A stretch of DNA of 64,000 bases from a bacterium (GCA_021811315.1 JAJZPF010000001.1:206153-270152), one strand, 5' to 3'; positions 1-64,000 are shown, counted from the first letter of the stretch. A program made the numbers and translations. Notes: generated from the letters alone by a model not told the origin.

Positions 1-85
1 GCTGGCGCGGCGTTCCGAATTTTTCCTGGAAACAGGATTCAAGCACGCCGATTATCTTGAAGCCCGGAGCTTCCGGGGTTTTCAT
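1..85 (-). CDS. TrmO/TsaA (YaeB)-family tRNA methyltransferase, N-terminal fragment running off the window
   Basis: Manual minus-strand translation from ATG 85..83 gives MKTPEAPGFKIIGVLESCFQEKFGTPRQ. The IGV..S...EKF..PRQ pattern is the conserved TrmO N-terminus. ATGA overlap with the stop of the upstream methyltransferase. Confidence 0.45.
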   Translation of the reverse strand, partial: MKTPEAPGFKIIGVLESCFQEKFGTPRQ

Positions 86-831
86 CGGCTCTTCCTGGCC
101 AGGACGATAAGCCTGTTCGCTTTGGAAGTCAGAGGTTTGCCGCTGAAGCCGCCCCAGAACTTAAGGGGCTTCAGGCCGGCTTTCCCGAGGGCGGAACTGA
201 CGCTTTTTTTATCGTACAGCCTGCCGAAAAATTTGCGCGACTGAACTTTTCCGCCTTTCTTTTCTATCCTTGTCCAGGTAGTGGACACTCCGTCGCGCAG
301 GGCCTCTACTTCCTCCAGGTGGTAATAGTCCTCCATCTCCACCCAGTCGCGCCGCCGGAAATTTTTCCGGACGAAGTCGCCGTTAATGACGTCCAGGAGG
401 AAAAACCCTCCCGGCTTAAGCGCCGCCGCCACGCCTTTGAGCGTTTTCAGATCGTCGGAAAATTTCTGGAAATAGCCGAAGCTGGTGAACAGGTTCACGG
501 CCGCGTCGAACTCGCCGCGGAACGGCAGCCGGCGCATATCGCCGCGCAGGAGCCGCAGTGAAACCTTCTTTTTCTTCGCGCGCGCCGAGGCCTCCTTCAG
601 GTACTCCGCGGAAAAATCATAGCCGGTAACGGCCAGGCCCTTTTTGGCGAATTCCACGGCGTGGCGGCCGGGGCCGCAGCACAGGTCCAGAAGCGCGGCG
701 CCTTTTTTTAATTTAAGCTGCCTGAGGATAAAGGCCGCCTCGGCCGGGGCCTTCTCCACCGCCGCCGGGGAGGCGGGGTTGTAGAAAGAGTTCCTGAAAA
801 AATCTTTATGCCACTCGTGCGGGACTTTCAT
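82..831 (-). CDS. Class I SAM-dependent methyltransferase
   Basis: 249-aa ORF. LLDLCCGPGRH glycine-rich SAM motif followed by an acidic loop (GYDFS), a typical Methyltransf_11/25 layout. Confidence 0.8.
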   Translation of the reverse strand: MKVPHEWHKDFFRNSFYNPASPAAVEKAPAEAAFILRQLKLKKGAALLDLCCGPGRHAVEFAKKGLAVTGYDFSAEYLKEASARAKKKKVSLRLLRGDMRRLPFRGEFDAAVNLFTSFGYFQKFSDDLKTLKGVAAALKPGGFFLLDVINGDFVRKNFRRRDWVEMEDYYHLEEVEALRDGVSTTWTRIEKKGGKVQSRKFFGRLYDKKSVSSALGKAGLKPLKFWGGFSGKPLTSKANRLIVLARKSR

Positions 832-840
832 GGCGGCTGC

Positions 841-1326
841 CTATTGCCGCGGCCCGGCTTTTATAAGGTTCTTGTAAACCCCGGGCTCCGAGCCTTCGAT
901 GACCGTAGCTCCGACGGTCTTCCTGAAGAACTCCACCGGCCCGGCCCAGCCTATCGCGGCGTAGCCGTAGCCGGCGTCGCGCATCGCTTCCAGCGTCCTT
1001 ATCAGCAGCGCTTTGCCCAGGCCCTTCTTTTTAACGCTCTCGTCCAGGCCGATAGGCCCGAAGAAGCCTTTCAGGGTGGAATCGTAGCAGGCGAAGCCGA
1101 TGAGCTGCTTTTCCTTTATGGCTATGAAGCAGGTGACGGGCTGCGCCGAAAGCGCGACGTCGCACTCCGAGGCCCAGGAGCGCGAAAATTTCTTTTCGGC
1201 CCATTCCACCACGGCGTGCTTCTCAGGTCCGATGGCGCGGCGTATCTCTATCCCTTCTTCGCGCAGTTTTTCAAGCGCCTGCGCGGAGGGCGGCAGGTCG
1301 TAAAGCTTGACCAGGAGGTCGGCCAT
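841..1326 (-). CDS. GNAT-family N-acetyltransferase
   Basis: 161-aa ORF. Acetyl-CoA motif region VKKKGLGKALLIRTLEAMRDAGY. The start overlaps the upstream stop (TAATG). Confidence 0.8.
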   Translation of the reverse strand: MADLLVKLYDLPPSAQALEKLREEGIEIRRAIGPEKHAVVEWAEKKFSRSWASECDVALSAQPVTCFIAIKEKQLIGFACYDSTLKGFFGPIGLDESVKKKGLGKALLIRTLEAMRDAGYGYAAIGWAGPVEFFRKTVGATVIEGSEPGVYKNLIKAGPRQ

Positions 1327-1757
1327 TACTGTCCTTCCTCCGGCGATTTGGTCGCGCTTTCTTCTTTTATATATTTCGAATCGTCGCCGGCCTTCTTTTT
1401 GGCGGCCGGCTTGGCGGCGCCTTTCTTTTTAGGCGGGGCTTTCACTATCGGGTTGGCCTTTTTGTCGAATTTATAGGTCGGCACTGCCTCGGCCGAGGTG
1501 AACTTGTATTCGGACACCGGCTTGGCGGGCTTCTTCTTTTTCTTGGCGGGCTTTTTCTTCGGGGCGGTTTTTTTAGCCGCCGGTTTGGCCGCGGGTTTCA
1601 CGGCGGGTTTATCCTCGGGTTTCACCATGGGCCTGACGTCGCTTTCCGTAGTGGTCCCTTCAGGCGGCGCGGCGCCCTCTTCGTCCTGGGCGGAAACCGG
1701 CAGGCTGAGCGCCGCCGGCAGCAGCAGGGCGATAACAAGTTTAAGCATTATTTTCAT
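1326..1757 (-). CDS. Secreted Lys/Ala/Pro-rich low-complexity protein (unknown function)
   Basis: The track ORF 1326..2072 overlaps folD. The internal ATG at 1757 forms an ATGA overlap with the folD stop and begins a clear signal peptide MKIMLKLVIALLLPAALSLPVSAQ. It is followed by KPAAKK-type repeats. Confidence 0.6.
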   Translation of the reverse strand: MKIMLKLVIALLLPAALSLPVSAQDEEGAAPPEGTTTESDVRPMVKPEDKPAVKPAAKPAAKKTAPKKKPAKKKKKPAKPVSEYKFTSAEAVPTYKFDKKANPIVKAPPKKKGAAKPAAKKKAGDDSKYIKEESATKSPEEGQ

Positions 1758-2653
1758 GTGAGTATTATCCCTCTTTTCTCCGTTTTGACGGCCAGCTCGG
1801 CGGCTTTCACGGAAGCTTCTATCAGGCAGGCCAAAGTGACGGGGCCTACGCCGCCGGGCACGGGGGAAACGGCCGCGGCTCCGTCTTTTATATCCTCGAA
1901 GTCCGCGTCCCCGCACATCTTCCCGCTCTCGTCGAAATTGGTCCCCACGTCGATAACGGTGGCGCCGGGCGGGAGCAGGTCTTTCTTGAGCCACTTCGCT
2001 TTTCCCACCGCGGTTATCACCAGGTCGGCGCGCTTGAAGATCTCCGCCGTGTTCTTCGTGCGCGTATGGCACATCGTCACCGTCGCGTCCAGCGAGGTGA
2101 GCATCTGCGCAAGCGGCCGGCCCACCACGGCGGAGCGCCCGGCTACGGCGACGTTCATGCCGGACGGGTTTATCCCGTGGAATTTCATAAGGCGGATCAC
2201 GGCCAGGGCCGTGCAGGGGGCGAAATAGCCGCCCTCTTCCACCTCGGAGAATTTTTTAGCCAGGAAGAGCCGGCCCATGTTCAGCGTGGACAGCCCGTCC
2301 ACGTCCTTGGCGGCCGGCAGCGCGTCCCAGGTCTCGAGCGTCTCGAAACCGTCGGGCAGGGGCCGCTCTATCATGATAGCGTCGTAATTGGGATCCGCCC
2401 CAAGCCTGGCCAGAAGCGCTTTGAAGGCCGGGTAGCCCTCCTCCGGCTTCGGGGCGAAGAGCTGGACCGCGATGCCGAGTTTCTCGCAGGCGGCGATCTT
2501 CCGCTTCACGTAGACCGCCGAGGGAGAGTCCGCGAAATAGTTTATGATGGCGAGCGACGGCGGCCGCTCCAGGCGGGCCTTCACCGCGTCGATGCGCGCC
2601 GGCAGGGCGCCCAGTATTTCAGCCGAAAGGGTCTTGCCTTCGAGTAATTTCAT
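1754..2653 (-). CDS. folD: Bifunctional methylenetetrahydrofolate dehydrogenase / methenyl-THF cyclohydrolase
   Basis: 299-aa ORF with FolD hallmarks: YVKRKIAACEKLGI, VVGRSAVVGRPLAQML, MCHTRTKN, PGGVGPVT. Confidence 0.95.
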   Translation of the reverse strand: MKLLEGKTLSAEILGALPARIDAVKARLERPPSLAIINYFADSPSAVYVKRKIAACEKLGIAVQLFAPKPEEGYPAFKALLARLGADPNYDAIMIERPLPDGFETLETWDALPAAKDVDGLSTLNMGRLFLAKKFSEVEEGGYFAPCTALAVIRLMKFHGINPSGMNVAVAGRSAVVGRPLAQMLTSLDATVTMCHTRTKNTAEIFKRADLVITAVGKAKWLKKDLLPPGATVIDVGTNFDESGKMCGDADFEDIKDGAAAVSPVPGGVGPVTLACLIEASVKAAELAVKTEKRGIILT

Positions 2654-2661
2654 TGTCGAGT

Positions 2662-2700
2662 CCTTAAATAAAAATGGCGGCTTTTTATAGCCGCCATTTT
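2662..2700 (-). terminator. Rho-independent terminator after the 2729..3262 gene
   Basis: Stem aaaatggcggct / agccgccatttt (2671-2682 / 2689-2700). On the minus strand it is followed by ATTTTTATTTAAGG. Confidence 0.7.
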
Positions 2701-2728
2701 TCCTGTGCCCCGCGCGGCGCTGAACCTG

Positions 2729-3262
2729 TTAAGGCTGGTCTTCGACGTAGATCGAGCCGTTGAGGTAGCCCGAGCCGTTGAGGGAAACGAAGTTGCCGCT
2801 GGGCCAGCCGGAGACCGAGATGCTCCCGGTCATATTGGCGGAGCCGACGGGCTTGCCCTTGTAGGAGAACTGCGCGTAGATATTGGGCCAGACCGTCTGC
2901 ATGACGTACTGGTTGGGGTAGATCCACATCGAGGCGTAGACGTTGATGTAGGAGTTATTGCTGGTCACCTCGCCGGTGGAATCCCTGAAGGAGGCCCAGC
3001 CGCTGAGCGGGACCGAGGTGTAGCCGCCGGTGGGGCCTGAAATGAAGCCGTTGCCGGTGAGGTTCACGTAGCCGGAAACCTGCACGTAGCGGCCGGCTTT
3101 GGCCCTGGCGGGCTTGCCGGCCTCCGGGAGCTGAACTTCGGGCGCCGTAGTTACCGCGCTGAGCTGCTTCGCGAAAGAAGCGTCGGTGAAATTAAGCTTC
3201 TCCGCCGCGCTAAGGTTGGCGGCGAAAAGGCCGCAGACCGCCGCAAGAATGATTTTTTTCAT
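2729..3262 (-). CDS. Secreted hypothetical protein
   Basis: 177-aa ORF. Signal peptide MKKIILAAVCGLFAANLSAAEK. Gly/Ser/Tyr-rich beta-type composition. AGGAGG Shine-Dalgarno upstream. No recognised domain. Confidence 0.65.
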   Translation of the reverse strand: MKKIILAAVCGLFAANLSAAEKLNFTDASFAKQLSAVTTAPEVQLPEAGKPARAKAGRYVQVSGYVNLTGNGFISGPTGGYTSVPLSGWASFRDSTGEVTSNNSYINVYASMWIYPNQYVMQTVWPNIYAQFSYKGKPVGSANMTGSISVSGWPSGNFVSLNGSGYLNGSIYVEDQP

Positions 3263-3294
3263 TGTACCCTCCTGAAATCTCTATCCCTGGCTAT

Positions 3295-3303
3295 ATTATA
3301 CCA
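3295..3303 (-). promoter_or_regulatory. Extended -10 promoter element (TGGTATAAT) for the 2729..3262 gene
   Basis: The minus strand reads TGGTATAAT about 35 nt upstream of the ATG at 3262, in the gap after the stop of the TPR gene. Confidence 0.35.
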
Positions 3304-3309
3304 AACATT

Positions 3310-5913
3310 TCATTGAGCTTTTCCCAACCTGGAAAGCGCCTGTTCCGCGTCCCGCTTTTCCGTCCCCGGCCGCGCCGCCCGGAGCGCCCTGGCGTAGGTT
3401 CCGGCGGCTTTTTCTTTTTCCGCCGCTCTTTCCAGCGTAGCGCCCAGGTTCATAAGCGCCGAAAAATTAGAGGGATCGGCCGAAACAGCCGCTTCGAAAT
3501 CTTTGCCCGCCCCCGCGGCGTCTCCGGAGAGGCTCCGGAGCACTCCCCGGTCATTTAGAAGCAGCGAGGAGCCGGGGTTTTCGCGCAGGGCCAGGCCGGC
3601 TATCTCAAGGCCTGTTTTATAATCCCCGGCCTCCTGGGCCGCGAGCAGGGCCAGGCTCCAGCCGTTCTTATCCAGTTTATTCGTAAGGGCGGCCGCCCTG
3701 GCCAGGGCCACGGCCTCTTTTTTCCCGCCTTTTTGCGCCCAGGCCAGGGCCCCCGCGGCAAGGGGATAGGGATAGTTCTTAAGAGTACCGGCTGCCGCTT
3801 TAAGAGACTCCGGGCTGAAATTCTCGCTTTCCAACCGTACCAGGGCATAGGCGAAATTTCCGGGATCCGCCGCCGCCAGATCGCGGGCTTCGGCTATACG
3901 GTCCTTTCCCGCGGACAGGTAAGCCCGGGCCGCGGCCTTTACGGCCGGCCCGGTACACTCCCCGCAATGCGTATCGAAAATCGAAACGGCTTCCCCGGGC
4001 TCAAGGTCCAGGCCAAGCAAAAGCCCGAGTTCCCCTCCCGTTCCTTCCGGCGCGCGCTCTTTTTCAAGCAGCTCCGCGGTCAGTTCGCGCGCCGTTCCGC
4101 CCCACTCGAATTCGGCTTCGGGCAGCTCGAATTCAAGCTTTTTGCGCAGTTCTTCTTTTTCGGCCTTTTCAGCCGCCGACAAGTTTTTTTTGTTCCGCAG
4201 GAGCATCGCGCGCAGCTTGGGGGTCGGCGGGGTAAGCCGCGAAAGCAGGGCCAGGGCCCCGGCGCGCTTCTCCGGCGGCAGATAGGCCAGGGCGTTGGCC
4301 AGGTCCATATCCCAGAAAGTTTTATTGCTTTCTTTTATCCGCGCCAGGTTATTCTCATCCTCTTTGAACTGCGCGCCTTTTATCGAATTTTTTTCTCCGC
4401 GCCAGTTTTCAAGCGCCGCCGCCAAAGTTTCTTTTGCCGCCGCTTCCCGGCCCAGCTCGAGCTCCCTCATAAGTTTGACCAGCTGGAGCTCATAATAATT
4501 TTCAAGCGGAGGCGGGTCCTGAGGAGCGGCGGACTTCATCGCCCCGGAGATATAACACAGGTCCCGCGCCCCGGAGAGCCCGCAGGCCCGCCCGAGGGAT
4601 CCGAGGCCTTCGGCGGTGAGGTCCAGGGAGAGCAGAATTTCCCCGCGTTTCCTGTGCAGCCAGGCGTCGGAAGGATATTTTTCAAGTTCTTGTGTCACGG
4701 CGATAAGGGCGGGCTTGGCCGCGCCCGGGTAGCGCCAGACCACTCCGAGAGTCCCGGCCGAGGCGGCGAGGACCAAAGCGAGGAGCGGGACGGTAAAATG
4801 ATCCTTCCCCTTTTCTTCAACGGCCAGACCGGCTTTTTTAGCAAGCTCCCAGGCCCCGCCGGCGGCAAGCAAAGCCAGTACATAACGCAGCGGGTAAAAA
4901 TAACGTTCCTCTATCGAAAGCAGGCAGTGGATCAGGAGGAAATACGCGCTGAAAAAAGCGAGCAGCCGCGCCAGCGGGTCTTTGCGGCTAAGGATAAAAC
5001 CGGCGCCGGCCAGGAGGAAGAGGAGCGGGAACATCAGGAAGACGCGCCAGGCGCGCTTGGCCACGGAAAGAGCGTAGCGGCCGGGGTTTCCAAGCACCGT
5101 TCTTACCGCCCAGGGATAAACGCTTTCCGTCCTGGACAGCCCGGCGAAAGCGCGGGCGTCGCCCTCGATGGTATAGACTATGCCGCTGGCCCCGGTGATG
5201 ATATTGCAGGTGGAGCGCTCTTCCTCGAAAATTATCAACCGCCCGAACACGCTGTGGTTCAGCCGCGCCCAGGGCGCAAGCGGGAGATAAGCGCAAAACA
5301 GGAAAAGGGCCGCGGCGGCCAGCCAGCCGGCTTTGCGCCCGGGCGAAAGGCGCCGGAACAAAACCGCCAGCGGGGGAAAAGCGAAGAGCGGGGAGCGGAT
5401 CAGCATGGAAGCGCCGGCGGCAAGGCCGGCCGCGGCCGAGGAGAAGAGGCTTTCGTCCGACTGCCGCCTGAATTCCAGGCTGAGGAAAACCAGGAGGAAA
5501 AGAGAATAGATAACCTGCTCGGCTTCAGGGGCGGCGCAGGTGAGCGTGGCGGCGGCCGCGGCGAGAGCGAAAAGGGCTCCGCGCGCCCGCCCCCCCGCGC
5601 GCGCCCCCAGGCCGTAGGCCGCGAGGCAGAGCAGCGCGGCGGCGAACCTGGCCGGCAGGGCCGGGTCGAATTTAAAATGCCCGGCGGCCGAGGCCAGCAG
5701 GCTCAGGAGCGGCATGCTGTAGCTTACGGCCTTGCTGCTTACCGCGTGGAAAAGGAGTTCGCCGCGGTCGGCGTAATAGGCGAAGTTCTGCACCGAAGCC
5801 GGGGCCCGGCCAAGGAAGGCCCAGGCGGCAAGAGCGGCGGCCGCGGCGGCGGCGCCGTAGAAAAGCCATTTTTCACTGGAGCGGTTTGCCCGGGTTTTCT
5901 CCATAACTTTCAT
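3310..5913 (-). CDS. Polytopic membrane protein (ArnT/PMT-like glycosyltransferase-type N-terminal half) with C-terminal TPR repeats
   Basis: 867-aa ORF. About 10 hydrophobic helices in the first 400 aa, then TPR-like A/L/Y-rich repeats (e.g. GDYKTGLEIAGLALRENPGS, AAGTYARALRA). Confidence 0.7.
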   Translation of the reverse strand: MKVMEKTRANRSSEKWLFYGAAAAAAALAAWAFLGRAPASVQNFAYYADRGELLFHAVSSKAVSYSMPLLSLLASAAGHFKFDPALPARFAAALLCLAAYGLGARAGGRARGALFALAAAAATLTCAAPEAEQVIYSLFLLVFLSLEFRRQSDESLFSSAAAGLAAGASMLIRSPLFAFPPLAVLFRRLSPGRKAGWLAAAALFLFCAYLPLAPWARLNHSVFGRLIIFEEERSTCNIITGASGIVYTIEGDARAFAGLSRTESVYPWAVRTVLGNPGRYALSVAKRAWRVFLMFPLLFLLAGAGFILSRKDPLARLLAFFSAYFLLIHCLLSIEERYFYPLRYVLALLAAGGAWELAKKAGLAVEEKGKDHFTVPLLALVLAASAGTLGVVWRYPGAAKPALIAVTQELEKYPSDAWLHRKRGEILLSLDLTAEGLGSLGRACGLSGARDLCYISGAMKSAAPQDPPPLENYYELQLVKLMRELELGREAAAKETLAAALENWRGEKNSIKGAQFKEDENNLARIKESNKTFWDMDLANALAYLPPEKRAGALALLSRLTPPTPKLRAMLLRNKKNLSAAEKAEKEELRKKLEFELPEAEFEWGGTARELTAELLEKERAPEGTGGELGLLLGLDLEPGEAVSIFDTHCGECTGPAVKAAARAYLSAGKDRIAEARDLAAADPGNFAYALVRLESENFSPESLKAAAGTLKNYPYPLAAGALAWAQKGGKKEAVALARAAALTNKLDKNGWSLALLAAQEAGDYKTGLEIAGLALRENPGSSLLLNDRGVLRSLSGDAAGAGKDFEAAVSADPSNFSALMNLGATLERAAEKEKAAGTYARALRAARPGTEKRDAEQALSRLGKAQ

Positions 5914-5974
5914 TTATTGTAGTATATAAATCAAGAGGCAGGCCGCCGCCGGCCGAAGGCAGCGCGAGGACAAT

Positions 5975-8071
5975 ATGGAAAGAATAACCGAGCACCCCGT
6001 ACTCCAGCCGGAAGAGCGCAAAACCATAAAATTCACCTTCGACGGAAAGCCCTGCTCCGGGCTCGAAGGAGAGATGATCTCCAGCGCCCTCTTCGCCAAC
6101 GGGATAAAAATTTTCAGCCGCCACAAAAAAGACTCGGCGCCGCAGGGCATCTTCTGCGCCAACGGGCAGTGCGCCCAGTGCTCCGTCATCGCCGACGGGC
6201 TTACCGTGAAATCCTGCGTGACCCCGGTGCGCGCGGGAATGAAGGTGGAAACCCTGCGCGGCGAAGCCAGGCTGCCGAAGACCGCCTGCGTCCAGGAGTT
6301 CGGGCGCGTAGAAGAGCTGGACGTCGACGCCCTGATAATAGGCGGCGGCCCCTCCGGCCTGGCCGCCGCGGCCGAGCTGGGCAAGCTGAACGTGAAGACC
6401 CTGGTCATAGACGACAAAGCCAGGTTCGGCGGCAAGCTGGTGCTCCAGACCCATAAATTTTTCGGTTCGGTGGAGGACTGCTACGCCGGAACCCGCGGGA
6501 TCGACATCGCGGAGAAGCTGGAGGCCCAGCTGAAAGAATATCCTTCGGTGAAAGCCTGGACGGACGCCTGCTGCCTCGCGGTTTTTTCGGATAAGAAAGC
6601 CGGGGTCCTGCGCGGGGACAAATATTACCTGGTGCGCCCGAAGGCCGTGATAAGCGCCACCGGCGCGCGGGAGAAAAGCCTGGCTTTCCCCGGCAATACC
6701 CTGCCCGGAGTCTACGGCGCGGGCGCTTTCCAGACCCTGGTGAACCGCGACCTGGTGCGGCCCGCCAAAAGGCTGTTCATCGTCGGCGGCGGGAACGTCG
6801 GGCTGATAGCGGCCTACCACGCGCTGCAGGCCGGCATACAGGTGGTGGGGCTTATCGAGGCGCAGGGCCATTGCGGCGGCTATAAAGTCCACGAGGATAA
6901 AATAAAGCGCCTGGGCGTGCCGGTCTATACCCGCCACACCATACTCCGCGCCGAAGGCAGGAACGGGGTGGAAACCGTGACCATAGCCGGAGTGGATGAA
7001 AAATTCTGCCCGCTGCCCGGCACCGAAAAAACTTTCAAGGCCGACACTTTGCTTATAGCCGTGGGCCTCAGCTCGGTGGACGAGTTCCACGCCCAGGCCC
7101 GCGAGGCCGGGATGGAAGCTTTCGTCTGCGGCGACGCCGAGGAGATAGCCGAAGCCTCCGCGGCGATGTTCAGCGGGAAGATCACCGCCCATAAAGTGCT
7201 CAAGAGCCTGGGCGTGATGTCCGGGCCGGTGCCGCAGTTCTGGTTCGACCGGCTGGAGGTCCTCAAGTCCAGGCCCGGCGCCACGGAGACCGCTGAAGTG
7301 AAGCGGCCGCCCAACCCCGTCTACCCGGTAATGCACTGCCGCCAGGAGATACCCTGCAATCCCTGCGTCACCGTCTGCCCGAAGAAATCTATAAAGCTTT
7401 CCGGCGACAGCATTATGACCACCCCGAAGTTCTCCGGGGACTGCATCGGCTGCTTCAAATGCCTGATAATCTGCCCCGGGCTCGCAGTGACCATAGTGGA
7501 CCGCCGCAAAGATCCGAAGAACCCGTCGGTGGCCCTGCCTTTCGAGATCGGCCGCGGGCTGGTGAAAAAAGGCGATAAAGTGAGGCTGACCGGCCGGGAA
7601 GGCGCCGACCTCGGCGAGGCCGAGGTCCTGGACGTGAAAGATTTCAAAGCGGAGAATACTCTTATCGTCATAGTGAAAGCCTCCCAGGAAACCGCGGACC
7701 TGGCCGTTTCGCTGAAACTGTACCCCGCTGAAGCAGGAAAGAAAGCGGCGGCCGAGCTGGCCAAGTCCGACGACGAAACTATAATCTGCCGCTGCGAGCG
7801 GGTAAGCCTGGGCGAGATCCGCCGCGCTATCCGCGCCGGCATGCGCGACCTGAACCAGCTCAAAGCGGTTACGCGGGCCGGCATGGGCGCCTGCGGCTCC
7901 AAGACCTGCTCGACGATGCTGCTTAATATTTTCCGGAGCGAAGGCGTGGACCTGAAAGAGGTCACGGCTTTCACGAAGAGGCCGCTGTTCGTGGAAGCGC
8001 CGCTGGGCGTCTTCTCGGGAGTGAAGTGCCGTACCGACGCCGAAGATAAAGCCGACTGGGGCGGATTCTAA
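5975..8071 (+). CDS. Multi-cluster FAD/NAD(P)-dependent oxidoreductase (sarcosine-oxidase alpha / opine-oxidase subunit A-like)
   Basis: 698-aa ORF. N-terminal 2Fe-2S-type Cys motif (CANGQCAQCSV...SC), two Rossmann motifs (IIGGGPSGLAAA, IVGGGNVGLIAA), 4Fe-4S dicluster motifs (CNPCVTVCP, CIGCFKCLIICP) and a BFD-like CRCERV...CGSKTC. Confidence 0.8.
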   Translation: MERITEHPVLQPEERKTIKFTFDGKPCSGLEGEMISSALFANGIKIFSRHKKDSAPQGIFCANGQCAQCSVIADGLTVKSCVTPVRAGMKVETLRGEARLPKTACVQEFGRVEELDVDALIIGGGPSGLAAAAELGKLNVKTLVIDDKARFGGKLVLQTHKFFGSVEDCYAGTRGIDIAEKLEAQLKEYPSVKAWTDACCLAVFSDKKAGVLRGDKYYLVRPKAVISATGAREKSLAFPGNTLPGVYGAGAFQTLVNRDLVRPAKRLFIVGGGNVGLIAAYHALQAGIQVVGLIEAQGHCGGYKVHEDKIKRLGVPVYTRHTILRAEGRNGVETVTIAGVDEKFCPLPGTEKTFKADTLLIAVGLSSVDEFHAQAREAGMEAFVCGDAEEIAEASAAMFSGKITAHKVLKSLGVMSGPVPQFWFDRLEVLKSRPGATETAEVKRPPNPVYPVMHCRQEIPCNPCVTVCPKKSIKLSGDSIMTTPKFSGDCIGCFKCLIICPGLAVTIVDRRKDPKNPSVALPFEIGRGLVKKGDKVRLTGREGADLGEAEVLDVKDFKAENTLIVIVKASQETADLAVSLKLYPAEAGKKAAAELAKSDDETIICRCERVSLGEIRRAIRAGMRDLNQLKAVTRAGMGACGSKTCSTMLLNIFRSEGVDLKEVTAFTKRPLFVEAPLGVFSGVKCRTDAEDKADWGGF

Positions 8072-8072
8072 T

Positions 8073-9227
8073 ATGAAGAACCTTTACGATGTCATCATAA
8101 TCGGCGCGGGCAGCATAGGGGCGCCGCTGGCCATGGCGCTGGCGGAGCGCAAGCTTAAGACGCTTGTGCTCGATAAAGAGGCCTCCCCCGGCCAGGGCCA
8201 GAACAAGTGCGCGATAGGCGGCGTGCGCGCCACCCACTCCGACGGGTCCAAAATAAAGGCCTGCCTGCGCAGCCTGCGGATCTTTTCCACCTGGAAAGAG
8301 AAGCATGGCGACGATATAGGCTGGATAAAGGGCGGCTATCTTTTCCCCGTTTATAAAGAGCGGGACGAGGCCGTGCTGAGGGAGCTGCTCAAAGTGCAGC
8401 AGGGTTTCGGCCTGGATATAGACTGGGCCGGGCCGGAGAAAGTGCGGAAACTGGTCCCCGGCATAGCCGAGAAGGACCTGCGTGGCGGGACCTGGGCCCC
8501 CGGCGACGGCTCGGCTTCGCCGCTTCTGAGCGTCAACGCTTTCTACCGCCGCGCCGTAAAACTGGGCGCCGAATTTCACTTCAAAGAAGCGGTGACGGAA
8601 ATAGCGTCCCAAAAAGGCGCAGTTACGGGCGTGGCGACCGCCCTGGGCCGCTATTCCGCCAAATGGGTGGTCAATGCCGCCGGCGCCGAAGCGGCCCCCG
8701 TTTCGGAACTGGCCGGGATAAAGGTCCCGGTAAAGCCGGACAGCCACGAGGCCGGGATAACCGAGCCGGCCGAAAGGTTCTTCGAGCCTATGGTAGTGGA
8801 CATCCGCCCGGGCGACAAATCGAAGAATTATTATTTTTACCAGAACTGGGAAGGGCAGATCGTGTTCTGCATGACCCCGCAGCCGCCGATCTGGGGGCAT
8901 GACAGGCGCTCCACCTCCGAATTCCTGCCGGAGATCTCCCGCCGGATGATCTCGCTGATGCCCAATCTGGCCAACCTCAAGGTGCGCCGCACCTGGCGCG
9001 GGCTTTACCCGATGACCCCCGACGGCTTTCCTATAGTCGATTTCCCGGCCGCGCTGAAAGGCTATGTCCTGGCCGTGGGGATGTGCGGCCAGGGCTTCAT
9101 GCTCGGGCCCGGCCTGGGGGAGGCCCTGGCGGCGCATATAGCCGGCAAGCCCTCCTCCGAAGATAAGGACATCCTCGCCGGCTTCCGGCTCGACCGCAGC
9201 TTCGAGGGCCAGGAAAAGCTGAAATAA
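8073..9227 (+). CDS. FAD-dependent oxidoreductase, DAO family (sarcosine-oxidase beta-like)
   Basis: 384-aa ORF. Begins with the YDVIIIGAGSIGAPLAMALA dinucleotide-binding motif. Starts 1 nt after the stop of the upstream partner. Confidence 0.85.
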   Translation: MKNLYDVIIIGAGSIGAPLAMALAERKLKTLVLDKEASPGQGQNKCAIGGVRATHSDGSKIKACLRSLRIFSTWKEKHGDDIGWIKGGYLFPVYKERDEAVLRELLKVQQGFGLDIDWAGPEKVRKLVPGIAEKDLRGGTWAPGDGSASPLLSVNAFYRRAVKLGAEFHFKEAVTEIASQKGAVTGVATALGRYSAKWVVNAAGAEAAPVSELAGIKVPVKPDSHEAGITEPAERFFEPMVVDIRPGDKSKNYYFYQNWEGQIVFCMTPQPPIWGHDRRSTSEFLPEISRRMISLMPNLANLKVRRTWRGLYPMTPDGFPIVDFPAALKGYVLAVGMCGQGFMLGPGLGEALAAHIAGKPSSEDKDILAGFRLDRSFEGQEKLK

Positions 9228-9232
9228 GGCGT

Positions 9233-9257
9233 TTATTTACCGCTCGGTAAATAATTT
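9233..9257 (+). terminator. Weak AT-rich hairpin terminator after the flavoprotein pair
   Basis: ttatttacc-gctc-ggtaaataa followed by TTT. Confidence 0.35.
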
Positions 9258-9291
9258 GCAATAAAAAAGGCCGCGGCCGCGTTGTATTGGT

Positions 9292-10587
9292 ATGCAGCTC
9301 ATCCATAAACCCATGACCCTCAATAAAAAGCTCCTCCTTTTGCCTATGCTCCTGCTGCTTGCGGGCCGCGCTGCCGCGCAGCAGCAGCTCTCCCTGGACT
9401 GGGACGCGGCCAGGCGGCTGGCCGCGGCCAATAATCCCTCGGTCAAAGCCGCCCGCGCCTCTATGGAGCAGGCCGGCTACGACTACCTGGCCGGGGCCGG
9501 GCTTAATTACTATATCTCCAATATCGGCCTTTCCCACTCCGTCTCCAGGTCGGGCGTTCCGGACTCCCCCCCGGGCAACTACAGCTGGAGCGCCGGGGTT
9601 TCCGTTTCCGAGAACCTTTTAAACCTTAAAGCGGCCTCCGCGGTTAAAACCAGCCGGATAAACAAAGAAAGGGCGGAATCGGACTACCGGTCGGTTTCGG
9701 CTTCGGCCAGGCAGGCCCTCGCCGCCGCCTTCGCCGACCTGCTTTTCGCGCAGAAAAGGATAGAGGTACAGAAGAAGATCCTCTCCATCAGGGCGGAGAA
9801 CGCCAAACTCATCAGGCTGAAGTACGAAAGCGGCATGGAATCCAACGGCAACGCTCTTTACACCGAGGCCCTGGCCGAGAATTCCGGGGTTTCCGTTAAA
9901 AAAGCGGAGCGCCAGGTGGCCGTGGCCCAGCGCGCCCTGCTTGAGGCCATGGGCCTGGAGGGAAACATCCAGGTAAAGGCGAACGGCGACATCAGCGTGC
10001 CGGCTTTCAGCCTGGACGAGGCCCGCCTGGCCCGGGCTTTGGAACAGTCCCCCGGTATAGTCTCGGCTAAAAAGACGCTGGAGTCCGCGAAAGAGAAGAA
10101 CGAGTCCGCCCGCTATTCGGCCTACCCTACGCTTACCGCCAGCCAGGGCTACAGCTGGAGCGGCGACACCGAATTCCCGCAGGACCCGAGCTGGCGGCTC
10201 GGGCTCAGCCTGAACATCCCTATTTTCTCCGGCGGCCCCACCGCCTACGTCAACAGCCTGGCTTCGGCGAAAAGGGCCCTGGCCGCCGCCGAAGAGAACT
10301 TCAAGGCGAAAAGGATCTCGCTCGCCTCCTCGCTGCGCTCCGGCTACGACGATTATCTGAGCGCCGCCGAAACCGCGCAGGCGAACGTCTCGCTCCTGAA
10401 GGCCAACGAGGAGCGCTTCAAGGAAGCCCAGATCAAATATATGGCCGGCAAGATAAGCTTTATAGACCTGGAGAACGTGGAGCAGAATTTCGTGGACTCG
10501 GACCTGAACCAGCTGGACTACGCCCGCGCGGCCCACAGCCGCAAGCTGGCGCTGGAGCAGCTGCTGGGCGTCGGCGTAGAGGAATAA
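9292..10587 (+). CDS. TolC-family outer-membrane efflux channel
   Basis: 431-aa ORF. Signal peptide (probably from the alternative start at 9313, MTLNKKLLLLPMLLLLAGRAAAQQ). Two-repeat OEP-type helical/beta pattern. First gene of the MacAB-type operon. Confidence 0.85.
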   Translation: MQLIHKPMTLNKKLLLLPMLLLLAGRAAAQQQLSLDWDAARRLAAANNPSVKAARASMEQAGYDYLAGAGLNYYISNIGLSHSVSRSGVPDSPPGNYSWSAGVSVSENLLNLKAASAVKTSRINKERAESDYRSVSASARQALAAAFADLLFAQKRIEVQKKILSIRAENAKLIRLKYESGMESNGNALYTEALAENSGVSVKKAERQVAVAQRALLEAMGLEGNIQVKANGDISVPAFSLDEARLARALEQSPGIVSAKKTLESAKEKNESARYSAYPTLTASQGYSWSGDTEFPQDPSWRLGLSLNIPIFSGGPTAYVNSLASAKRALAAAEENFKAKRISLASSLRSGYDDYLSAAETAQANVSLLKANEERFKEAQIKYMAGKISFIDLENVEQNFVDSDLNQLDYARAAHSRKLALEQLLGVGVEE

Positions 10588-10597
10588 GGCGAACAAT

Positions 10598-11581
10598 ATG
10601 AAAAAACTGATCATCATCCTTGTCGCGGCGGCGCTGGCCGGCGGCGGCTGGTACTACTACAAGAAAAAGAGCGCGGACAGCGCGCCGAGATACGCCGAAG
10701 CGCAGGCGGAGCTCAGGGACCTTTCGGAGGTGGTGGATACCACCGGCGTGGTGGCCCCGGAGAACCGCGTGGAGATCCAGCCCTCCTCCTCCGGCCGGAT
10801 CGAGGAGATCCTGGTCGACGAAGGCGAAACCATAAACGCCGGCGAGGTGCTGGCGCTGATGAGCTCTTCGGACCGGGTGGCCATCCTCGACGCGGCGCGC
10901 GCTTCCGGCGACGACCAGTACAAGCAGTGGAAGGAAACCTACAAGCCCATCAAGATAATTTCCCCGATCAGCGGCACGCTGATACTGAAAAACGTCGTCG
11001 AGGGGCAGACGGTGGGCGCGAGCACGGTGCTGTTCGCTATCTCCGACAAGCTCATCGTTTCCGCCAGCCTGGACGAGTCGGATATCGGCCGCGTGAAGCT
11101 CGGGCAGCGCGCGTCCATAATCCTGGACGCCTATCCCGATAAAAAAGTGAGCGGCACCGTTTTCAAGATCCTCGACGAGGGCACCACCAAGAGCAACGTG
11201 GTCACCTACACCGTGAAGATCAGGCCCGACCGCGTGCCGCCTTTCTTCCGCTCGCAGATGACAGCCAATATAAAGATCAGCATCTCCGAGCGCAAGGGCG
11301 TGCTCCTGGTCCCGGCCATGGCCGTCACCACCAATTCCCAGGGCGAGACGGCGGTGATAAAAGAACTGAAAGAGGGCCAGCCGGTTTACGCCAAAGTGCA
11401 GACCGGCCAGAACGAGGGCGATATGGTGGAGATAACCTCCGGGCTTGAGGAAGGCGACACCGTGTTTTACCAGAGAAAAAGGTACACGGCGCAGGTGGAC
11501 TCCGCCGGGAAGAATCCCCTGATGCCGAGCCGCCCGAAGGTCCCCCGCGGAGCCGGCAGGGCTCTGGGCGGCGCCCATTAA
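10598..11581 (+). CDS. macA: Efflux periplasmic adaptor (HlyD/MacA family)
   Basis: 327-aa ORF. N-terminal TM anchor and lipoyl/beta-barrel motifs (GRIEEILVDEGETINAGEVLALM; VSGTVFKI). Sits between the TolC and MacB homologs. Confidence 0.8.
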   Translation: MKKLIIILVAAALAGGGWYYYKKKSADSAPRYAEAQAELRDLSEVVDTTGVVAPENRVEIQPSSSGRIEEILVDEGETINAGEVLALMSSSDRVAILDAARASGDDQYKQWKETYKPIKIISPISGTLILKNVVEGQTVGASTVLFAISDKLIVSASLDESDIGRVKLGQRASIILDAYPDKKVSGTVFKILDEGTTKSNVVTYTVKIRPDRVPPFFRSQMTANIKISISERKGVLLVPAMAVTTNSQGETAVIKELKEGQPVYAKVQTGQNEGDMVEITSGLEEGDTVFYQRKRYTAQVDSAGKNPLMPSRPKVPRGAGRALGGAH

Positions 11582-11658
11582 GAACGGCCGGATATACCGC
11601 CCGCCAAAAAGCGGCGGGCCTCCTTCCTGGAGAAAATACGCCGCGGACAAAGATTTTT

Positions 11659-13608
11659 ATGATCGAACTTAAAGGCATTAAAAAAGTCTACCAGATGGGC
11701 GGCGAGCCGCTGGAGATCCTGAAAGGCGTGGACCTGTCGGTCAAAGAAGGCGAATTCGTGGCCATCATGGGCCCGTCCGGCTCCGGCAAATCCACCCTGA
11801 TGCATATCCTGGGCCTCCTCGACCGGCCCACCGCCGGCTCCTACAAGCTTTTCGGCAGGGAAATTTCGGAACTTGACGACATAGAGCTGTCTTACCTCCG
11901 GGCCCGCATCCTCGGCTTCGTCTTCCAGCAGTTCAATTTGCTGCCGCGCATCACCGCCGCCGCCAACGTGGCCCTGCCCCAGATCTACCTGGGCGAAAAG
12001 GCCCGCCCGCACGAAGCGATAAAATACCTGGAACAGGTCGGCCTCGCCGACCGCACCGACCATAAGCCCAACCAGCTCTCCGGCGGCCAGCAGCAGCGCG
12101 TGGCGATAGCCCGCTCCCTGGTGAACGACCCGAAGATCATCTTCGCCGACGAACCCACCGGCAACCTGGCTTCGGCCCAATCCAACGAGATAATGGAGAT
12201 CTTCCGCAAGCTCAACGACCGGGGGATCACCATCGTCATAGTCACCCATGAGCCCGACATCGCCGCCTGGGCGGACCGCGTTATAAAGCTGAAAGACGGC
12301 ATGATAACCGAGGACGTGTCCAAAAAAGCGCCGGCGAAAAAAGAAGAGTCCCTGAAGCGCCTCCACATCCCGAAATCTTTTTTCCTCAGCTGGCGCGAGG
12401 TGGCCGAGAACCTAGGCTCCTCGGTAAGCTCGATCATCAGCAATAAGACCAGGTCCCTCCTGACCATGCTCGGCATTATCATCGGCGTAGGCGCCCTGAT
12501 AGCCATGCTGGCCGTCGGCACCGGCGCCCAGCGCTCCATCCAGAAGCAGATGTCCGGGCTCGGAACCAATTTGCTCAGCGTGATGCCCGGGATGTTCCGG
12601 CAGGGCGGGATGGGGATGGGGGCGGGAGCGGTCAGCCGCCTAACCATAGAGGACGCCAAGGCCATAGCGGAGGAAGTTCCGGATATAACAAGGGCGGACT
12701 GCAACGTTTCCGGCAATGCCCAGGTGGCTTACGGCGCCAAGAACCAGCGCACCAGCATTACCGGCGTGACCGCCGTTTACGCCTCGATGCGCAATTCGCA
12801 GCCTTATTACGGGCGCTTCTTCTCCGACGCGGAGGGCGCGCGCCTGGCCAAGGTGGCGCTGGTAGGAAATACCGTGGTGAAAGAGCTTTTCGCCGGGGAG
12901 AACCCCGTCGGCAAGACCATCAAGATCAACAGCAAGTACTTTACCGTGATCGGCGTGCTGCCGCTGAAAGGCGCCGGCGGCATGCGCGACCAGGACGACG
13001 TGGTGATCGTTCCCCTGCAGACGGCGATGAAAGTCGTGCTGGGAAAAACCTATCTCAACTCGATCTGGGTGGAAGTGGCCGATTTCAGCCTGATGCCCGA
13101 CGTGCAGGAAAAAATAAAAGCGCTGATGCGCAAGCGGCACAATATCCCGGCCCACAAGGACGACGACGTGATGCTGATGAACATGGCCGAGATGCAGACC
13201 ATGCTGACCGGAACCATAAAGACCTTCAGCACGCTGCTCGGCATGATAGCGGGCATCTCGCTCATCGTCGGCGGCATAGGCATCATGAACATCATGCTGG
13301 TGAGCGTCAGCGAGCGAACCAAGGAGATAGGCCTGCGCAAAGCCATAGGGGCCACCAGCCGCGCCGTGCTGCTGCAGTTCCTGATAGAGGCGGTCATCGT
13401 CTCGGTGGTGGGCGGGGTGCTCGGCATAATAAGCGGGGCGGCCAGTTCCGTCATACTTTCCAAGCTTTCCGGCTGGGCGGTCTATATCTCGCCTTTCTCG
13501 GTCGCTTTGGCCTTCGGCTTCTCCGCCGGGGTGGGCATCGTCTTCGGCTTCTGGCCGGCGAAAAAAGCGTCCCTGCTTTCCCCTATAGAAGCTCTCCGTT
13601 ACGAATAA
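11659..13608 (+). CDS. macB: MacB-type fused ABC ATPase + FtsX permease
   Basis: 649-aa ORF. Walker [10 protein letters not shown], signature [15 protein letters not shown], Walker [12 protein letters not shown], then an FtsX-type 4-TM permease with a large periplasmic loop. Confidence 0.9.
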
Positions 13609-13695
13609 TTTAGTAATATATACGATCACTGAGCGGCTTCCCGCAATAGCGGGCCGGCCGCCTGATCGTCTAGCTTGAGTTTTCTGGAGGTTCCT

Positions 13696-14097
13696 ATGGT
13701 AAGCGTCCTCGTTAAATGTCCGCATTGCAACAAATCGCTGATGAATCCCAAAAAAAAGCTGGACAATGCCTCCTCCATCGAGGTCAACCTGACCTATGCG
13801 GGCAAACACGCCCCGCTTTACATGAGCTCCCTTTACGGCAGCTACCTCATCGAGACCGACCTGAGCATGCCGGTAGGCAAAGTGGCCGGTTTCCGCTGCC
13901 CCCACTGCAAGGCCGACCTGAAGAGCACCCGCAAGTGCGACGCCTGCGGCTCCCAGATGATAGCTTTCGAGCTTAAGGACGGCGGCCAGGTGCAGATCTG
14001 CTCGCGCCGCGGCTGCAAAAAGCACGTCCTCGAGTTCCAGAACGCCGACAGCGAACTGCAGGCTTTCTACAAGTCCTACCTGAAAGCGCTGAAATAA
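13696..14097 (+). CDS. Double zinc-ribbon protein (unknown function)
   Basis: ATG at 13696 is preceded by GGAGG. Four Cys pairs: CPHC, CPHC, CDAC, CSRRGC. Confidence 0.6.
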   Translation: MVSVLVKCPHCNKSLMNPKKKLDNASSIEVNLTYAGKHAPLYMSSLYGSYLIETDLSMPVGKVAGFRCPHCKADLKSTRKCDACGSQMIAFELKDGGQVQICSRRGCKKHVLEFQNADSELQAFYKSYLKALK

Positions 14098-14249
14098 GAG
14101 AGGCGGGTCCTGTCAGGGGTCCTGCCCCGCGCACCCTGGAAGAGGAAACCCTTGCGTCGGTTTCCCCCCGCCTTGGGAATTTATGGCGGGGCCCCCCATC
14201 CGCAAAGGGTGCGCGAAGCAAGACCCCTGCCACCCGCCAGGTAAAGCCG

Positions 14250-15035
14250 ATGCCGGAAACCGAACACAAAAGCTTCTTCCGCACCCACAAGGTGCTGGCC
14301 TTCATCCCGCTGCTCCTGCTTGGCGCCGGGGTCTGGTATTTCATCCGGGCCCGCACGGAAAGCCGCGGGGCCGAATCCGCCCCGGCGCAAATGAGCGGAC
14401 TGTTCGGCAAGCAGCCCGCTCCCGCGGCGAAGCCCCGGCCGGAAGCGGCCCCGGCCACGGAGGCCGTCACGGCCGGAAGCGGCGCGCCCGTCTTAACGGC
14501 GCAGGAGGCCTACGACCCGAAAGCCGGCATCGACATCCAGGGCCCGCCGGAATTCAAGAGCCAGGTGACGCACGCGCTCAAGCTGATCTGGATGGCCGAC
14601 CGCGAAACTTTCCTTTTCCTGAAAAAGAACCTGTACGTGATAAGGAACGAGAATCAGACCGGTTTTTACATGGAGAACGGGAAGCCGGTAGCGGCGCTTT
14701 CCGACGCCCACGCCTTCCGCTCCCTCACCTGGTGCGCCGGGATCCTCGCCCACCAGGGCTGGCACGCCTGGTATACGCTGACCAAGAAGAAAAAAAGCCG
14801 CCTCGCCCCGCCGCTGCCCGGGGACAAGGACGAGCGGGTGATAGACGTGAACCCGATGCGTTTCGATTACAAGGGGATGGACGCCATACTTTACGTCGAA
14901 GACAAAGCTTCCGCCTTCCAGCTGGAAGTCCTCAAGAAAGTCGGGGCCCCCGCGAGCGAAACGCGCCCTATTTTCCGCCGCTTGCCGCGCGATTTCCAGT
15001 ACGCGCACGACGGCAATTACGCCATAAACCCGTGA
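14250..15035 (+). CDS. Membrane-anchored hypothetical protein
   Basis: 261-aa ORF. Single N-terminal TM (VLAFIPLLLLGAGVWYFI), a Pro/Ala linker, then a globular domain containing HQGWH. The stop overlaps the dus GTG (GTGA). Confidence 0.55.
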   Translation: MPETEHKSFFRTHKVLAFIPLLLLGAGVWYFIRARTESRGAESAPAQMSGLFGKQPAPAAKPRPEAAPATEAVTAGSGAPVLTAQEAYDPKAGIDIQGPPEFKSQVTHALKLIWMADRETFLFLKKNLYVIRNENQTGFYMENGKPVAALSDAHAFRSLTWCAGILAHQGWHAWYTLTKKKKSRLAPPLPGDKDERVIDVNPMRFDYKGMDAILYVEDKASAFQLEVLKKVGAPASETRPIFRRLPRDFQYAHDGNYAINP

Positions 15036-16006
15036 CCGACAACTTATTGCGCCCTCTTTCGATAGGAAGCGTAACCCTCAGGAACAACCTCGCGCTGGCC
15101 CCAATGGCCGGCATCACCAACGCCGCTTTCCGGATCCTCGCCGCCGAGGGCGGCGCCGGGCTGGTGGTCACAGAGATGATCTCCGCCGAAAGCATAAAAT
15201 ACGGGAACAAAAAATCCTTCAAGATGCTCGAGCTCCTGCCGGGGGAACATCCCGCCGCGATCCAGATCTTCGGCGCGGATCCCTCCTCCATGGCGCTGGC
15301 CGCCCAGGCCGCCGAGCGCGCGGGGGCCGATATCGTGGATATAAACGCCGGCTGCCCGGTGAAAAAAGTCCTCCGCTCCGGCGCGGGGTCGGCCCTGATG
15401 AAGACGCCGCTGCTGCTCGGCGACATAGTTTCCCGCATGGTGAAAAGCGTGAAGGTCCCGGTGACCGTTAAATTCAGGATAGGCCTTAACGCCGGGGAGA
15501 ATCTCGGGCCCCTGCTTGCGCGCGTCTGCGAAGAGGCCGGCGCCGCCGCGATCACCCTGCACGGCAGGCCGGCTTCCCAGTTCCATACCGGGCCGGTGAA
15601 CCTGGAAGCCGTGGCCGGGACCGCCGCGGCGGTAAAGATCCCCGTCTTCGGGAACGGCGGGATAGAGAACGCCGCCGGGGCCCGCGCGATGCTTGAAGCC
15701 GGCTGCGCCGGGGTAGCCATAGGGCGCGCGGCCGTGTTCAACCCCGCCCTCTTCGCGGAGATCGCTTCCGGCCTTTCCGGCGGCCTGGCCGAGCCGGTCA
15801 CTTCCGCCGTCCGCATGAAACTTTTTTTGCGCTTCCTCGAGCTGAACGCGGGGATCTACGGCGAGGAGCACGGCATGGCGCGGGCCCGCAAGCTGGTAGG
15901 CTACTGGCTTAAAGGGCTCCCCGGCGCCTCCGGGGCGCGCGGGGCTTTTATGAAGCTGAAAACCCTTAAAGAGGCCGAAGCCCTTTTGATACAATATACG
16001 AAGTGA
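15032..16006 (+). CDS. dus: tRNA-dihydrouridine synthase
   Basis: The conserved Dus N-terminus (LAPMAGITNAAFRILA, VTEMISAES) begins just after the in-frame GTG at 15032. The 14183 start in the track adds about 280 Arg/Pro/Gly-rich residues that overlap another gene. Confidence 0.85.
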   Translation: MTDNLLRPLSIGSVTLRNNLALAPMAGITNAAFRILAAEGGAGLVVTEMISAESIKYGNKKSFKMLELLPGEHPAAIQIFGADPSSMALAAQAAERAGADIVDINAGCPVKKVLRSGAGSALMKTPLLLGDIVSRMVKSVKVPVTVKFRIGLNAGENLGPLLARVCEEAGAAAITLHGRPASQFHTGPVNLEAVAGTAAAVKIPVFGNGGIENAAGARAMLEAGCAGVAIGRAAVFNPALFAEIASGLSGGLAEPVTSAVRMKLFLRFLELNAGIYGEEHGMARARKLVGYWLKGLPGASGARGAFMKLKTLKEAEALLIQYTK

Positions 16007-16095
16007 TCGGGAATCGAGGATCGGGAATCCTTTAAGCAGATACAGGTCCCAAATCTCCTGCTCCGCTGTTTTGATCCCCGATCCTCGATTCCCGA
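16007..16095. repeat. 23-nt inverted repeat built from a 14-nt tandem unit (GATYCCCGAYYCTC), 43-nt spacer
   Basis: tcgggaatcgaggatcgggaatc (16007-16029) matches the reverse complement of gatccccgatcctcgattcccga (16073-16095) at 22 of 23 positions. It fills the dus-mutS gap. Confidence 0.7.
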
Positions 16096-16108
16096 CTCTC
16101 GATTTTTT

Positions 16109-18682
16109 ATGACCCAAGTTGAAACTCCCGAAACCCCCCTGATGCAGCAGTACCAGTCGCTGAAGAGTTCCTATCCCCACGCCCTGCTCTTTTTCCGCCT
16201 GGGAGATTTTTACGAGATGTTCTACGACGACGCGAAGACCGCGAGCGCGGTGATCGGCCTTACCCTCACGGCCAGGCAGGGCGTCCCCATGTGCGGCGTC
16301 CCGCACCACGCCGCCTCCAACTATATCTGCCGCCTCCTCGCCGCCGGCCACAAGGTGGCCATCTGCGAGCAGGTGGCGCCCTCCGGCGACGCGAAGAAAG
16401 CGAAGCTGTTCAAGCGGGAAGTCGTGCGGCTGATAACCCCCGGCACCGTGGTCGAGGACGAGCTGCTCACGCCGAGGGCCTCCAGGTACCTGGTCGCCCT
16501 GGACCTGGATATCGTAGGCTGGGGCCTCGCCTCCCTGGACGCCTCCACCGGCGACTTCCTCGCCACCCAGAACCTCAACGACCCGGACCTCTACCATCTG
16601 CTCTCTTTTATTTCCAAGACCGGCCCAGCCGAGATCCTGGCCAACGCCCGCACCGTGAAAGAAATTAAAAGGCGCGGCCTGGACTTCGGGCCGGCGCCGG
16701 TAACGGAATACGCGATGCACGAAGCGGCCCTGCCGGCCTGGGCCTCGCAGGCCGTGTGGCAGAACCACAAGCTGGCCATGAAGACCGCGCTGGAGATCAC
16801 CGCCTATGTGCGCCAGACCCAGCCCGGCCTCAAGGAAGTTTTCTCCCCCTTTTACTACGAGCCGCAGAACCGGCTGCAGCTGGACGAATCCGCCATAAAG
16901 ACGCTGGAGCTCGTTTCCTCACCGGACGGGGACGATTCAAAGACCCTCTGGGGCGTGCTGGACCAGGCCAAGACCGCAATGGGCTCGCGCCTTTTGCGCC
17001 GCTGGATCCTGGAGCCTTTATGCGACCTGCGCGAGATACTCTCCCGCCAGGCCTTCACCGCCTTCCTGGCCGAGAACCGCGAGGCGCGCGAGCAGCTGGG
17101 CGATATCCTCTCCCAGGTCCCGGATATAGAGCGCCTCCTCGGCCGGGTGATAAACCTGAGCGCCTCGCCGCGCGACCTCGCCGCCGTGCGCAAAGCCCTG
17201 GGCCAGCTGCCGCGGCTGAAACTGCTCCTGAGCTCCGCCGGTTTCTTCGAATGCGCCCCCGAGCTGGCTTCGCGCCTGGACGGGGCCTCCCACGCGCTCA
17301 ACGGCCTGCGCGCCGTGCTTGAAAAGGACCTCGCTGAAACCCCGCCCGCGCGGCTTTCCGACGGCGGGGTCATCCGCGAGGGCGCGAGCGCGGAGCTGGA
17401 CGAGCTGCGCTCCGTCCGCCGCGACAGCCAGCAGCTTCTGACGGACATCGAGCTGCGCGAGAAAGAAAAGACGGGGATCTCCACGCTGAAGGTAGGCTAT
17501 AACGGGATCTTCGGCTATTTCATAGAGGTGTCCAAGGCGCAGACGCCCAAAGTCCCCCACTATTTCGTCCGCAAGCAGACCCTGGTCAACGCCGAGCGCT
17601 ATATCACCGAGGAGCTCAAGGTCCTCGAGAACAAGATCCTGGGCGCCGAAGAAAAAATGTCGAAGCTGGAGGCCCACCTTTTCGCCGGGCTGCGCGAGAA
17701 AGTGCGCGCCGCGATAGGCGAGATAAAGACCTTCGCCTCGGGCGCCGCCGAGCTCGACGTTTTCTACGCCCTGGCCGAGAGCGCGGTGCGCTATGAATTC
17801 GCCAGGCCCCGCGTCAATTCCGGCGACCTGCTCAAGGTGGAGGAAGGCCGCCACCCCGCCGTGGAACGCTTTCTGCCGGCCGGGACCTTCGTTCCGAACG
17901 ACCTCGAGCTGGGCAGCTCCTCCGCGAGGATCATAATACTCACCGGCCCCAATATGAGCGGCAAAAGCGTCTATCTCCGCCAGGCGGCCGTGGCCGTGAT
18001 CATGGCGCAGATGGGCTCCTTCGTCCCGGCAAGGGCCGCGGAGATCGGGATAATCGACCGCATCATGACGCGCATAGGCGCCCAGGACCGGATGGCCCGC
18101 GGCGAGTCCACCTTCATGGTAGAAATGCGGGAGACCTCCGCCATCATGCGGCTGGCCACCCCGAAGAGCCTGATCCTACTCGACGAGGTCGGGCGCGGGA
18201 CCTCCACTTTCGACGGGATCTCGATCGCCTGGGCCGTAGTGGAGCACCTCTACAAGCCCGAGGGCGGCCCGAAAGTCCTTTTCGCCACCCATTATTTCGA
18301 GCTGACCGAGCTGGCCGAGAAATTCGACGGGATAAAGAACTGCAATATCGCGGTTAAAGAGTGGACCAACGCCCTCGGCAAGACCGAAGTGGTCTTCCTG
18401 CACAAGATAGGCCAGGGCCCGGCCGATAAATCCTACGGCATCCACGTGGCGCAGCTGGCCGGCCTGCCCGAGAGCGCCCTGGAGCGCGCCCGGGAGATCC
18501 TTCATATCCTGGAGACCAAAGGGAACATCCAGGTGGCCTCCAATTTCGAGGAACAGACCCCGCTCCTCCCCATCTTCTCCAGCCACCCCGTGCTGGACGA
18601 AGTAAAAATGTGCGATACCGACAACCTCACGCCCATGCAGGCCCTTGCCGCAATAAGCGGCTGGAAGAAAAGGCTTAAATAA
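16109..18682 (+). CDS. mutS: DNA mismatch repair protein MutS
   Basis: 857-aa ORF. TPLMQQY, FFRLGDFYEMF, Walker A GPNMSGKS, DEVGRGTSTFDG. Confidence 0.97.
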   Translation: MTQVETPETPLMQQYQSLKSSYPHALLFFRLGDFYEMFYDDAKTASAVIGLTLTARQGVPMCGVPHHAASNYICRLLAAGHKVAICEQVAPSGDAKKAKLFKREVVRLITPGTVVEDELLTPRASRYLVALDLDIVGWGLASLDASTGDFLATQNLNDPDLYHLLSFISKTGPAEILANARTVKEIKRRGLDFGPAPVTEYAMHEAALPAWASQAVWQNHKLAMKTALEITAYVRQTQPGLKEVFSPFYYEPQNRLQLDESAIKTLELVSSPDGDDSKTLWGVLDQAKTAMGSRLLRRWILEPLCDLREILSRQAFTAFLAENREAREQLGDILSQVPDIERLLGRVINLSASPRDLAAVRKALGQLPRLKLLLSSAGFFECAPELASRLDGASHALNGLRAVLEKDLAETPPARLSDGGVIREGASAELDELRSVRRDSQQLLTDIELREKEKTGISTLKVGYNGIFGYFIEVSKAQTPKVPHYFVRKQTLVNAERYITEELKVLENKILGAEEKMSKLEAHLFAGLREKVRAAIGEIKTFASGAAELDVFYALAESAVRYEFARPRVNSGDLLKVEEGRHPAVERFLPAGTFVPNDLELGSSSARIIILTGPNMSGKSVYLRQAAVAVIMAQMGSFVPARAAEIGIIDRIMTRIGAQDRMARGESTFMVEMRETSAIMRLATPKSLILLDEVGRGTSTFDGISIAWAVVEHLYKPEGGPKVLFATHYFELTELAEKFDGIKNCNIAVKEWTNALGKTEVVFLHKIGQGPADKSYGIHVAQLAGLPESALERAREILHILETKGNIQVASNFEEQTPLLPIFSSHPVLDEVKMCDTDNLTPMQALAAISGWKKRLK

Positions 18683-18688
18683 GAGGGC

Positions 18689-19090
18689 TCAGCTGAAGCG
18701 GCGGAGCCAGGACTTTATCCTGGCGATGAGCTGCCAGCAGGAGAACAGCGCGCCCGGCAGGGCCGCGGAATAGGCGTGGGCCGCTTTAGCGACCGCTTCC
18801 GTATCCCCGTCGATGGCGAGCGCCATATCGAGCGGGGCGAACAGTATATACTTGAAGAAAAAAATGAGCTGCACGGCGTTCTCGATAAGAACGGCCGGGT
18901 TCGCGAATTTAAGTCGGAAGAAAAGCGCGGCCCCGAGCCCTCCCTCCAGGCCATAGAAAGCGAGGTTTCCCCACAGGGACCCGCCCGTTATCACCCCGGC
19001 CCTCAAATTCGGCCAAAAGAACTGCTCGGCCACGAACCAGAGCGGCGCGGCATAGTAAAAATAGTCGAGCCGGTTATTTTCCTTGTCCAT
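18689..19090 (-). CDS. Small integral membrane protein (unknown)
   Basis: 133-aa ORF with 4 predicted hydrophobic helices, convergent with mutS. Confidence 0.55.
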   Translation of the reverse strand: MDKENNRLDYFYYAAPLWFVAEQFFWPNLRAGVITGGSLWGNLAFYGLEGGLGAALFFRLKFANPAVLIENAVQLIFFFKYILFAPLDMALAIDGDTEAVAKAAHAYSAALPGALFSCWQLIARIKSWLRRFS

Positions 19091-19171
19091 AGTGCCTATA
19101 AAGGAGCGGACCTTTAGGCCCTTACGCGGTCCCTTTATAGTTATTATAATTTAAGAACAAAGAGAGGCTCA

Positions 19172-20638
19172 ATGTTTAAAAATATAATAGGCGCTTTTTT
19201 CTCCGTCATAGTCCTCGGCCTTCCTTCTTTTTCCCAGTCTTTCGACCTGGCTTCCGTCCGCGCGGACGGCCTGCCCGCAGCAGAGGTCCCGGCGGTCTCA
19301 GCGGGCCCCGCCGCGCTTACCCCGGCCGAGCCAAAAGAATGGACCATAATTTACTATTCCACCACCAAGGACAAGCTCAGCGGCTCTTTCCTCTCCCAGC
19401 TGCTTCAGATGAAAATGACCGGGAGCACGGATAAGGTCAATGTGGTGCTGGAGGGCTCTTTCCCGATGCATATGGCGGACGGGTCCATCTCCACCCCCAC
19501 GGTGCGCATGGCCATAAGCCGGCCCTGGACCCTGGCGCTCGCGGAGCAGAACCTTGCCTCCTCCATAGGCGACGACGGGACCATCAAAGAGGGCTTTCTC
19601 CCGGCTTTGGCCGAGGACCTCGTAAGCACCGAGTACAATGCCGATAGCGGCGACTGGCGCCGCGCCGCCGCTTTCGCCAAATGGGCCAAGACCAACTATC
19701 CCGCCAGGCATTACGCTTTCGTAATGTTCGGCCACGGGAACGGATTTTTAGATCCGAAGAAAAACGACAAAAGCACGCTGATAGACACGGATACCCATAA
19801 TTACGTGACCGTGCCCGAGATGCGCCTTCTGATGGCGGAGGCCGGCAAAGTGGATATTCTGGTAATGCAGTCCTGCCTGATGCAGATGGCGGAAACCGTC
19901 TGGCAGGTCAGGGACTACGCCGAAGCCGTGGTGGGGTCCAGCGAGCTGATGTGGTCCGCTGGCTACGATTTTCCCGGCATGATAAATCTGCTGACCGCCA
20001 AACCCGGCATAGCCGTCCCCGACCTGGGCGCCTGGCTCGCGAACAGCTATGTCGAGAAGGTTAAAAAAGGCGGGAAAAGCGGCCATGCCTCCGTGATACT
20101 CACCGACAAGCTCCCCGGCTTCGCCGAAAAGATAAACGCCTGGGCCGACGCGGTCATCGCTCTCAAGGACAGGCACCTTCTCTACCCGGCCATAGAAAAA
20201 GTGGTCAGGTTCGATATTTTCGGCGTCACGGCGGCGGACCCCGCCAATGCGGCCGCGCCGGCCGTGGTGGCGCAGGCTGCCAATGTCTCGCTTTCCGGCG
20301 ACCTGTACGACTTCGTGCGGCTTACAAATGAAAACCTTGCCGGTGATTCAGCCGAGGTCGCGGCAGCGCGCGCCCGCGGCACGGAACTTATGGACTATAT
20401 CTCCGGCACCCTCGTAAGCTCTTATGTTTCAACGGGTAAAAGCGCGGCCGGTTCCGATTTCTCCCTGGCGCGCGGGATTTCCGTCTCCCTGCCGCAGCAG
20501 CGCTACCTGACGCTGCCCGAGGCCAGGAACCGCGCCCCCGGGCTGGAAACTATTTATTGGGACATCCCTTTCGTGAAAGAAACCAAATGGGGCGCCCTGC
20601 TGCACTGGCTGTACAATCACAAAACGGCGGCCCGGTGA
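19172..20638 (+). CDS. Secreted clostripain-like cysteine peptidase (C11 family)
   Basis: 488-aa ORF. Signal peptide. WTIIYY...KVNVVLE, a His motif FVMFGHGNGF and a Cys motif ILVMQSCLMQMAE, matching the C11 His/Cys dyad context. Confidence 0.75.
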   Translation: MFKNIIGAFFSVIVLGLPSFSQSFDLASVRADGLPAAEVPAVSAGPAALTPAEPKEWTIIYYSTTKDKLSGSFLSQLLQMKMTGSTDKVNVVLEGSFPMHMADGSISTPTVRMAISRPWTLALAEQNLASSIGDDGTIKEGFLPALAEDLVSTEYNADSGDWRRAAAFAKWAKTNYPARHYAFVMFGHGNGFLDPKKNDKSTLIDTDTHNYVTVPEMRLLMAEAGKVDILVMQSCLMQMAETVWQVRDYAEAVVGSSELMWSAGYDFPGMINLLTAKPGIAVPDLGAWLANSYVEKVKKGGKSGHASVILTDKLPGFAEKINAWADAVIALKDRHLLYPAIEKVVRFDIFGVTAADPANAAAPAVVAQAANVSLSGDLYDFVRLTNENLAGDSAEVAAARARGTELMDYISGTLVSSYVSTGKSAAGSDFSLARGISVSLPQQRYLTLPEARNRAPGLETIYWDIPFVKETKWGALLHWLYNHKTAAR

Positions 20639-20654
20639 TATTCTGGAGGATCAA

Positions 20655-21812
20655 ATGAACAAACTTTCCATCTTGGCGGTTTTCCTGGCAGGCGCCTGCT
20701 CCGCCGCTTCGGCGGCCGAACTTACCGAGCTCAGCCCGGCCGCGATCAGGCAGGCGGCGGTGGCCGAGCCTTCAAAGCCGGCCCCGGTCACCCCTCCCGG
20801 AGTGACCATAGCCTCCTACTCCACCGACGAGACGGTGACTTTCGAAAGCCAGGCCAAGCCGGCCATGGACGCGCGCATAAACGCCCTTAAGGCCGCCGGC
20901 ATAACCACTTTGGGCGGCCGCGTCGTCCCGCTGGGCAACGATTACTCCTACGTCATCGATTATCTCCCCACCGTGAAGAACGGCGCGGCCCTCCCGCCCG
21001 CCGTGCTCGTGGAAACCTACAAGAACGGCGCCTCCTACTGGCTCGACAGCGAAGCGACGGCGGCCATGACCGCCTGCGCGGCCAATTTCCGCGCGGCCAG
21101 GCTGGCCGTGGTCGGCTCCTACCTTTACGACGCCGGCAATGACAGCGCTTTCGCCGTGGATTACCTGGTGAAGAACGCCCTGCGCCCCACGCAGGAATAC
21201 GACGTTAAATTCCAGAACTATACCGGCGGGAAATTCACTTTCGAGACCGAGGCGCTTAAAGCCGTCCCCTCCTACCTGGCGATGTTCAAGCAGGCCGGCG
21301 TCCCGGCTATCCGCGGCAAAGCCGTCGCGCGCCAGGACGGCGACTACGCGGTCCTGGTCGAATATGTAGTGAAGACCAACAGGTTCGGCGCCAGGCCCCA
21401 GTATTCAGTTTCCCGCTATGACGCCCGCGAAGTTTTCCCCTTCGATAAAGACGCGCTGAAGGCTTCCAAGGCGCGCCTGCCCGACTTTACCGCGGCCGGC
21501 GTCCCCCCGCTCTCCTCCGTGGTCAGGCAGGAAGGGAACGATTACTCTTACAGCGTCGACTTCCTGGTAGAGAACATCTACCAGCAGGGCGGTACGATCC
21601 CCTCCGCCGCTATCGAGACCTACCAGGCCCCCGAGACTTTCACTTTCGATACCGAGGCGAAAAAAGCCATGGCCGAAAAAGCCGCTGCCTTCAATGCCGC
21701 CGGCCTGCGCGTGGTAGGCTCCGCGGTCACCGGTTCCCTGGGCAGCTTCACCTACGTCGTAGACTACGTGGCTAAAGCCGGCCAGCCCGGCCCCGTCCCC
21801 CAGTACCGCTGA
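20655..21812 (+). CDS. Secreted protein made of five ~68-aa tandem repeats (unknown function)
   Basis: 385-aa ORF. Signal peptide. The repeats end in NDYSYVIDYL, DSAFAVDYLVKN, GDYAVLVEYVVKT, NDYSYSVDFLVEN and GSFTYVVDYVAK. 16-nt gap after the C11 peptidase gene. Confidence 0.7.
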   Translation: MNKLSILAVFLAGACSAASAAELTELSPAAIRQAAVAEPSKPAPVTPPGVTIASYSTDETVTFESQAKPAMDARINALKAAGITTLGGRVVPLGNDYSYVIDYLPTVKNGAALPPAVLVETYKNGASYWLDSEATAAMTACAANFRAARLAVVGSYLYDAGNDSAFAVDYLVKNALRPTQEYDVKFQNYTGGKFTFETEALKAVPSYLAMFKQAGVPAIRGKAVARQDGDYAVLVEYVVKTNRFGARPQYSVSRYDAREVFPFDKDALKASKARLPDFTAAGVPPLSSVVRQEGNDYSYSVDFLVENIYQQGGTIPSAAIETYQAPETFTFDTEAKKAMAEKAAAFNAAGLRVVGSAVTGSLGSFTYVVDYVAKAGQPGPVPQYR

Positions 21813-21830
21813 ACGCGGCCCTGAAGCTTT

Positions 21831-21866
21831 TTAATCCCGGGTGAAAGCCCGGGATTAATTATTTTC
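21831..21866 (+). terminator. Rho-independent terminator
   Basis: ttaatcccggg-tgaaag-cccgggattaa followed by TTATTTT. Confidence 0.75.
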
Positions 21867-21913
21867 GGGACTTTATTATAAGCCGCCAGGCTTCAAATTG
21901 CTAAAATCTTTTC

Positions 21914-23674
21914 ATGCCGGAAATTAAAGTTCTTCCAGAGGACGTCGTCTCCAAGATCGCCGCGGGCGAGGTCATAGAGCGCCCGGCCTCCGTCCTCAAG
22001 GAGCTCCTGGAGAATTCCCTGGACGCCGGCGCTTCGAAGATCGAGATCGAAATAAAAAAAGCCGGCCGCGGCCTCATCCGCGTGCACGACGACGGGCGCG
22101 GCATGGACCGCGAGGACCTGCGCCTTTCCCTGGGCCGCCACGCCACCAGCAAGCTCGATGTTTTCGAGGATATCTATTCTCTCGCCACTTTCGGTTTCAG
22201 GGGCGAGGCCCTTTACTCTATCTTCGCCGTTTCCCGCCTTAGAATAACCTCTTTCCGCGCCGGGGCCGACTCGGGCTACGCAATAGAGGGCGAGGGCGGC
22301 CGGGTGATAGCGGAACTGCCCGCCCCGCCGGTGAAGGGCACGACTATAGAAGCGGCGGACCTGTTCTTTAACACGCCCGCCCGCGCCAAGTTCATGAAAA
22401 GCGACGCCTCGGAGCGCGCGCAGCTGATAAAGACGGTCGAGGAGGCCGCGCTGGCCAACCTCGGCGTTTCTTTCCGGCTGGTTATCGACGGCGCGGAGAT
22501 CCTTTCCCTGCCGACGCTGCCCGGCGGGCTCTGGGAGAACCTTAAGAGCCGGGCCTCCTCCATCTTCGGCAAAAGCACCTACGGCGGCATGGCCCGCGTC
22601 GAGGGGAAAACCACCGGCATGGCCGTGTACGGCCTCGCTTCCCGCCCGGACGCGCTCTGCGCCACCCGCGTCAACCAGCATTTCTTCGTCAACCGCCGCC
22701 CCGTCGCCTCGGCCCTGCTGCGCCAGGCCTTTTACCGCGGCTACGGCCATATGCTCTCCGGCCGCCACCCCGCCTGCGCGATCTTCGTGGAGCTTGACCC
22801 CGGCTCTTTCGACGCGAACATCCACCCGCAGAAGCGCGACGTGAAATTCTCCGGCGAGAACGAGATCTTCAAGACCGTCTCCAACACTATTTACGAGGAG
22901 CTGCTTTCGAAGCAGACCGCCGCCGTGAACATGACGGCGCCCGCCGGGGAGGTGAAGTTCGGCTCGCCCGACGTACCCGCTTACAGGGAGGCGGCCGCGC
23001 CCCCTCCCGCCGTCGCCGAAACCGGCGGTCTTTTCGACCAGCCGGCCGCCGCGGCGCCGCAGCCCGCCGTTCCCGCCGACTGGCGCGGGCATGAACTGAA
23101 ATACCTCGGCCAGCTGGCCAAAAGCTATTTGCTTTTCGAATGCGAGGCGGGCCTGCTTGTCGTCGACCAGCACGCGGCGCAGGAGCGCGTTCTTTTCGAA
23201 AAATACCTCGACGAGTTCTCAAAAGGCTCGATAAAGGTGCAGCCCCTGCTGGTCCCGCTCGAAACCGAGCTCTCCCGCTCGCAGATGGAAACCGTCCTTA
23301 AATGGCGCGACTGGCTAAAGACCGCCGGCTTCGAAATAGACCAGCGCGGCCCGGCCGTCGCCCTGCTGCGCGCCGCCCCGGCGCTCTTCTATTTCACGCA
23401 GCCGGCCTTCTCGGAGTTCCTCGGCTACCTGTCCGAGGTCCTGGGCGAGCCTGAAAAAGCCGCCGAGGACATGAAGCGCAATATCATCGCGACCATGGCC
23501 TGCAAAAAATCGATCAAAGCCCACGACTTCGTTAAGCCGCAGGAAGCCCAGCGCCTGATGGAAGACCTGAAAAAAGCCGGGGACGGCTACCACTGCCCCC
23601 ACGGCCGCCCCACCTTGTTCCATCTTTCCGGCTCCGACATCGCCCGCCGCTTCCAGCGCTCGGCCGCGCTCTGA
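21914..23674 (+). CDS. mutL: DNA mismatch repair endonuclease MutL
   Basis: 586-aa ORF. N-terminal GHKL ATPase motifs (IAAGEVIERPASVLKELLENSLDAG, DDGRGM, TFGFRGEAL). C-terminal HCPHGRP motif. Confidence 0.95.
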   Translation: MPEIKVLPEDVVSKIAAGEVIERPASVLKELLENSLDAGASKIEIEIKKAGRGLIRVHDDGRGMDREDLRLSLGRHATSKLDVFEDIYSLATFGFRGEALYSIFAVSRLRITSFRAGADSGYAIEGEGGRVIAELPAPPVKGTTIEAADLFFNTPARAKFMKSDASERAQLIKTVEEAALANLGVSFRLVIDGAEILSLPTLPGGLWENLKSRASSIFGKSTYGGMARVEGKTTGMAVYGLASRPDALCATRVNQHFFVNRRPVASALLRQAFYRGYGHMLSGRHPACAIFVELDPGSFDANIHPQKRDVKFSGENEIFKTVSNTIYEELLSKQTAAVNMTAPAGEVKFGSPDVPAYREAAAPPPAVAETGGLFDQPAAAAPQPAVPADWRGHELKYLGQLAKSYLLFECEAGLLVVDQHAAQERVLFEKYLDEFSKGSIKVQPLLVPLETELSRSQMETVLKWRDWLKTAGFEIDQRGPAVALLRAAPALFYFTQPAFSEFLGYLSEVLGEPEKAAEDMKRNIIATMACKKSIKAHDFVKPQEAQRLMEDLKKAGDGYHCPHGRPTLFHLSGSDIARRFQRSAAL

Positions 23675-23700
23675 AATAACCCGGTTCAGGAGAAATTCGC

Positions 23701-24459
23701 ATGGAATGGCTGATAGATCCCCAAATTTGGATAGCGCTGATAACTCTGACCGTGCTCGAGGTCGTCCTCGGCGTGGACAATATCATCTTTATCGCCATCC
23801 TGGCCGGCAAGCTGCCCGAGTCGCAGCGCGACAGAGCGCGGCGCACCGGGCTGGCGCTGGCGATGCTGACGCGGATAGGGCTGCTCCTTTCCCTTACCTG
23901 GATCATGAAGCTCACCGCGCCGCTGTTCACAGCGCTCGGGCGGTCCATCAGCGGCCGGGACCTGATCCTGCTCGTCGGCGGCCTGTTCCTCATCGCCAAG
24001 AGCACCTTCGAGATCCACGAAAAGCTGGAGGGGACGGAGGGTCACAGTTCGGCGAAGGCCGCGGCCACTTTCCGGGGCGTGATCGTCCAGATCATGTTCC
24101 TCGATATTATTTTTTCCCTCGACTCGGTGATAACGGCCGTCGGGATGGCGCAGCAGGTGGGCGTGATGATCGCGGCGGTGGTGATAGCCGTGATGTTCAT
24201 GATGTGGTGGTCGCGCGCGATCGGCGAGTTCGTGGAGCGCCACCCGACCATCAAGATGCTCGCGCTGAGCTTCCTGATCCTTATCGGCGTCAATTTGGTG
24301 GCGGACGGCCTGGGCCAGCATATCCCGAAGGGCTATACCTACTTCGCCATGGCCTTCTCGGTGATGGTGGAGATGATCAATATTAAAATGCGGTCGCGCG
24401 CGGAGAAGCCGCTGCATTTGCGCGAAGCTTATACCGAAACCGCGGCCCCGGTAAAATAA
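23701..24459 (+). CDS. TerC-family integral membrane protein
   Basis: 252-aa ORF. LEVVLGVDNIIFIAIL and FSLDSVITAVGM are the duplicated TerC signature segments. Confidence 0.9.
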   Translation: MEWLIDPQIWIALITLTVLEVVLGVDNIIFIAILAGKLPESQRDRARRTGLALAMLTRIGLLLSLTWIMKLTAPLFTALGRSISGRDLILLVGGLFLIAKSTFEIHEKLEGTEGHSSAKAAATFRGVIVQIMFLDIIFSLDSVITAVGMAQQVGVMIAAVVIAVMFMMWWSRAIGEFVERHPTIKMLALSFLILIGVNLVADGLGQHIPKGYTYFAMAFSVMVEMINIKMRSRAEKPLHLREAYTETAAPVK

Positions 24460-24463
24460 CTTA

Positions 24464-24802
24464 TTACGGTTTTCGGACGTGGTGCGGCATGGCGGACGGG
24501 AGCTCGAGCGAGATCTCGACCAGACCGGCTGGTTTCCCGTCTTTCAGCCACGGCGCCTGGTGGATAAGTTTTTTTACTCCGTTCTTTTCTATCGTATAGG
24601 TATTGGAGCTATTGCCGGTCAGCATCTTTTTGATCATGGTCCGGGACTTTTCGGCGTGGCAGTCCAGCAGGCTCTTTCCCACCAGGCCGGCCCCGCCGAA
24701 CTTGGCGAAAGCCGCCGCGGCTTTTGCGTTCATCTCGGTAATTATCCCGTCCGCGTCGCAGACCGTGATAGCGAAGTCAACACCGTCTTTCCAGTTTTCC
24801 AT
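24464..24802 (-). CDS. Stand-alone PAS-domain protein
   Basis: The in-frame ATG at 24802 (MENWKDGVDFAITVCDADGIITEMN...) gives a 112-aa PAS-like fold. The longer track ORF (to 25000) would overlap the nitroreductase gene. Confidence 0.65.
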   Translation of the reverse strand: MENWKDGVDFAITVCDADGIITEMNAKAAAAFAKFGGAGLVGKSLLDCHAEKSRTMIKKMLTGNSSNTYTIEKNGVKKLIHQAPWLKDGKPAGLVEISLELPSAMPHHVRKP

Positions 24803-24820
24803 ATAATTATCCCGTTCTTT

Positions 24821-24846
24821 GATCCCCGATTCTCGATTCCCGATTC
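24821..24846. repeat. Third copy of the 14-nt tandem-repeat element seen at 16073-16098
   Basis: gatccccgattctcgattcccgattc against gatccccgatcctcgattcccgactc: 24 of 26 identical. Sits in the PAS / nitroreductase divergent intergenic region. Confidence 0.6.
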
Positions 24847-24863
24847 TTCTTATATTATAAAAT

Positions 24864-25418
24864 ATGCCTATGCATGAATCCCGCTTTCTCAGGCTGGCCG
24901 CTGAGCGCCGCAGCATCCGCAAATACACTAGCACCCCCGTGGAAAGGGCGAAGCTGGACCTCTGCCTGGAGGCCGCGCGGCTCGCGCCCTCCGCCTGCAA
25001 TGCCCAGCCTTATAAATTCGTGGTCATAGACGAGCCGGCCCTCAAGGAAAAATTCTGCGCCGCGGCCTTCAGCGGTGTCTACGCCGCCTGCAAGTTCGCG
25101 GCCTCCGCGCCGGCCATGGTAGCTGTGGTTTCAAGCAAGGGCAAGATGAGCGCCTGGCTGGGGAACCAGGTGCAGGACACTAATTTCCGCCTGATGGATA
25201 TAGGCATAGCCGCGGAGCATTTCGTCCTGGCGGCGGCGGAGCAGGGCCTTGGGACCTGCTGGCTCGGCTGGTTCAGCGCTAAGGGCGCCGCGAAAGCCCT
25301 CGGGCTGGGCGCGGGAAAGAAGGTAGAGGTCCTGCTGTCGGTCGGCTACCCGGCCGAAGCCCCCGCCCCGAGGCCGAGAAAGAAAAAAGAGGAGTTCTGT
25401 TCCTACAATAAACTATGA
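24864..25418 (+). CDS. Nitroreductase-family protein
   Basis: 184-aa ORF. RRSIRKYTSTPV and LEAARLAPSACNAQPYKFVVI motifs. Confidence 0.85.
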   Translation: MPMHESRFLRLAAERRSIRKYTSTPVERAKLDLCLEAARLAPSACNAQPYKFVVIDEPALKEKFCAAAFSGVYAACKFAASAPAMVAVVSSKGKMSAWLGNQVQDTNFRLMDIGIAAEHFVLAAAEQGLGTCWLGWFSAKGAAKALGLGAGKKVEVLLSVGYPAEAPAPRPRKKKEEFCSYNKL

Positions 25419-25765
25419 AAATAAACTTTATCATCCTCGCCCTGCTTCTGGCCTGCCCGCCCGCATTCGCCGAAGCCGACTGCTCTAAAAACCAGGACGC
25501 CTGCGCCGCGGGAACTAAAAAAATGTCCCCCTTCGTCGAGGCCTCCCTCCGGGAAAGCACGCCTCCCCATATCGAGGCCGCCGCCAGGAAAGTCTCCGCC
25601 CCCGCCGCCGCGGCTTCTTCCGCCGCGGCCCAGGTCCCGGCAGGGATCCCTTCCGAGCCCGGCGGCCGGCTTTCAAGCCCGGCCTGGCTGCTCCTCGTGA
25701 TCGCCGGGTTTACCGGGCTTTATTTTTACCTCCGCGAGGGATCTAAAAAAAGGAAACGCAAGTGA
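25415..25765 (+). CDS. Small secreted/membrane protein (unknown)
   Basis: 116-aa ORF. N-terminal signal peptide, Ala/Pro-rich middle, C-terminal TM plus KKRKRK. ATGA overlap with the nitroreductase stop. Confidence 0.5.
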   Translation: MKINFIILALLLACPPAFAEADCSKNQDACAAGTKKMSPFVEASLRESTPPHIEAAARKVSAPAAAASSAAAQVPAGIPSEPGGRLSSPAWLLLVIAGFTGLYFYLREGSKKRKRK

Positions 25766-26442
25766 CCCTGGATTACGGCGATTTCACCCGGGCCTCGAAT
25801 ATTATCCATTGGCTGCAGGGCGGCGCCCTGCTGACCCTCGGGGCGGCAGAGGCCTGGTCCCTGGATAATAAAGGGAAGAAGATCGCTCAGGCCGCTTCGC
25901 TGGCCCTGGCGGCCTTCGGCGCGGCTATGCTGGTAACCATGCTCGCTCTTCCCGGCGGCTGGAGCCTGGAGCAATTGTCCCTGGCCCTCCAGGCGCGCCG
26001 CGGTTTCCACCTCTTCATAGCTTTCTCCTGCCTCTTCTGCGCGGCCGGCCTCAGCCGGTTCATGTATGAATCTTTCGGGCGCGGCTTCTGGCGCGCGGTC
26101 TTTTTGATCCTGCTCGCTCTGACGGGAACGCTTTACTTCGCGATGGCCTGGCGCGTTAACGAGGAAGCCTGGCGCCAGGTCCTGGTCTGGCATTCGGCCA
26201 TCGGTTTCACCCTGCTCCTGGCCGTGGCCGTAAAAACGGCCGACGTTTTCCTCGGCCGCCGCGCCCTGCGCCTGGCCTGGGCGGTGCTGCTCCTGATGGC
26301 TGGCCTGCAGCTCGTCACTTACAGGGAAGCGTCCGAAGCTTTCGCCCCCCATTTGGTCACTTTGGAAAGCGCCCCTGTGGTTCCGCCTCCCGCCGCACTT
26401 AAAAATGAAAGAATTACTGATAAAAAACGGCCTGCTAATTGA
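25762..26442 (+). CDS. Integral membrane protein (unknown)
   Basis: 226-aa ORF with a GTG start overlapping the upstream stop (GTGA). About 6 hydrophobic helices. The 3' end overlaps pyrC by 38 nt. Confidence 0.5.
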   Translation: MTLDYGDFTRASNIIHWLQGGALLTLGAAEAWSLDNKGKKIAQAASLALAAFGAAMLVTMLALPGGWSLEQLSLALQARRGFHLFIAFSCLFCAAGLSRFMYESFGRGFWRAVFLILLALTGTLYFAMAWRVNEEAWRQVLVWHSAIGFTLLLAVAVKTADVFLGRRALRLAWAVLLLMAGLQLVTYREASEAFAPHLVTLESAPVVPPPAALKNERITDKKRPAN

Positions 26443-27676
26443 CCCGGTCTCAGGGGAGGCTCACGCCGATATCCTCATCGAAGGCGGCCGGGTAAGCCGC
26501 CTGGCCCGCTCAATTAAGCCCCCGCCCTCCTGCGAGATCCTGGACGCCGCCGGCTTATGGATCTTCCCGGGTTTTATAGACGTCCATGTGCACGCCCGGG
26601 AGCCCGGAGCCGAGGCGGCCGAGACGCTGGAGAGCGCCGCGCGGTCCGCCGCCGCCGGAGGCGTGACCTCCGCCCTCCTCATGCCTAACACTTTCCCGGC
26701 GATGGCCACCGCCGCGCTGGTGAGAAAATACCGCCGCCGCGCCGCGAAGCTCCCGGTCAATTTTTATTTTTCCGCCGCCGCCACCGCCGGCCGGTCCGGC
26801 AAAAAAGTCTCCGGCCTGGAGGCACTCAAAAAAGCCGGGGCGGCCGCCTTTACCGACGACGGTTCCTGCCTGCCCCGCGGCCTTCTCTCCGCGCTTCTGA
26901 AAAAGGCCGCCGCGCTGCGCCTGCCTCTGATGGACCACCCCGAAGATCTTTCAAGGACCGGCTGCGGCGTCATTAACGCCGGCCCGGCCGCGCGCAGGCT
27001 TAATTTGCCGGGCATCCCGCAGGAAGCGGAACTCCTGGCCGTGCTGGCGGATATTCTTGCCGCCTCCTCGGCCGGGCCCATCCACCTGCAGCACCTGAGC
27101 CTAGCTTCTTCCGTCGCCGCCCTGCGCGCGGCAAAAAAGATGGGCTGGCCCGTTACCGGCGAAACCTGCCCCCATTATTTCACTCTCTCCGACGCGGATA
27201 TAAAAAAAGACGACGCTGATTATAAAATGAAGCCGCCGCTCCGCTCCCCGGCGGACCGCCGCGCCGTGCTCGCCGCCCTGGCGGACGGGACAATAGACCT
27301 TATCGCTACCGACCACGCTCCTCATGAAGCAAGGCTCAAATCAAAAGGTTTCAAAGGCTCTCCTTTCGGCATTATCGGCCTTGAAACTCTGGCGCCGCTC
27401 TGCGTGACGGAGCTGCTCCTGAAAAAAATAATCGGTAAAAAGCGCCTGGCGGAACTTCTTTGCCTGAACCCCGCCCGGATTCTCGGCCTTAAGAAAAAAG
27501 GCCGCATCGCTCCCGGCTTCGACGCTGACCTTTCTATTTTGGACCCGCGGCTTCAAAAGCGGGTCCCGGAAGTTTTTGTATCGAGATCTTCAAATTCCCC
27601 CTTCAAGGGCAGATCTTTACGCGGCTGGCCCGCGGCGACCATAGCTGCCGGTAAAATAATTTTCCGTCGCGCCTGA
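26405..27676 (+). CDS. pyrC: Dihydroorotase
   Basis: 423-aa ORF. LLIKNGLLIDP, metal ligands FIDVHVHAREPG and ATDHAPH. Confidence 0.9.
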   Translation: MKELLIKNGLLIDPVSGEAHADILIEGGRVSRLARSIKPPPSCEILDAAGLWIFPGFIDVHVHAREPGAEAAETLESAARSAAAGGVTSALLMPNTFPAMATAALVRKYRRRAAKLPVNFYFSAAATAGRSGKKVSGLEALKKAGAAAFTDDGSCLPRGLLSALLKKAAALRLPLMDHPEDLSRTGCGVINAGPAARRLNLPGIPQEAELLAVLADILAASSAGPIHLQHLSLASSVAALRAAKKMGWPVTGETCPHYFTLSDADIKKDDADYKMKPPLRSPADRRAVLAALADGTIDLIATDHAPHEARLKSKGFKGSPFGIIGLETLAPLCVTELLLKKIIGKKRLAELLCLNPARILGLKKKGRIAPGFDADLSILDPRLQKRVPEVFVSRSSNSPFKGRSLRGWPAATIAAGKIIFRRA

Positions 27677-28071
27677 TCAACTGCTATAGATCGGCTTTAT
27701 AATAAATTCTACTAACAGAACCGGCTCTCTCTTCTTTTTTTATCCGCTTTTTTAAGTATTTTAATTATCATTAATACTGTTGATAAACGGGCAAAGTCTG
27801 TCAGCATACCGGCTTTTTGTCAGCACTGTCAGTTATTTTGGACAGGTTGTTGATAACTTTTTCTTATGATTTTCGCCTGATTCACATTATTAACAACTCC
27901 TCTTATAGATGACTATGATTATGAAATTAGATACTACTCTAACAACCCGGAAGAAAGAACTTTTTAAACAATAAACTTCCTGGGTAAGAAATTACAGGCT
28001 GCCTGGAAAAACACCAGGCTGGGAGAGACGCCGTTTCCAGGCCGTAATATTGCTAAAATAAATACACAACT
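27677..28071. other. 395-bp AT-rich intergenic region with repeated motifs and a 9-bp stem upstream of pyrD
   Basis: TGTTGATAA at 27778 and 27848, with an inverted TGTTAATAA at 27887-27895. TGTCAGCA at 27799 and 27818, with TGTCAG at 27827. Stem gcctggaaa / tttccaggc (28001-28009 / 28034-28042). No ORF of 60 aa or more. Confidence 0.5.
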
Positions 28072-29112
28072 ATGGGCTTCTTATACAGGAAATTCGTCCG
28101 CCAGCTTCTCTTTAACCTCAATCCGGAAGTAGTGCATGACGCGGTAATTAAAACGGCCCGCGCGGCTCAGCGCGTGGAATTCGTGAATTCGATGGTTAGG
28201 CTGCTTACAAAGGCCAAAGATTTTCCGCTGACGGTAGCCGGCATGAAATTCCACAACCCGGTAGGATTGGCCGCCGGCTTCGACAAGAATTGCGAGGCCG
28301 CGCGCTTCCTGGCCGGGCTTGGCTTCGGCTTCCTTGAGTTAGGCACGGTAACGCTCCGGCCGCAGCCGGGAAACCCTAAGCCGCGCCTGTTCCGCCTTCG
28401 CGACGACCACGCTATCATCAACCGCATGGGTTTCAATAATGCCGGCGCTTTCGACGCCGCCCGCTCGCTCGAACGGCTGCTGCCTTTGCCAGTGCCGGTG
28501 GGGATAAGCGTCGGAAAGAACGCCGACTGCTCCATCGAAGAGGCCCCGAAGAACTATCTCGAGACCCTGAAGATCATGTACGACTACGGGGACTATTTCG
28601 CGGTGAATATCAGTTCGCCCAATACGCTCCAGCTCCGTTCCCTGCACGGCGCGGAAAAACTGAAGCGCCTGGTTGAGCCGATGCTCGATTTCGCTTCCGG
28701 GCAGAAAAAAGTAAAACCTTTCTTCGTGAAGATCGCGCCGGACCTCGAAGACGCCGACCTCGAGTCCGCCGCCGCCCTGGCCGTGGAGAAAAAATTCGGC
28801 CTGATCGCCACCAATACCACGGTGAAACGCTCCTCGGTCCCGGCTTACTGGCAGTCCTACGAGGGCGGCTTGAGCGGGAAGCCTCTCCGCGCTTTATCTA
28901 ATGCGATGCTCGCCAAAACGGCGGCGCTGGTGAAAGGCAAAGTTCCCCTTATCGGTTCCGGCGGGATCTTCGACGGGGCGACGGCCCTCGAGAAACTTAA
29001 CCTTGGAGCAGACCTGGTGCAGATCTATTCCGGCCTTGTCTATGAAGGCCCCTTCCTGGTGAAAGAGATCCTTGAATACCTTGAAAAGAAACATTGGCAG
29101 CCGCGCAGTTAA
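28072..29112 (+). CDS. pyrD: Dihydroorotate dehydrogenase (quinone), class 2
   Basis: 346-aa ORF. N-terminal membrane-association helix, GLAAGFDKN, LELGTVT, PGNPKPRLFRL, INRMGFNN, GGLSG. Confidence 0.93.
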   Translation: MGFLYRKFVRQLLFNLNPEVVHDAVIKTARAAQRVEFVNSMVRLLTKAKDFPLTVAGMKFHNPVGLAAGFDKNCEAARFLAGLGFGFLELGTVTLRPQPGNPKPRLFRLRDDHAIINRMGFNNAGAFDAARSLERLLPLPVPVGISVGKNADCSIEEAPKNYLETLKIMYDYGDYFAVNISSPNTLQLRSLHGAEKLKRLVEPMLDFASGQKKVKPFFVKIAPDLEDADLESAAALAVEKKFGLIATNTTVKRSSVPAYWQSYEGGLSGKPLRALSNAMLAKTAALVKGKVPLIGSGGIFDGATALEKLNLGADLVQIYSGLVYEGPFLVKEILEYLEKKHWQPRS

Positions 29113-29144
29113 GGTCCTTAGAGGCCGCCCGGGCTAAAGCCGCG

Positions 29145-29185
29145 CCGCCCGCCCTTGCGGCCAAAACCAGGCGGGCGGATTTTAT
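29145..29185 (+). terminator. GC-rich hairpin plus T-run after pyrD
   Basis: ccgcccgcc (29145-29153) pairs with ggcgggcgg (29170-29178), followed by ATTTTATATATAAT. That tail also supplies a -10-like TATAAT for pyrF. Confidence 0.5.
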
Positions 29186-29217
29186 ATATAATTTAGCCGG
29201 CGCCTCCCGCGCCGACT

Positions 29218-29895
29218 ATGCATAAAACCGAACTTATTGTCGCTATCGATACCGATACTCTCAAGTCCGCCGAGCATTTGATAGAAAAGCTCGAGGGCCA
29301 GGTAAAGTATTTCAAGATCGGCTCCGTGCTCTTTACCGCGGCCGGGCCCGCCGCCGTCGACCTGGTGCATAAACACGGCGGAAAAGTTTTCCTGGACCTG
29401 AAGTTCCACGATATCCCAAATACCGTGAAGCACGCCGTAAAGAACGCGGCCGCGATGGGCGTTTACTCGGTCTCCCTGCACCTCTCCGGCGGCGCGGAGA
29501 TGCTGAAGGCCTGCGTCGAGCTTGAAAAGCGCCCGAAGCTTTGGGGCATAAGCGTTCTTACCAGCTTCGACGAATATAACCTTTTCCGTTCCGGCTTCCG
29601 CGGCGGCATCGATAAGACGGTGAAACTGCTCGCTAATCTCGGCCTCGCGAACGGTGCCGACGGCGTGGTCTGCTCGCCGCTCGAGGCGGCCAGGTTCAAG
29701 AGCCAGTTCGAGGGAAAACTTAAATTTATCACGCCCGGCATCAGGCCCGCTTCGCTCGGCGACGACCAGAAGCGCGCCGTCACCCCCGCCGCGGCCCGCG
29801 CGGCCGGCTCCGATTTTATAGTCGTAGGCAGGCCTATCATAGCGGCCAAAGACCCCGCGGCCGCCGCCGCCGACATACTCAAGGACCTTAAATAA
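29218..29895 (+). CDS. pyrF: Orotidine-5'-phosphate decarboxylase
   Basis: 225-aa ORF. LIVAIDT, FKIG, FLDLKFHDIPNTV, VVGRPI. Confidence 0.92.
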   Translation: MHKTELIVAIDTDTLKSAEHLIEKLEGQVKYFKIGSVLFTAAGPAAVDLVHKHGGKVFLDLKFHDIPNTVKHAVKNAAAMGVYSVSLHLSGGAEMLKACVELEKRPKLWGISVLTSFDEYNLFRSGFRGGIDKTVKLLANLGLANGADGVVCSPLEAARFKSQFEGKLKFITPGIRPASLGDDQKRAVTPAAARAAGSDFIVVGRPIIAAKDPAAAAADILKDLK

Positions 29896-30467
29896 TGGAA
29901 GACGCTGAACTGAAAGAATATCTCTCCTCCTCCGGAGCTTTCCTAGAAGGCCATTTTCTTCTTTCTTCCGGCCTGCACAGCCCGAATTACGTGCAGTGCG
30001 CCCAGGCCCTTAAGAATCCCGCCTGGGCGGAAAAAATGGGCGCGGCGCTTGCCGCCGGCTGGAAGGGCCCCAGGCCGGACCTTATCCTTTCCCCGGCCAT
30101 GGGCGGCCTGTTCATCGGCCACGAGGTCGCCAGGGCTTTCGGCGTCGATTTTATTTTTACCGAGCGCGAAAACAATATTATGACCTTGCGCCGCGGTTTT
30201 TCCCTGAAGAAGGGCTCGCGCCTGATAATAGTTGAGGACGTTTTTACCACCGGGAAATCCACCCTGGAAACCGCCGCCGTAGTTTCTTCTTTCGGCGCCG
30301 AAACCATCGGGGCAATGTCGGTGATCAACCGCATGGGCGGAAAAACCCTCCCTTTCCCTTCTTCAAGCCTGCTTAAACTCGACCTGACCGCCTACCAGCC
30401 GGCTGACTGCCCGCTGTGTAAGGCGGGGGTGCCGGTAGTAAAGCCCGGCTCCAGGAAATTTCCGTGA
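29895..30467 (+). CDS. pyrE: Orotate phosphoribosyltransferase
   Basis: 190-aa ORF. PRPP-binding loop LIIVEDVFTTGKS. TAATG overlap with pyrF. Confidence 0.92.
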   Translation: MEDAELKEYLSSSGAFLEGHFLLSSGLHSPNYVQCAQALKNPAWAEKMGAALAAGWKGPRPDLILSPAMGGLFIGHEVARAFGVDFIFTERENNIMTLRRGFSLKKGSRLIIVEDVFTTGKSTLETAAVVSSFGAETIGAMSVINRMGGKTLPFPSSSLLKLDLTAYQPADCPLCKAGVPVVKPGSRKFP

Positions 30468-31270
30468 AAAAACTCCTCGCCGCGCTCCTGGTCTTTTCCA
30501 GCCTGGCCGCGGCGCGCGCCGAGAATTTTAACAAGGATACCCGGGAGTTTTATTCCAAGAACGGAGTTTATACTCTTAAGGCCGGCTATTCGGCGCAAGG
30601 CGGCGGCGGCCGGGCCAGGCTGGAACTTCACGGGGCGGGCGGCAAGAAGATCTCTGTTTTCGAGACCGAGCGGGCGCCTTTCACAGTGACAATTTCCGGC
30701 GACGGGCAGCGGCTTTTCTTTTTTTGCGGCGCCTGGGGGCAGAGCGTAAGCATTTACACCCTTAACGTCCACAGCGCTTCAGGCGAGCTCCTGGCCGGCC
30801 ACCAGGTCCAGATGCAGGGCCCGGCCGGTGAAGATTTTTCAGAGGACTTCTCCGTCTACGCGCTCGGCGCCGACCAGGGCTCAGCCTGGTCCATCCTTGT
30901 CCTGAACGCCGAAACCGGAGAGCTGCTGTGGCGTAAAAAATTCAAAGAGAAGCTTGCGGGGCTTAAACTTTCAGGTTCGGGCGAAAGGCTGCTGGCCCTT
31001 TTTATCACCGGAGAGAACGGCCGCCGCGCCGTAGTTTTCAATAAAGAAGGCAAAGAGCTCTGGAGCAAGGCGCTCGCGACGGGAAACAATCTGGTCCCGA
31101 AGGTTTTCAGCGGCGACGGCTCCGAGTTGGAGATAGTGGAGAGCCGGATGGTTTATGACGAGAAGGACGGCTACTGGCACGACAAGGTGCTGAAGAATCA
31201 TACCTACAGCTTCGCCCCGGACGGCTCGGAAGAGCCGGGTTCGGAGATAGTCGTTAAAAAACACAAATAA
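30464..31270 (+). CDS. Secreted beta-propeller-like hypothetical protein
   Basis: 268-aa ORF with a GTG start overlapping the pyrE stop. Signal peptide. Recurring blade-like S-G-D/S-G-x-x-hydrophobic segments (ISGDGQRLFFF, LSGSGERLLALF, FSGDGSELEIV). Confidence 0.6.
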   Translation: MKKLLAALLVFSSLAAARAENFNKDTREFYSKNGVYTLKAGYSAQGGGGRARLELHGAGGKKISVFETERAPFTVTISGDGQRLFFFCGAWGQSVSIYTLNVHSASGELLAGHQVQMQGPAGEDFSEDFSVYALGADQGSAWSILVLNAETGELLWRKKFKEKLAGLKLSGSGERLLALFITGENGRRAVVFNKEGKELWSKALATGNNLVPKVFSGDGSELEIVESRMVYDEKDGYWHDKVLKNHTYSFAPDGSEEPGSEIVVKKHK

Positions 31271-31289
31271 ACCTCCCGGGCCCGGGAGG
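31262..31289 (-). terminator. Palindromic hairpin terminating the minus-strand giant-protein operon
   Basis: Perfect 18-nt palindrome cctcccgggcccgggagg (31272-31289). On the minus strand it is followed by TTTATTTGTGTTTTTT. Confidence 0.55.
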
Positions 31290-31291
31290 AG

Positions 31292-31975
31292 TCAGACCAG
31301 GAAACTGAGTTTATCGAAAAATAAAAGCGCGCCCGCGGCGGCGAGCAGGCAGCCCGCGGCTATTTCCACGTAGCGCATCGCGGATTTGAAGCGCGCTATC
31401 AGGGTGAAGAATTTGGCCGCGAGCAGGGCGGCCAGCAGAAGCGGCAGCGCCATCCCGGCGGAGTATACAAGAAGGAGCGAGATCCCTTTGGCCGCGGTCC
31501 CGGAGACAGCCGCCATGCCCAGGATCACCGCAAGGATGGGCCCGATGCAGGGCGACCAGCCTAAAGCGAAGGCGAAGCCCATCAGGAAAGAGCCGAGCGG
31601 GCCCTGCACCAGGCCGCGCGTCGAAAAGTGTTTGTCGTAATTCAGGATATTGAGGTTGAAGAGGCCCGCCATATGCGCGCCCATCAGGACCATTACCACG
31701 CCGAAAACTTTTATGAGCGTTTCTTTGTGCGAGGCCAGCAGGTCGCCCAGGGTGGAAGCCGCGGCGCCCATAAGGGCGAAAGCCAGGGTGAAGCCGGCGA
31801 TGAAAATAGCGGCGTTCCCCACGACTTTTCTCGTAACCACTTTCGCGTCGCCTTTCACTATCTCCGAGGCTGAAAATCCGGAAAGCATCGAAAGGTAGGC
31901 CGGCAGAAGAGGAAGAATGCACGGCGAAAAGAAAGACATCAGCCCCGCCCCGAAAGCCGCGATATACTGGGCCAT
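31292..31975 (-). CDS. ccdA: Cytochrome c biogenesis / thiol-disulfide transmembrane reductant transporter CcdA (DsbD family)
   Basis: 227-aa ORF. FSPCILPLLPAYLS and WSPCIGPIL, the two conserved Cys-containing helices. Confidence 0.85.
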   Translation of the reverse strand: MAQYIAAFGAGLMSFFSPCILPLLPAYLSMLSGFSASEIVKGDAKVVTRKVVGNAAIFIAGFTLAFALMGAAASTLGDLLASHKETLIKVFGVVMVLMGAHMAGLFNLNILNYDKHFSTRGLVQGPLGSFLMGFAFALGWSPCIGPILAVILGMAAVSGTAAKGISLLLVYSAGMALPLLLAALLAAKFFTLIARFKSAMRYVEIAAGCLLAAAGALLFFDKLSFLV

Positions 31976-31994
31976 ATTCCTGATCCTTAATAGT

Positions 31995-32969
31995 TTAAAA
32001 TTTCTTCTTCAGCGTTATGCGCTGGGTGCTGCCCAAAGCGCCTTCAGGCGACATCGCATAATCCAGGTCGGCATTCATCAGTTTGATGCCCGCACCCGCG
32101 CTGAATGCGCCTGCTGCGCTTTGGCCCGAGCCACCATTGACACCGCCGCGCAGGCTAAGTCCAGTCATTGTTTCCGGCCCGCCGAACAAGGCGTATTCCG
32201 TGCCCAGGCTATAGGTTGTATTCTTGTCATACACATAACGCCTGGCGTCGAAATTCAGCATAAAACCCGCAACCGGCATAAACATTATACCGGCGCTCAC
32301 GCTTAAAGGCAACTGGTCTCTCTGGGAAATGTATTTAATGCCGGGGCCAAGGTTCTGGACAGCGACACCTACTGATACGGGTAGACCTCTTAAACCGCGT
32401 TTCACACCTATATCCACGGCGTAGCCTGTTCCCTTAACGCCTGCAATGGAACTTTCTATATATTTTACAGACCCGCCCACACTATATCTGCCGTATTGCT
32501 TAGCCAAGGCAAGACTTGCCGCCTGGTCGTAGGCTGAATAGCCGCCGCTTCTGGACCTGGAGGCCGTGCGGCCTTCCATACTGCCGCTGGATAGCCTTGC
32601 GAAACTTAAACCCATTTTCCACTTTGATGACCCCGGCAGTGCGAAACCCGCACCTATAAAGTCATGCACTGTGCCTAAATACAAGGCGCTATGGCTTAAA
32701 GCGGCCTCACCTTTACTCATTGAGGAAAGTCCGGCAGGATTATACGCTATGGCGCTTATTCCCATTGCGGACGCCGCCCCGGCCGAAGACATGGCCCCCG
32801 CCCTTGCGTCCGTGTCTATACGCAGAAACTCGGCGCCGCTTTCAAGCGCCTCACTTATTTTTACAGACGGGGTAAAAACAAACACAAGCGCCGCGCCCAA
32901 TACCCATGGCCTTGAAAGTAAATAGACAATGCGGTTCATCATGTCATGAGGGTTAGTTTTATCTTTCAT
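31995..32969 (-). CDS. PorV/PorQ-family outer-membrane beta-barrel
   Basis: 324-aa ORF. FLRIDTDARAGAMSSAGAA..AIAYNPAGL N-terminal signature, alternating beta-strand pattern, LPLSVSAGI, GTEYAL, DLDYAM near the C-terminus. The Shine-Dalgarno overlaps the stop of the giant gene. Confidence 0.65.
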   Translation of the reverse strand: MKDKTNPHDMMNRIVYLLSRPWVLGAALVFVFTPSVKISEALESGAEFLRIDTDARAGAMSSAGAASAMGISAIAYNPAGLSSMSKGEAALSHSALYLGTVHDFIGAGFALPGSSKWKMGLSFARLSSGSMEGRTASRSRSGGYSAYDQAASLALAKQYGRYSVGGSVKYIESSIAGVKGTGYAVDIGVKRGLRGLPVSVGVAVQNLGPGIKYISQRDQLPLSVSAGIMFMPVAGFMLNFDARRYVYDKNTTYSLGTEYALFGGPETMTGLSLRGGVNGGSGQSAAGAFSAGAGIKLMNADLDYAMSPEGALGSTQRITLKKKF

Positions 32970-32977
32970 AAGCCCTC

Positions 32978-35900
32978 CTATCTTACCACCGCGAACTTTC
33001 CGGTCTTCTTAAGTTTCTGGCCGGCTTTCTGCGCTTCTATGTAGTAAAGGTAGACCCCGGTCGGGATATGGCCGCGCCAGGTGTATTCATAGGCGTAGCT
33101 TAAGCCATTGCCGTCGTCCAGTTCGGCTGGCATCCCCGTAAGCGTGTATTCGTGCGCCGCCCTGCCGCTTACGGTGTAGATGGTTATTTTCACGCTGTCG
33201 GCTAGGCCGGTTTCGATATGAAAGGTGGGGGCCTCACTGCCCTTGGCGGGGTTAGGGAAGACATAGACCTCGCCGAGCCTGAACTCCGGGTCGGCCGCGG
33301 AGGCGAATACCCCGCCCTCGTCGGAAACACGGGTTCTCTTTACCTGTTCTGTGACCGAGACCGCGTAGCTGGCCGCCACCACCTGGTATTGAGAGAAATG
33401 CGGCACATCCGCTTTTACAAGCTTTGCCGAAGCATCCCGGCGTGAAGGCAGAAGTTCCCATGCGCCCGAAGTTTCGTTCCAGTAGGCGATAGCGAGTTTC
33501 TCGGGGGATTTCTCCGCTACATCATAAGGCAGGCTTATAGTCAGCGGCTTATCGAATTTGGAGCCTTCCGGGCCGAATTCATAAGCGGAACCGCGCCTGC
33601 CGAGGCGTCCAGCCTTAGCGGCACGCTCTTTACGCGCTTCGTTTTCTGTTCTGTCGCCATCGATGCTTAGGACATACAGCTCGCAGTCGTCTTTTACCGA
33701 CCCGGCCGGGGCGTCGAAAGCTGCGTGCTTGTGGTGCTCGCCATGGCCGCCGCCGCGGCGGCTTATCTTCTGGGGCCTTATTGTTCTTATTGTGCCCTCG
33801 GCGCTGAATTTTTTTCCATCGGCCAGCACGCCTGAGACAGTGATCTTAACCACGGCGTTCTCCGGCAGCAGCGGCATTACCTTTTCCCTGTCGAATTTAA
33901 CCGTGATCGAGCCGCACTCGATGGAATATTTTTTATGTTCTTTTTCTTTCTTCTCCTGAGCAAAGAGCGGATTCGCCAGCGGCTGGCCGTTGATGGCGCT
34001 AATATTTATAGTTTCGCGCTTGAAGCAGCCGGCAGATGCGGGGTCGATACGCAGCTCCGCGGTTATCGACTCACCTTCGCTCTTCAGGTTCAGGACTTCA
34101 GGTTTAACGTCGAGGCTTATCGAATACGCTGGCGCTGGGCTCGCCCGCAGCAACGCGTACAGCGAGGTATGGTAGATCTCGCCTTCCAAAGTAGCCGAGC
34201 CGTCCGCATTGAAAGTAACCTGCTGATTATAGATGGAGGCGCTGGTCCAGGCCACCGTTACCGTGTCGAAGTAATAGATGGCCACCGTGTTTGTGTCTAT
34301 CTCCGCAGGGTCGAACGTGAACTTAAGTTTTGCCGGTTCCGTGAATACTACGCCGCTCGGCAGCAGTTCATAAAACGCGCTCGACACCGGCGAAAGTCCT
34401 GCATCGGTCATAGCGGCGAACACAGGGGTCGTAGAAGATATAGTTTCTGTAGAAAGAGTGGTAACTGTCAGGTCGGCTCCCGGAGCCGTTACTATTAGAA
34501 GACCGTCATCGCTCGGAACGGGCACGGGGGTAACTTCAAGCAGCGCTTCGGCGCTGAAGATGCCGTAGCGGACCTTGACCCTGGTCTTACCGTATCCCGA
34601 CCCAGTGGCTAGTCCGCCATCGGGGCTGATGGCTGCGACCGTGTCATACGCAACCGACCAGGCCAGCCCGTCGGACGCGTCCAAAGCGCGCTTTGAGGCG
34701 TTGCTATAATTGGCGGAGACAGTGAACTGCTGTGTTTTCCCCTCTTCTACGGTAGCGGTGGAGGGAGCTATCACTATGGAGGTCAATGCGGGGCTTAATG
34801 CGCCTCTGAACCCGGAATCATATAATTCAGCCGACAAGCTGGACGAGCTGCCGTCGGAACCGCCGCAGACCAGCACTTTACCTCCGGGCAAGAGCAGGGC
34901 CGCGGCGTGATAACGCCTGCTCTGGCTCATAGAAGCCGTAATATAGAACGCTTCATCTGCTGGGTCGTAGAGCTCCGCCGAGGAAAGCGTGCTGCCGCTC
35001 GCGTATTCGTCGCCGCCGGCCACAAGCACATTCCCGTCGGGCAGCGAGACCGCGACATGACCGACCAATCTGCCGGCATTCGTGGAGCCCACGTCGGTAA
35101 AGGTCCCGGTAACCGGATCGTATACTTCGGCCACGAAAACCGCCACGCTGCCGTCATAACCGCCGATCACCAGCACTTTGCCGTCCGCCAGCGATACGGT
35201 TTCCACGAACTTACGCGCCCTTTTCATCTGCCCTGTCGTCGGCGCAAATGAGTTGTTAAGAGGATCGTATATCTCGGCCGTTGCCAGGGGTACGCCGTTC
35301 CCGAATCCGCCCACTATCAGCACTTTGCCGTCCGGCAATAATTCGGCGGAATGCAGATATCTGGGCGACGTCATCTCACCTGCCGGCGAGAACGTGCCTG
35401 CGACCGGATCGTACAATTCGGCCGAGGAAACCGGTCCGTTCTCGTCGGACCCGCCGGCTATCAACACCCTGCCGTCGGGCAATAGGGTGGAAGTGTGCGC
35501 ATACCTGCCGACCGCCATAGGGCCGGTTTTCGAGAAACCGAACGTGGATGGGTCGTACAGTTCGGCCAAGGTTATTACCGCGCTGCCGTTTATTCCCCCG
35601 GTCAGCAGCACCCGGCCGTCAGATAGCAGGGTGGCGGCATGGGTTCTGCCCCTGGGCTCGCTCATTGAACCGGTGACGGTAAATACCCCTGTTAGCGGGT
35701 TATATAACTCGGCCGAGGAAAGGATTCCGGAATCGCCGTTGCCGCCGGCGATCAGCGCCATCCCGTCAGGCAGCAAAGTAGCGGTATGAAGATGCCTGGG
35801 TTCCGTCATTGGACCTGTGGCAATAAATCTAGGCACGAACGGCAGAGCAGCGACTGTCAGCGCCGCGTCCGCGCTAAGGCTGCCGGAACTGACCGTGATA

Positions 35901-38900
35901 CGGGCCTGGCCAAAAGACACCCCCGTGGCCAGGCCGTCGGTGGTGATGTAAGCAACCGTCGCGGGGACAACGGACCAGGTCAGCCCGTCCGACACGCCTA
36001 GAACGCGGTTCGTGCCGTCGCTGAAATAACCCGTGGCCGCGTATTGCCGCGTGCCGCCGGGCTCTACGGTGGCGCTGGAGGGGTTTACAGTCATGGATTC
36101 AAGCAATGACGGAGAAGCAAAGCCGAAATTGTACAGTTCAGCCGAGGAACTGGAGGAACTGCCGTCGGAACCGCCGCAGACCAGAACTTTGCCGCCGGGC
36201 AGCAGCAGCGCCGCTGCGTGATAACGCCGGCTCTGGTTCATCGGAACCGTTAATGAAAATGTTTTGGAGGCCGGGTCGTAGACCTCAGCCGAAGAAATGG
36301 TGCCGCCGTCCGCGTACTCGTTGCCGCCGGCTACCAGCACTTCGCCGTTGGGCAGCAGAGTGGTGGTATGGCCGACCGATCTTCCCACATTGGTAAGGCC
36401 TGAGTCGGTAAAGGTCCCGGTAACCGGATCGTATACTTCGGATACCAAAACCGTCGCGCTGCCGTCATAACCGCCGATCACCAGCACTTTGCCGTCCGCC
36501 AATGATGCGGTTTCGACGAACTTACGCGCTCTTTTCATCTGCCCTGTCGTCGGTGCAAATGAGTTATTAAGAGGATCGTATATCTCGGCCGTTGCCAGGG
36601 GTACGCCGTTCCCGAATCCGCCTACTATCAGCACTTTGCCGTCCGGCAATAATTCGGCGGAATGCAGATATCTGGGCGACGTCATCTTACCTGCCGGAGA
36701 GAAAGTGTCTGCGACAGGATCGTACAATTCGGCCGAGGAAACCGGCCCGTTCTCGTCGGACCCGCCGGCTATCAAAACCCTGCCGTCTGACAATAAGGTA
36801 GCGGTGTGCGCGTACCTTCCAGTCGCCAGCGGGCCCGTTACCGAGAACTTGCCCGAGCCCGGGTTGTACAGCTCGGCCAGTGTGATCACAGCGCTGTTAT
36901 TTATACCGCCGGTCAGCAGCACCCGGCCGTCAGACAGCAGGGTGGCGGCATGGGTTCTGCCCCTGGGCTCGCTCATTGAACCGGTGACGGTAAATACCCC
37001 TGTTAGCGGGTTATATAACTCGGCCGAGGAAAGAATTCCCGAACTGCCGTTCCCACCGGCTATAAGCACGGTGCCGTCGGACAGCATGGTGGCGGTATGG
37101 AGATGCCTTGGTTCGGTCATGTCACCCGTGGAGGAAAACGAAGCCGGGACAGGAGTATAAATAAATAAACCTGCGGAAGCGCTAAAGCCGCCCAGACTGA
37201 CCCTGACCTGCGTTCTGCCATATCCGAGGCCGGTTATCAGGCCGTTCTGGTCAGCGGCTGCTACCGTGCTGTGGTCAACAGACCAGAGTGCCCCGTCGGA
37301 GGCGATAATAGTGCGTGTAGTTCCGTCGCTGAAGCTGCCCTGAGCCGTGAATTGCTGGCTGCTTCCGGGTTCCAGGAACACGAGAGGCGGGTTAAGCGTG
37401 AGAGAGGTCAGTTGGACAGGAGGCTTCACTTCAATATATATAGCTTTTCCAGTTTCCGCATTCCTGACATTGTCCACGCTTTGGTAATAAATAGTATAGC
37501 CGCCGACGGGGAGGTTGAACGGACCGGAGTAAAAACTGTTCTCACAGCTTCCCATCCCGTTTATGCCGCCGCTGGCCCATTCACTATACTCGCAGTCCTC
37601 CGGAGAGACGCCCACCAGGAAATAGGTAGTGGCCAGCCCGCTCATTACGCCGTTGGAAATGGTATCCGTCGCCACGAGCGTTATAAAGTCCGCAGTGGTA
37701 GCGTAGACGGTGGCGCTAGGGGCGATAGGGAGTCCGTTCAACTCAAGAGCGGACTCGGGCGGGGTGCTGTCTACGCGCAATTGGGCGAAATTCGTCTCGC
37801 CGAGATTGTCTATTTTGTCTATGGCGTAGTAGTGTATGGCGTGAGCCCCCTCGCCAAGCGGGAAAGGCCCGTCGTAAATCTTCGGCGCTGGTTCCGCGTC
37901 CAACTGATAATATGTGCTGGCCGCGCCGGCCAGGGCGAAAGTGTTGGAAGACCTGTCCTCGGCGGTCAGCTCCACCGGCGAAGAGGAGCTTATATAAACA
38001 GCGCCGTCTTTCTCAAAGGTGTTTTCCACTTTAAAGATCACCACCGGGCCGGCATTGTCGTACATGCTTAGAGGGGCCACCAGCGAGAAAAGCGAGTTGC
38101 TGCCGGAAAGCCTGGTCACGCAGTGGTCCGCGTCGGCCAGGTCCAGGGCGTATTCTTCGTCGGCGGTGCCTACAAGTCTTAGGTCTTCTTGCGTCCCGTT
38201 GTCCAGATAATGCCTGATCCCCAGCTGAACTGCTTCCGATGGAAGCATGCCGCAGGTTTTTATCTTTATGCCGGAATACAAGGCGCCGTCATATTTTATA
38301 TGCAGGGAGCGGTTTAAGCCGGGCGGATAGACGACATAATTTTTGGGCGCAGCCGGCGAGGGGACGCTTTCCATCGTCAGCTTGCTCCCCGGACCCGCGT
38401 TAAGGTTGTAAAAAGTGATAATGGAACCCTCGAAGCCGAATTTGACCCCGGCGGTTGTCGCGGAGGAGTTCCTGACAAAAGCCTCCGCCGGCCCGTTCGC
38501 GAGGGACGCTATGCTCTGGCCGGCAAGCGAAACAGTGCAGGCGTCGTTACAGATATTTTCCCCGTTTATTATATTGCAGATCTTCGGGGTTACGCTGACG
38601 GAGACGTTGCCGTGCAGCCATATCCCGGGTGTTGCAACCACCTGCGGAGTCAGGGAGGCCGAGGTAAGCGCGGCCGAAATTGAAACGCCATCAGGCAGGC
38701 CGTCCTCTATGGGAACGGTGAAAGTGTTCCGCGCCGAAGTTATTGTTATGGCGCAGGGCTCTCCGCTGGCCGTCACTTCCGAAATATAATTGGCCACCAG
38801 GTTGGTCTGCCCCGGAGCCACTTCTCCGCCTGCGGCGGTTTTTATGAACTCAAAGATGGGCTGGGGACTCCCGTTCCGGGCTTTGTCCTGGGCGCTGAAA

Positions 38901-41485
38901 ACGTAATAGCTGCCCGACTCTACGTTCAATTCCGGGGAGGTGAAAGGAATAAGTTCCCTGCTTCCCGGCATCGGCGCAAAATCATGATGTAAGCCGCCGC
39001 CATCCAGATGAAAAAAGTCCATGCCGCTGTTCGTGTCCTGCACCGTGCCGTGGATAGTATAGGTCCCGGCGGCCACATCCATGTCTACCCCGCCGATATT
39101 AAGCCGCGGACTTTCGGGGTCCACGCGGAACCACATGGTGGTGAAGTTACCTTTATTATCCCACACGGTCTGCTCATACAGCCCGTCTTCCAGGTTCAGC
39201 TCTATTTCCTGATTGTAGACATGAGGGGCATAAGAGAATTTGCGTACTACCGTATTGTCAGCGACGTTGCGGATGGTTATCTCTTTTATCCCGGAGCCGA
39301 TATCCCTGTAACTGAACCGGACCCGGTTCCAGGCTAAATCTATAGGCTCGGCTTCGGTGCCGCAGGTATCTCCGCCGCAGCCGTAGGCGAGGATGTGGTT
39401 CCTGTCCTCGTAGCCTATCGACGGCGGGAAGCCGGCCTCCACGCGCAGCGAGTGGAACTTGTCAGAGCCGCCGCCGGCGGGCATATAGCCGCTGGCGTCG
39501 CGGGTGAGCTCACGGGCGGGGTCTATATAGGATTTATCGGGGTCGATCTTAAAAAGCTCGTTGGACGTGCCCGCGATGTCCGCGCCCCTGATCTCCAGGG
39601 GAAGCATCGCATCCTGGAGATAGTAATTACCTATGGCCAAAGTGGAGACCTGCACCGAAGTGAACGGCGTAAAAGCATTATTGATGTTCACCAGCGAGGC
39701 TTCGAACATTGGCTCGCTGAAAGTGGTAATGACGGTGTACTCGCCGGGGACGATGGGCTCTTCCACGCTGGGCGCGTAGGACCGCAACATGGATTTATCG
39801 TCGAGCTCCCAAGAGCGTTTATAAAAGGTTGTGGTGCTTTGTTTCACTTCCACCTGCTTGACATAGGGGCGGAAGTTGTCGAGGGTAACCATCGTGGGAG
39901 CGCTGATAAAGCGTTCGGATTCTTCCCTATCCATGCTTTCTGCCACAGCAACCAGCCCGTACCGACCGTCTGGATAGGCCGCGTCCTCGTTGAGATTAGC
40001 TAGTACAGGCGGAATTTCGCCGGCGAAATCCTTGCGTATCCTCGTATTCCATTGGTTAAAAACAAATTCGGTTCTGGGTGTGGTGCTCAGGCTCCCGAGC
40101 GGGTTAAGCCCGGTTCTTGTGCCGTCGCTCCTGTAATCGTTTCCAGTATTGTTTATAAAAGGAGGGAAGGCATTATCCTCCTCGAATAAGGGGGAACCAC
40201 CCACAGTCCCGCCGTAATCGAATTCGGCGCGGAACGGATCAGCGGGGTCGGGAAGTTGGTCGGCGAATGTGGTTTGCACATCCCTATTGCCGTTTATGAG
40301 ATACGTATTAGCAGCCGCATCCGCTGGCGTCAAATTTGGGAGGACAGCTTCGGGGATAGCCATAAGCCTGAGCCGGTCCAGTTCATAGGAATGATAGGTT
40401 TTCCAATTCACTACTTCCGGCCCTGCCGGCCCTTCCACCACTTCCGGACGCCAGCGTATGCTGGCCTTCACACGCTCATTGTTATGGTCCATGGTGTGGT
40501 AAAGAATGCTTTCCTCCGTCGGAGTGGATACCTCACCTGAGAACTGGCTATGGCCGCGCGCGAGGTATTGCACTACATTATTCCAGCCGTCATTGAATAA
40601 AGGATTGCCTGGTTGTTTCCCGTTATAAAGCGTCAGGTCAGGGGAACTTACCTGCAAGTGGAGGTGAGCGTTATTGGTGCCGGATTTGCCCAGCGGAGCA
40701 ATTATTTCACCTGGACCCACCGCGGTTTGCGGGACAATATAGCCGGCCCTGGATTCGGCAATTTTATTGGGGCCGGCAGTTATATTGTTTCCATCATAAC
40801 CATCATCACCCTGTTTCAGGGTATTAAGAACTCCATCTGTGCCGCAGGAGACCACGATCGTGTTTTCATCTGGGGTCTGCGTTCCGACCGGCACAATCTG
40901 GTCATCTTTGCCTGCCTCGCTTTCCGGTACTTTGATTTGGAGATCAGTATGTATTCCGTCTATCCCCAAAGCCTGGACAATTCGCCCGGTTTGATTCAAG
41001 CCGGAGTAAAGAAGAACTACTCCCCTATTTACTATGCCCTCGGTATAAATTCTTTTATAGCTGCGTATTGGTGCGGTTTGTCCGACTCCGACAAAATTCC
41101 CGGATTCAATATCCTTGTGAGGGAAAATATGCAAATAAGCAAAATTTCTTCCGCCGCCGTAGTTGACTCCTATCCACTTAATCCCACTCCCGGTTTTGCC
41201 TATTCCAAAAATAGTGCCAAAACCAGCAGCGGTTACGGGGTAGTTTATATCTAAATCTCCAGACAAGTCTTTTGCATTAAGGTCTATGCCTTTATGAAAA
41301 AATGTGCCCACTGTGATTGGGTTGCCGTCAGCGTCAACCCCTAAATCCCTGGGACCATAGGCGGAATCAACACGGTATTCAATCCCGTAAGGGTCTATCG
41401 GCCAAGGCAAGACTTGCTGGGCTGAGACATCCACCAAAGGAAAAACAATAAAGCCAAGTGAAACAAGACACGACTTCAGGTTCAT
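32978..41485 (-). CDS. Giant secreted multidomain protein: signal peptide, split M23-like metallopeptidase head, 3 Big_2-like Ig domains, two 7-bladed Kelch propellers, T9SS-type C-terminal sorting domain
   Basis: 2,835-aa uninterrupted ORF. FHKGIDL and NAHLHLQ (M23 HxGxD / HxH). Big_2-like segments (e.g. LTLNPPLVFLEPGSSQQFTAQGSFSDG). 14 Kelch-type blades (PRxxHTATLLxDGxVLxxGG). C-terminus VYVFPNPAKG...ITIYTVSGR...GVYLYYIEA...KFAVVR. Confidence 0.85.
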   Translation of the reverse strand: MNLKSCLVSLGFIVFPLVDVSAQQVLPWPIDPYGIEYRVDSAYGPRDLGVDADGNPITVGTFFHKGIDLNAKDLSGDLDINYPVTAAGFGTIFGIGKTGSGIKWIGVNYGGGRNFAYLHIFPHKDIESGNFVGVGQTAPIRSYKRIYTEGIVNRGVVLLYSGLNQTGRIVQALGIDGIHTDLQIKVPESEAGKDDQIVPVGTQTPDENTIVVSCGTDGVLNTLKQGDDGYDGNNITAGPNKIAESRAGYIVPQTAVGPGEIIAPLGKSGTNNAHLHLQVSSPDLTLYNGKQPGNPLFNDGWNNVVQYLARGHSQFSGEVSTPTEESILYHTMDHNNERVKASIRWRPEVVEGPAGPEVVNWKTYHSYELDRLRLMAIPEAVLPNLTPADAAANTYLINGNRDVQTTFADQLPDPADPFRAEFDYGGTVGGSPLFEEDNAFPPFINNTGNDYRSDGTRTGLNPLGSLSTTPRTEFVFNQWNTRIRKDFAGEIPPVLANLNEDAAYPDGRYGLVAVAESMDREESERFISAPTMVTLDNFRPYVKQVEVKQSTTTFYKRSWELDDKSMLRSYAPSVEEPIVPGEYTVITTFSEPMFEASLVNINNAFTPFTSVQVSTLAIGNYYLQDAMLPLEIRGADIAGTSNELFKIDPDKSYIDPARELTRDASGYMPAGGGSDKFHSLRVEAGFPPSIGYEDRNHILAYGCGGDTCGTEAEPIDLAWNRVRFSYRDIGSGIKEITIRNVADNTVVRKFSYAPHVYNQEIELNLEDGLYEQTVWDNKGNFTTMWFRVDPESPRLNIGGVDMDVAAGTYTIHGTVQDTNSGMDFFHLDGGGLHHDFAPMPGSRELIPFTSPELNVESGSYYVFSAQDKARNGSPQPIFEFIKTAAGGEVAPGQTNLVANYISEVTASGEPCAITITSARNTFTVPIEDGLPDGVSISAALTSASLTPQVVATPGIWLHGNVSVSVTPKICNIINGENICNDACTVSLAGQSIASLANGPAEAFVRNSSATTAGVKFGFEGSIITFYNLNAGPGSKLTMESVPSPAAPKNYVVYPPGLNRSLHIKYDGALYSGIKIKTCGMLPSEAVQLGIRHYLDNGTQEDLRLVGTADEEYALDLADADHCVTRLSGSNSLFSLVAPLSMYDNAGPVVIFKVENTFEKDGAVYISSSSPVELTAEDRSSNTFALAGAASTYYQLDAEPAPKIYDGPFPLGEGAHAIHYYAIDKIDNLGETNFAQLRVDSTPPESALELNGLPIAPSATVYATTADFITLVATDTISNGVMSGLATTYFLVGVSPEDCEYSEWASGGINGMGSCENSFYSGPFNLPVGGYTIYYQSVDNVRNAETGKAIYIEVKPPVQLTSLTLNPPLVFLEPGSSQQFTAQGSFSDGTTRTIIASDGALWSVDHSTVAAADQNGLITGLGYGRTQVRVSLGGFSASAGLFIYTPVPASFSSTGDMTEPRHLHTATMLSDGTVLIAGGNGSSGILSSAELYNPLTGVFTVTGSMSEPRGRTHAATLLSDGRVLLTGGINNSAVITLAELYNPGSGKFSVTGPLATGRYAHTATLLSDGRVLIAGGSDENGPVSSAELYDPVADTFSPAGKMTSPRYLHSAELLPDGKVLIVGGFGNGVPLATAEIYDPLNNSFAPTTGQMKRARKFVETASLADGKVLVIGGYDGSATVLVSEVYDPVTGTFTDSGLTNVGRSVGHTTTLLPNGEVLVAGGNEYADGGTISSAEVYDPASKTFSLTVPMNQSRRYHAAALLLPGGKVLVCGGSDGSSSSSSAELYNFGFASPSLLESMTVNPSSATVEPGGTRQYAATGYFSDGTNRVLGVSDGLTWSVVPATVAYITTDGLATGVSFGQARITVSSGSLSADAALTVAALPFVPRFIATGPMTEPRHLHTATLLPDGMALIAGGNGDSGILSSAELYNPLTGVFTVTGSMSEPRGRTHAATLLSDGRVLLTGGINGSAVITLAELYDPSTFGFSKTGPMAVGRYAHTSTLLPDGRVLIAGGSDENGPVSSAELYDPVAGTFSPAGEMTSPRYLHSAELLPDGKVLIVGGFGNGVPLATAEIYDPLNNSFAPTTGQMKRARKFVETVSLADGKVLVIGGYDGSVAVFVAEVYDPVTGTFTDVGSTNAGRLVGHVAVSLPDGNVLVAGGDEYASGSTLSSAELYDPADEAFYITASMSQSRRYHAAALLLPGGKVLVCGGSDGSSSSLSAELYDSGFRGALSPALTSIVIAPSTATVEEGKTQQFTVSANYSNASKRALDASDGLAWSVAYDTVAAISPDGGLATGSGYGKTRVKVRYGIFSAEALLEVTPVPVPSDDGLLIVTAPGADLTVTTLSTETISSTTPVFAAMTDAGLSPVSSAFYELLPSGVVFTEPAKLKFTFDPAEIDTNTVAIYYFDTVTVAWTSASIYNQQVTFNADGSATLEGEIYHTSLYALLRASPAPAYSISLDVKPEVLNLKSEGESITAELRIDPASAGCFKRETINISAINGQPLANPLFAQEKKEKEHKKYSIECGSITVKFDREKVMPLLPENAVVKITVSGVLADGKKFSAEGTIRTIRPQKISRRGGGHGEHHKHAAFDAPAGSVKDDCELYVLSIDGDRTENEARKERAAKAGRLGRRGSAYEFGPEGSKFDKPLTISLPYDVAEKSPEKLAIAYWNETSGAWELLPSRRDASAKLVKADVPHFSQYQVVAASYAVSVTEQVKRTRVSDEGGVFASAADPEFRLGEVYVFPNPAKGSEAPTFHIETGLADSVKITIYTVSGRAAHEYTLTGMPAELDDGNGLSYAYEYTWRGHIPTGVYLYYIEAQKAGQKLKKTGKFAVVR
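34530..37425 (-). repeat. In-frame tandem duplication inside the giant gene: about 2.2 copies of a 1,311-nt (437-codon) Big_2 + 7-blade Kelch unit
   Basis: Sequence at 34861 and at 36172 aligns with a 1,311-nt offset. The plus-strand shadow ORFs 35178..35789 and 36489..37160 are near-identical. A third Big_2 copy lies at about 34530-34790. Confidence 0.85.
39181..39885. repeat. ~0.7-kb block near-identical to 42622..43326 (3' end of the head-only paralog)
   Basis: Direct nucleotide alignment with a constant offset of 3,441 nt. Only scattered mismatches, plus one ~45-nt divergent patch (39246-39290). Confidence 0.85.
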
Positions 41486-41496
41486 AACCTTTCCTT

Positions 41497-42402
41497 TTAA
41501 AACTGTAGCTTCTCTGTCTTAACCCGTCTTGTCTTGATATCCCAAAAATGAATAATTGTAATCTCTCGTTTGTCTTCAGAAATATTCATTTTTTCTATAT
41601 TTTTAAATGCCGAATTAGGAATAGTGAGTTTGTTTAGCTCAAATTTGTTCTCTTTTGTATCAAACACGCTTATCGCGGCCTTGCCGCCGGGAATTAAATC
41701 ATCTACCAGTAAGATATATCTGTCGTTATCTGAAAAAAAAGTTGGGCCAAGAAAGGAAACTTCAGCTAAAATTTCTTTTCTTAGATTTAAAATTTTTAGA
41801 CCTTCACTTTCTCCAACGGTCACAGCAAAAAATTGTCCAGTATTAGAAACCAGAGGGTTCCAGCCTTCCGTATTGTTTAGCGTTAATATTTCTTTCCCTT
41901 CCGCGTTATACACTCTGGCAATAGAAGTGTTTTCAACCGGGTCCTCCGCATATTCACTGTCGGATTTAATGTCCGCGTATTCCACAAAATCTAGGCGCGA
42001 CTCTTCTAGCACTAGGTATTTTTTATTATCACTAATCCGTGCAGAATTGCTTTCCTGCCTTACATGCTCAATATCCCTGCCGCTATGCTTGCGGAGCGAT
42101 TCAATGGCCTCTGCCACGGCTGTACTTATATTCACCTTTAACCCGGAGCGGTCGAAAACCTTCTCTTTGCCTATATGTGTTCGGATTTCTGTTTCCCCCA
42201 CACCAAGTTCTTTTACTTTCTTCCCACTCTTATCATGGAAGCGGATAACTTTGTGGTTATTCTCAAAGACTTCTTCAATTCGTTGGTTGGGGCTTGCCAC
42301 CTGCGGGATATCCTTGGCTTTAGTGGGCGTCGGCTCCGTATCTTTTGCCAGCAACATCGTGGCTAAAGCAGAAATCATCAATAAAGCTATAAAGCTTTTC
42401 AT
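41497..42402 (-). CDS. Small secreted protein, copy 1 (beta-propeller-like; unknown function), first gene of the giant-protein operon
   Basis: 301-aa ORF. Signal peptide MKSFIALLMISALATMLLA. Conserved NQRIEEVFENNHK..RFHDK. Blade-like ISDNKKYLVLE, VSNTGQFFAVT, FSDNDRYILLV. AGGAGAG Shine-Dalgarno. Paralog of 44901..45812. Confidence 0.75.
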   Translation of the reverse strand: MKSFIALLMISALATMLLAKDTEPTPTKAKDIPQVASPNQRIEEVFENNHKVIRFHDKSGKKVKELGVGETEIRTHIGKEKVFDRSGLKVNISTAVAEAIESLRKHSGRDIEHVRQESNSARISDNKKYLVLEESRLDFVEYADIKSDSEYAEDPVENTSIARVYNAEGKEILTLNNTEGWNPLVSNTGQFFAVTVGESEGLKILNLRKEILAEVSFLGPTFFSDNDRYILLVDDLIPGGKAAISVFDTKENKFELNKLTIPNSAFKNIEKMNISEDKREITIIHFWDIKTRRVKTEKLQF

Positions 42403-42518
42403 AAGTCTCTCCTGTGCGTTTTGCTTCAGTGCGGTACGGTGGCGGTGTGGTTCTCAGCGGTGTTGTGTAAACCCCAATTGCCTGCCCATGTTATAGCAGA
42501 CAAAACTCCGAGATTCAA
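42403..42518 (-). promoter_or_regulatory. Sigma70-like promoter (TTGAAT-17-TATAAC) plus ~80-nt C/A-rich 5' UTR, copy 1
   Basis: Minus strand: -35 at 42518..42513 and -10 at 42495..42490. The leader CAGGCAATTGGGGTTTACACAACACCGCTGAGAACCACACCGCCACCGTACCGCACTGAAGCAAAACGCACAGGAGAGACTT precedes the ATG. It is duplicated at 45813..45929. Confidence 0.55.
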
Positions 42519-42613
42519 TGCTTTGGCACTCAATTTATATTTAATTTATAATAATCAATTTATGGGGCAGTAACTTCTTCATGCGCGCAACCTGTCGCTT
42601 CTCTGGTTAGCAC

Positions 42614-44884
42614 TCATAATAAGCCGTCCTCCAGGTTCAGCTCTATTTCCTGATTGTAGACATGAGGGGCATAAGAGAATTTGCGTTCCGGGGTTGCCGA
42701 CGTGCTTATGCGGATGCTTATCTCCCGTATCCCGGAGCCGATATCGGCGTAGCTGAACCGGACCCGGTTCCAGGCTAAAGCGATAGGCTCGGCTTCGGTG
42801 CCGCAGGTATCTCCGCCGCAGCCGTGGGCGAGGATGTGATTCCTGTCCTCGTAGCCTATCGACGGCGGGAAGCCGGCCTCTACATGCAGCGAGTGGAACT
42901 TGTCCGAGCCGCCGCCGGCGGGCATATAGCCGCTGGCGCCGCGGGTGAGCTCCAGGGCGGGGTCTATGTAGGATTTATCGGGGTCGATCTTTAAAAGCTC
43001 GTTGGCCGTGCCCGCGATGTCCATGCCCCTGATCTCCAAGGGAAGCATCGCGTCCTGGAGATAGTAATTACCTATGGCCAGAGTGGAGACCTGCACCGAA
43101 GTGAACGGCGTAAAAGCATTATTGATGTTCACCAGCGAGGCTTCGAACATGGGCTCGCTGAAAGTGGTAATGACGGTGTACTCGCCGGGGACGATGGGCT
43201 CTTCCACGCTGGGTGCGTAGGACCGCAACATGGATTTATCGTCGAGCTCCCAAGAGCGTTTATAAAAGGTTGTGGTGCTTTGTTTCACTTCCACCTGCTT
43301 GACGTAGGGGCGGAAGTTGTCGATGGTTATCATCTTAGGGTAGCTGATAAAACGCTCGGATACTTCCCGATCGACGCTTTCCGCCACTGCGATCAGGCCA
43401 TATTGGCCATCCGGATAGGCTGCGTCTTCATTGCGGTACGCCAAGCCGGTAAAACTTTTATTTATTCCTGTGTTCCATTGGTTGAAAACAAAATCGGTTA
43501 TCGGAGTGACCGCAAGGTCCCCTTGGGGGTTAAGGCCAGTTGTTGCTCCGTAGCTTCTGAAACCGGCCCCGGTATTACCAATAAAAGGCGGGAAGGCTAT
43601 GTCGTTGTACGCACCACCGTAATTGAATTCAGCACGAAAAGTGTCACTAGACACAGGAAGTTGCAGCGCTGTTGTTATGGGGCTTCTATTCCCATTTATC
43701 AGGTAGGTATTATCCGCAATAAGGCTTGCAAAATCCAATGTCTCTTGCGCTACTTTGTCTGGAATGACGTATATTTTCACCCTGTCCAATTCATATGGAT
43801 GATAGATTTGCCAGTCAGCTCCTACCGGACGCCAGCGTATACTAGCCGTCACACGTTCATTGTTGTGGTCATCAGTGTGGTAGAGTGTGCTGTTATCCGT
43901 GGGAACAGAAATTCCGCCGGAAAACTGACTATAATCATGCACAAGATACTGAATTACATTATCCATCCCGTCGTTGTAATCGGCGCCTGCAGATGGATCA
44001 TTCGCAAGTTTCTCATCTGCGTGGCTTATCTGCAAGTGTAGATGCGAGTTGTTTGCGCCTGATTTCCCCAATGGCGCTATTATTTCCCCAGAAATAATTG
44101 TGGTTCTAGGCACAATATAACCAGCTTTTGAGTCAGCAATTTTATTTATCCCGGCGTTTATGCATGTTTTATCGACAGAATACTCATCATCCCCCTGAGG
44201 AAGCGTGTCTAAAACCCCATCATTACCAGCACAAACGACCGAAGTATCTGAAGCAGGGGTTGGGCTATATTGTGGAATCGGCTGGGTATCAAGCGCTCCA
44301 GGAACTGCTATTTCCAGATTATTATGCATGGGGCTTATTCCCAACGCTTTAACTATCCGCCCGGTATTTTTGCCGTTTAAAACCGAACCGGAATAAAAAA
44401 GAATAATTCCCATATTGTTGTCATCAATATTATTGGCATTTTTAGTGATAATCCTGCGGTAGCTTCTTATTTGATTGTTCTGGGCAATCTGATTATTTAC
44501 CACATCACTGATGTCACCGACGACAACAGCGCTATTGTTGGGGAAAATATGCAGATATGCAAGTGTGCGATTATTTCCATAATCCACTCCGATCCATTCT
44601 ATGCCATCACTGGCACGACCTATCCCAAAAATAGTGCCATCGCCTGGGGCTATTATTGGCTGATTAAGATCCGCATCTCCGGTGTTCCCACCAGTGTTTT
44701 GTTCATTCAAGTCAAGGCCTTTATGAAAAAAAGTGCCTCTGACAACATTTCTGGGACCGTAAGCAGATTCCACTCGGTAAGGGTATCCCTCGGGGTCGGA
44801 GGGCCAGGGCAATAATTGGGCGTAGGCCGAAATTGCTGAACAGGCAATTACGCCGACAATAAAAAAATACCGTTTAAATCTCAT
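42614..44884 (-). CDS. Head-only paralog of the giant protein (signal peptide + split M23-like domain + conserved middle region), truncated at the duplication junction
   Basis: 756-aa intact ORF. FHKGLDL and NSHLHLQ motifs. The last ~235 aa are nearly identical to giant-protein residues encoded at 39181-39885. It ends ...NLEDGLL* where the giant continues ...NLEDGLYEQTVW. No Big_2, Kelch or CTD. Confidence 0.75.
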   Translation of the reverse strand: MRFKRYFFIVGVIACSAISAYAQLLPWPSDPEGYPYRVESAYGPRNVVRGTFFHKGLDLNEQNTGGNTGDADLNQPIIAPGDGTIFGIGRASDGIEWIGVDYGNNRTLAYLHIFPNNSAVVVGDISDVVNNQIAQNNQIRSYRRIITKNANNIDDNNMGIILFYSGSVLNGKNTGRIVKALGISPMHNNLEIAVPGALDTQPIPQYSPTPASDTSVVCAGNDGVLDTLPQGDDEYSVDKTCINAGINKIADSKAGYIVPRTTIISGEIIAPLGKSGANNSHLHLQISHADEKLANDPSAGADYNDGMDNVIQYLVHDYSQFSGGISVPTDNSTLYHTDDHNNERVTASIRWRPVGADWQIYHPYELDRVKIYVIPDKVAQETLDFASLIADNTYLINGNRSPITTALQLPVSSDTFRAEFNYGGAYNDIAFPPFIGNTGAGFRSYGATTGLNPQGDLAVTPITDFVFNQWNTGINKSFTGLAYRNEDAAYPDGQYGLIAVAESVDREVSERFISYPKMITIDNFRPYVKQVEVKQSTTTFYKRSWELDDKSMLRSYAPSVEEPIVPGEYTVITTFSEPMFEASLVNINNAFTPFTSVQVSTLAIGNYYLQDAMLPLEIRGMDIAGTANELLKIDPDKSYIDPALELTRGASGYMPAGGGSDKFHSLHVEAGFPPSIGYEDRNHILAHGCGGDTCGTEAEPIALAWNRVRFSYADIGSGIREISIRISTSATPERKFSYAPHVYNQEIELNLEDGLL
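42622..43326. repeat. ~0.7-kb block near-identical to 39181..39885
   Basis: See the partner feature. The offset of 3,441 nt equals 1,147 codons, so the two copies are in the same reading frame. Confidence 0.85.
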
Positions 44885-44900
44885 ACACCTCTATCCCTTT

Positions 44901-45812
44901 TCAAAAACGCACACGATCTATTTCGTTCCCTTTTGCCACCCTGACGTGAAACGGTTCGTGCGAAATTACTATTTCACGTTTATCTTCTAAAATCTCTATT
45001 TTTTTGATATTTTTAAATACCAAATTAGAAACAACTAGTTTCCTTAGTTCAAATTTATCGTTTTGTGTATCAAACACGCTGATTGAAGATTTATCTGAAC
45101 CATAGGTCATCTCTGTGAAGATTATAAATCTCTCTCTTTCTGAAAAAAGCGCTCCCCCCGAAAAATATGGTATTTCAGCTAGTATTTCCTTTTTGCGATT
45201 CATAATCCTTTGTTTTCCATATTCGCCTACTACTACAATGAATATCTGGCCGGTATTAGACACAATCGGTCGCCATCCCTCGTCCTTGCTTAATTCCAAA
45301 ACTTTATTGCCGTCTGAATCGTAAACGGTGGTGACGCAACCTGTTTCAGTGGGGTCTTCCGATCGTTCGCCGTCACTTGCCTCAGCAAAGTCCACAAAAT
45401 CCAGATAACCATCCTCAACAACAACAAACTGTTTGTTGCCGCTAAAAGACACTTCCTTAAGCTCACTGCGATATAATTCCACGTCGCGGCCGGAACTTTT
45501 CCGCATTTCCTCAATTGTTTCAGCTATTTTGGAGCTGATTTTTAGTCCGAAACTTGAGTGATCAAAGATTTTCTCTTTGCTTACACGTATTTTGGTTTCT
45601 TTTGATACAAGGTCTATATCTTTTGTTTTCTTCCCATCCTTGTCATGGAAGCGGAGAAGTTTGTGATTGTTTTCGAAGACTTCCTCAATCCGCTGATTGG
45701 GCTTTGCCGCTTGAGCATCTTCCTTGTCTTTGGCGGCAACTGGCACCGTATCTTTTGCTGACAATAAGGTACCGAAAACGAAAAACGACAATAAAGCTAT
45801 AAGGCTTTTCAT
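44901..45812 (-). CDS. Small secreted protein, copy 2 (paralog of 41497..42402)
   Basis: 303-aa ORF. Signal peptide MKSLIALLSFFVFGTLLSA. Same NQRIEEVFENNHK.LRFHDK motif and blade-like segments. 16-nt gap to the head-only M23 paralog. Confidence 0.75.
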   Translation of the reverse strand: MKSLIALLSFFVFGTLLSAKDTVPVAAKDKEDAQAAKPNQRIEEVFENNHKLLRFHDKDGKKTKDIDLVSKETKIRVSKEKIFDHSSFGLKISSKIAETIEEMRKSSGRDVELYRSELKEVSFSGNKQFVVVEDGYLDFVDFAEASDGERSEDPTETGCVTTVYDSDGNKVLELSKDEGWRPIVSNTGQIFIVVVGEYGKQRIMNRKKEILAEIPYFSGGALFSERERFIIFTEMTYGSDKSSISVFDTQNDKFELRKLVVSNLVFKNIKKIEILEDKREIVISHEPFHVRVAKGNEIDRVRF

Positions 45813-45929
45813 AAAGTCTCCCCTGTGCGTCTTGCTTCAGTGTGGTACGGTGGCGGTGTGGTTCTCAGCGGTGTTGTCTAAACCCAAATTGCCTGCCCAT
45901 GTTATAGCAGACAAAACCCGGGTATTCAA
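45813..45929 (-). promoter_or_regulatory. Sigma70-like promoter (TTGAAT-17-TATAAC) plus conserved C/A-rich 5' UTR, copy 2
   Basis: Minus strand: -35 at 45929..45924 and -10 at 45906..45901. The leader differs from copy 1 at only a handful of positions. Confidence 0.55.
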
Positions 45930-46058
45930 TGCTTTCCGATTTAAGTTATATTTGATTTATGACAGTCGAATCAGAGATTGTAATCCTTTATAAATGCGCG
46001 TAACTTGCCGCATCCCTGGTCAGTCAGCCATAGTAAAGAGTATGGGGCGGGGATTGAT

Positions 46059-46092
46059 AAATGTCAATACCTATTTCATGGTATTGACATTT
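46059..46092 (-). terminator. 13-bp perfect hairpin downstream of the kdsC-operon genes (possible terminator or insulator before the island)
   Basis: aaatgtcaatacc-tatttcat-ggtattgacattt. On the minus strand it is followed by ATCAAT, so only weakly U-rich. Confidence 0.35.
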
Positions 46093-46151
46093 CGGTGCTG
46101 GGATTAATGACGCAGGGATGGAGTGCTTGCGGGCGTGTTTCAGTAGTAGGT

Positions 46152-46610
46152 CTAGGTTTTCTTCTTGGTTGTTTTTGGTTTTTCTTGGGGCCGTTTCAGC
46201 TCCAGTTTAAAAATATCCAATCCGCCCCACGGGCCGTTCTGCAGGTGGAAAACCACCGTAACTTTTTTCCCGGCCGCGTCCCTGAAATCGGCCGACACGG
46301 CCCTCCCGCCGTTTTCCCCCGCCTGCGCCTTGGGTTCGATGGAAGCTAATTCTAGTTTGAATATTTTTTTCGAGGCTTTGTCTTCGATGAGGAAGGCTCC
46401 CTTAAGCTGCATGTCCTTGCGGATATAATCCGTCACGAAGGCCGCCAGGTCCTCGTCGCTCTGCTGGATCAGGGCCAGGTCTTCGTCCTCGTCGCCGTTC
46501 CTGACGGTCTCGGTGGAGGCCGCCGCTTCCGTCAGTCCTTCGTCCTCGAAAGCCGCCGCCGCCGGGCCCGCGAAGCACAGCGCCAGCGCCGCTAAAATAA
46601 AAAATTTCAT
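46152..46610 (-). CDS. Secreted acidic/basic hypothetical protein
   Basis: ATG at 46610 (ATGA overlap with the kdsC stop, GGGGGAAG Shine-Dalgarno). Signal peptide MKFFILAALALCFAGPAAAA. 152 aa. Confidence 0.6.
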   Translation of the reverse strand: MKFFILAALALCFAGPAAAAFEDEGLTEAAASTETVRNGDEDEDLALIQQSDEDLAAFVTDYIRKDMQLKGAFLIEDKASKKIFKLELASIEPKAQAGENGGRAVSADFRDAAGKKVTVVFHLQNGPWGGLDIFKLELKRPQEKPKTTKKKT

Positions 46611-47233
46611 TTCTTCCCCCCGGTTTTTGAAAATCTGACTATTTTCAGCTGGCTTTTTTTTATCTGCGGCCAATGGGCGGTCTCCACATAGTTCATCACC
46701 GTCTTCCAATGCCCCTGGCTCTTAAGGATGAAATCGCAGGCTTCGCGCACCGCGCCCAGGCCGCCTTCTTTTTTCGTCACCAAATGCGAAGCGGCTTTAA
46801 CTTCGTCCAGGGCGTTCGCGGGCGCGCAGGCCAGCCCGGCTTTTTTCAGGACGGGGATATCGGTCCAGTCGTCGCCCATGTAAGCGACGTTCTCGGGCTT
46901 GAGGCCGGTGGCGGCCAGGATCTGCATGAGCGGTTCCAGCTTCGAGAGGAAGCCCTGGTAGGCGTAGCCCATGCCCAGCCCGCGGGCCCGCTCCTCGGTG
47001 CCCGGCGATTCGCGGCCGGTTATCACGCCGGTGGCGACGCCGAACTGGTTTAAAAGCCGCAGGCCGATGCCGTCCAGCGAATGGAAGGCTTTTATCTCGA
47101 CCATTTCGGCGCCTTTGCCGGGGATATAGTACATCTTCCCGTCGGTGAGGACCCCGTCCACGTCCATCAGGAAGATCTTTATCTTTTTCGCGCGCGCGGC
47201 GTTGGTTTTCAGGCTCATAGTTTCATTATCCAT
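46607..47233 (-). CDS. kdsC: 3-deoxy-D-manno-octulosonate 8-phosphate phosphatase (HAD-IIIA)
   Basis: FLMDVDGVLTDG, GVITGRES, YMGDDWTDIPVLKKAGLACAP. An alternative start at 47218 would form an ATGA overlap with the epimerase stop. Confidence 0.85.
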   Translation of the reverse strand: MDNETMSLKTNAARAKKIKIFLMDVDGVLTDGKMYYIPGKGAEMVEIKAFHSLDGIGLRLLNQFGVATGVITGRESPGTEERARGLGMGYAYQGFLSKLEPLMQILAATGLKPENVAYMGDDWTDIPVLKKAGLACAPANALDEVKAASHLVTKKEGGLGAVREACDFILKSQGHWKTVMNYVETAHWPQIKKSQLKIVRFSKTGGKK

Positions 47234-48216
47234 TTTCTCGCAAGCTCGAGTTCGCTTTTTCTCGAAGCGTAATTCGCCGGGGCGGGCCCGGTGTAGCTGA
47301 AAAGATACCAGTTAATAGTTTCCTCGAGCCAGGCCGCGGCCGGCGTGGAGGCCCAGCCCAGCTCTTTTTCGGCTTTAGAGATGTCCAGCACGAAGTCCCC
47401 GCCCATGGAGAAAGGGGAGGCTTCGAAATTAAAGCCGTTTTCTTTGAGCCAGGCATAGTCCGGGTAGAGGATCTCGGCCTCTTTGTGCATCACCCTTGCG
47501 GAGATCTTCACGAAATCGTCCAGGGTCAGCGGCTGGGAGTCCCCTAAATTATAGACCTTGCCGTAGGGCTCTTCGGAATAAATAAGGGTTTCTATGGCCC
47601 GGGCCAGATCTTTGGAGAAGATAAACCGGTTATTAAAAGCGAAACCGGGAAGGAAGATCGGCCCCCCCCCGGCCAGCCGGAGCCAGTAGGAGTAGGCCCG
47701 CAGGGTGTGATCGTTGGGGCCTATCACTACGGGCGGGCGTATTATAGCCGCGGGAAATTTCTTTTCGAGGAAAGCTTTAAGATATTCCCGCTCGGCGGCG
47801 TATTTCCCCAGGCCGTAGGCGTATTTTTCTTTAAGCTGCGGCTTGAGGGCCAGAAGCTCAGTCTGGTTCTCCCTGAACGGGGAGGAGGAGCCCTCCAGGA
47901 CCGAATAGACCGAGGCGGAGGAGGTGAAGAGGTAGAGCCCTGTGCGGCCGCTGAAAACCCTTATGGCTTTCTGCGCGTCCTCCGCGGTAAAGCAGATATT
48001 GTCGATTATTACGTCCCAGGGCTCCACGGCCATCCGCGACAGGTCTATTTCAACGGTGCGGTCCCCCCGGGTCTGGCGGATGTCCAGCGGCAGGCCTTCC
48101 ACGGGGGCGCGCCTGGAAAAAACGGTGACTTCATTGCCCGCTTTGTGAAGGCGGATGGCCGTTTCTTTGCCGAAAAAGCTCGTGCCGCCGAGGATAAGTA
48201 TTCTCATAACGATCAA
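47215..48216 (-). CDS. NAD-dependent epimerase/dehydratase (extended SDR) family protein
   Basis: 333-aa ORF. ILILGGTSFFGKETAIRL Rossmann motif and YxxxK region (YGLGKYAAE). Contains a G9 homopolymer at 47662-47670. Confidence 0.85.
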   Translation of the reverse strand: MIVMRILILGGTSFFGKETAIRLHKAGNEVTVFSRRAPVEGLPLDIRQTRGDRTVEIDLSRMAVEPWDVIIDNICFTAEDAQKAIRVFSGRTGLYLFTSSASVYSVLEGSSSPFRENQTELLALKPQLKEKYAYGLGKYAAEREYLKAFLEKKFPAAIIRPPVVIGPNDHTLRAYSYWLRLAGGGPIFLPGFAFNNRFIFSKDLARAIETLIYSEEPYGKVYNLGDSQPLTLDDFVKISARVMHKEAEILYPDYAWLKENGFNFEASPFSMGGDFVLDISKAEKELGWASTPAAAWLEETINWYLFSYTGPAPANYASRKSELELARKWIMKL

Positions 48217-48301
48217 TCATAGTATATAAATTTTAAATACTATCCAAAAGTATAATGGACCGATGGGGAAATCTTAGACCCTTGCCCTTTTATTTAATGT
48301 G

Positions 48302-48402
48302 GTTAACATAAGTTAACTAGTGTTAATTGTGTTGATAGTGTTGGCAGCTTTAATATTTCGCTTGAGTCCATGATATTGCATTTATGGTTAATATAAGTTA
48401 AC
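48302..48402. promoter_or_regulatory. Phased GTTAAC/GTTAAT repeats (candidate operator array) upstream of the HTH gene
   Basis: GTTAAC at 48302 and 48312, GTTAAT at 48322, GTTGAT at 48331. The 22-nt unit GGTTAAcATAAGTTAAC.. recurs at 48386-48408 and overlaps a TTGCAT-17-TAACAT promoter. Confidence 0.45.
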
Positions 48403-48410
48403 ATAGTGCG

Positions 48411-48701
48411 ATGGGCAGGGAATATTTTTCAATACCCGAGGCGGCGGCGAGGCTGGGCCTTAGCCGCATAGCTGTTTTTAAAAGGGTGAAAAAGGGCCAG
48501 TTGGAAGCCCTGCGTTTCGGCAGGAACTGGGCCGTGCCCGCGGCCGCGCTTGAAAAAGCCGCCGCTCCGGAAGAAAAAATCCCTCCGCAAAGAACCGTTC
48601 CGCCTCCGCCCCGGAAAGCGGTCCCGGCTCCCGCTCCCGCGACGGAGAGTTCTTCCGCTCCCGCCCCTGATTCGGAAATGGATTCGATGGGGTGGGATTA
48701 G
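48411..48701 (+). CDS. Excisionase/MerR-type helix-turn-helix DNA-binding protein with Pro/Ala-rich tail
   Basis: 96-aa ORF. FSIPEAAARLGLSRIAVFKRVKKGQLEALRFGRNWAV is the HTH_17-type motif. Confidence 0.7.
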   Translation: MGREYFSIPEAAARLGLSRIAVFKRVKKGQLEALRFGRNWAVPAAALEKAAAPEEKIPPQRTVPPPPRKAVPAPAPATESSSAPAPDSEMDSMGWD

Positions 48702-48704
48702 TTC

Positions 48705-50957
48705 TCAATACCACATCGGCGAGAAAGCCATGAACCGCGCCAGCGGGAATTCTGTATACGGCTTATCGTCGGTTACGGCGGGATACTTGGCTGAAGCCGC
48801 GTCCACCGCGGCGGTATTCATTATCTGCGTCTCGGCCATGAAGCGCGCCGTAACATAAGGCAGTTCGCTTTGCACTTTCCCGCTCTTTATCCTCTCGTCC
48901 AGGGTTTTGGCGGCGGCTTCCAGCTTATTATCTGACGCCAGCGCCAGGAAACCGGGCTGCCTGGGAAAACTCCAGACGTTTACTTCGGGAAAAACGTCTT
49001 TAAGGGCGCGCAGTATCATGTAATAGTCGCTTTCGAAGCAAGGCAGCGGTATCCAGAGGCTGAATACGCCGTTTTTTGTAAGTTTCGAGCGGGCTATCCT
49101 GAAGAAATCGCGGCTGTAGAGGTTCACCGCGCCGGAGCTGTAGATCGGCGGGGTGACGTCCACCACGATCGCGTCATAAAGTTTCCGCGACCGCAGCAGC
49201 TCGTTCCTCCCGTCGTTAAGGCGCACTTCGAACCTGCCCGCGGCCTTATCCTCTTCCCAGGTGTCCGAGAACAGCGGCCCCGTTTCGCGCACCGCGGCCA
49301 GCAGTTCGGCCACGGTCACTTTCACCCCGTGCCTTACCCCGGAGCGCAGCGTATTTGCCGCTCCCTGGCCTATTATGAACATCGTTTCCGGCTTCTCCTG
49401 GTAAAGCAGCGGGAAATGCGACATAAGCTTCCCCGCGTCCCCGTTCCCTGAAACGGCTACCCCGTTTATATAGAGTGATTTAGCCCTGTCGCCCCTGGAG
49501 AAGATCACGTCGACGGCGCCGGCGCGGTCTTCCTTATGATAGACAAGGCGCCCGTTGAGATGCGCGGCGAAGCGCCTGTTGATAGTGTTGAAGATCGGGT
49601 CCGGGAGCAGGAAAGAGGCCCCTGCAAGGAGCAGGCCGCCAGCCAGCCAGGGCGTGAAGCGGCGCTTTTCGCTTTCCCCTGCCATTGTGGCCAGGAGGGT
49701 TCCGGTAAGGACGGTCAGCAGCGCCGTAAGGATGAAGCTGAATTTTGTTCCAAGCTCGGGTATTAGTATAAAGCCCGTGGCCAATGAGCCAAGTATCGTT
49801 CCAATCGTGTTCGCGCCGTAGAGCGTCCCTATGGCGCCCACCCTGCCCGCGGCGCGCACCCCCGCCTGGGCGGCCAGCGGAAAAAAGAAACCCATGAGCA
49901 GCGTTACCGGGGTTATGATCACGAGCGACCAGCCGAAAAGATGGAATATATCCCCCGCCCGGTTAAGAGGCGTAAAAAGGTACTTGATGTCCAGGGCCGC
50001 TCCTCCGGAGAAATAGAAGGCCGCCAGGCCTGCCAGGGAGAGCCCCGCTATGGCCGCCTGGGTCCTTGCGAGCGTCGGCAGCAGGTCTTCGCCTGAATCG
50101 GCGCGGCTTTCGGCGTAGAGGCTGCCCAGCGCTATTCCAAGCAGGTAGGAGCAGAGCATGGCCGAGAAGGCGTAGACGGAGCTTCCGATCGTGAGCACCA
50201 GCAAGCGGGCCCAGAGCACTTCGAGCGCAAGCGCGGTGAAGCCCGAGGCCCCCATTACAAGAAGCATCCGCTTGTAGCCGCGCGCGCCCTCGGCGGTCGG
50301 CAGCGCTGGCGCCGCCGGCGCCCTGTCGGGCGGGCTCGAGAAAAAGATCCGCAGCGCAATGGCCAGGTTCAGCGCCGCGGCCAGCGCCGCCGTGCCTTTT
50401 TCCCCGGCGTGGCCTATCAGCAGGTAGCCGGCCGCCAGGACGCCCAGGGCCGCGCCCAGCGTATTCAGAGCGTAAAGCCTCGAGATCTTCCCCCCCGAAT
50501 CGGCCGCGCCTGAAGAGAGGGCGCTTGCGAGCAGCGGCAGCGTGGCGCCCATCAGCGCCGTGGGGATCAGGAGGACGGCCGCGGAAACGAGCAGGCGGAT
50601 GGCGGTAACGGCGGCGGCCGCCCCGGGCGCGCCCCCCTCGGGCAGGAGCGGGGCGATAAGCTCCGGCAGGCCGGCCATGAGCAGCGTGGCGCCCAGGGCC
50701 GACAGCGCTACCAGGAGCTCGAGCACGGCGTAAATTTTCAGCGGGTTCTTGAGCCCGTCCGCCTTTCTCCCGGCGAGGACCGCCCCCAGCGCCAGCCCGC
50801 CCATGAAGACGGCCAGCACGGTGCTGGTGGCTTCGAGCGTGGTTCCGAATACCCGGATGAGCATGCGGAACCAGACGGTTTCGTAAGCCAGCCCGCTCAG
50901 GCCGGAGATAAAGAAGAGTAAAGGGATATTCGGTTCGTTTTTGAAAATATTTTTCAT
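48705..50957 (-). CDS. Fused polytopic membrane domain + spermidine-synthase-like (class I methyltransferase fold) protein
   Basis: 750-aa ORF. About 12 TM helices, then a spermine/spermidine synthase-like C-terminal half (MFIIGQGAANTL, YDAIVVDVTPP). Confidence 0.8.
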   Translation of the reverse strand: MKNIFKNEPNIPLLFFISGLSGLAYETVWFRMLIRVFGTTLEATSTVLAVFMGGLALGAVLAGRKADGLKNPLKIYAVLELLVALSALGATLLMAGLPELIAPLLPEGGAPGAAAAVTAIRLLVSAAVLLIPTALMGATLPLLASALSSGAADSGGKISRLYALNTLGAALGVLAAGYLLIGHAGEKGTAALAAALNLAIALRIFFSSPPDRAPAAPALPTAEGARGYKRMLLVMGASGFTALALEVLWARLLVLTIGSSVYAFSAMLCSYLLGIALGSLYAESRADSGEDLLPTLARTQAAIAGLSLAGLAAFYFSGGAALDIKYLFTPLNRAGDIFHLFGWSLVIITPVTLLMGFFFPLAAQAGVRAAGRVGAIGTLYGANTIGTILGSLATGFILIPELGTKFSFILTALLTVLTGTLLATMAGESEKRRFTPWLAGGLLLAGASFLLPDPIFNTINRRFAAHLNGRLVYHKEDRAGAVDVIFSRGDRAKSLYINGVAVSGNGDAGKLMSHFPLLYQEKPETMFIIGQGAANTLRSGVRHGVKVTVAELLAAVRETGPLFSDTWEEDKAAGRFEVRLNDGRNELLRSRKLYDAIVVDVTPPIYSSGAVNLYSRDFFRIARSKLTKNGVFSLWIPLPCFESDYYMILRALKDVFPEVNVWSFPRQPGFLALASDNKLEAAAKTLDERIKSGKVQSELPYVTARFMAETQIMNTAAVDAASAKYPAVTDDKPYTEFPLARFMAFSPMWY

Positions 50958-51135
50958 TAGTGGCCTTGTCCTGAAAGGGTTATATATTTTAAATTATTTA
51001 GGGCTCCGCGGGGGCGGCGGCTAATAAATGTATAATCTTTTCATGAGTAATTCTTTTTTCGACGACCTGGATGATATCATCGGGGAATTTAAAAAAAAGT
51101 TCATTAAAGAGGCTGACAGGAATAACGGAGGAAAA

Positions 51136-51936
51136 ATGGAAAAAGACTTTGCCGGGAAACTGCTGCTGCCCGTCGTCGCGGTTATCGCCGTCGTGATCGG
51201 TTTTTCGTCCTATTTTATCGTCCCTCCCGGAGAGGTGGCCATAAAGACCCGCGTCGGGGCGATCATCGGCTCCTATAGCGAGGGCCTGCACTTCAAACTG
51301 CCCTTCCTCGAGAGCATTACGAAGTTCTCTATACAGATACAGCGCGCGGACATAAAGACGCAGGCTTTCTCCAAGGACCTGCAGACCATGAACAGCCACC
51401 TGGTCGTGAACCACCGCATCCAGCAGGGCACCGCGGTCAGCATCTTCAGGAACCTCGGGCCAAATTACGTCGAGACTATAGTGGACCCCACCGTGCAGGA
51501 GATCTTCAAGTCCATCGCCGCCAAGTTCTCCGCGGAAAGGATAATAGCCGACCGGAACATCCTGGTGGAAGAGATCAACCAGGTCGCCAAAGAGAAATTA
51601 ATGAAGCAGGAGATCATCGTCACCGACATCTCCGTCGTGGACCTCGATTTCACGGAGCAGTTCCTCAAAGCGGTGGAGGACAAGCAGGTGGCGGACCAGC
51701 AGGCCCAGATGGCCGGCAAGCTCGTCGAGAAAGCCAAGCGCGACGCCGAGCAGCAGATAGCCAAGTCGCGCGGCGAGGCGGAGGCGCTGCGGATGCAGCG
51801 CGAGCAGGTCACCCCCTCCCTGATAGAATTGCGCAAAGTGGACGCGCAGCTCAAGGCCATCGAGAAATGGAACGGCGTGCTTCCGGGTTATGTCGGGGCC
51901 GGCGTTCCGTTCATCTCTATAGAAAAAGGCAAATAA
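51136..51936 (+). CDS. SPFH/prohibitin-family membrane protein
   Basis: ATG at 51136 is preceded by GGAGG. TM helix then VPPGEVAIKTRVGAI..GLHFKLPF, with a coiled-coil C-terminus. The 51028 start in the track adds 36 aa without a Shine-Dalgarno. Confidence 0.85.
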   Translation: MEKDFAGKLLLPVVAVIAVVIGFSSYFIVPPGEVAIKTRVGAIIGSYSEGLHFKLPFLESITKFSIQIQRADIKTQAFSKDLQTMNSHLVVNHRIQQGTAVSIFRNLGPNYVETIVDPTVQEIFKSIAAKFSAERIIADRNILVEEINQVAKEKLMKQEIIVTDISVVDLDFTEQFLKAVEDKQVADQQAQMAGKLVEKAKRDAEQQIAKSRGEAEALRMQREQVTPSLIELRKVDAQLKAIEKWNGVLPGYVGAGVPFISIEKGK

Positions 51937-51997
51937 TCGTCTCCCGCCGCCCATTTTTTGGCGCGGCGGGCGGGGTTTTAGCGCAGTTCCCCGAATG

Positions 51998-52036
51998 AAA
52001 GGCCCGCAAGCTTAAAGCCGCGGGCCTTTCTTTTTA
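51998..52036 (+). terminator. Rho-independent terminator
   Basis: aaaggcccgc / gcgggccttt stem followed by CTTTTTATT. It is preceded by a second GC hairpin at 51943-51970. Confidence 0.7.
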
Positions 52037-52054
52037 TTCTGGTATAATTATTCC

Positions 52055-53182
52055 GTGAAATTCCTGAAGAAGCTCGGTTTCCCCCTCCTTTTCGCCTCTA
52101 TTATCGGGTTTAAGCTCGCGGCCAGTCACGGAGGCATGGCTTTGTACTACGTTTCAGGCGGGCTTATGATAGCCGGCGGCCTGCTTATCGTCGCTTCCGT
52201 CTTCATCCGGCCGGACGAAGAAGGGCCCGCGCCGGACCGCCCTCCCGCCCCCGCCGCGGAGAGCGGCTTATCCTTTCCCCTCTCCGCCGGCATCGACGTC
52301 CCCAACCCGGTCCCGAACCGGGTTTATATCGCCGGCGGGCTGGCCAGCGCGGCCGGCGCCCTGGTTTTCTTTACCGGGCCGGACGGGGTGAACCGGACCA
52401 GCGTGATATCTTTCGCTCTTATTCCCGGCGGAATACTTTATATCCTCGGCGCGACCTTTTTTTACGGCGACCCGGCCGACCGGCGAAATATCCTGCGCGG
52501 CGCGGCGGCGCTTATCTCCTTCCTTATGATATTCGGCGGCATAATGACTTTCGTTTTTATAGCAGCCGGAGCTTTTGACCAGGGGCGGGGCCGCCCTTAC
52601 GCCGTCCTGGCCGTTTTCTCCATACTTTTGGGCATGTGGGGCGCTTATTACGGCATGAAATACCAGCAGAGCGCCGAGGGCCGGGCGATCGGCCGCAAGC
52701 TGGGCTTTGCCGACGCCGACGGCGCCGTTTCTTCCGACGGAGCCTATGATTCCAAGGGCGTAATGAACGGGGTGGAAACGCTTTTTAACGTCGAGCCTCA
52801 GAGCGGCGGAAGGAATTCCCCCCCGTTTTTCACTCTTGAGGTTCTCTGCCGCTGCTCTAATACTCGCGGCGTGGCGCTTTCCGTCAGGCCCGAGGGCTTT
52901 TTGGGCAAACTCGCCATCTCTTTTAATTCCCTGCCGCGCCTGCCCGGCGTGCCGTACTGGGATTTTTACGAAGTGCGCTGCGACCGCCCGGACTTCGCGC
53001 AGAATATTCTCGCCGAAGCGAGGCACGGGGATAATATTTTTAACGATAAAGCCGGCTTCCTGGAGATGTCCCTGGAAGGAAGCGCTTTTAAATTTACTTT
53101 CCGCAATGAAGGCTATGTCGATACAGCTTATGTTTATCGCGTCTTGCAGGAAACATCCAAGTTAGCTTCCCTCTTCCATTAA
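52055..53182 (+). CDS. Polytopic membrane protein with a C-terminal soluble domain distantly resembling 58688.. and 59354..
   Basis: 375-aa ORF with a GTG start. 6 hydrophobic helices. No recognised domain. Confidence 0.55.
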   Translation: MKFLKKLGFPLLFASIIGFKLAASHGGMALYYVSGGLMIAGGLLIVASVFIRPDEEGPAPDRPPAPAAESGLSFPLSAGIDVPNPVPNRVYIAGGLASAAGALVFFTGPDGVNRTSVISFALIPGGILYILGATFFYGDPADRRNILRGAAALISFLMIFGGIMTFVFIAAGAFDQGRGRPYAVLAVFSILLGMWGAYYGMKYQQSAEGRAIGRKLGFADADGAVSSDGAYDSKGVMNGVETLFNVEPQSGGRNSPPFFTLEVLCRCSNTRGVALSVRPEGFLGKLAISFNSLPRLPGVPYWDFYEVRCDRPDFAQNILAEARHGDNIFNDKAGFLEMSLEGSAFKFTFRNEGYVDTAYVYRVLQETSKLASLFH

Positions 53183-53230
53183 AGTTTTCCCGCCCTTTAA
53201 TTCTATTCCTATATTTTATTCGGAATTTAA

Positions 53231-53276
53231 ATTTATTAAAGAGGGTATCGACATCTTTAATAAATTGTGTTATACT
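53231..53276 (+). promoter_or_regulatory. Promoter (TCGACA-17-TGtTATACT) bracketed by an 11-bp inverted repeat (candidate operator)
   Basis: ATTTATTAAAG (53231-53241) and CTTTAATAAAT (53255-53265) flank the -35. The extended -10 lies at 53268-53276. Confidence 0.45.
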
Positions 53277-53326
53277 TTGAATATCGCAATTAATATATTG
53301 ATAAGATTAAGGAAGTAATTAATAAT

Positions 53327-53695
53327 ATGAATATTCCTAATAAATGTCCATCTTGCAGCGGAAAAGTAGTAGTAACCGAATTATGCTGCTCTGATTGCAA
53401 AACAACGGTAAAGGGAAGTTTTGAGCTTCCTTCTTTTGCGACGCTATCCCAGGAAGATGAAAGTTTTTTGCGGGTTTTCCTCGCGGCGCGCGGCAATATA
53501 AAAGAAGTCGAGCGGCAGCTTGGTATCTCCTATCCTACCGTTAAGGGCAGGCTTGACGCTCTTTTGAACAGGCTCGGTTTGGGCAGTCTGCAGACAGAAG
53601 CGAAGAAGCGCCGGCTCGAGATCGTGGAGAGGTTGGAGAGGGGGGAAATAACCGCCCAGGAAGCCATCGGCTTGCTGAAAGGCCTCGAAGCTTAA
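53327..53695 (+). CDS. DUF2089-type zinc-ribbon + HTH protein
   Basis: 122-aa ORF. CPSCSGKVVVTELCCSDCKT zinc ribbon. FLRVFLAARGNIKEVERQLGISYPTVKGRL HTH. Confidence 0.75.
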   Translation: MNIPNKCPSCSGKVVVTELCCSDCKTTVKGSFELPSFATLSQEDESFLRVFLAARGNIKEVERQLGISYPTVKGRLDALLNRLGLGSLQTEAKKRRLEIVERLERGEITAQEAIGLLKGLEA

Positions 53696-53704
53696 GGAGA
53701 AAAT

Positions 53705-54073
53705 ATGAACGAAGAAAAACTGCGGATACTTAAAATGCTGGAAGAAAAAAAGATCTCTTCCGCCGAGGCGATGGAGCTGCTGGAAGCTCTGGGAAAAGCC
53801 GCCCCGGAGAGCGGCGCGGCCGGGAGGGGAAGAACTCTCCGCATCCGCGTTTACGAGAGCGGCAGCGCCGAGCTTAAAGTAAATGTCAACGTCCCCCTGG
53901 GCTGGGCCAAGTTCATGGCGCCCTTTATAGAAAGTAAAATAAAGTCTAAACTGGCGGACAAAGGTTATGACGTGGACCTGGGGAAGATCCAGGAAGCCAT
54001 AGACAACCAGGAGCCGATGAAAATAATTGATGTGCAGGATGGCGGGGATAAAGTTGAGATATTTATTGAGTAG
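53705..54073 (+). CDS. SHOCT-like / YvlB N-terminal-domain protein
   Basis: 122-aa ORF. LRILKMLEEKKISSAEAMELLEAL motif. It is a usual neighbour of DUF2089 genes. Confidence 0.65.
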   Translation: MNEEKLRILKMLEEKKISSAEAMELLEALGKAAPESGAAGRGRTLRIRVYESGSAELKVNVNVPLGWAKFMAPFIESKIKSKLADKGYDVDLGKIQEAIDNQEPMKIIDVQDGGDKVEIFIE

Positions 54074-54088
54074 GCGCATAGGGGGGAT

Positions 54089-54104
54089 GTTTTCACGTGA
54101 AAAC
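54089..54104. promoter_or_regulatory. parS-like centromere site 1
   Basis: Perfect 16-bp palindrome GTTTTCACGTGAAAAC. It shares the central TTTCACGTGAAA with the canonical parS tGTTTCACGTGAAACa. Confidence 0.7.
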
Positions 54105-54137
54105 TGGCCTCTCTGAAAATACCATGAAGAGGTTTTT

Positions 54138-54170
54138 GCCCCTAAAGTCTGGACTTTAGGGGCATTTTCT
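54138..54170 (+). terminator. Rho-independent terminator
   Basis: gcccctaaagtc / gactttaggggc 12-bp stem followed by ATTTTCTT. Confidence 0.75.
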
Positions 54171-54190
54171 TGTGCAGAGACTTGAAAAAT

Positions 54191-54206
54191 GTTTTCACGT
54201 GTAAAC
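54191..54206. promoter_or_regulatory. parS-like centromere site 2 (one mismatch)
   Basis: GTTTTCACGTGTAAAC. Confidence 0.55.
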
Positions 54207-54345
54207 AAAATAGATTTTGGATTAGTACAGGATATTGCTGCGGGTTTTGCGCAAGCGTCCGGGAGGCGCATTGTTTTTGGAGGGGGAAGTATTTGACTTG
54301 TCTGGATTAAAACTATAGAATAGTTGGGCGGTTTAACAGAAAGAT

Positions 54346-54361
54346 GTTTTCACGTGAAAAC
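54346..54361. promoter_or_regulatory. parS-like centromere site 3
   Basis: Perfect GTTTTCACGTGAAAAC, 45 nt upstream of the parA ATG. Confidence 0.7.
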
Positions 54362-54406
54362 TTCAGATAAATCTCTTGGGATATAAAACAAAGGGTTGGA
54401 GCATAT

Positions 54407-55249
54407 ATGGCTGAAATTGTGGCGATAGCGAACCAAAAAGGCGGCGTTGGCAAGACCACCACATCTATTAATTTAGCTGTGGCCCTGGCGGCTTTCGATT
54501 ATGAGACGCTCCTTATAGACTTCGATCCTCAAAGCAATGCCACCTCCGGTCTCGGCGTGGACATTACAAAGAACAATAAAAATATTTACGACGTGCTCTG
54601 CGGGAAAGCCCCGGCGGAGTCCGCTATACACCAGACTTCCGTCGAGTGGCTGGATATTATTCCTACCAGCCATAACCTCGCCGGCGCGGAGATAGAGCTG
54701 GTAAGCGAATTCTCCCGCGAGTCCGTCCTTAAGCGCTCGCTGGAGAAAGTTAAAGGAATGTATAAATTCATTATAATAGACTGCCCTCCTTCCCTGGGGC
54801 TGCTTACTATTAACGCGCTTAACGCTTCAAATTCTGTCCTGACCCCCGTCCAGTGCGAATTTTACGCTATGGAGGGCCTTGCCTACTTTATGAATACCGT
54901 GGAGAAGATCCGCCAGGCGCTCAACCCCGGGCTCAAGATAGACGGCGGCGTGATAACGATGTATGATTCCCGCATAAACCTCGCTAACCAGGTGAGGGGG
55001 GAAATAGGCAAGTATTACGGCGAGAAGCTTTATAAGACGGTCATTCCGCGCAATGTGCGCCTTGCTGAGGCTCCCAGTTTCGGCCAGCCCATTTTTATTT
55101 ACGACCCGAGCTCGCGCGGCGCCCTTGCTTATAAAGAGCTGACCCTTGAGTTCCTCGAGCGGCGCGGAGTGGACACTTCTGTTCATAAAAAATCCGACCT
55201 GTACGTAACCGAAGAAGCCGGCGAATTAGAATACGACCTCGGCGGCTGA
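54407..55249 (+). CDS. parA: Chromosome partitioning ATPase ParA/Soj
   Basis: 280-aa ORF. Deviant Walker A ANQKGGVGKTTT, IIIDCPPSLG. Confidence 0.95.
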   Translation: MAEIVAIANQKGGVGKTTTSINLAVALAAFDYETLLIDFDPQSNATSGLGVDITKNNKNIYDVLCGKAPAESAIHQTSVEWLDIIPTSHNLAGAEIELVSEFSRESVLKRSLEKVKGMYKFIIIDCPPSLGLLTINALNASNSVLTPVQCEFYAMEGLAYFMNTVEKIRQALNPGLKIDGGVITMYDSRINLANQVRGEIGKYYGEKLYKTVIPRNVRLAEAPSFGQPIFIYDPSSRGALAYKELTLEFLERRGVDTSVHKKSDLYVTEEAGELEYDLGG

Positions 55250-55337
55250 CCTGTCGAGGCTTCGCCTCGACATAAAACTTATTGAGGCTCAACCTCGATA
55301 GGGAATCTGATTTGTGCTTGTTATTTAAGGAGAATAT

Positions 55338-56207
55338 ATGAGGAAAGCTTTAGGACGCGGGATAGATTCGCTGATCAGCAAGGTGCAGGATAATGATATT
55401 TCCGGGGATATCGTGCAGAGGATACCGATCGGAAAAGTGCGCCCGAACCGGCACCAGCCGCGCCGGAATTTCGACGAAGCCGCCCTGGCGGAATTGTCTG
55501 ATTCTATCAAGACCAGGGGGCTTTTGCAGCCTATTTCCGTGTGGAAGGACGCGAATGAGGACGGCTATGAATTGATCGCCGGGGAGCGCCGCCTGCGCGC
55601 CGCGAAGCTGGCCGGCTTGGCCGATATCGACGCTATCGTCAAGAAAAACCTGAACGAGGAGCAGAAGCTGGGGCTGGCGCTGATGGAAAATATCCAGCGC
55701 GAGGACCTTAACGCTATCGACACGGCGCTGGCCTATAAACAGCTGATGGATAAGTTCAGCGTTTCCCAGTCGGACATCGCCAAGCAGGTGCACAAATCCC
55801 GCGGCGCCGTTTCCAATACCCTGCGGCTGCTGGAGCTCGACGAGGATATCCGCCAGGGGATACAGGCGGGGAGTATCAGCGAGGGGCACGCCCGCGCGCT
55901 TATCTCCATCCCTGATTCGGCCAAGCGGCGCGAATATTACCAGCGGATAATGACGGAGAAGCTTTCCGTGCGCGACGTGGAGAGCTTCGCCCAGGGCTTC
56001 CACGCCGACAAGCCCAGGGCGCCGAGGGCGCCCCGCGCGGGCTCGCGCCGCACGCCCGAGGTCGCGGCCCTGGAATCCTCGCTTGAGAAGAGCCTGGGCA
56101 CCAAGGTTGAGGTCTGTCCCGGGCCGGGCCCGGAGAATGGTAAAATAATAATACATTACTTCTCGCTGGACGATATCGAAAGAGTAACACGGATTTTAAA
56201 AAAGTAG
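55338..56207 (+). CDS. parB: Chromosome partitioning protein ParB/Spo0J
   Basis: 289-aa ORF. GLLQPISV, IAGERRLRAAKLAGL, ALMENIQREDLN, HTH region. Confidence 0.95.
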   Translation: MRKALGRGIDSLISKVQDNDISGDIVQRIPIGKVRPNRHQPRRNFDEAALAELSDSIKTRGLLQPISVWKDANEDGYELIAGERRLRAAKLAGLADIDAIVKKNLNEEQKLGLALMENIQREDLNAIDTALAYKQLMDKFSVSQSDIAKQVHKSRGAVSNTLRLLELDEDIRQGIQAGSISEGHARALISIPDSAKRREYYQRIMTEKLSVRDVESFAQGFHADKPRAPRAPRAGSRRTPEVAALESSLEKSLGTKVEVCPGPGPENGKIIIHYFSLDDIERVTRILKK

Positions 56208-56224
56208 CACGACAGGATTTATTA

Positions 56225-57292
56225 ATGCGCTATCTGCTCGCGTCGGCCCTGCTGGCCTGTAGTTTTTCCGCCGCCCGCGCCCAGGCGCCCTCTCAGGAGG
56301 CCGGGAAAGGTCCCGTGTTTTCCGCCAGGTCGCCGGTGCCGGCGTATTTCTCCCCGGAAAAGAACCTCGGGCGGCATTACCTTTACGCCGACGGCGGCTT
56401 CCACGCGGACTGGTACGTAGGGTACAATAACTGCTGGATCATAAAGCTGCCGCCGGTGCCCACGGGCGGCTTCTCCAAAGCCTTCCTCGGCGCGAAACTC
56501 GGCCGGGCCAAGATAATGTCGTGGCCGGCCTCCTGGGACACGACCCCCATACCCGGCAAGATCTATATGGCGCTCAACCAGGCGCCCACCTTCAATTCCG
56601 ACCACACTTATTTCCTCGTCGACGCGGCCGACCTGCCGCGCGAGCCGCTGCCCAACGATTCGCTCGACGGCGTCGACTCCGCGCGCTGGGTCTGGGCGGA
56701 GATCCCGCTCTCCCGGGTCTCTTCGGAGAAAGACAATTACCTGGCGCTCTGGTCCTCCTCGCGCTATTTCACCTCGGCTTCCAGCTCGCCCATCCTGGCC
56801 GCCGCAATGAGCGGCGGCGAGGCGGAGGACGTCTGGATCAACCGCTCGATAAAAGGAAACGCGCCGTCGGGCGAAGGGGTGCTGGAAACCCCTATTTCGG
56901 GCATCAAGCCCGCGATGGCCATCAAGCTGGTGCCGCTTAACGAGTACAAGGTTTACGTGAAGGGTTTCGCGGCCGAACTGACCCAGTCCGAGATAAACGT
57001 CTCTTTTTCCGCCATCGGCGAGGATATCCGCGCCGCCTGGCTGGAGGTTTCCTACGACAAGTTCGACTGGCAGCGCGTAACGCGCTACTTTTTCAAGGCG
57101 CCGTATTTCTGGACCTTCGGGCGGGACGCGATCTCCAAGGAGATGTTCTACCTGCGGGCGGCCGCTATCGACAACCTGGAGAACGTGGGCTATTCTATGT
57201 CAATAACCGTCCCCGCTCTCCCCGCGGCGCAAGCGGCGCCGGCGGCGACCGCGGCCCCGGCGGAGGAGCGGCAGGACGAAAGCGAAGATTGA
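56225..57292 (+). CDS. Secreted hypothetical protein
   Basis: 355-aa ORF. Signal peptide MRYLLASALLACSFSAARAQA. Ala/Pro-rich acidic tail. No recognised domain. Confidence 0.6.
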   Translation: MRYLLASALLACSFSAARAQAPSQEAGKGPVFSARSPVPAYFSPEKNLGRHYLYADGGFHADWYVGYNNCWIIKLPPVPTGGFSKAFLGAKLGRAKIMSWPASWDTTPIPGKIYMALNQAPTFNSDHTYFLVDAADLPREPLPNDSLDGVDSARWVWAEIPLSRVSSEKDNYLALWSSSRYFTSASSSPILAAAMSGGEAEDVWINRSIKGNAPSGEGVLETPISGIKPAMAIKLVPLNEYKVYVKGFAAELTQSEINVSFSAIGEDIRAAWLEVSYDKFDWQRVTRYFFKAPYFWTFGRDAISKEMFYLRAAAIDNLENVGYSMSITVPALPAAQAAPAATAAPAEERQDESED

Positions 57293-57296
57293 AACT

Positions 57297-58304
57297 ATGA
57301 AAAAATTTAACGTCGCGGTCGTTGGAGCCTCGGGCATGGTCGGGGGGGAACTGCTCGGCCTGCTGGAGAGCCGGCGCTTTCCCGTCGGGGAATTTTATCC
57401 TTTCAATTCCGGCAGGAAGCCCGCCGCCGTGGTTTTCCGCGGTAAAAAATACGCCTGCGCGGCGCCCTCGCTCGAGGCCCTGAAAAAAGCCGATATAGCT
57501 TTCTTCGTTTCCACCGACGAGGTGGCCGCGGAATTCGCGCCTCGCCTGGCCGCGGCCGGGACCTGGTGCGTGGACGATTCCGCTTTCTTCCGGCTCGCGC
57601 CGGGAGTCCCCCTCGTCATCCCCGAGGTCAACGCCGCCGAGCTGAAGCCCTCTAAAAAACTTATCGCCGGCCCTAACTGCACGCTCACCGGCGCGGCGGT
57701 GGCGCTGGCGGAGATACACCGCAGGTTCCGGATCACCGAGCTCAGGCTCGCCACCTACCAGGCCGTTTCAGGCGCCGGCAAAGCCGCCATGGGCGAGCTG
57801 GAAGAGGAGCTGAAGACCTATTTTAAAAAAGGCGCCGTGCCGAAGCTGAAGAACGGGAAATTCCCGCGCCCTATCGCCTTCAATCTTTTTCCCCAGGTCG
57901 GCGGCTTCGACGAGGACGGCAATTCCGGCGAGGAGAACAAGGTGGAGGCCGAGCTGAAAAAGATCTGGGGCGACAAAAAGATCAGGATCAGCGTCACGGC
58001 CGTCCGGGTTCCGGTGCTGCGCGGCCATTCGCTGGCCGCCTGGTTCAAGGTCGCGCGGCCCTGCTCCGAAGGCGCGCTTAAAAAAGAGCTGCGGCGCACC
58101 GCGGGCCTCAAATTCTTTGAGAAGCCCGGGGATTATCCGACGCCGCTCGAGCACGGCCAGCGCACGGAGATAGTTTACGCCGGGCGCCTGCGCCGGGCCA
58201 GGACCGCGGCCAATGAATTCCAGCTCTGGATAGTTTCGGACAACCTTTACAAAGGCGCGGCGCTTAATTCCGTGCAGATAGCCGAGAAGATAGCGAAGCT
58301 TTGA
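57297..58304 (+). CDS. asd: Aspartate-semialdehyde dehydrogenase
   Basis: 335-aa ORF. VAVVGASGMVG, active-site IAGPNCT, YQAVSGAG. Confidence 0.93.
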   Translation: MKKFNVAVVGASGMVGGELLGLLESRRFPVGEFYPFNSGRKPAAVVFRGKKYACAAPSLEALKKADIAFFVSTDEVAAEFAPRLAAAGTWCVDDSAFFRLAPGVPLVIPEVNAAELKPSKKLIAGPNCTLTGAAVALAEIHRRFRITELRLATYQAVSGAGKAAMGELEEELKTYFKKGAVPKLKNGKFPRPIAFNLFPQVGGFDEDGNSGEENKVEAELKKIWGDKKIRISVTAVRVPVLRGHSLAAWFKVARPCSEGALKKELRRTAGLKFFEKPGDYPTPLEHGQRTEIVYAGRLRRARTAANEFQLWIVSDNLYKGAALNSVQIAEKIAKL

Positions 58305-58345
58305 ATATTTTTAGCGGCAGGCAGGTTCAGAAGGGGGATAAAAAA

Positions 58346-58636
58346 ATGAAGACCCGTATCGCTTTCGCAATTCTTGCGGCGGCCCTCGGCTTCGCTTCCT
58401 GTAAAAAGAAGCAGCCGGAAACCGTTCCCGTGCCCAAGGCCGAACCGCCGCCCATGACCGCGGCGGCCGTCTCCACGGCGCCGGTTTTCAGCCAGAACCC
58501 GCTGGAGGCGCCCGGCAACTACCTTAAAACTACCGTCGGGCATGTAAAAGAGGCCAAGGCCGCCAAGGCTCTTTTTGAAAAGACGGCCCTGGACGAAATG
58601 AAAAGCGCGGACCTGAACAATACCGGCGGCAACTAG
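58346..58636 (+). CDS. Small lipoprotein (unknown)
   Basis: ATG at 58346 after AAGGGGGA. Lipobox LGFASC. 96 aa. Confidence 0.65.
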   Translation: MKTRIAFAILAAALGFASCKKKQPETVPVPKAEPPPMTAAAVSTAPVFSQNPLEAPGNYLKTTVGHVKEAKAAKALFEKTALDEMKSADLNNTGGN

Positions 58637-58687
58637 GCGCGGCGAAGCGGCGCCTGTCGGGGCGCCAATAAGAAAAGGGGGAGTAAA

Positions 58688-59332
58688 ATGAACGTAACTA
58701 TATTAGCGGCTGCGGCCATCGTAGCGGCCATCGTGATCAGCCAGGTCTTGAAATATGTGAAAGGGCAGCGCGGGCGCGATATGTCCTCCCTGGCCGCTAC
58801 GGCCTCGGTGGACCTTGAGGAATACGGCCCGGAGCTTAAGCTGCTTGAAGGTACCGGGCTGCCTTTTTTTGTAGACGGCCGGAGCGGCGTCGGCAGGTAT
58901 CTGCTCAGATTCCCGGAGCAGGACGGGGCCAAAGCCTGTTATTTTGATTATTCATGCCTGCTTGGCTACGGAAAGGAGCAGATAAAGCGCCAGTCCACCG
59001 TGGCGCTTTTCGATTTCAATAAAGGGGCTTTCCCCGATTTCCACCTGTCCGCAGAAGGAAATTTCGAGAAAGAAACGTCCGGGCTGGAACCTGTCGATAT
59101 GGCGCTCTTCAGCGGCTTACCGCCCGGCGCTAAGCTGTACGGACGCGACCTGGCCGCGCTCAAAAAACTTTTTACCCCTGAGATCGCGGCCTGTTTCTCC
59201 GAGCACCCCGGCTGGAGCGCCCAGGGCGCGGGGCGCTACCTGGTGATGTATAAAGGCCATAAGCTTCTAAACACCGGGAAATACAGGGAGTTCATGGCCG
59301 AGGCTGAAAAACTTGCCTTTAACCTGGCCTAG
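58688..59332 (+). CDS. Single-TM-anchored hypothetical protein (paralog family A)
   Basis: 214-aa ORF. N-terminal TM, then a ~180-aa domain that aligns by eye with 59354..60010. Confidence 0.6.
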   Translation: MNVTILAAAAIVAAIVISQVLKYVKGQRGRDMSSLAATASVDLEEYGPELKLLEGTGLPFFVDGRSGVGRYLLRFPEQDGAKACYFDYSCLLGYGKEQIKRQSTVALFDFNKGAFPDFHLSAEGNFEKETSGLEPVDMALFSGLPPGAKLYGRDLAALKKLFTPEIAACFSEHPGWSAQGAGRYLVMYKGHKLLNTGKYREFMAEAEKLAFNLA

Positions 59333-59353
59333 AAACAACCGAAGAGAGGAAAA

Positions 59354-60010
59354 ATGAACGGCGTTTACTCTAACCCGGTTTTTATTCTTTTGGGAGTCGC
59401 GGCTGTTTTTATCGCCCTGGTGCTGTATTTCAGATGGAAGCGCGCCAGGGACCTCGGCGAGCTGGCCGCCTCCATGGGGCTGCAATTCCTGCCCGACGGG
59501 CCCGAGCTTAATACTCTTGAAAATACCGGGCTTGAAATTTTCAGGCTGGGGCACTCCAGGAAAGCGGCCAATCTGGTGCAGGTCCAGTCCCGCGCCGGGA
59601 CGGTGAATATTTTTGACTACCGCTTTACCATTGGCCACGGCAAAGGCAGCTCTACGCGCGCTTATACGCTGGCGCTTATGGCCTGCTCCCGCTGCTCCGT
59701 CCCGGTTTTCGAGCTGAAACCCGAGACCCTGCTCTATAAAATAGGCGAGGCGATAGGCTTTAAAGATATAGACTTGCCGGCCTTCCCGCTGTTTTCTGAC
59801 AAGTACCGGCTGACCGGGCCGGACGAATCGGCGGTGCACATGTTCTTCACGCCCCAACGCGCCGCCTGGTTCGAGCGGAACCTCGGCCTCCGGGTGCAGG
59901 GCGCCCCCGGCCATATTGTGATGTTCAAGCAAGAAGCCCAGCTCCCGGTGAATTCCTGGCCTGATTTTATTGAAGAAGTGAAAGCTTTCGCCGCCGAAGT
60001 CCTGGGATAA
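59354..60010 (+). CDS. Single-TM-anchored hypothetical protein (paralog family A)
   Basis: 218-aa ORF with the same architecture as 58688..59332 (xLAAsxxLxx...GPEL..LE.TGL.. / F.L..E). Confidence 0.6.
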   Translation: MNGVYSNPVFILLGVAAVFIALVLYFRWKRARDLGELAASMGLQFLPDGPELNTLENTGLEIFRLGHSRKAANLVQVQSRAGTVNIFDYRFTIGHGKGSSTRAYTLALMACSRCSVPVFELKPETLLYKIGEAIGFKDIDLPAFPLFSDKYRLTGPDESAVHMFFTPQRAAWFERNLGLRVQGAPGHIVMFKQEAQLPVNSWPDFIEEVKAFAAEVLG

Positions 60011-60016
60011 AGCGGT

Positions 60017-60051
60017 AAAAAACTGGGAACGGGGGGTAAGCCCCCGCTCCC
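60017..60051 (-). terminator. Rho-independent terminator for the YtxH gene
   Basis: gggaacgggggg-taa-gcccccgctccc. On the minus strand it is followed by AGTTTTTTACC. Confidence 0.65.
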
Positions 60052-60088
60052 GGAAACAGTCGGCCGCCGGGAAAACCCGGATCTTACT

Positions 60089-60403
60089 TTACCGCAGTTC
60101 TTTGTTTATGTGTTCCCAGGCCCCTTTCAGGTCCTTGGTAAGCCGCTTTAACTCCTCGGCCCCTACCTTTTCCGCTCGCTCGTAGCGGGCCGCCGCCTCG
60201 TCCACCAGCCTGTAATAATCCTCTTTCTTTATTTCACGCAGCTCTTCTATCTTCTCAAGTATCTCGCCTTTCATCTTAAGCGTCCAGCCCCGCACGGCTT
60301 CGCGGTTCTTCTCTCCATTTTTCCCCGTGAGGAAATATGTCCCCAGCGCCGCCAGCGCAGCTATGCCGATGCCGGTCCCGATCACTTTTTCAGTTGTTTT
60401 CAT
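60089..60403 (-). CDS. YtxH-domain protein
   Basis: 104-aa ORF. N-terminal TM (GTGIGIAALAALGTYFL), then a charged helical region typical of YtxH. Confidence 0.7.
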   Translation of the reverse strand: MKTTEKVIGTGIGIAALAALGTYFLTGKNGEKNREAVRGWTLKMKGEILEKIEELREIKKEDYYRLVDEAAARYERAEKVGAEELKRLTKDLKGAWEHINKELR

Positions 60404-60542
60404 TTCGCCCCCTTGGTTTTACCGCCGCCGGCGCCGCTTTTCGGCTTAGCCCCGGTCCTTAACCCGTGAAAACATTGTATCTAAACCCGCCCGGGAGGTT
60501 AATAGCCTTTTAGGGTGGTCCGGATCTTGCCTGCCTGCGGCC

Positions 60543-60570
60543 TTGACAAGTCAAGATATTCGCTTATAAT
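60543..60570 (+). promoter_or_regulatory. Consensus sigma70 promoter TTGACA-16-TATAAT
   Basis: TTGACA at 60543-60548 and TATAAT at 60565-60570. The predicted ~90-110-nt leader contains the palindrome taggccttaaggccta. Confidence 0.55.
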
Positions 60571-60666
60571 ATATATGCACCGTCGATGGTCCAATAATGC
60601 TTGCTTGGTATAGGCCTTAAGGCCTATTACTGCCTGGGGCTTAGGGCCTTTGATTAAAGTCAAACA

Positions 60667-61983
60667 ATGTACGAAAATATTACTATGAAACGCGTCTTCC
60701 TTACTTTAGCGGTACTGGCCGCGATGACCGTGGGCTTAAAAGCCCAGGGCGCTTCATTCGACAGCCTGATGTCTGACCTGCCCCGCCCTTCGGCCGTTGA
60801 GGTTTCCGCTCCCGCTCCCGTGGACGCGGCCCCGAAAGCTTCCTCCACCGCCGCCTCGGAGCGCGAATGGCTGGTCCTGGTTTTCATAAACGGCGTGAAC
60901 GACCTGGGCATCCTCGGCTACGCGAACAAAGATATAAACGAAATGGAGCAGGTCGGCTCCTCCGACAAGATGGCCGTAGTGGTGGAATACGGCATCCTCG
61001 GGATAGACGATGAAACGGGCAGGAACCTCCAGTTCCCCCGCGGCTCGAAAACCATCTACATCACCCGCGACGCGGACCCTTCTAAAATAACTTCTCCGGT
61101 TATCTATCCTTCTAATGACGCCGACATGGGCAGCGAAGCCAACTTGGTCCGCTTCGTAAAGCGCGGCCTGCGCAAATACCCGGCTAAAAAAGTCGCGGTG
61201 ATACTCTGGAACCACGGCGCCGGCCGCCTGGGCATTTCTTTCGACGACGTAAGCAAGAACTATATGGAAGTGGACAGGCTGGGCGCGGCGCTGGCTCAGA
61301 TAAAAGGCGTCCTGGGCCGCAATATAGACGTTTTCGCCACCGACGCCTGCCTGATGCAGATGGCCAGCGTTGCCTATGAATTAGGAAGGTCGGCGGATGT
61401 TATTGTGGGCTCGGAAGAAGAGGTTCCCGGCAACGGCTATAAGTACAACGCCCTGCTTGGCCGGCTTTCGGCCGACCCCTCAATGGGCGCCGAGGCTCTC
61501 GGCCGGGCGATGGTGGAGACCTACGGGGCCAGCTACGGCTTCGACGCTACCCTTTCGGCGATCAGGACCTCGGCCCTGCCCGGTTTCGTGGGCGCGCTGA
61601 ACAACTGGGTAATGGCGGTAAAGGGGGACAGGGAGGCTTTCGCGGCCGCCACCGACGCTTCGCTTATCGGGGAAACCTCAAGGTTCAGCCAGAAAGAATC
61701 GAAAGACCTGGTAGACTATCTTGAAAGGGTGGAAGCCGAGCTCCCGGCCAGCCAGCCCGTCAAAGCTGCCGGAGCCAATTTAAGGAATTATCTTTCCAAC
61801 GGGCTTATTATAGATACCGTAGCGAAGCCGGCGAACAGGAAGCCTTACACCAAGGCCAGCGGCCTTGCGATCTATATACCGGACCTGCAGTATAACTCGG
61901 CCAACTATGAGAAACTCGCTTTCGCCGGCGATTCGCTCTGGGGCGATTTCCTGCTGGCGATGATGAAAGAGAGGCTTAAGTAA
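60667..61983 (+). CDS. Secreted clostripain-like cysteine peptidase (C11 family), second paralog
   Basis: 438-aa ORF (the likely start is 60685, MKRVFLTLAVLAAMTVGLKAQG). WLVLVFINGVND, His motif ILWNHGAGRLG, Cys motif FATDACLMQMAS. Confidence 0.75.
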   Translation: MYENITMKRVFLTLAVLAAMTVGLKAQGASFDSLMSDLPRPSAVEVSAPAPVDAAPKASSTAASEREWLVLVFINGVNDLGILGYANKDINEMEQVGSSDKMAVVVEYGILGIDDETGRNLQFPRGSKTIYITRDADPSKITSPVIYPSNDADMGSEANLVRFVKRGLRKYPAKKVAVILWNHGAGRLGISFDDVSKNYMEVDRLGAALAQIKGVLGRNIDVFATDACLMQMASVAYELGRSADVIVGSEEEVPGNGYKYNALLGRLSADPSMGAEALGRAMVETYGASYGFDATLSAIRTSALPGFVGALNNWVMAVKGDREAFAAATDASLIGETSRFSQKESKDLVDYLERVEAELPASQPVKAAGANLRNYLSNGLIIDTVAKPANRKPYTKASGLAIYIPDLQYNSANYEKLAFAGDSLWGDFLLAMMKERLK

Positions 61984-61984
61984 T

Positions 61985-63736
61985 ATGACTTCCGGGACCG
62001 CCAGAATACTGCGCCTGGCCGCTCTAGCGGCGGGGCTCCTTATTTGCGGCCTGGACGCGCGCGCCGAAATGACCGCCCCGGAGCGCCTGGAGGCTTACAG
62101 TATCGCTATTTCAAGCGGAGACCCTGTCGCCGGCGCGGCTTTCCTTAAAGACGGGGAAGCGCGCGAACTGGCCGAGGCCGAGCCGCAGAAAGCCGCCGCC
62201 CTTCTCGGTAAAGCCGAGGCGTTGAAAGACCTTAAAGCTCTGCTTGCGATGTCCTGGGACGAGCAGAAGGTCAACAAGCTCAACCAGGCGCTTTCTATAA
62301 GGATAGACGTGGACAGGCCGCTCCCCAAAATGGGAATAGGCCCCCAGCCCGAGAAACTTTTGACCTGGATAGAGAAATACCAGCCCGATTATACGGCCGC
62401 GGATAAAACCCTGGTCAAGAAAGCGATAAGGCAGTGGGAAGTTGTCTTCGGCACGATGACCGATACCCGCTCTTTAAGCTGGGGCCAGGCCAAAATGCGC
62501 GACGGCAAGGCCGTCACCGTCACGAAAGCCGCCTGGGAAGCGATGGTTATACGCGAGCGCAATTCCGTGATCGAGAAGATGATCCAGGCCGACCCGAAGT
62601 TCCTTGTCTACAACGACGAGAGGCTGGCCGCGGCCAAGAACGACGTCGCGGTGAACGTCGCGGTGCAGTCCGTCATCAATTCCGACGCGCTTACGCCCGC
62701 CCAGAAGAGCCAGCTCCAGGGCAAGTCCTTCTCCGAGCAGGCTTATTTGCTCGGGAATATGTTCGACAACAGCAATATAAACGTCGACCCGGCTACCAAG
62801 GCGAAGATCAACGCGGCCCGCGGCTCCCTGCCGCAGGAAGTGCTTCCGGCCCAGCAGCGCGAGCTCCTCGGCAGCATGCTCAATACCGCGGTGGCCAAAG
62901 AACTGGCCGGCACGAAGGCCGGCGACAGGGCGCTGGCGGCTTCGCCCAACGGGCTTAAGATAAAGATACAGCCGCTGAGCGGCGGTTATTCCGGCTATGA
63001 CCCGGCCTCAGGCTCCATCCTCCTGGATTCAGAAACTATCCAGCAATATATGCGGATGAAGGGCTACACTGCTTCTTCGCTGATGAGCAGCCCCGCCCAG
63101 GTGCAGGAGATAGCCAAATATATGTCTTCCGCCGTGGTTTACGAGTCGGCGCATAAATCCCAGGCTGACTGGGCGTCCCAGAAAGGAATTTATAAACCGC
63201 ATACGCAGGAAGACGAAGTGGAGGCGATGTCCCTGGAAGGCCTTTATACCACCGAGAAAATGCGCAAAGACGCCGATTACAGCCGGATACTCACCTCCAG
63301 CAGGGATAATTCCTCCTACGCCCTCAAAGCGCTTGAAACCGGCACTGAATTCGAGCTGAGCGGTTCTAAAAAATTCGCCGATACTGTGCGCCAGCGCTAT
63401 TTCTCCGGCCTTCCCTCTCTGGATTCCGCCGCTTCGCAGGTGCTCGGAGCGGTGACCGAAGAGCTTGACCGCCGCGCGGAGATGTCCTCCTCCGAGAAAG
63501 CTTCAATAGACTCTACCGGCCTCAACCTGGCGGAGGCGCTTGAAATGTCTCCGGCCGAACTTGCCGGCTCGACCGGGGAGATCCAGACCTCCGTTCTTGC
63601 TAAAATACAGGGAGACCTTTCCCGGTTGGGCGTTTATAAGAGCCATTACGGAGCTTCGGACAGGGCCGGCCGCAAAGATCTTAAATCCCTGGAGACGGGC
63701 GCCGCGCCTAAAAGCGCGGTTCCCCCGATAGTATGA
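61985..63736 (+). CDS. Secreted, largely helical hypothetical protein
   Basis: 583-aa ORF. Signal peptide. Starts 1 nt after the C11 stop. No recognised domain. Confidence 0.6.
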   Translation: MTSGTARILRLAALAAGLLICGLDARAEMTAPERLEAYSIAISSGDPVAGAAFLKDGEARELAEAEPQKAAALLGKAEALKDLKALLAMSWDEQKVNKLNQALSIRIDVDRPLPKMGIGPQPEKLLTWIEKYQPDYTAADKTLVKKAIRQWEVVFGTMTDTRSLSWGQAKMRDGKAVTVTKAAWEAMVIRERNSVIEKMIQADPKFLVYNDERLAAAKNDVAVNVAVQSVINSDALTPAQKSQLQGKSFSEQAYLLGNMFDNSNINVDPATKAKINAARGSLPQEVLPAQQRELLGSMLNTAVAKELAGTKAGDRALAASPNGLKIKIQPLSGGYSGYDPASGSILLDSETIQQYMRMKGYTASSLMSSPAQVQEIAKYMSSAVVYESAHKSQADWASQKGIYKPHTQEDEVEAMSLEGLYTTEKMRKDADYSRILTSSRDNSSYALKALETGTEFELSGSKKFADTVRQRYFSGLPSLDSAASQVLGAVTEELDRRAEMSSSEKASIDSTGLNLAEALEMSPAELAGSTGEIQTSVLAKIQGDLSRLGVYKSHYGASDRAGRKDLKSLETGAAPKSAVPPIV

Positions 63737-64000
63737 AAAACATAATTTTAACCGTCTCTATGCTTTCTTTTCTGGCCGCCGCGGCCTGCGCCGGGGCGCA
63801 GGCCAAGGCCAAAGGCGTCCAATTCAGGAATTATTCCATGGACAATAATTATTTTACCTGCAGCATTCCCGCCGACTGGAGGCTGAAGCGCGACAAAGAC
63901 AAGGACGAAGAGTACAAGATCTACGAAATACAGCTCCTTGCCCCTAAAGCCGAGAAAGCCCCCACCTCTATTTATGTCTCCTATTATCCTAAGGATAACG
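63733..64000 (+). CDS. Secreted hypothetical protein, N-terminal fragment running off the window
   Basis: Manual translation from ATG 63733 (ATGA overlap) gives MKNIILTVSMLSFLAAAACAGAQAKAKGVQFRNYSMDNNYFTCSIPADW..., open to the window end. Confidence 0.5.
   Translation, partial: MKNIILTVSMLSFLAAAACAGAQAKAKGVQFRNYSMDNNYFTCSIPADWRLKRDKDKDEEYKIYEIQLLAPKAEKAPTSIYVSYYPKDN

Follow-up and report, generated by a model that had tools for sequence, protein, structure and literature searches.

How does a bacterium from a phylum outside the known T9SS range come to encode a giant protein with a T9SS-like tail directly beside a PorV-like barrel? The locus belongs to an uncultured Elusimicrobiota bacterium, from which we analysed a stretch of 64,000 nucleotides (the window). 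A first-pass annotation had read four of its genes as one functional unit, in which a propeller-like protein, a T9SS-style cargo, a shuttle-type barrel and a CcdA protein would be produced together. Reviews place T9SS and its C-terminal domains (CTDs) in Bacteroidota only (PMC10202324, PMC11611037), and a 2023 review describes the sorting domains as confined to Bacteroidota and as tracking the T9SS core genes (PMC10202324). Our literature searches found nothing relevant on Elusimicrobia with T9SS, on PorV-like paralogues or on T9SS in other candidate phyla. They also turned up no arrangement of this kind, and the first-pass annotation had likewise not recognised it as one already described.

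Organisation of the locus

The four minus-strand ORFs encode 227, 324, 2835 and 301 amino acids, with gaps of 19, 8 and 11 nt between them (Table 1); ORF calls and translations agree with the layout described before. As also described, the TAG stop of the giant gene sits within tAGGAGGgcttATG, which serves the barrel gene as its Shine-Dalgarno. The sigma70-like promoter proposed upstream of the 301-aa gene (p301) has the sequence claimed for it. A consensus promoter scan made no call at this position because it demands T as the final base of the -10 element, and promoter-like matches in the region are not enriched (5 against 13.4 expected from shuffles). The motif is conserved, since it recurs at 45901-45929 on the minus strand, upstream of the paralogous gene p303, and also on the unrelated contigs L078 and L080. 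At the other end, the hairpin and T-run that had been noted after ccdA form the top terminator-like site on the minus strand in the scanned interval, 31000-46400. An Rfam search of the same interval returned no RNA family.

Table 1. Features of the locus (positions counted from the first nucleotide of the window)
Feature	Position	Strand	Basis
Putative intrinsic terminator, 7-bp GC-rich hairpin and T-run	31262..31289	-	Hairpin CCTCCCGGGCCCGGGAGG
CcdA-like thiol-disulfide transporter, 227 aa	31292..31975	-	DsbD_TM match, cysteines
PorV/PorQ-family outer-membrane beta-barrel, 324 aa	31995..32969	-	NF033709 match, Foldseek
Giant cargo protein, 2835 aa	32978..41485	-	ORF; Pfam, NCBIfam and PDB matches; blade motifs
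Predicted C-terminal sorting domain, residues ~2728-2835 of the giant protein	32981..33304	-	TIGR04183 at cut-off, matches of relatives
Three Big_2 domains flanking and separating two 7-blade Kelch propellers	34526..37435	-	Pfam, PDB, blade motifs
Head domain, M23/LytM-like, residues 25-330	40496..41413	-	Sub-threshold Peptidase_M23 match, motifs
p301, secreted protein, 301 aa	41497..42402	-	p30x homologues found beside M23-like head genes
Promoter-like TTGAAT-17-TATAAC	42490..42518	-	Sequence read; upstream of p301
Short head protein, 756 aa (signal peptide, M23-like head, middle region, no CTD)	42614..44884	-	blastp
p303, secreted protein, 303 aa, paralogue of p301	44901..45812	-	ORF and translation

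A two-gene cassette in several copies per genome

Searching with the barrel recovered 75 genome loci (L003-L077; the contig of the window itself is L001), of which about 72 are Elusimicrobial, and pair counts were scored on the 62 that have upstream DNA. A CTD-bearing ORF lies upstream of the barrel gene in 60 of these 62, with a gap from cargo stop to barrel gene of mostly 7-12 nt, the longest of the upstream ORFs exceeding 3,329 aa. The tight coupling of cargo and barrel that had been proposed is supported. Related genomes carry 3-5 or more such pairs each, so that Elusimicrobiales genomes bear several copies of a two-gene cassette, the window locus among them. A survey of the neighbours of the cassettes found no further gene family that recurs beside the pair.

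The proposal of a four-gene functional unit did not survive this comparison. The identity of CcdA itself is as first annotated: the product matches DsbD_TM (PF02683) at 71.9 bits against a cut-off of 27.1, and Cys19 and Cys143 lie within SPC motifs. Among about 60 cassettes, ccdA is found 3' of the barrel gene in L001, L006, L018 and L028 alone, all of them the same syntenic locus. We considered ccdA as a cassette member and rejected it on this count; following the barrel at only four loci, it is a local neighbour, probably co-transcribed with the cassette of the window. The 301-aa gene occurs at 0 of the 75 barrel-anchored loci and tracks the M23-like head. The conserved unit is therefore two genes, cargo and barrel, not four.

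The multi-copy status of the pair in related genomes was absent from the first-pass annotation, as was the Elusimicrobial origin of the window.

The barrel belongs to the PorV/PorQ family

The 324-aa protein had been called PorV/PorQ-like, and profile, fold and motifs all agree. It matches NCBIfam NF033709 at 116.6 bits (cut-off 90), with residues 44-323 aligned to positions 2-325 of the 326-position profile. Its AF2 model (pLDDT 67, pTM 0.64, with low confidence over N-terminal residues 33-76) finds PorV as the best Foldseek match (6h3i_F and 8gl6_F, E 8e-10, TM ~0.59), followed by FadL and TodX; CdiB is also among the matches. The C-terminus is a conserved RITLKKKF, the N-terminal motif of the PorV family is conserved, and the barrel motifs pointed out in the first-pass annotation are present. 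The equivalog models give 46.1 bits against a cut-off of 250 for PorV (NF033710), 76.0 against 220 for PorQ (NF033711) and 37.1 against 325 for PorV2. Falling so far under the PorV and PorQ cut-offs, the barrel is a family member rather than an orthologue.

The rank of FadL and TodX directly after PorV, together with Toluene_X or UPF0164 Pfam matches in some relatives, could mean that the barrel takes up small hydrophobic molecules as a FadL-type channel and makes no contact with the neighbouring tails. We consider this very improbable: the gene stays adjacent to its cargo gene in nearly all loci even though the passengers are functionally unrelated, the tail is the sole constant part of the upstream protein, and the PorV-family N-terminal motif is conserved. 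Nor does the barrel fit the role of a shared, Bacteroidota-style shuttle, since each genome holds several paralogues in 1:1 pairing with cargoes of their own. By analogy with PorQ, which serves PorZ, its role is most likely that of a dedicated carrier or anchor.

A constant tail and replaceable passengers

The giant protein begins with a Sec signal peptide, MNLKSCLVSLGFIVFPLVDVSA, and its extreme C-terminus contains the tail motifs noted earlier (VYVFPNPAKG, GVYLYYIEA and KFAVVR), which show the PNPA, GxY and K-x-hydrophobic end patterns of type A sorting domains. Had this tail been rightly assigned to the T9SS type A class? In isolation it scores 23.0 bits on TIGR04183, equal to the cut-off of 23, and 17.3 bits inside the full protein; on Pfam Por_Secre_tail (PF18962) it reaches 18.2 bits against a cut-off of 27. 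Among the related tails, TIGR04183 is matched by 60 of 61 at E<0.01 (best 2e-8), the C-terminal end of the PorZ model by 57, that of the PorU model by 19 and Por_Secre_tail by 36, while the type B Pfam model CHU_C is also touched by 29. Some relatives carry the PGAP label 'T9SS type A sorting domain-containing protein [Elusimicrobia]'. A profile of the 61 tails had no match among PDB sequences. Judged by these profile matches, the tail family is related to the T9SS type A CTD, in keeping with the earlier assignment, and would be the constant part of the cargo.

Comparison with other cassettes locates the boundary of this constant part. In L006, the syntenic locus, the last 104 residues are 93% identical to the giant tail, and N-terminal of giant residue 2732 just weak Ig-like repeat matches (26-39% identity) are left. 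Homology breaks at residues 2727-2732 against L006, L028, L059 and L064 alike, and the passengers of other cassettes consist of TIG, fn3, Big_13, beta-helix or PQQ-propeller domains. Cargo has thus been replaced at a fixed breakpoint. Phospholipase-C-like heads, which seemed visible by eye in other cassettes, were discarded when Pfam gave them no support.

These families invite a more conventional reading, in which other loci of the genome encode a full T9SS, this barrel serves as its general PorV shuttle, a PorU sortase cuts off the tail and the four genes, CcdA included, form a functional operon for ordinary cargo. Tail and barrel do belong to T9SS families, and the genes run in one direction, separated by short gaps, with a single strong terminator. 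However, several barrel paralogues per genome, each beside its own cargo, are not what a shared shuttle would give; the PorV and PorQ equivalog cut-offs are widely missed; ccdA accompanies only four cassettes and p301 goes with the head rather than with the cassette; and no PorU-type catalytic match was found, the CTD end of the PorU model alone being matched. We regard ordinary T9SS cargo as improbable.

Do tail and barrel recognise each other specifically? Their pairwise distances are correlated (r = 0.76, Mantel p = 0.001), a result for which co-duplication alone could account. The tails of paralogous cassettes are much alike (mean column identity 63%), which argues for a shared partner, alongside or instead of a private one.

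The passenger of the window cassette

From its N-terminus, the giant protein comprises the signal peptide, the M23-like head, a middle region common to the short form and Ig-like and OmpL47-type domains; there follow two units of Big_2 plus a 7-blade Kelch propeller, a third Big_2, an unannotated region and the CTD. The three Big_2 segments and 14 Kelch blades counted at first sight are confirmed: Pfam Big_2 matches three stretches (76.2 bits, 1.9e-21) and Kelch_1 scores 248.9 bits (1.3e-75), both above cut-off, PDB Kelch matches reach E 1e-30, and there are exactly 14 blade motifs, laid out as 2 x 7. The unit of Big_2 and propeller, about 437 aa, is tandemly duplicated, its copies sharing 75% identity at the protein level and 80% at the DNA level.

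The tentative assignment of the head to M23 rests on sub-threshold matches and on conserved catalytic motifs. Peptidase_M23 (PF01551, cut-off 28.7) is matched at 23.5 bits (E 6.4e-5) by residues 63-137 of the giant protein, on profile positions 2-68, and at 24.8 bits (E 2.6e-5) by the 756-aa paralogue, the two matches covering complementary, collinear stretches of the profile. The motifs comprise FHKGID (H64-x3-D68), Y117-L-H119 and HLH (H274-L-H276), with an insertion of about 150 aa inside the putative fold. Every one of the five sequences in the alignment (A4) has H64, D68 and H119. H274 and H276 are present in the giant protein, the 756-aa paralogue and L064, the sequences that reach so far, and the latter two also share HLHLQ. 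A word-indexed homologue search with the head gave three fragments, which were used for gene context. On the structural side, an AlphaFold model from the five-sequence alignment had a pLDDT of 30, a head-family profile found no M23 chain among PDB sequences at E<10, and hhalign against an approximate lysostaphin sequence aligned 26 columns of the HxH stretch at 9% probability. Of the M23 head first proposed, the FHKGID and HLH motifs are thus upheld by conservation, while the Pfam match falls below cut-off and no M23 structure is matched. We infer that the head may act as a peptidoglycan hydrolase.

The head gene travels with a p30x gene

Directly upstream of the four genes, at 42614-45812, lies a paralogous gene pair that is absent from the first-pass annotation. 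It arose within a tandem DNA duplication of about 3.4 kb (46036-42624 against 42622-39183), and p303 is the first gene of the upstream copy. The 756-aa protein corresponds to residues 1-769 of the giant protein (64% identity in blastp). We rejected the possibility that its gene is a decaying pseudogene: a dN/dS of 0.25 indicates purifying selection, and a comparable short ORF in L078 terminates before its own p30x gene. For p303 against p301, dN/dS is 0.21.

A p30x homologue lies directly upstream of the head gene in L078, L079, L080, L081 and L083, and twice in the window. The searches behind these pairs included a metagenome scan with an eight-sequence p30x alignment. With seven independent pairs, p301 is a partner of the M23-like head rather than of the cassette. 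The family numbers just 28 clusters among 1.84 billion representatives. Neither p301 nor p303 matches a Pfam or NCBIfam family, and p301 as a single sequence has no PDB match. The 'propeller-like' character ascribed to the 301-aa protein retains one marginal match of the family profile to the eIF2A beta-propeller (E 9e-4); hhalign against a PD40-repeat protein gave a probability of 16%.

Discussion

In T9SS, retained CTDs are bound by cognate PorV-like barrels, as in PorZ/PorQ, PorU/PorV and type B cargo with PorP/SprF (PMC10202324), and cognate carriers are encoded beside type B cargo (PMC12618676). Our preferred reading of the cassette, which we hold to be reasonably probable on sequence grounds, is that the barrel would be both dedicated carrier and permanent anchor for the tail of its own neighbour. 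The first gene would encode a large, Sec-exported, highly variable surface protein ending in a constant tail of about 108 residues. The second, 7-12 nt downstream, would encode a PorV/PorQ-family barrel of the 14-strand type that inserts in the outer membrane. We infer that the barrel binds its neighbour's tail and so would keep the giant protein on the cell surface. In the window, the M23/LytM-like head would then stand at the N-terminus, far from the anchored tail, with Ig-like domains and two Kelch propellers behind it. The p301 or p303 product, encoded immediately upstream of the head gene, is plausibly a periplasmic inhibitor, an immunity protein or a chaperone.

How would a passenger of 2,700 residues cross the outer membrane? 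Anchoring by the barrel does not explain this step. One answer is that the pair is self-sufficient: the PorV-like barrel and BAM would export and anchor the neighbour without SprA/Sov or PorKLMN, in the manner of a split autotransporter or a two-partner system. Strict 1:1 pairing and the spacing of 7-12 nt suggest that cargo and barrel are made in co-ordination, and there are several pairs per genome. No translocon or other T9SS core gene (SprA/Sov, PorK/L/M/N, PorU, PorZ, PorW) was found in 84 kb of the contig (record positions 123027-206681), and no T9SS core family recurs beside the cassettes. The host is an Elusimicrobiota bacterium, whereas the reviews limit T9SS and its CTDs to Bacteroidota (PMC10202324, PMC11611037), and no paper in our searches links Elusimicrobia to T9SS. 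However, the absence of core genes covers 84 kb of contig, PorV-type barrels are known as carriers and not as channels, the conservation of tails across paralogues fits a common recognition machine, and this route would require the Kelch propellers and Ig domains either to pass through unfolded or to fold once outside. We consider self-sufficient secretion unlikely. Its furthest extension is equally doubtful: tail and barrel would form a complete, translocon-independent export-and-display system, maybe ancestral to the T9SS carrier step, in a phylum without T9SS motor or translocon, serving as a swappable platform for giant passengers that include lytic heads with cognate protective proteins.

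Why does the cassette matter? A sorting domain and a PorV-like carrier, the two parts in mutual contact within T9SS, occur here as a stand-alone 1:1 gene pair, in several copies per genome, in Elusimicrobiota. If the genomes have no translocon, the pair would be a minimal secretion or anchoring device and a route to the origin of the T9SS carrier. If a translocon is present, the range of T9SS widens and a new rule emerges, that of private carriers for type A-like tails. The sharp breakpoint between constant tail and replaceable passenger reveals a way in which these uncultured bacteria vary their surface, and offers a natural fusion point for surface-display experiments. Separately, the M23-like head and p30x make a testable candidate enzyme-inhibitor pair.

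Comparison with known systems

The head shares with the M23/LytM peptidases lysostaphin and LytM the motifs HxxxD, YxH and HxH in the same order, and differs from them by some 150 residues inserted into the fold and by matches below the gathering score. TpsA/TpsB systems and autotransporters encode a large passenger along with an outer-membrane barrel dedicated to it, as is the case here. Unlike in TpsA/TpsB, the barrel is of the FadL/PorV type without POTRA domains, and the recognition domain is C-terminal.

Closer parallels lie within T9SS. PorV (LptO), the general type A shuttle, has the family, fold and N-terminal motif of our barrel; PorV is a single gene for many cargoes, whereas here each cargo has its own barrel. 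In PorZ-PorQ and PorU-PorV, the protein retains a type A-like CTD and a PorV-like barrel keeps it at the surface, as we propose here, and the PorQ model gives our barrel a better score than the PorV model does. Unlike those pairs, the cassettes number several per genome and always consist of adjacent genes, their cargo is huge and variable rather than a fixed component of the machine, their host lies beyond Bacteroidota/FCB and the equivalog cut-offs are unmet. Type B cargo with PorP/SprF differs in that our barrel is of the PorV/PorQ family and our tail most resembles type A (TIGR04183). In those systems, as in SprB-SprF (PMC12618676, PMC9143113), a giant adhesin-like cargo is linked to a private anchoring carrier, and one genome holds several specific pairs, as it does here.

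Layout of the locus

The arrangement described in the first-pass annotation is borne out by the sequence. Four co-oriented minus-strand ORFs (31292-42402) are separated by 19, 8 and 11 nt, the TAG stop of the giant gene overlaps the AGGAGG before the barrel ATG, and the hairpin with T-run is present as the strongest terminator-like site on its strand. Every protein motif quoted for the giant and the barrel is also there. Thus the observation is confirmed, but its interpretation is only partly supported, as set out below.

Features of the locus and its flanks (window coordinates)
Feature	Position	Strand	Remark
ccdA-like gene	31292-31975	minus	227 aa
Barrel gene	31995-32969	minus	324 aa
Giant gene	32978-41485	minus	2,835 aa
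p301 gene	41497-42402	minus	301 aa
Terminator-like GC-rich hairpin + T-run	31289-31262	minus	top-ranking such site on strand
Promoter-like motif TTGAAT-17-TATAAC	42518-42490		proposed promoter
Second copy of the motif	45929-45901		5' of paralogous gene
Leaders 3' of the -10 element	42403-42489; 45813-45900		nearly identical
Promoter-like match TTGGCA-18-TATAAT	42523-42552	plus	11/12
Tandem Big_2-Kelch duplication	34526-37435		~437-aa unit
ORF convergent to ccdA	30464-31270		268 aa
Peptidase_C11 (clostripain-family) genes	19172-20638; 60667-61983

The promoter claim fared less well: the sequence is present and its motif recurs, but a consensus promoter scan does not call it, and promoter-like matches are not enriched in the region. 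Because the motif is found again 5' of the paralogous gene and in two unrelated contigs, we treat it as a conserved promoter-like element. The leaders of the two copies hold an imperfect hairpin (TTGTCTGC...GCAGGCAA) and have no match in Rfam; both contain the box ACACAACACCGC, which is also found in L078, a contig carrying related genes. The top promoter-like match in the region lies on the plus strand and runs antisense into the 756-aa gene.

The barrel and the tail belong to known families

Along its whole length the barrel scores 116.6 bits against the NCBIfam model of the PorV/PorQ family (cut-off 90), and it falls far under the cut-offs of the PorV, PorQ and PorV2 equivalog models. Its AlphaFold model is moderately confident (pLDDT 67); the PorV chains 6h3i_F and 8gl6_F are the top matches in the PDB, and FadL and TodX come next. 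The PorV-type N-terminal motif is retained, and the protein ends in a conserved RITLKKKF. The proposed PorV/PorQ-like identity therefore holds, by family model and by structure match.

The type A sorting tail of the giant is a closer call. In isolation it scores 23.0 bits against TIGR04183, exactly the cut-off, and 60 of 61 related tails match this model. In addition, 57/61 match the PorZ model at its CTD end, 36/61 match Pfam Por_Secre_tail, and 29/61 also touch the type B model CHU_C. Some relatives are already named T9SS type A sorting-domain proteins by PGAP. The families of the components are known ones, and automatic annotation already assigns them so.

A constant tail and barrel with changing passengers

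When 185,579 species genomes were scanned with an alignment of the barrel, 75 loci emerged, some 72 of which are Elusimicrobial. GWB2_63_22 and GWA2_62_23 have at least five loci each, and three other MAGs at least four each; these are minimum counts, as the scan relied on two peptide patterns. Among the Elusimicrobial loci, 62 have sufficient DNA upstream of the barrel gene, and in 60 of these a large ORF precedes it, usually at a gap of 7-12 nt; these ORFs can exceed 3,329 aa and are often cut by the 10-kb flank. Their last ~100 residues match the tail of the giant (E 1e-31 to 1e-61), and tail distances are correlated with barrel distances (r = 0.76, Mantel p = 0.001). The passengers, that is, the cargo proteins minus their tails, differ between cassettes and are unrelated, including TIG arrays, fn3, Big_13, beta-helix, PQQ-type propeller and Kelch domains. 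Clustering of all ORFs neighbouring the cassettes gave no further recurrent family.

The syntenic site in another MAG (L006, compared over 1-9992) keeps the order giant-barrel-ccdA. There, the barrel is 91% identical, and the last 104 residues of the upstream protein are 93% identical to those of the window's giant; 5' of residue 2732, weak Ig-like repeat matches (26-39% identity) are all that aligns. The break at this residue is sharp and recombination-like. It follows from the comparison of cassettes that the conserved, mobile unit consists of the barrel and the constant tail, and that the passenger can be replaced.

In a Neomarinimicrobiota MAG (L076:7838-14080), a 705-aa ORF whose end is CTD-like lies 30 nt before a PorV/PorQ-family gene, and a 935-aa protein matching TIGR04183 comes after it. 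Since the CTD-like ORF there directly precedes such a gene, adjacency of a CTD gene and a barrel gene is not unique to Elusimicrobiota. What is documented in Elusimicrobiota is a multi-copy 1:1 expansion of the cargo-barrel pair. Close to regular cassettes there are extra barrel-like ORFs of greater divergence (L045:3406-5465, L041:3259-4287), and after one of them comes a short ORF that weakly matches the tail; this hints at further, more distant cassette types.

ccdA and p301 lie outside the cassette

The ccdA product clearly belongs to DsbD_TM/CcdA, as first annotated, and has both membrane cysteines. At the window locus ccdA is probably co-transcribed with the barrel gene, because no strong terminator precedes it. 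As a cassette component it is ruled out, since it follows the barrel only in L001 (the window's contig), L006, L018 and L028, which are one chromosomal site. None of the 75 genome loci found through the barrel (L003-L077; L001 being the contig of the window) contains a p301 homologue. Instead, a p30x gene (p301, its paralogue p303 or a homologue) lies directly 5' of a gene for an M23-like head, in five independent contigs (L078, L079, L080, L081, L083) and at two places in the window. The view of the four genes as one functional unit is therefore abandoned: ccdA is tied to a single site, and p301 goes with the head gene, not the barrel.

The p301 protein belongs to a tiny family (28 clusters among 1.84 billion representatives) to which no family name could be assigned; beyond the family, it resembles only a beta-propeller blade region of eIF2A, and that marginally. 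The p30x domain is also fused C-terminally in ~700-aa proteins (P0169, P0171, P0176, P0180; L081:698-2827), and in one of these, P0180, zinc phospholipase C is matched just below threshold (25.9 vs 26.8 bits).

The giant and its upstream paralogue

The zinc-ligand motifs cited for an M23 head are present, but Pfam support is sub-threshold and a head-family profile finds no M23 structure; the structure model of the head was unusable. Two collinear Peptidase_M23 matches (E ~1e-5) are the only ones, covering the HxxxD half in the giant and the HxH half in its 756-aa paralogue. H64, D68 and H119 are invariant across all five aligned head homologues, and H274 and H276 are kept in every sequence reaching that far (giant, 756-aa paralogue, L064). 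By these partial matches and motifs, we regard the head as M23-like. The count of 14 Kelch blades proved exact, making two seven-bladed propellers. A Big_2 plus seven-blade Kelch unit is tandemly duplicated inside the gene; the two units share 75% identity at the protein level and 80% at the DNA level. All head proteins share a conserved Gln at the predicted signal-peptide cleavage site (A|Q-x-LPWP; 41410-41425, 44815-44825), which recalls the Bacteroidetes 'Q-rule' (PMC5837995) and is absent from the giants of other cassettes.

A tandem duplication of ~3.4 kb (46036-42624 vs 42622-39183) includes the promoter-like leader. The upstream duplicate encodes p303 and a 756-aa protein corresponding to giant residues 1-769, which is without Kelch domains and tail; a barrel gene is also missing. 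Purifying selection acts on both copies (dN/dS 0.12-0.25). The 5' part is saturated at synonymous sites. Homogenisation of the 3' kilobase is more recent (dS 0.40); this stretch is 86% identical to the giant gene, which suggests gene conversion. The head-only short form is a real gene type, because a comparable one lies before the p30x-head pair of L078. Both p30x genes and both head regions fall in a low-GC island (40500-46000; 37-50% G+C vs about 60% elsewhere), and this composition fits a separate origin of the head-p30x module, grafted onto a resident cassette.

Genomic origin

An identical barrel protein is encoded on the 208,661-bp metagenome contig k141_336134 (ENA ERZ27237050), of which the window is positions 132946-196945. 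Close relatives bearing organism names are all Elusimicrobia or Elusimicrobiales MAGs, and the flanks carry chromosomal housekeeping genes (mutS, mutL, pyr genes, parAB, asd, a MacAB-TolC-type pump). An unannotated 583-aa ORF follows the second Peptidase_C11 gene. The 268-aa convergent ORF has weak PQQ/BamB-like propeller similarity and is kept beside ccdA in L028.

Discussion

Reviews confine the T9SS and its sorting domains to Bacteroidota (PMC10202324, PMC11611037). Elusimicrobiota lie outside that phylum, and the literature we searched held no connection between Elusimicrobia and T9SS. Nor did it describe private PorV-like barrels for type A-like tails, in multiple copies per genome and with swappable giant passengers, in this phylum, from which no T9SS is known, in line with the earlier impression of an undescribed arrangement.

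How would such a cassette work? A dedicated carrier-anchor pair is the reading that the evidence supports best: Sec would export the giant, the co-expressed barrel would bind its tail, and the complex would display the passenger at the surface. Crossing of the outer membrane could occur via a SprA-type translocon elsewhere or via the barrel itself. T9SS families are absent from the 84 kb of contig annotated. We consider it unlikely that the cassette is a self-sufficient secretion device, a reading of high interest if true. Together with the secreted partner encoded upstream of it, the head may form an arrangement of enzyme and inhibitor or immunity protein.

The proposed carrier-anchor pair has parallels in Bacteroidota. 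There, some CTDs are retained, with PorZ held on PorQ and PorU on PorV, and type B cargo rides on PorP/SprF carriers encoded beside it (PMC10202324, PMC12618676, PMC10994853).

Follow-up and report, generated by a model that had tools for sequence, protein, structure and literature searches.

Two collinear direct repeats lie side by side, with no spacer, on the minus strand of the window (i.e., the 64,000-nucleotide stretch of an uncultured Elusimicrobia genome analyzed here), at 39183-42610 and 42624-46023. Each unit comprises a promoter-like TTGAAT-17-TATAAC element, a C/A-rich leader, a gene for a secreted protein of ~300 amino acids (S1 in unit 1 and S2 in unit 2), and an M23-like head (Table 1). 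In unit 1, the head opens a giant gene that encodes, in order, a signal peptide, the split M23-like head, a mid/neck region, a body (an OmpL47-type barrel, Big_2 domains, and two Kelch propellers), and a weak T9SS-like C-terminal tail. In unit 2, the head is a gene of its own. Both genes are preceded by Shine-Dalgarno-like sequences: GAGGTG in the case of the truncated gene and AAGGAAAGG in that of the giant gene.

Table 1. Features of the duplicated locus (coordinates within the window)
Feature	Coordinates	Strand	Remarks
Putative PorV/FadL-type barrel gene	31995..32969	-	324 aa; outside duplication
Giant gene	32978..41485	-	2835 aa; full-length
Putatively homogenized block, full-length gene	39176..39880	-	codons 536-770
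S1	41497..42402	-	301 aa, secreted; 11 nt between S1 end and giant gene
U1	42403..42613	-	intergenic between truncated head and S1
Duplication junction	42612..42622	-	head codon ~770 fused to distal upstream DNA
Head-only M23-like gene (truncated head)	42614..44884	-	756 aa
Putatively homogenized block, truncated gene	42620..43321	-	codons 522-755
S2	44901..45812	-	303 aa; secreted paralogue of S1
U2	45813..46037	-	upstream DNA of unit 2

The original prediction, made from the sequence of the window, had described a collinear ~3.4-kb tandem direct repeat with second copies of the promoter-like site and of the small secreted protein, together with a head-only M23-like open reading frame (ORF) that has neither body nor C-terminal tail. 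A blastn comparison of 38000-42620 with 42621-47500 bore out this arrangement, with coordinates correct to ~10 nt. All matching pieces were collinear, at offsets of 3378-3441 nt: 39183-40171 with 42624-43597 (86%), 40441-40768 with 43822-44146 (68%), 41199-41308 with 44619-44737 (70%), 41561-41673 with 44971-45083 (77%), and 42161-42610 with 45571-46023 (76%). In the same comparison, no repeat homology extended past 39183 or past 46023.

At the junction, the truncated copy reads ...CTGGAGGACGGCTTATTATGA, and the full-length gene reads ...CTGGAAGACGGGCTGTATGAGCAG at the matching point. The bases after the stop codon of the truncated copy (TGA at 42616-42614) align to the upstream DNA of unit 2 (...CTTTACTATGGCTGACTGACCAGGG...), and a TATG microhomology common to both parents lies at the join. 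The stop codon is therefore within ~10 nt of the duplication junction, and both the coincidence of stop and junction and the homology of the post-stop bases to the DNA upstream of the second promoter had been foreseen. We found no intrinsic terminator separating the truncated gene from U1; transcription may thus read through into S1. The promoter-like site of U1 consists of TTGAAT (42518-42513), a 17-nt spacer, and TGC-TATAAC (TATAAC at 42495-42490), followed by the C/A-rich leader; that of U2 has TTGAAT at 45929-45924, the same spacer length, and TGC-TATAAC (TATAAC at 45906-45901). Between the -35 hexamer and the ATG, U1 and U2 are identical at 110 of 119 positions (92%), and the distal parts near the junction are identical at 70 of 107 (65%), with 9 additional gap positions. 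The -10 core TG(C/T)TATAA and the start of the leader are kept in five other genomes; given this conservation, functional constraint accounts at least partly for the 92% identity of the proximal region. A search for known RNA elements in the leader returned no Rfam match at E ≤ 1 anywhere in 39000-46500.

The 756-aa head-only protein carries every catalytic motif of M23 peptidases as well as a signal peptide. The motifs H-x3-D, Y-x-H, and H-x-H occur in order, and both window copies, like P0002, keep residues H64, D68, H119, H274, and H276 unchanged. The M23 domain of the window proteins is interrupted by an insertion of ~130-140 aa, and their PF01551 scores (23.5 and 24.8 bits, over a split domain) lie below the gathering cut-off of 28.7 bits; the homologous head of L006 scores 33.8 bits, and L005_up scores 48.2 bits. 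No relative of the head with a solved structure was detected by sequence search at E ≤ 0.1. The truncated head ends with LEDGLL and the stop, ~22 residues before the end of a domain at which its homologs end or continue, and comparable upstream proteins in other genomes extend ~22 residues past this point. The domain cut by the junction may have no stable fold; its AlphaFold model hints at two strands past the junction but is too poor (pLDDT 43) to decide.

S1 and S2 share 48% amino acid identity and belong to different S clades. The AlphaFold model of S1 is good (pLDDT 82) and shows a beta-propeller-like fold, for which Foldseek returned generic beta-propeller matches only (TM 0.3-0.38), so that the function of S is not assignable from the fold. 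Profile searches gave no family match for S, and PADLOC gave no defence-system match. Only 13 S homologs were found among 5.8 billion proteins. S2-clade genes exist in other organisms (P0009 and P0011; 62-63% identical). Across loci, S covaries with the M23 N terminus.

Divergence between the two units is strongly mosaic, as estimated by the Nei-Gojobori method and by a maximum chi-square breakpoint test with 300 permutations. S1 and S2 differ with a dS of 2.0 and a dN of 0.42. Head codons 1 to 535 are ~55% identical between copies (dS 2.9, which is saturated; dN 0.35), and codons 536 to 770 differ at 7.5% of nucleotides (dS 0.17; dN 0.054). The breakpoint at codon 535 is sharp (maximum chi-square 223.5; 0 of 300 permutations reached this value), with nucleotide differences of 38.3% on its 5' side versus 7.5% on its 3' side. 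The 3' blocks of the two copies are 92.5% identical at the nucleotide level, rising to ~98% over the first ~290 nt. Within them there are at least three levels of divergence, with a diverged patch at codons 740 to 747. Codons 536 to 630 differ by ~2%, and the sliding third-position identity is 0.95 to 0.97 in codons 539 to 618. The values for S (48%), head codons 1 to 535 (dS ~2.9), distal intergenic DNA (65%), and codons 536 to 770 (dS 0.17) together indicate that the units are, in all appearance, ancient paralogues or alleles in which only a 0.7-kb block has been homogenized recently. The original prediction had called the locus a classic A-B-C to A-B'-B-C duplication; the A-B'-B-C topology holds, but a single age does not, since divergence varies hugely along the units, and the uniform divergence expected of one event without later exchange was not seen. 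That variation had been missed in the original prediction.

Comparison with other heads points to gene conversion as the cause of this mosaic, because region 536-770 is the least conserved part of the head between lineages (33-47% amino acid identity) yet is 92% identical between the window copies. Against L012 and L005_up, identity in this region is ~70% for both window copies. The N-terminal part of the truncated gene is 50-55% identical to, and thus equidistant from, every other head, and that of the full-length gene shares 77% identity with L005 and 65% with L012. Segments of the truncated gene therefore give incongruent relationships, the N-terminal part being equidistant and the C-terminal part allied with the neighboring gene.

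Related loci come from Elusimicrobiales/Elusimicrobiota genomes assembled from metagenomes. Three of them (L003, L006, and L008) have the single-unit state (i.e., S plus the giant gene), and several related Elusimicrobia loci carry a partial paralogue upstream of the S-giant operon. An S2-type unit immediately upstream is missing from all close relatives; in L005 and L012, which are nearest to unit 1, different DNA occupies that place. The partial paralogues found upstream in other genomes are not supported as orthologs of the truncated copy: they are equidistant or show no recognizable M23 domain (no Pfam match in L014_up; L005_up has a compact M23 domain), and their ends differ. Two loci from different samples, L025 and L026, are 99-100% identical outside positions 694-1760 and 45-70% identical within them, a segment covering the 3' half of S and the first ~205 head codons; the variant S of this pair shares 93% identity with that of L011. 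Such strain pairs show cassette-like replacement of S together with the M23 N terminus.

We think it probable that the locus is an old tandem pair of promoter-S gene-M23-type head units that was kept by selection and whose 3' block was homogenized by conversion. A microhomology-mediated illegitimate junction would have fused head codon ~770 to distal upstream DNA, giving a predicted 756-aa secreted protein with neither body nor tail. Both units would be old, with purifying selection having kept each functional, and the ~235 codons that close the truncated gene would have been repeatedly overwritten by conversion with the neighboring full-length gene, or the reverse, so that the copies look young beside the junction. 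Codons 536 to 630 would be the most recent conversion tract. The head-only protein would be produced alongside its own S partner and act as a soluble M23-type peptidoglycan peptidase, either periplasmic or secreted, and the downstream copy would present a head of this kind on a giant surface protein. Since the S2 unit is absent upstream in L005 and L012, an old duplication needs losses in those lineages, or else import of the upstream unit.

The chief competing history makes the junction as young as the 98% tract, after which homologous recombination exchanged the promoter-distal DNA, S, and head codons 1 to 535 of one unit for a divergent allele of another strain; in a variant, a circularized foreign U-S-head fragment entered by a single crossover. 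We consider this unlikely. In its favor, sharp cassette-like swaps are known in the gene family from the L025/L026 pair, S2-clade genes exist in other organisms, and the nearest relatives of unit 1 have no S2 unit upstream. However, the 5.8 billion proteins contained no near-identical S2 or head donor (best 63%, in a word-based and insensitive search), and the mosaic of the 3' block, with its several levels and the patch at 740-747, fits repeated exchange better than one recent event. It is very improbable that the truncated gene is a by-product, dead or about to die, whose frame is open by chance. It does end inside a conserved domain, short of the other upstream paralogues, and it lacks the body and the sorting tail; this 3' truncation at the junction is its sole defect, with no internal stop codons or frameshifts. 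Yet its 756 codons have stayed open despite 38% nucleotide divergence and 14 indel events relative to its paralogue, all 14 of which are in frame; the dN/dS of its N-terminal part is ~0.12 (approximate, because dS is saturated), far from 1; the catalytic residues are invariant; and the gene comes with its own promoter-like and ribosome-binding sites and with a partner, S2, that is diverged but intact. The decaying pseudogene offered as an alternative in the original prediction was rejected on these grounds (i.e., the intact frame, the in-frame indels, dN/dS, and the unchanging catalytic residues).

An assembly artefact, with two strain alleles stitched in tandem or a misresolved repeat, might be suspected in a metagenome assembly whose units resemble alternative alleles. 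It is extremely unlikely, and we rejected chimera and strain collapse alike. The junction sequence is unique and cannot come from joining two allelic contigs; the longest exact run common to both units (89 nt) is shorter than the k of 141 named in contig k141_336134; and exact proteins with the same neighbors, in the same order, occur on three long contigs. In the independent read set SRR13189623, Logan contigs are 100% identical to 42462..39833 and 45873..43274, and they break exactly at the point where the copies converge.

Gene conversion is well known to make duplicated bacterial genes evolve in concert, e.g., tufA/tufB in Salmonella. As in that case, the window holds two paralogues in one genome with one segment near-identical even at synonymous sites, diverged flanks, and sharp tract ends. 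Unlike in tufA/tufB, homogenization is apparently confined to 0.7 kb at the 3' end of the truncated copy, the remainder (including the partner gene) being saturated, and the homogenized block is the part that evolves fastest between lineages. As a duplication with gene conversion, the locus is instructive but fairly ordinary; it illustrates that identity beside a duplication junction can mislead, the copies looking young there but being ancient everywhere else.

A further reading, tentative and rather unlikely, is that S and the N-terminal M23 part form a hypervariable effector/partner cassette that Elusimicrobia would swap through homologous recombination at two conserved flanking regions (the promoter/leader and the neck), with the head-only unit as an expressed reserve cassette. 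It draws on the recurring upstream partial paralogues, the L025/L026 swap, and the neck that seems homogenized within the genome. The cassette would possibly consist of a peptidoglycan-hydrolase toxin and a periplasmic immunity or inhibitor protein, and the reserve head could reach the giant protein through either conversion or a deletion between the 0.7-kb direct repeats. Rhs/CdiA polymorphic toxin loci carry orphan toxin-immunity cassettes, with a C-terminal variable toxin domain and an immunity gene downstream. The window resembles them in that a partial copy beside the giant gene has a divergent variable domain and an adjacent small partner gene, that its block of homology to the main gene (0.7 kb, 92.5%) could mediate swapping, and that the layout recurs in relatives. 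The geometry, however, is mirrored (the variable domain is N-terminal, and both the partner gene and the extra copy lie upstream), and since a promoter-like site and a start codon of its own belong to the extra copy, unlike orphan cassettes, it would not be silent. S has no family match, and the toxin/immunity role is putative. M23-domain antibacterial effectors paired with immunity proteins include T6SS (type VI secretion system) Tpe effectors of Acinetobacter baumannii (PMC6833914). The window proteins share with M23 (LytM/lysostaphin-type) peptidases the order H-x3-D, Y-x-H-L, H-x-H and signal peptides, and they have a covarying small exported partner. They differ in their split, subthreshold M23 domain, known here from sequence, and the head is carried at the N terminus of a giant repeat protein that ends in a T9SS-like tail, instead of on a T6SS cargo. 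The same word-based, insensitive search did not find a recombinant with a truncated-type head on a giant body.

A secreted beta-propeller-like protein and an M23-type head thus appear to make up a rare uncharacterized module that is coevolving, highly variable, and recombining, with the head as the predicted tip of giant surface proteins in Elusimicrobia. If the two do form an effector/partner pair, they would offer an entry point to cell-cell antagonism or cell wall remodeling in a phylum that has seen hardly any experimental work; our literature search on Elusimicrobia, M23, and T9SS found no relevant report. SprB-type adhesins are giant cell surface repeat proteins with a type IX secretion C-terminal domain. 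The giant proteins resemble them in size, in their repeat bodies (Ig-like, Kelch, NHL, and IPT), in a conserved tail of ~100 aa (58-90% identity between genomes), which the truncated copy does not have, and in the neighboring PorV/FadL-like barrel gene. They differ in that the tail and barrel matches are all below curated cut-offs (for the tail, 17.3 bits against 23 for TIGR04183 and 17.6 bits against 27 for PF18962), and the T9SS link is putative. The barrel gene, directly downstream of the giant gene, occupies the same position in L003 and L006.

Repeat finding and blastn (38000-42620 against 42621-47500) revealed two collinear direct repeats, at offsets of 3378-3441 nt, with homology ending at both outer ends and no repeat homology past either of them. 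Each unit consists of a promoter-like site, a gene for a secreted protein of ~300 aa (S1 or S2), and an M23-like head, which continues into the body of a giant gene in unit 1 and forms a truncated, head-only gene in unit 2 (see the table of features). When read directly, the truncated copy tracks the full-length gene as far as ...CTGGAGGACGG, beyond which it reads CTTATTATGAGTGCTAACCAGAG... and aligns with the upstream DNA of unit 2 (CTTTACTATGGCTGACTGACCAGGG). A TATG microhomology at the junction is common to both parent sequences, and the TGA stop of the truncated gene (42616-42614) sits within it. The tandem units, the junction, and the stop had thus been correctly described and placed in the original prediction. 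In both units, TTGAAT, a 17-nt spacer, and TGC-TATAAC are followed on the 3' side by a C/A-rich leader, and a Shine-Dalgarno-like sequence precedes the head, 11-16 nt past the S stop codon. An imperfect inverted repeat (TTGTCTGC...GCAGGCAA) across the -10 hexamer and transcript start of both units could represent a putative operator or 5' hairpin.

Features of the window and of related loci (L numbers)
Feature	Sequence	Position	Strand	Product or content
Unit 1	Window	39183-42610	(-)	
Unit 2	Window	42624-46023	(-)	
Giant gene	Window	32978..41485	(-)	2835 aa
S1	Window	41497..42402	(-)	301 aa
Truncated head ORF	Window	42614..44884	(-)	756 aa
S2	Window	44901..45812	(-)	303 aa
Promoter-like site, unit 1	Window	42518-42490		
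Promoter-like site, unit 2	Window	45929-45901		
Inverted repeat, unit 1	Window	42503-42478	(-)	
Inverted repeat, unit 2	Window	45914-45889	(-)	
Homogenized block, giant gene	Window	39176-39880		Head codons 536-770
Homogenized block, truncated gene	Window	42620-43321		Head codons 522-755
"Mid" domain, full-length gene	Window	39446-40255		Head profile ~410-680
Internal module 1, giant gene	Window	34544-35820		Big_2 plus Kelch propeller
Internal module 2, giant gene	Window	35864-37131		Big_2 plus Kelch propeller
PorV/FadL-type barrel gene	Window	31995-32969	(-)	
PorV/FadL-type barrel gene	L003	20275-21183		
PorV/FadL-type barrel gene	L006	7881-8771		
ParA- and ParB-family genes	Window	54407-56207	(+)	
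Insertion sequence	L004	1687-2747		
Insertion sequence	L009	4314-5389		
Insertion sequence	L005	7091-8166		
Insertion sequence	L020	896-2191		

An assembly artefact was rejected as the source of this arrangement. The longest exact run common to both units is 89 nt, which is shorter than the k of 141 taken from the source contig name (ena:ERZ27237050:k141_336134; 208,661 bp), and the exact proteins with the same neighbor genes are present on three long contigs, one of 281,854 bp. The independent Logan assembly SRR13189623 contains two contigs that are 100% identical to window positions 42462..39833 and 45873..43274 and begin and end exactly at the near-identity boundaries of the units, as expected for a genome carrying both units under a short-k assembler. 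The junction has a unique sequence, one that two stitched alleles could not have yielded.

Divergence between the units forms a mosaic. S1 and S2 share 48% amino acid identity (dS, 2.0; dN, 0.42). The truncated and full-length heads are about 55% identical in amino acids over codons 1 to ~525 (third-position identity, 0.3-0.55) and 100% identical over codons 539-618 (third-position identity, 0.95-0.97), with a dS of 2.9 (saturated) and dN of 0.35 in the N part versus a dS of 0.17 and dN of 0.054 in the C part. A maximum chi-square scan placed the breakpoint at codon 535 (observed value reached in 0/300 permutations), where nucleotide differences drop from 38.3% (5') to 7.5% (3'). The similar block is itself stratified: codons 536-630 carry six differences, every one of them synonymous; divergence is roughly 5-10% across codons 631-739 and complete in a patch at codons 740-747; and the final 63 nt ahead of the junction are 98% identical. 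The DNA upstream of the S genes matches at 110/119 positions in its proximal part (-35 hexamer to ATG) and at only 70/107 positions, with 9 gap positions, in its distal part (junction to -35 hexamer). Because the proximal motifs (CTTG.., a 17-nt spacer, TG(C/T)TATAA, and then GGGG...GGGTTACAC) are kept across genomes, the proximal similarity reflects functional constraint, at least partly. The G+C content is 40% in the S genes and 45-50% in the head N parts (43323-44884 in the truncated gene) versus 58% in the whole window and 56-57% in the homogenized block; amino acid composition and foreign origin are both possible causes.

Comparison of three head segments across 13 heads of related loci revealed that codons 536-770 are the least conserved segment between lineages (33-47%), and here the two window copies are 92% identical, each being ~70% identical to L012 and to the upstream protein of L005. 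Over codons 1-340, L005 (77%) and L012 (65%) group with the full-length head, and the truncated head shows 50-55% identity to every other head compared. Because these identities disagree, the truncated gene is a chimera, with an N part of a deep lineage and a C part of its neighbor's lineage; protein-level constraint is excluded as the cause of the C-part identity because synonymous sites are conserved too. Intra-locus gene conversion, with one edge set by the loss of homology at the junction, would best account for the chimera. It is possible that a recent duplication was instead followed by import of a divergent allele, and such replacements do occur (L025 versus L026, described below), but no donor was found among 5.8 billion proteins and the multilayered 3' block is a better match to repeated exchange. 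With gene conversion as the preferred reading, two old units that look functional form a genuine tandem pair, in which a 0.7-kb block has been homogenized recently. The tandem layout and junction-coincident stop of the earlier duplication model stand, but a single recent event is at odds with the mosaic (dS of 2.9 versus 0.17). Duplication plus gene conversion is a known type of event; the gene family concerned here is poorly known, and its phylum is uncultured.

A decaying pseudogene, the alternative offered originally for the truncated copy, is rejected on the basis of several features: the frame is open over 756 codons despite 38% nucleotide divergence, all 14 indels that separate it from the paralogue preserve the frame, dN/dS against the full-length head is about 0.12 (approximate, as dS is saturated), and the M23 motif residues H64/D68 (FHKGxD), H119 (AYLHIF), and H274/H276 (HLH) are invariant. 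Because some 130-140 inserted residues split the M23 domain, the window proteins score 23.5 and 24.8 bits, below the Pfam M23 cutoff of 28.7; the homologous L006 head and the upstream protein of L005 exceed it, at 33.8 and 48.2 bits, respectively. The truncated protein ends in LEDGLL*, about 22 residues short of the conserved ...YxQxVxDNxGxxTTMWFRVD, through which full-length homologues run and at which the upstream proteins of L002, L004, and L014 end. Because of this early end, the final domain may be incomplete; AlphaFold modeled the region too poorly (pLDDT 43) for completeness to be judged.

The S family is rare, with 13 homologues among 5.8 billion proteins, and its named members come from Elusimicrobiales/Elusimicrobiota MAGs. 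Two clades are present, one grouping S1 with P0004, P0006, P0010, and P0012 and the other grouping S2 with P0005, P0009, and P0011. A single unit (S and then the giant gene) occurs in L003, L006, and L008, where head and tail are the same and the body is NHL/IPT instead of Kelch. In several genomes, a partial paralogue lies directly upstream of a promoter-S-head unit. L002, L025, and L026 open with the head-gene tail ...DGKY.LVVLDKSGKYKGI.NYIIG..V*, followed by the conserved promoter, S, and head; in L004 and L009, a head fragment stops 14 residues past DGKYVQ, ahead of a copy of the promoter/leader and an IS630-type element. In L014 and L015, a 618-aa protein sharing only head residues ~494-800 precedes the promoter, S, and head, and in L005, a 1237-aa protein (a compact M23 domain, a neck, and 553 aa of body) precedes S and the head. 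The first 112 nt of L007 recur exactly within the body of its own giant gene farther downstream. These paralogues end differently from the one in the window and show no clear orthology to the truncated copy; we read them as probably reflecting a recurrent tendency of the locus rather than a single inherited event. L002 (JBTSFX010000187.1; 3,477 bp) has an exact 33-nt terminal overlap and thereby closes into an assembly-graph cycle of 3,444 bp; this cycle comprises the head tail, promoter, S, and head, with a period almost equal to that of the window repeat. Insertion sequences, of the IS630 type (DDE_3 plus HTH) and with one other transposase, repeatedly interrupt giant-gene loci in other Elusimicrobia. 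At the start of L016 (1-150), a DnaB-like helicase gene is represented by an N-terminal fragment, which is joined to the promoter region of a unit of the S2 clade at the motif GCGCGCATTTTATAAA, a motif also found in the distal upstream DNA of both window units.

L025 (694-1760) and L026 (865-1931), from different samples, are 45-70% identical over this ~1.07-kb stretch and 99-100% identical elsewhere. The divergent stretch has sharp edges and covers the 3' half of S and the first ~205 M23 head codons, and the variant S shares 93% identity with that of L011. Judging from these alignments, the difference is an allelic cassette replacement between strains. Such joint divergence and recombination of S and the M23 N terminus suggests that S and the head interact. 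S has a signal peptide and a confident all-beta, propeller-like AlphaFold prediction (pLDDT 82), with which Foldseek returned generic matches only (TM, 0.3-0.38); domain/family and defense-system searches yielded no family match. M23 enzymes are zinc peptidoglycan endopeptidases. Antibacterial effectors with M23 domains and paired immunity proteins are known from the T6SS (PMC6833914). The sequence data suggest that S may be a partner, inhibitor, or immunity protein of the M23 head. The head-only product is predicted to be a Sec-exported M23-type protein and would lack both the repeat body and the weak T9SS-like tail of the full-length protein. In anatomy only, the upstream unit resembles, in mirror image, the orphan cassettes of Rhs/CdiA systems, and its layout is compatible with a reserve cassette for head swapping.

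The giant gene body holds a second, internal tandem duplication of two ~1.28-kb modules with 80% nucleotide identity. The "mid" domain, 3' of the M23 part, has no Pfam family and is widespread, being detected by exhaustive profile search in 267 representative proteins (E ≤ 0.001), in most of which, at lengths of 450-3400 aa, it spans residues ~300-600. Directly 3' of the giant gene in three genomes is a gene for a 300-324-aa product whose PorV/FadL-type barrel matches are weak and all below cutoff, and this adjacency suggests a dedicated outer membrane partner. ParA- and ParB-family genes (Pfam) are located some 8-10 kb away from the locus, and the region may therefore be near the chromosome partition/origin region.

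Follow-up and report, generated by a model that had tools for sequence, protein, structure and literature searches.

Two tandem head versions with near-identical flanks in a giant surface-protein gene of an uncultured Elusimicrobia genome: candidate exchangeable cassettes

The locus described here belongs to an uncultured Elusimicrobia genome and lies in a window of 64,000 nucleotides (the whole stretch of DNA that was analysed). It contains a giant surface-protein gene with two tandem versions of its head. A segment of 3,441 nt is duplicated in tandem on the minus strand, and the repeated unit comprises the promoter and leader, a gene for a partner protein of ~300 aa and the first ~768 codons of a 2,835-aa gene. 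The features of the upstream unit (B), of the unit fused to the full-length gene (A) and of the adjacent gene are as follows:

45813-46036, minus strand: 5' non-coding part of unit B, with distal intergenic DNA, promoter-like element and ~90-nt leader (aligns with 42403-42622)
44901-45812, minus strand: partner gene B, ORF of 303 aa with an N-terminal hydrophobic, signal-peptide-like stretch
42614-44884, minus strand: head-B gene, ORF of 756 aa (signal peptide, M23-like head, block copy B)
42624-43324, minus strand: block copy B, 701 nt, near-identical to 39183-39883
42618-42626, minus strand: junction of the tandem duplication, from reading of the sequence and a three-way alignment with the related locus L007
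42403-42617, minus strand: 5' non-coding part of unit A, with a diverged distal intergenic copy, promoter-like element and leader (sequence alignment)
41497-42402, minus strand: partner gene A, ORF of 301 aa, of the same family as partner B
32978-41485, minus strand: large gene A, 2,835 aa (ORF and domain searches)
39183-39883, minus strand: block copy A, the homology arm inside the full-length gene (breakpoint, and composition step at its 5' edge)
39246-39267, minus strand: variable 22-nt patch in block copy A, with 17 mismatches to 42687-42708
31995-32969, minus strand: conserved downstream gene, 324 aa, with weak PorV/FadL resemblance and a gene in the same position in the related locus L003

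Large gene A is ordered as signal peptide, M23-like head (aa 1-533), block (aa 534-768) and remaining body, the latter comprising additional beta-rich domains, domains of the OmpL47 type, two units of Big_2 + Kelch propeller and a C-terminal domain. This last domain has a sub-threshold resemblance to a T9SS sorting domain: aa 2742-2820 align with TIGR04183 (T9SS type A sorting domain) at 17.3 bits (E=0.0034; cut-off 23). The internal 1,311-nt Big_2 + Kelch repeat of the gene is mosaic (65-100%), which points to conversion in other parts of the gene as well. The downstream 324-aa gene probably shares an operon with large gene A and encodes a probable outer-membrane beta-barrel; it matches Pfam PorV at E=0.0054, under the cut-off, and is 52% identical to its counterpart in L003.

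Both units have a conserved promoter-like element, a leader, an RBS and complete ORFs with signal peptides, the partner gene being separated from the head gene by 11-16 nt. The promoter-like element of unit B reads TTGAAT-N17-TGCTATAAC, and its hexamers are also kept in L002, L003, L005 and L007. At the junction the end of the block (large-gene codon 768) runs into the beginning of the upstream intergenic DNA through a TTAyTATG microhomology, and the intergenic DNA joined there is a diverged copy (69%) of that upstream. The head-B ORF ends with LEDGLL and a stop codon, two codons beyond the end of the duplicated unit, and its product ends ahead of the two closing strands of the last beta-sandwich domain. 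With its own promoter-like element, signal peptide and complete 756-aa ORF, copy B is not a silent cassette.

The heads are predicted to be M23-like peptidoglycan peptidases from sub-threshold Pfam scores together with sequence motifs. Heads A and B score 23.5 and 24.8 bits against PF01551 (cut-off 28.7; E=2.6e-5 for head B). The HxxxD and HxH metal-binding motifs are retained in both heads and all relatives, and the zinc-ligand motifs H64-D68 and H274-L-H276 do not vary among A, B and the relative P0002, which is named M23 family metallopeptidase by NCBI. These motifs are shared with M23 (LytM/lysostaphin-type) endopeptidases, but the heads differ from typical members by the large insertion that places HxxxD and HxH ~210 residues apart, by scores under the gathering cut-off and by forming the tip of a multi-domain protein of 2,835 aa. 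Profile searching against PDB sequences gave no match, and the structure model of the head was unusable (pLDDT 30).

The partner family has no match in Pfam or NCBIfam and is rare (35 cluster representatives among 1.84 billion); the nearest relative of partner B is in L011 (64% identity). The AlphaFold2 model of partner A (pLDDT 80) is all-beta, and its fold matches in the PDB are beta-propeller proteins with low TM-scores (0.22-0.39). The model suggests an all-beta, propeller-like family, the fold match being generic. The identities of partner and head co-vary from locus to locus; an interaction between the two proteins is putative.

An earlier note, made from the sequence of this window, had described a near-identical block of ~0.7 kb in the two units. 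This is borne out with corrected limits: 39183-39883 and 42624-43324 (offset 3,441) align without gaps and with 49 mismatches in 701 nt (93.0% identity). The divergent patch of ~45 nt (42687-42731) described there is real, but its dense core spans only 22 nt (39246-39267 = 42687-42708) and holds 17 of the 49 mismatches, the rest of the wider patch adding a few neighbouring ones; outside the core, identity is 95.3%. The core encodes NVADNTVV in one copy and ISTSATPE in the other, in a loop which varies in every relative too. The longest identical run is 89 nt, and the 5' 300 nt are more similar (97.7%) than the 3' 379 nt (93.4%, Fisher p=0.01). Near-identity of promoter and leader holds for the leader proper (84/89 nt, 94%) and for both together (113/124 nt, 91%; the promoter-like element is 87% identical), but not for the distal intergenic DNA (69%). 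Heads and partners keep about half of their residues, as had been stated (52% and 49% aa identity, respectively). The offset does equal 1,147 codons, but this has no bearing on the reading frame, because homologous positions share codon phase in their own ORFs at any offset.

The difference between the segments is most evident at synonymous sites (Nei-Gojobori estimates). Between A and B, dS is ~3.0 in the heads and ~2.0 in the partners (both saturated; dN 0.354 and 0.42), and 0.157 in the block (dN 0.052), with 0.08 and 0.24 in the two block halves; for the non-coding parts, K is 0.06 in the leader and 0.40 in the distal intergenic DNA. Synonymous differences occupy 245 of 333 sites in the head and 23 of 162 in the block (Fisher p=1e-37). 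A maximum chi-square scan finds a single breakpoint at window position 39882, i.e. codon 535 of the large gene, and none of 200 permutations matched the observed value. The mosaic pattern is far above chance. Since synonymous divergence of cassette (partner and head) and flanks is more than tenfold apart (dS ~2-3 against 0.16), uniform decay after one duplication is ruled out, in agreement with the earlier note. Of the two causes suggested there, diversifying selection on the head and small-protein module is not supported, dN/dS being ~0.12 in the head (0.354/3.0) and ~0.2 in the partner, with dS saturated; the heads are best read as old rather than fast-evolving. The other, gene conversion of the flanks, agrees with their low divergence relative to the L007 control described below, and recombination or gene conversion of the flanks is the right inference for the mosaic. 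Both block copies carry derived changes (7 outgroup-like in A, 6 in B), a balance that points to neither direction of conversion and does not single out B as decaying.

Related loci for comparison number no more than about a dozen, mostly on short contigs. L007 is a single-copy syntenic orthologue with one cassette. It shares ~70% aa identity with A throughout, with dS of 1.14 in the head, 0.94 in the block and 0.8-2.0 in the body. As the block is about as diverged as the head in this comparison, slow evolution is not inherent to it, and the pattern cannot be put down to purifying selection. The leader behaves in the same way (K=0.64 in the orthologue comparison against 0.06 between the units). 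Heads A, L005A and L007 are mutually 67-79% identical, and head B is 50-56% identical to all of them; the partners fall into the groups {A, L005A, L014, L007} and {B, L011}. Block identity is 92% for A-B, 72% for A-L005up and 69% for A-L007. Judged from identity matrices, the tree of the block disagrees with those of head and partner.

At least three head types occur on homologous blocks: long M23 (A, B), compact M23 (L005) and a 618-aa type (L009/L010), with the shared joint YPDGxY...DN(F/Y)RPYV. In L005 a compact canonical M23 head (Pfam E=1.3e-12), preceded by an unrelated 304-aa gene, sits on a homologous block and body, with the same joint, and an A-type cassette comes next. In L009 and L010 the 618-aa gene (another head plus block) stops after the block and is followed by partner and head, and in L002 the end of a block-type gene lies upstream of partner and head. 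L003 has one partner gene and then one full-length gene; L006 has one partner and one large gene running off the contig end. The change in cassette copy number is observed between related genomes only, not between strains.

Base composition follows the same boundary. GC3 is 0.39 in partner B and 0.41 in partner A, and the heads range from 0.43 to 0.51 (0.43 for head B, immediately before the block), against 0.73-0.75 in the block (0.75 in copy B), 0.65-0.68 in the body, 0.71-0.78 in neighbouring genes and ~0.72 in the genome. Within large gene A it jumps from ~0.57 to ~0.70-0.78 at the 5' edge of the block, and L005 has a similar step. Low cassette GC3 is seen again in three high-GC hosts, so it could reflect a constraint on this gene part instead of foreign origin.

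The closest analogue appears to be the orphan-module arrangement of Rhs/CDI loci, mirrored to the N-terminus. As in Rhs elements, the variable part has a higher AT content than the conserved part. Both arrangements combine a variable enzymatic tip and a tightly linked small gene with a conserved body, and in both different variable modules sit on the same conserved region in different genomes. A truncated second copy shares a few hundred bp with the full gene (here 701 nt at 93-95%), and recombination through the shared stretch yields a full-length chimera. Here this was reproduced in silico: a block-block crossover at three positions in the block gives an in-frame 2,821-aa head-B/body ORF, as the earlier note had anticipated for a single crossover. 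The parallel it drew with orphan modules in polymorphic toxin loci is well chosen: Salmonella rhs-main and rhs-orphan share 522 bp at 95% identity and recombine (PMC3967940). The differences are also clear. The variable toxin domain of Rhs/CDI proteins is C-terminal, whereas it is the first 533 aa that vary here, with the conserved part after them; the additional copy is placed upstream and brings a promoter-like element, a signal peptide and a start codon of its own. The small gene comes first and the enzyme gene second. The partner has no match among known immunity families, and a toxin/immunity role is putative. No Rhs/YD, CdiA or PAAR domains were detected by Pfam or NCBIfam, and no T6SS features.

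In tandem T7SS immunity paralogues (esaG, tipC) homology blocks drive recombination, which explains mosaicism and copy-number change (PMC9484751). High-identity blocks flank diverged segments there too, but esaG/tipC form arrays of many small immunity genes, and here there are two two-gene cassettes, one of them fused to an 8.5-kb gene. Two hallmarks of concerted evolution are present: synonymous or neutral divergence of the paralogues in block and leader is low, below the orthologue level, and converted and unconverted segments are phylogenetically incongruent. Neisseria pilE/pilS, Borrelia vlsE and Anaplasma msp2 likewise have a variable segment between conserved sequences with donor and recipient copies nearby. 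Those systems combine one site of expression with many silent cassettes that lack promoters, and the variable part is what conversion replaces; at this locus, in contrast, both copies appear expressible, and conversion has affected the conserved flanks.

Other explanations of the locus are less satisfactory. Strong purifying selection on the block protein alone has a practically negligible probability: the first ~60 block residues are indeed strongly conserved, L005 and L007 included, but block dS is only 0.157 between the copies against 0.94 to L007 and 0.72 to L005, in place of the many synonymous differences named in the earlier note, and aa identity drops to 35-41% in remoter relatives. 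This reading was rejected by the synonymous-site comparison. It is very improbable that the assembler strung together alleles of two strains from a single-copy locus. The k=31 Logan contigs of run SRR13189623 do break in the leader and at the block start for both cassettes, as in a bubble-like graph. The junction, however, holds a diverged second intergenic copy joined to the block end without a long shared k-mer, and the junction-crossing 756-aa ORF is recorded on ENA and NCBI contigs of 208,661 and 281,854 nt; no identical run reaches the assembler k of 141 (ENA record k141_336134), and all block k-mers are therefore copy-specific.

An ancient duplication in place, with incidental concerted evolution, no cassette import, conversion without a role in exchange and a 756-aa protein that became a sub-functionalised enzyme, is a minor possibility that deserves some weight. 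A genuine tandem duplication of the lineage's own DNA is suggested by the junction and by the two intergenic copies, both ORFs are intact with catalytic motifs and dN/dS of ~0.12, and stand-alone genes of head plus block occur in other loci. Against this, cassette dS is at least 2 and duplicated non-coding K is 0.40, which means that the cassettes predate the duplication; cassette GC3 is 0.4-0.5 in a genome of ~0.72, head A clusters with those of L005 and L007 while B stays outside this group, the syntenic locus L007 carries one cassette, and the B protein is missing the end of its last beta-sandwich domain (two strands). Regular swapping of the effector head by block-block recombination (phase or antigenic variation, or a repertoire switch like orphan Rhs activation) we consider unlikely. 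The geometry and the in-frame product are confirmed in silico, the length and identity of the block match Salmonella rhs main/orphan (PMC3967940), both cassette flanks are homogenised, and upstream genes of head plus block recur in L002, L005, L009 and L010. But the crossover is an irreversible one-way deletion of head A and its partner, just two cassettes are present, and the upstream copy is not silent. Neither a head-B-on-body recombinant nor a single-cassette variant of this strain was found; one exact-sequence look-up of the likeliest chimera, a weak test, gave no hit. RecA and mismatch repair keep recombination rare between diverged sequences with short identical runs, and the 4-7% divergence and the 89-nt longest run would predict a low rate.

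Probably, partner and head together behave as an exchangeable cassette whose conserved flanks were kept alike by recombination, although no actual swap has been seen. The locus would produce a giant secreted or surface protein with an N-terminal M23-like peptidoglycan peptidase head, made alongside a co-transcribed, signal-peptide-bearing, propeller-like partner. The cassette would be limited by the promoter and leader at the 5' side and at the 3' side by the first body domains (the block), from the joint YPDGxY...DNFRPYV. The 3.44-kb tandem duplication with its microhomology junction sets two cassettes in a row: A, from the clade of the single-copy orthologue and fused to the full body, and B, from a deeply divergent lineage, lying upstream with a truncated block end that makes it a stand-alone 756-aa protein. 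As the cassettes are older than the duplication and compositionally foreign, at least one was presumably imported by homologous recombination via the conserved flanks, which would later have been homogenised by more than one gene-conversion event. The heads are too diverged for RecA-type recombination, which would be confined to the flanks. Crossing over between the blocks would attach head B, along with its partner, to the body at the cost of cassette A, and crossing over between the leaders would remove cassette B and bring back the single-copy state.

All genes of interest at the locus lie on the minus strand and are listed below in the order of transcription. Units A and B, each with promoter and leader, partner gene, M23-like head and block, follow each other in tandem.

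Features of the locus in the order of transcription
upstream of unit B (-): 152-aa gene, first in transcription order
46036-45813 (-): intergenic DNA of unit B with promoter-like element and leader
45812-44901 (-): partner B, 303 aa
44884-42614 (-): head-B gene, 756 aa
42622-42403 (-): second copy of intergenic DNA, promoter and leader (unit A)
42402-41497 (-): partner A, 301 aa
41485-32978 (-): large gene A, 2,835 aa
32969-31995 (-): conserved downstream gene, 324 aa

Gene A encodes, in this order, a signal peptide, the M23-like head, beta-rich and OmpL47-type domains, two units of Big_2 and Kelch propeller, and a C-terminal domain. The HxxxD and HxH motifs of the head are invariant, with the Pfam PF01551 score under the cut-off. 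The last ~90 residues give a weak match to TIGR04183, the type A sorting domain of T9SS cargo (17.3 bits; cut-off 23). The 324-aa downstream gene is 52% identical to the neighbour at the same position in the related locus L003 (20275-21183); the window copy has a sub-threshold match to PorV and the L003 copy one to FadL/TodX. The PorV match, like the TIGR04183 match below its curated cut-off, is consistent with export or surface attachment through the C-terminal domain. The PorV/FadL-like neighbour together with the TIGR04183-like C-terminus hints at T9SS-like export in Elusimicrobiales. Elsewhere in the window low-GC stretches occur at 27001-28000 and 53001-55000 (0.46-0.50 vs ~0.60 elsewhere), the latter with the DUF2089 pair and the ParA-like gene of contig L001; no tie of either stretch to the present finding was seen.

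The repeat finder and the MAFFT profile of both units give a direct repeat with an offset of 3,441 nt, the duplicated unit spanning ~46036-42623 and then again 42622-39183. The duplication is truly tandem: where the units meet, the block end (…GAGGACGGC) is fused to a second, diverged version of the intergenic DNA from upstream, with TTAyTATG as the microhomology, and as a result the head-B ORF terminates two codons later ("LEDGLL*"). Past the block end the full-length protein has two further beta-strands belonging to the same sandwich (model aa ~715-790, pLDDT 45-79 per 10-residue bin), and the protein of every relative also runs on past the point where the head-B ORF stops. An assembly artefact as the source of the tandem arrangement is unlikely: the ORF crossing the junction is recorded on two contigs of different size, from ENA and NCBI, the junction shares no long k-mer with either parent, and identical runs between the block copies are all shorter than 141 nt. 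In run SRR13189623 the k=31 Logan contigs end within the leader and at the block start for both cassettes, as is expected for real repeats. The window matches a 208,661-nt contig (ENA ERZ27237050, record k141_336134), its proteins are recorded as well on a 281,854-nt contig (NCBI, ENA), and the nearest named relatives are Elusimicrobiales MAGs.

The divergence of the two units is mosaic, as the earlier note had proposed from a near-identical block and leader next to strongly diverged heads and small proteins. The block copies (39183-39883 in A and 42624-43324 in B) differ at 49 of 701 nt, with a longest identical run of 89 nt, whereas amino acid identity is 52% between the heads and 49% between the partners. 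Non-coding identity is 94% in the leader, 87% in the promoter-like element and 69% in the distal intergenic DNA. By maximum chi-square the breakpoint lies at 39882 (codon 535), with a value that none of 200 permutations reaches. A 22-nt patch holds 17 of the 49 block mismatches, the rest of the block being 95.3% identical. The patch (39246-39267 / 42687-42708) encodes the loop NVADNTVV in one copy and ISTSATPE in the other, a loop that varies in every relative too; it could originate from a conversion gap, compensating indels or selection. The block halves are unequal (97.7% vs 93.4% identity, p=0.01), and this gap suggests more than one conversion event. Polarising the block changes with outgroups gave no asymmetry (7 favour A, 6 favour B and 6 neither). 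Gene A also contains an internal 1,311-nt tandem repeat of one Big_2 and one Kelch unit (34800-35800 vs 36111-37111). It is itself mosaic (65-100%), with stretches of 97-100% identity adjoining those of 65-75%, which suggests intragenic gene conversion in the same gene that carries head A.

Two explanations of such a mosaic, recombination of the flanks and selection, can be separated by synonymous sites.

Table. Divergence between copies A and B (Nei-Gojobori estimates)
Region; dS; dN
Head; about 3.0 (saturated); 0.35
Partner; about 2.0; 0.42
Block, whole; 0.157; 0.052
Block, first half; 0.08; 0.019
Block, second half; 0.24; 0.086

Purifying selection on the block protein would leave many synonymous differences, and the dS of the block is only 0.157; the contrast of synonymous differences between head and block is extreme (Fisher p=1e-37). 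The control is L007, a syntenic locus on a Logan contig that has a single partner, a single large gene and the orthologue of the 152-aa gene found upstream of unit B. It diverges evenly from gene A (dS 1.14 in the head, 0.94 in the block and 0.8-2.0 in the body, at ~70% amino acid identity throughout), so the block is not a slow region. Synonymous sites and the orthologue together rule out purifying selection as the cause. The leader behaves in the same way as the block, with K of 0.06 between A and B vs 0.64 to L007. The block tree conflicts with the head and partner trees: the A and B blocks are 92% identical to each other vs 72% for A with L005 and 69% for A with L007; head A falls together with L005A (79%) and L007 (67%), and head B has 50-56% identity to any head; among the partners, A clusters with L005A, L014 and L007 and B with L011 (64%). 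That the mosaic is a product of recombination and not of selection is thus well supported by sequence comparison, in agreement with the gene conversion of the flanks that had been suggested. Diversifying selection on the head and small-protein module, offered as an alternative or an addition, found no support: dN/dS of the heads is about 0.12, with dS saturated and the test accordingly of little power.

The cassettes appear to be older than the duplication, because K of the duplicated non-coding DNA (0.40) is far below the cassette dS. Their composition differs as well: GC3 is 0.39-0.41 for the partners and 0.43-0.51 for the heads but 0.73-0.75 for the block, 0.65-0.68 for the body and 0.71-0.78 for the genes nearby, and the step coincides with the head/block boundary. 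At least one cassette would have been brought in by homologous recombination through the conserved flanks. Low cassette GC3 could instead reflect a constraint on base composition in this stretch of the gene; the same contrast (0.41-0.49 vs 0.70) is seen in L005 (29-7089).

Of the leader region, related loci keep only the hexamers of the promoter-like element and the final ~40 nt with the RBS, and 32000-47000 gave no Rfam match at E<=1 that would make the leader a known RNA element. The conserved TTGAAT-N17-TATAAC element is skipped by the consensus promoter scan because its last base is C. The scan calls TTGACA-N17-CATACT at 46067-46039 (-), just outside the duplicated unit, a site that is also kept in L007; two promoters may thus serve unit B and one unit A.

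The relatives show different heads on one joint. In L005 (29-4653) a 304-aa gene precedes a 1,237-aa gene with a compact M23 head of canonical type (Pfam E=1.3e-12), which meets a homologous block and part of the body at …YPDGPY…TIDNFRPYVKQVEVKQ…; the next genes are a partner and a head of A type. The 304-aa gene has no similarity to the partner family (hhalign probability 1.8%) and, together with the compact head, constitutes a third cassette type. L009 and L010 carry a 618-aa gene of another M23 head plus block that terminates behind the block, with a partner and head next in line; a 326-aa gene of L009 has at best a weak, equivocal similarity to the partner family (probability 23%, E=9e-4). 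In L002 the end of a block-type gene lies upstream of a partner and head. L003 and L007 have one partner gene and then one large gene; L006 has one partner and one large gene, the latter running past the contig end. Partner and head identities co-vary across loci and their spacing is always 11-16 nt, from which both appear to travel as one unit. The relatives support cassette exchange on an evolutionary time scale, as judged from these comparisons. A two-ORF IS630-like transposase (HTH_33 and others, and DDE_3) interrupts the homologous giant genes in two other Elusimicrobia contigs, L005 (7109-8169) and L004 (1687-2747), in L005 cutting the A-type head at about residue 447.

The family is very small: when 5.8 billion proteins were searched through a word index, only one other head and seven partner clusters came up, and among 1.84 billion, exhaustive profile searching picked out 35 partner-like representatives. 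Partner-family members of ~690-730 aa (L006 698-2827, P0015, P0020, P0026 and P0027) carry the partner domain C-terminally behind an uncharacterised N-terminal stretch of ~400 residues. The partner has no Pfam, NCBIfam or PDB sequence match, and PDB sequence searches with the head or partner profile gave nothing significant. Its model is all-beta (pLDDT 80), with beta-propeller proteins as fold matches at low TM-scores of 0.22-0.39. The head A model (aa 1-800; pLDDT 30, only three sequences) was left out of the fold search, only its last beta-sandwich (aa ~715-790) being read. Linkage and co-variation lead us to hypothesise that each partner binds its own head, be it as inhibitor, as immunity protein or as chaperone, and a toxin/immunity role of the cassettes is hypothesised likewise.

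Deletion of one repeat offset at three block positions in silico gives a 2,821-aa ORF with head B on body A, so the predicted in-frame fusion of the alternative head to the body holds. The reading frame survives since homologous positions have the same codon phase; the offset of exactly 1,147 codons, given in the earlier note, is immaterial to a homologous crossover. A crossover between the blocks also deletes partner A and head A and is hence one-way, and one between the leaders would delete cassette B and produce an L007-like state. The likeliest form of the head-B/body chimera is absent from a 15-billion-protein collection that holds both parental proteins, which is weak evidence since any other difference breaks an exact match. 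An operating head switch is put forward as a hypothesis.

C-terminal toxin domains (Rhs, CDI, MafB, T7SS) are a well-known case of enzyme tips exchanged as modules through conserved homology arms. To our knowledge, no such exchange has been described in which the peptidoglycan hydrolase head is N-terminal and its partner gene lies upstream, nor one in Elusimicrobia. In length and identity the block resembles the main/orphan pair of Salmonella rhs (522 bp, 95% identical), where recombinants arise and are selected (PMC3967940), and its parameters are likewise close to those of the blocks of homology in tandem T7SS immunity genes (PMC9484751). The locus would work like an N-terminal mirror of orphan-module loci, yet it lacks the defining features of Rhs/CDI membership; those of silent-cassette antigenic variation are lacking too. 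It is conceivable, though we consider it rather improbable, that Elusimicrobia carry an N-terminal counterpart of Rhs/CDI orphan modules: a surface giant with exchangeable M23 lytic heads, each paired with a cognate beta-propeller immunity protein or inhibitor, and upstream spare cassettes moved onto the body via the joint, within genomes and between lineages. With such a system the cells would be able to change their antibacterial or predatory specificity.

Even without an inhibitor role of the partner, the locus is a clean and quantifiable case of concerted evolution limited to cassette flanks, with a single-copy orthologue as control. If the partner is a cognate inhibitor, the arrangement would represent a new effector/immunity architecture and a new immunity-like family of only about 35 cluster representatives among 1.84 billion proteins, and would offer a handle on the neighbour-cell interactions of an uncultured phylum.
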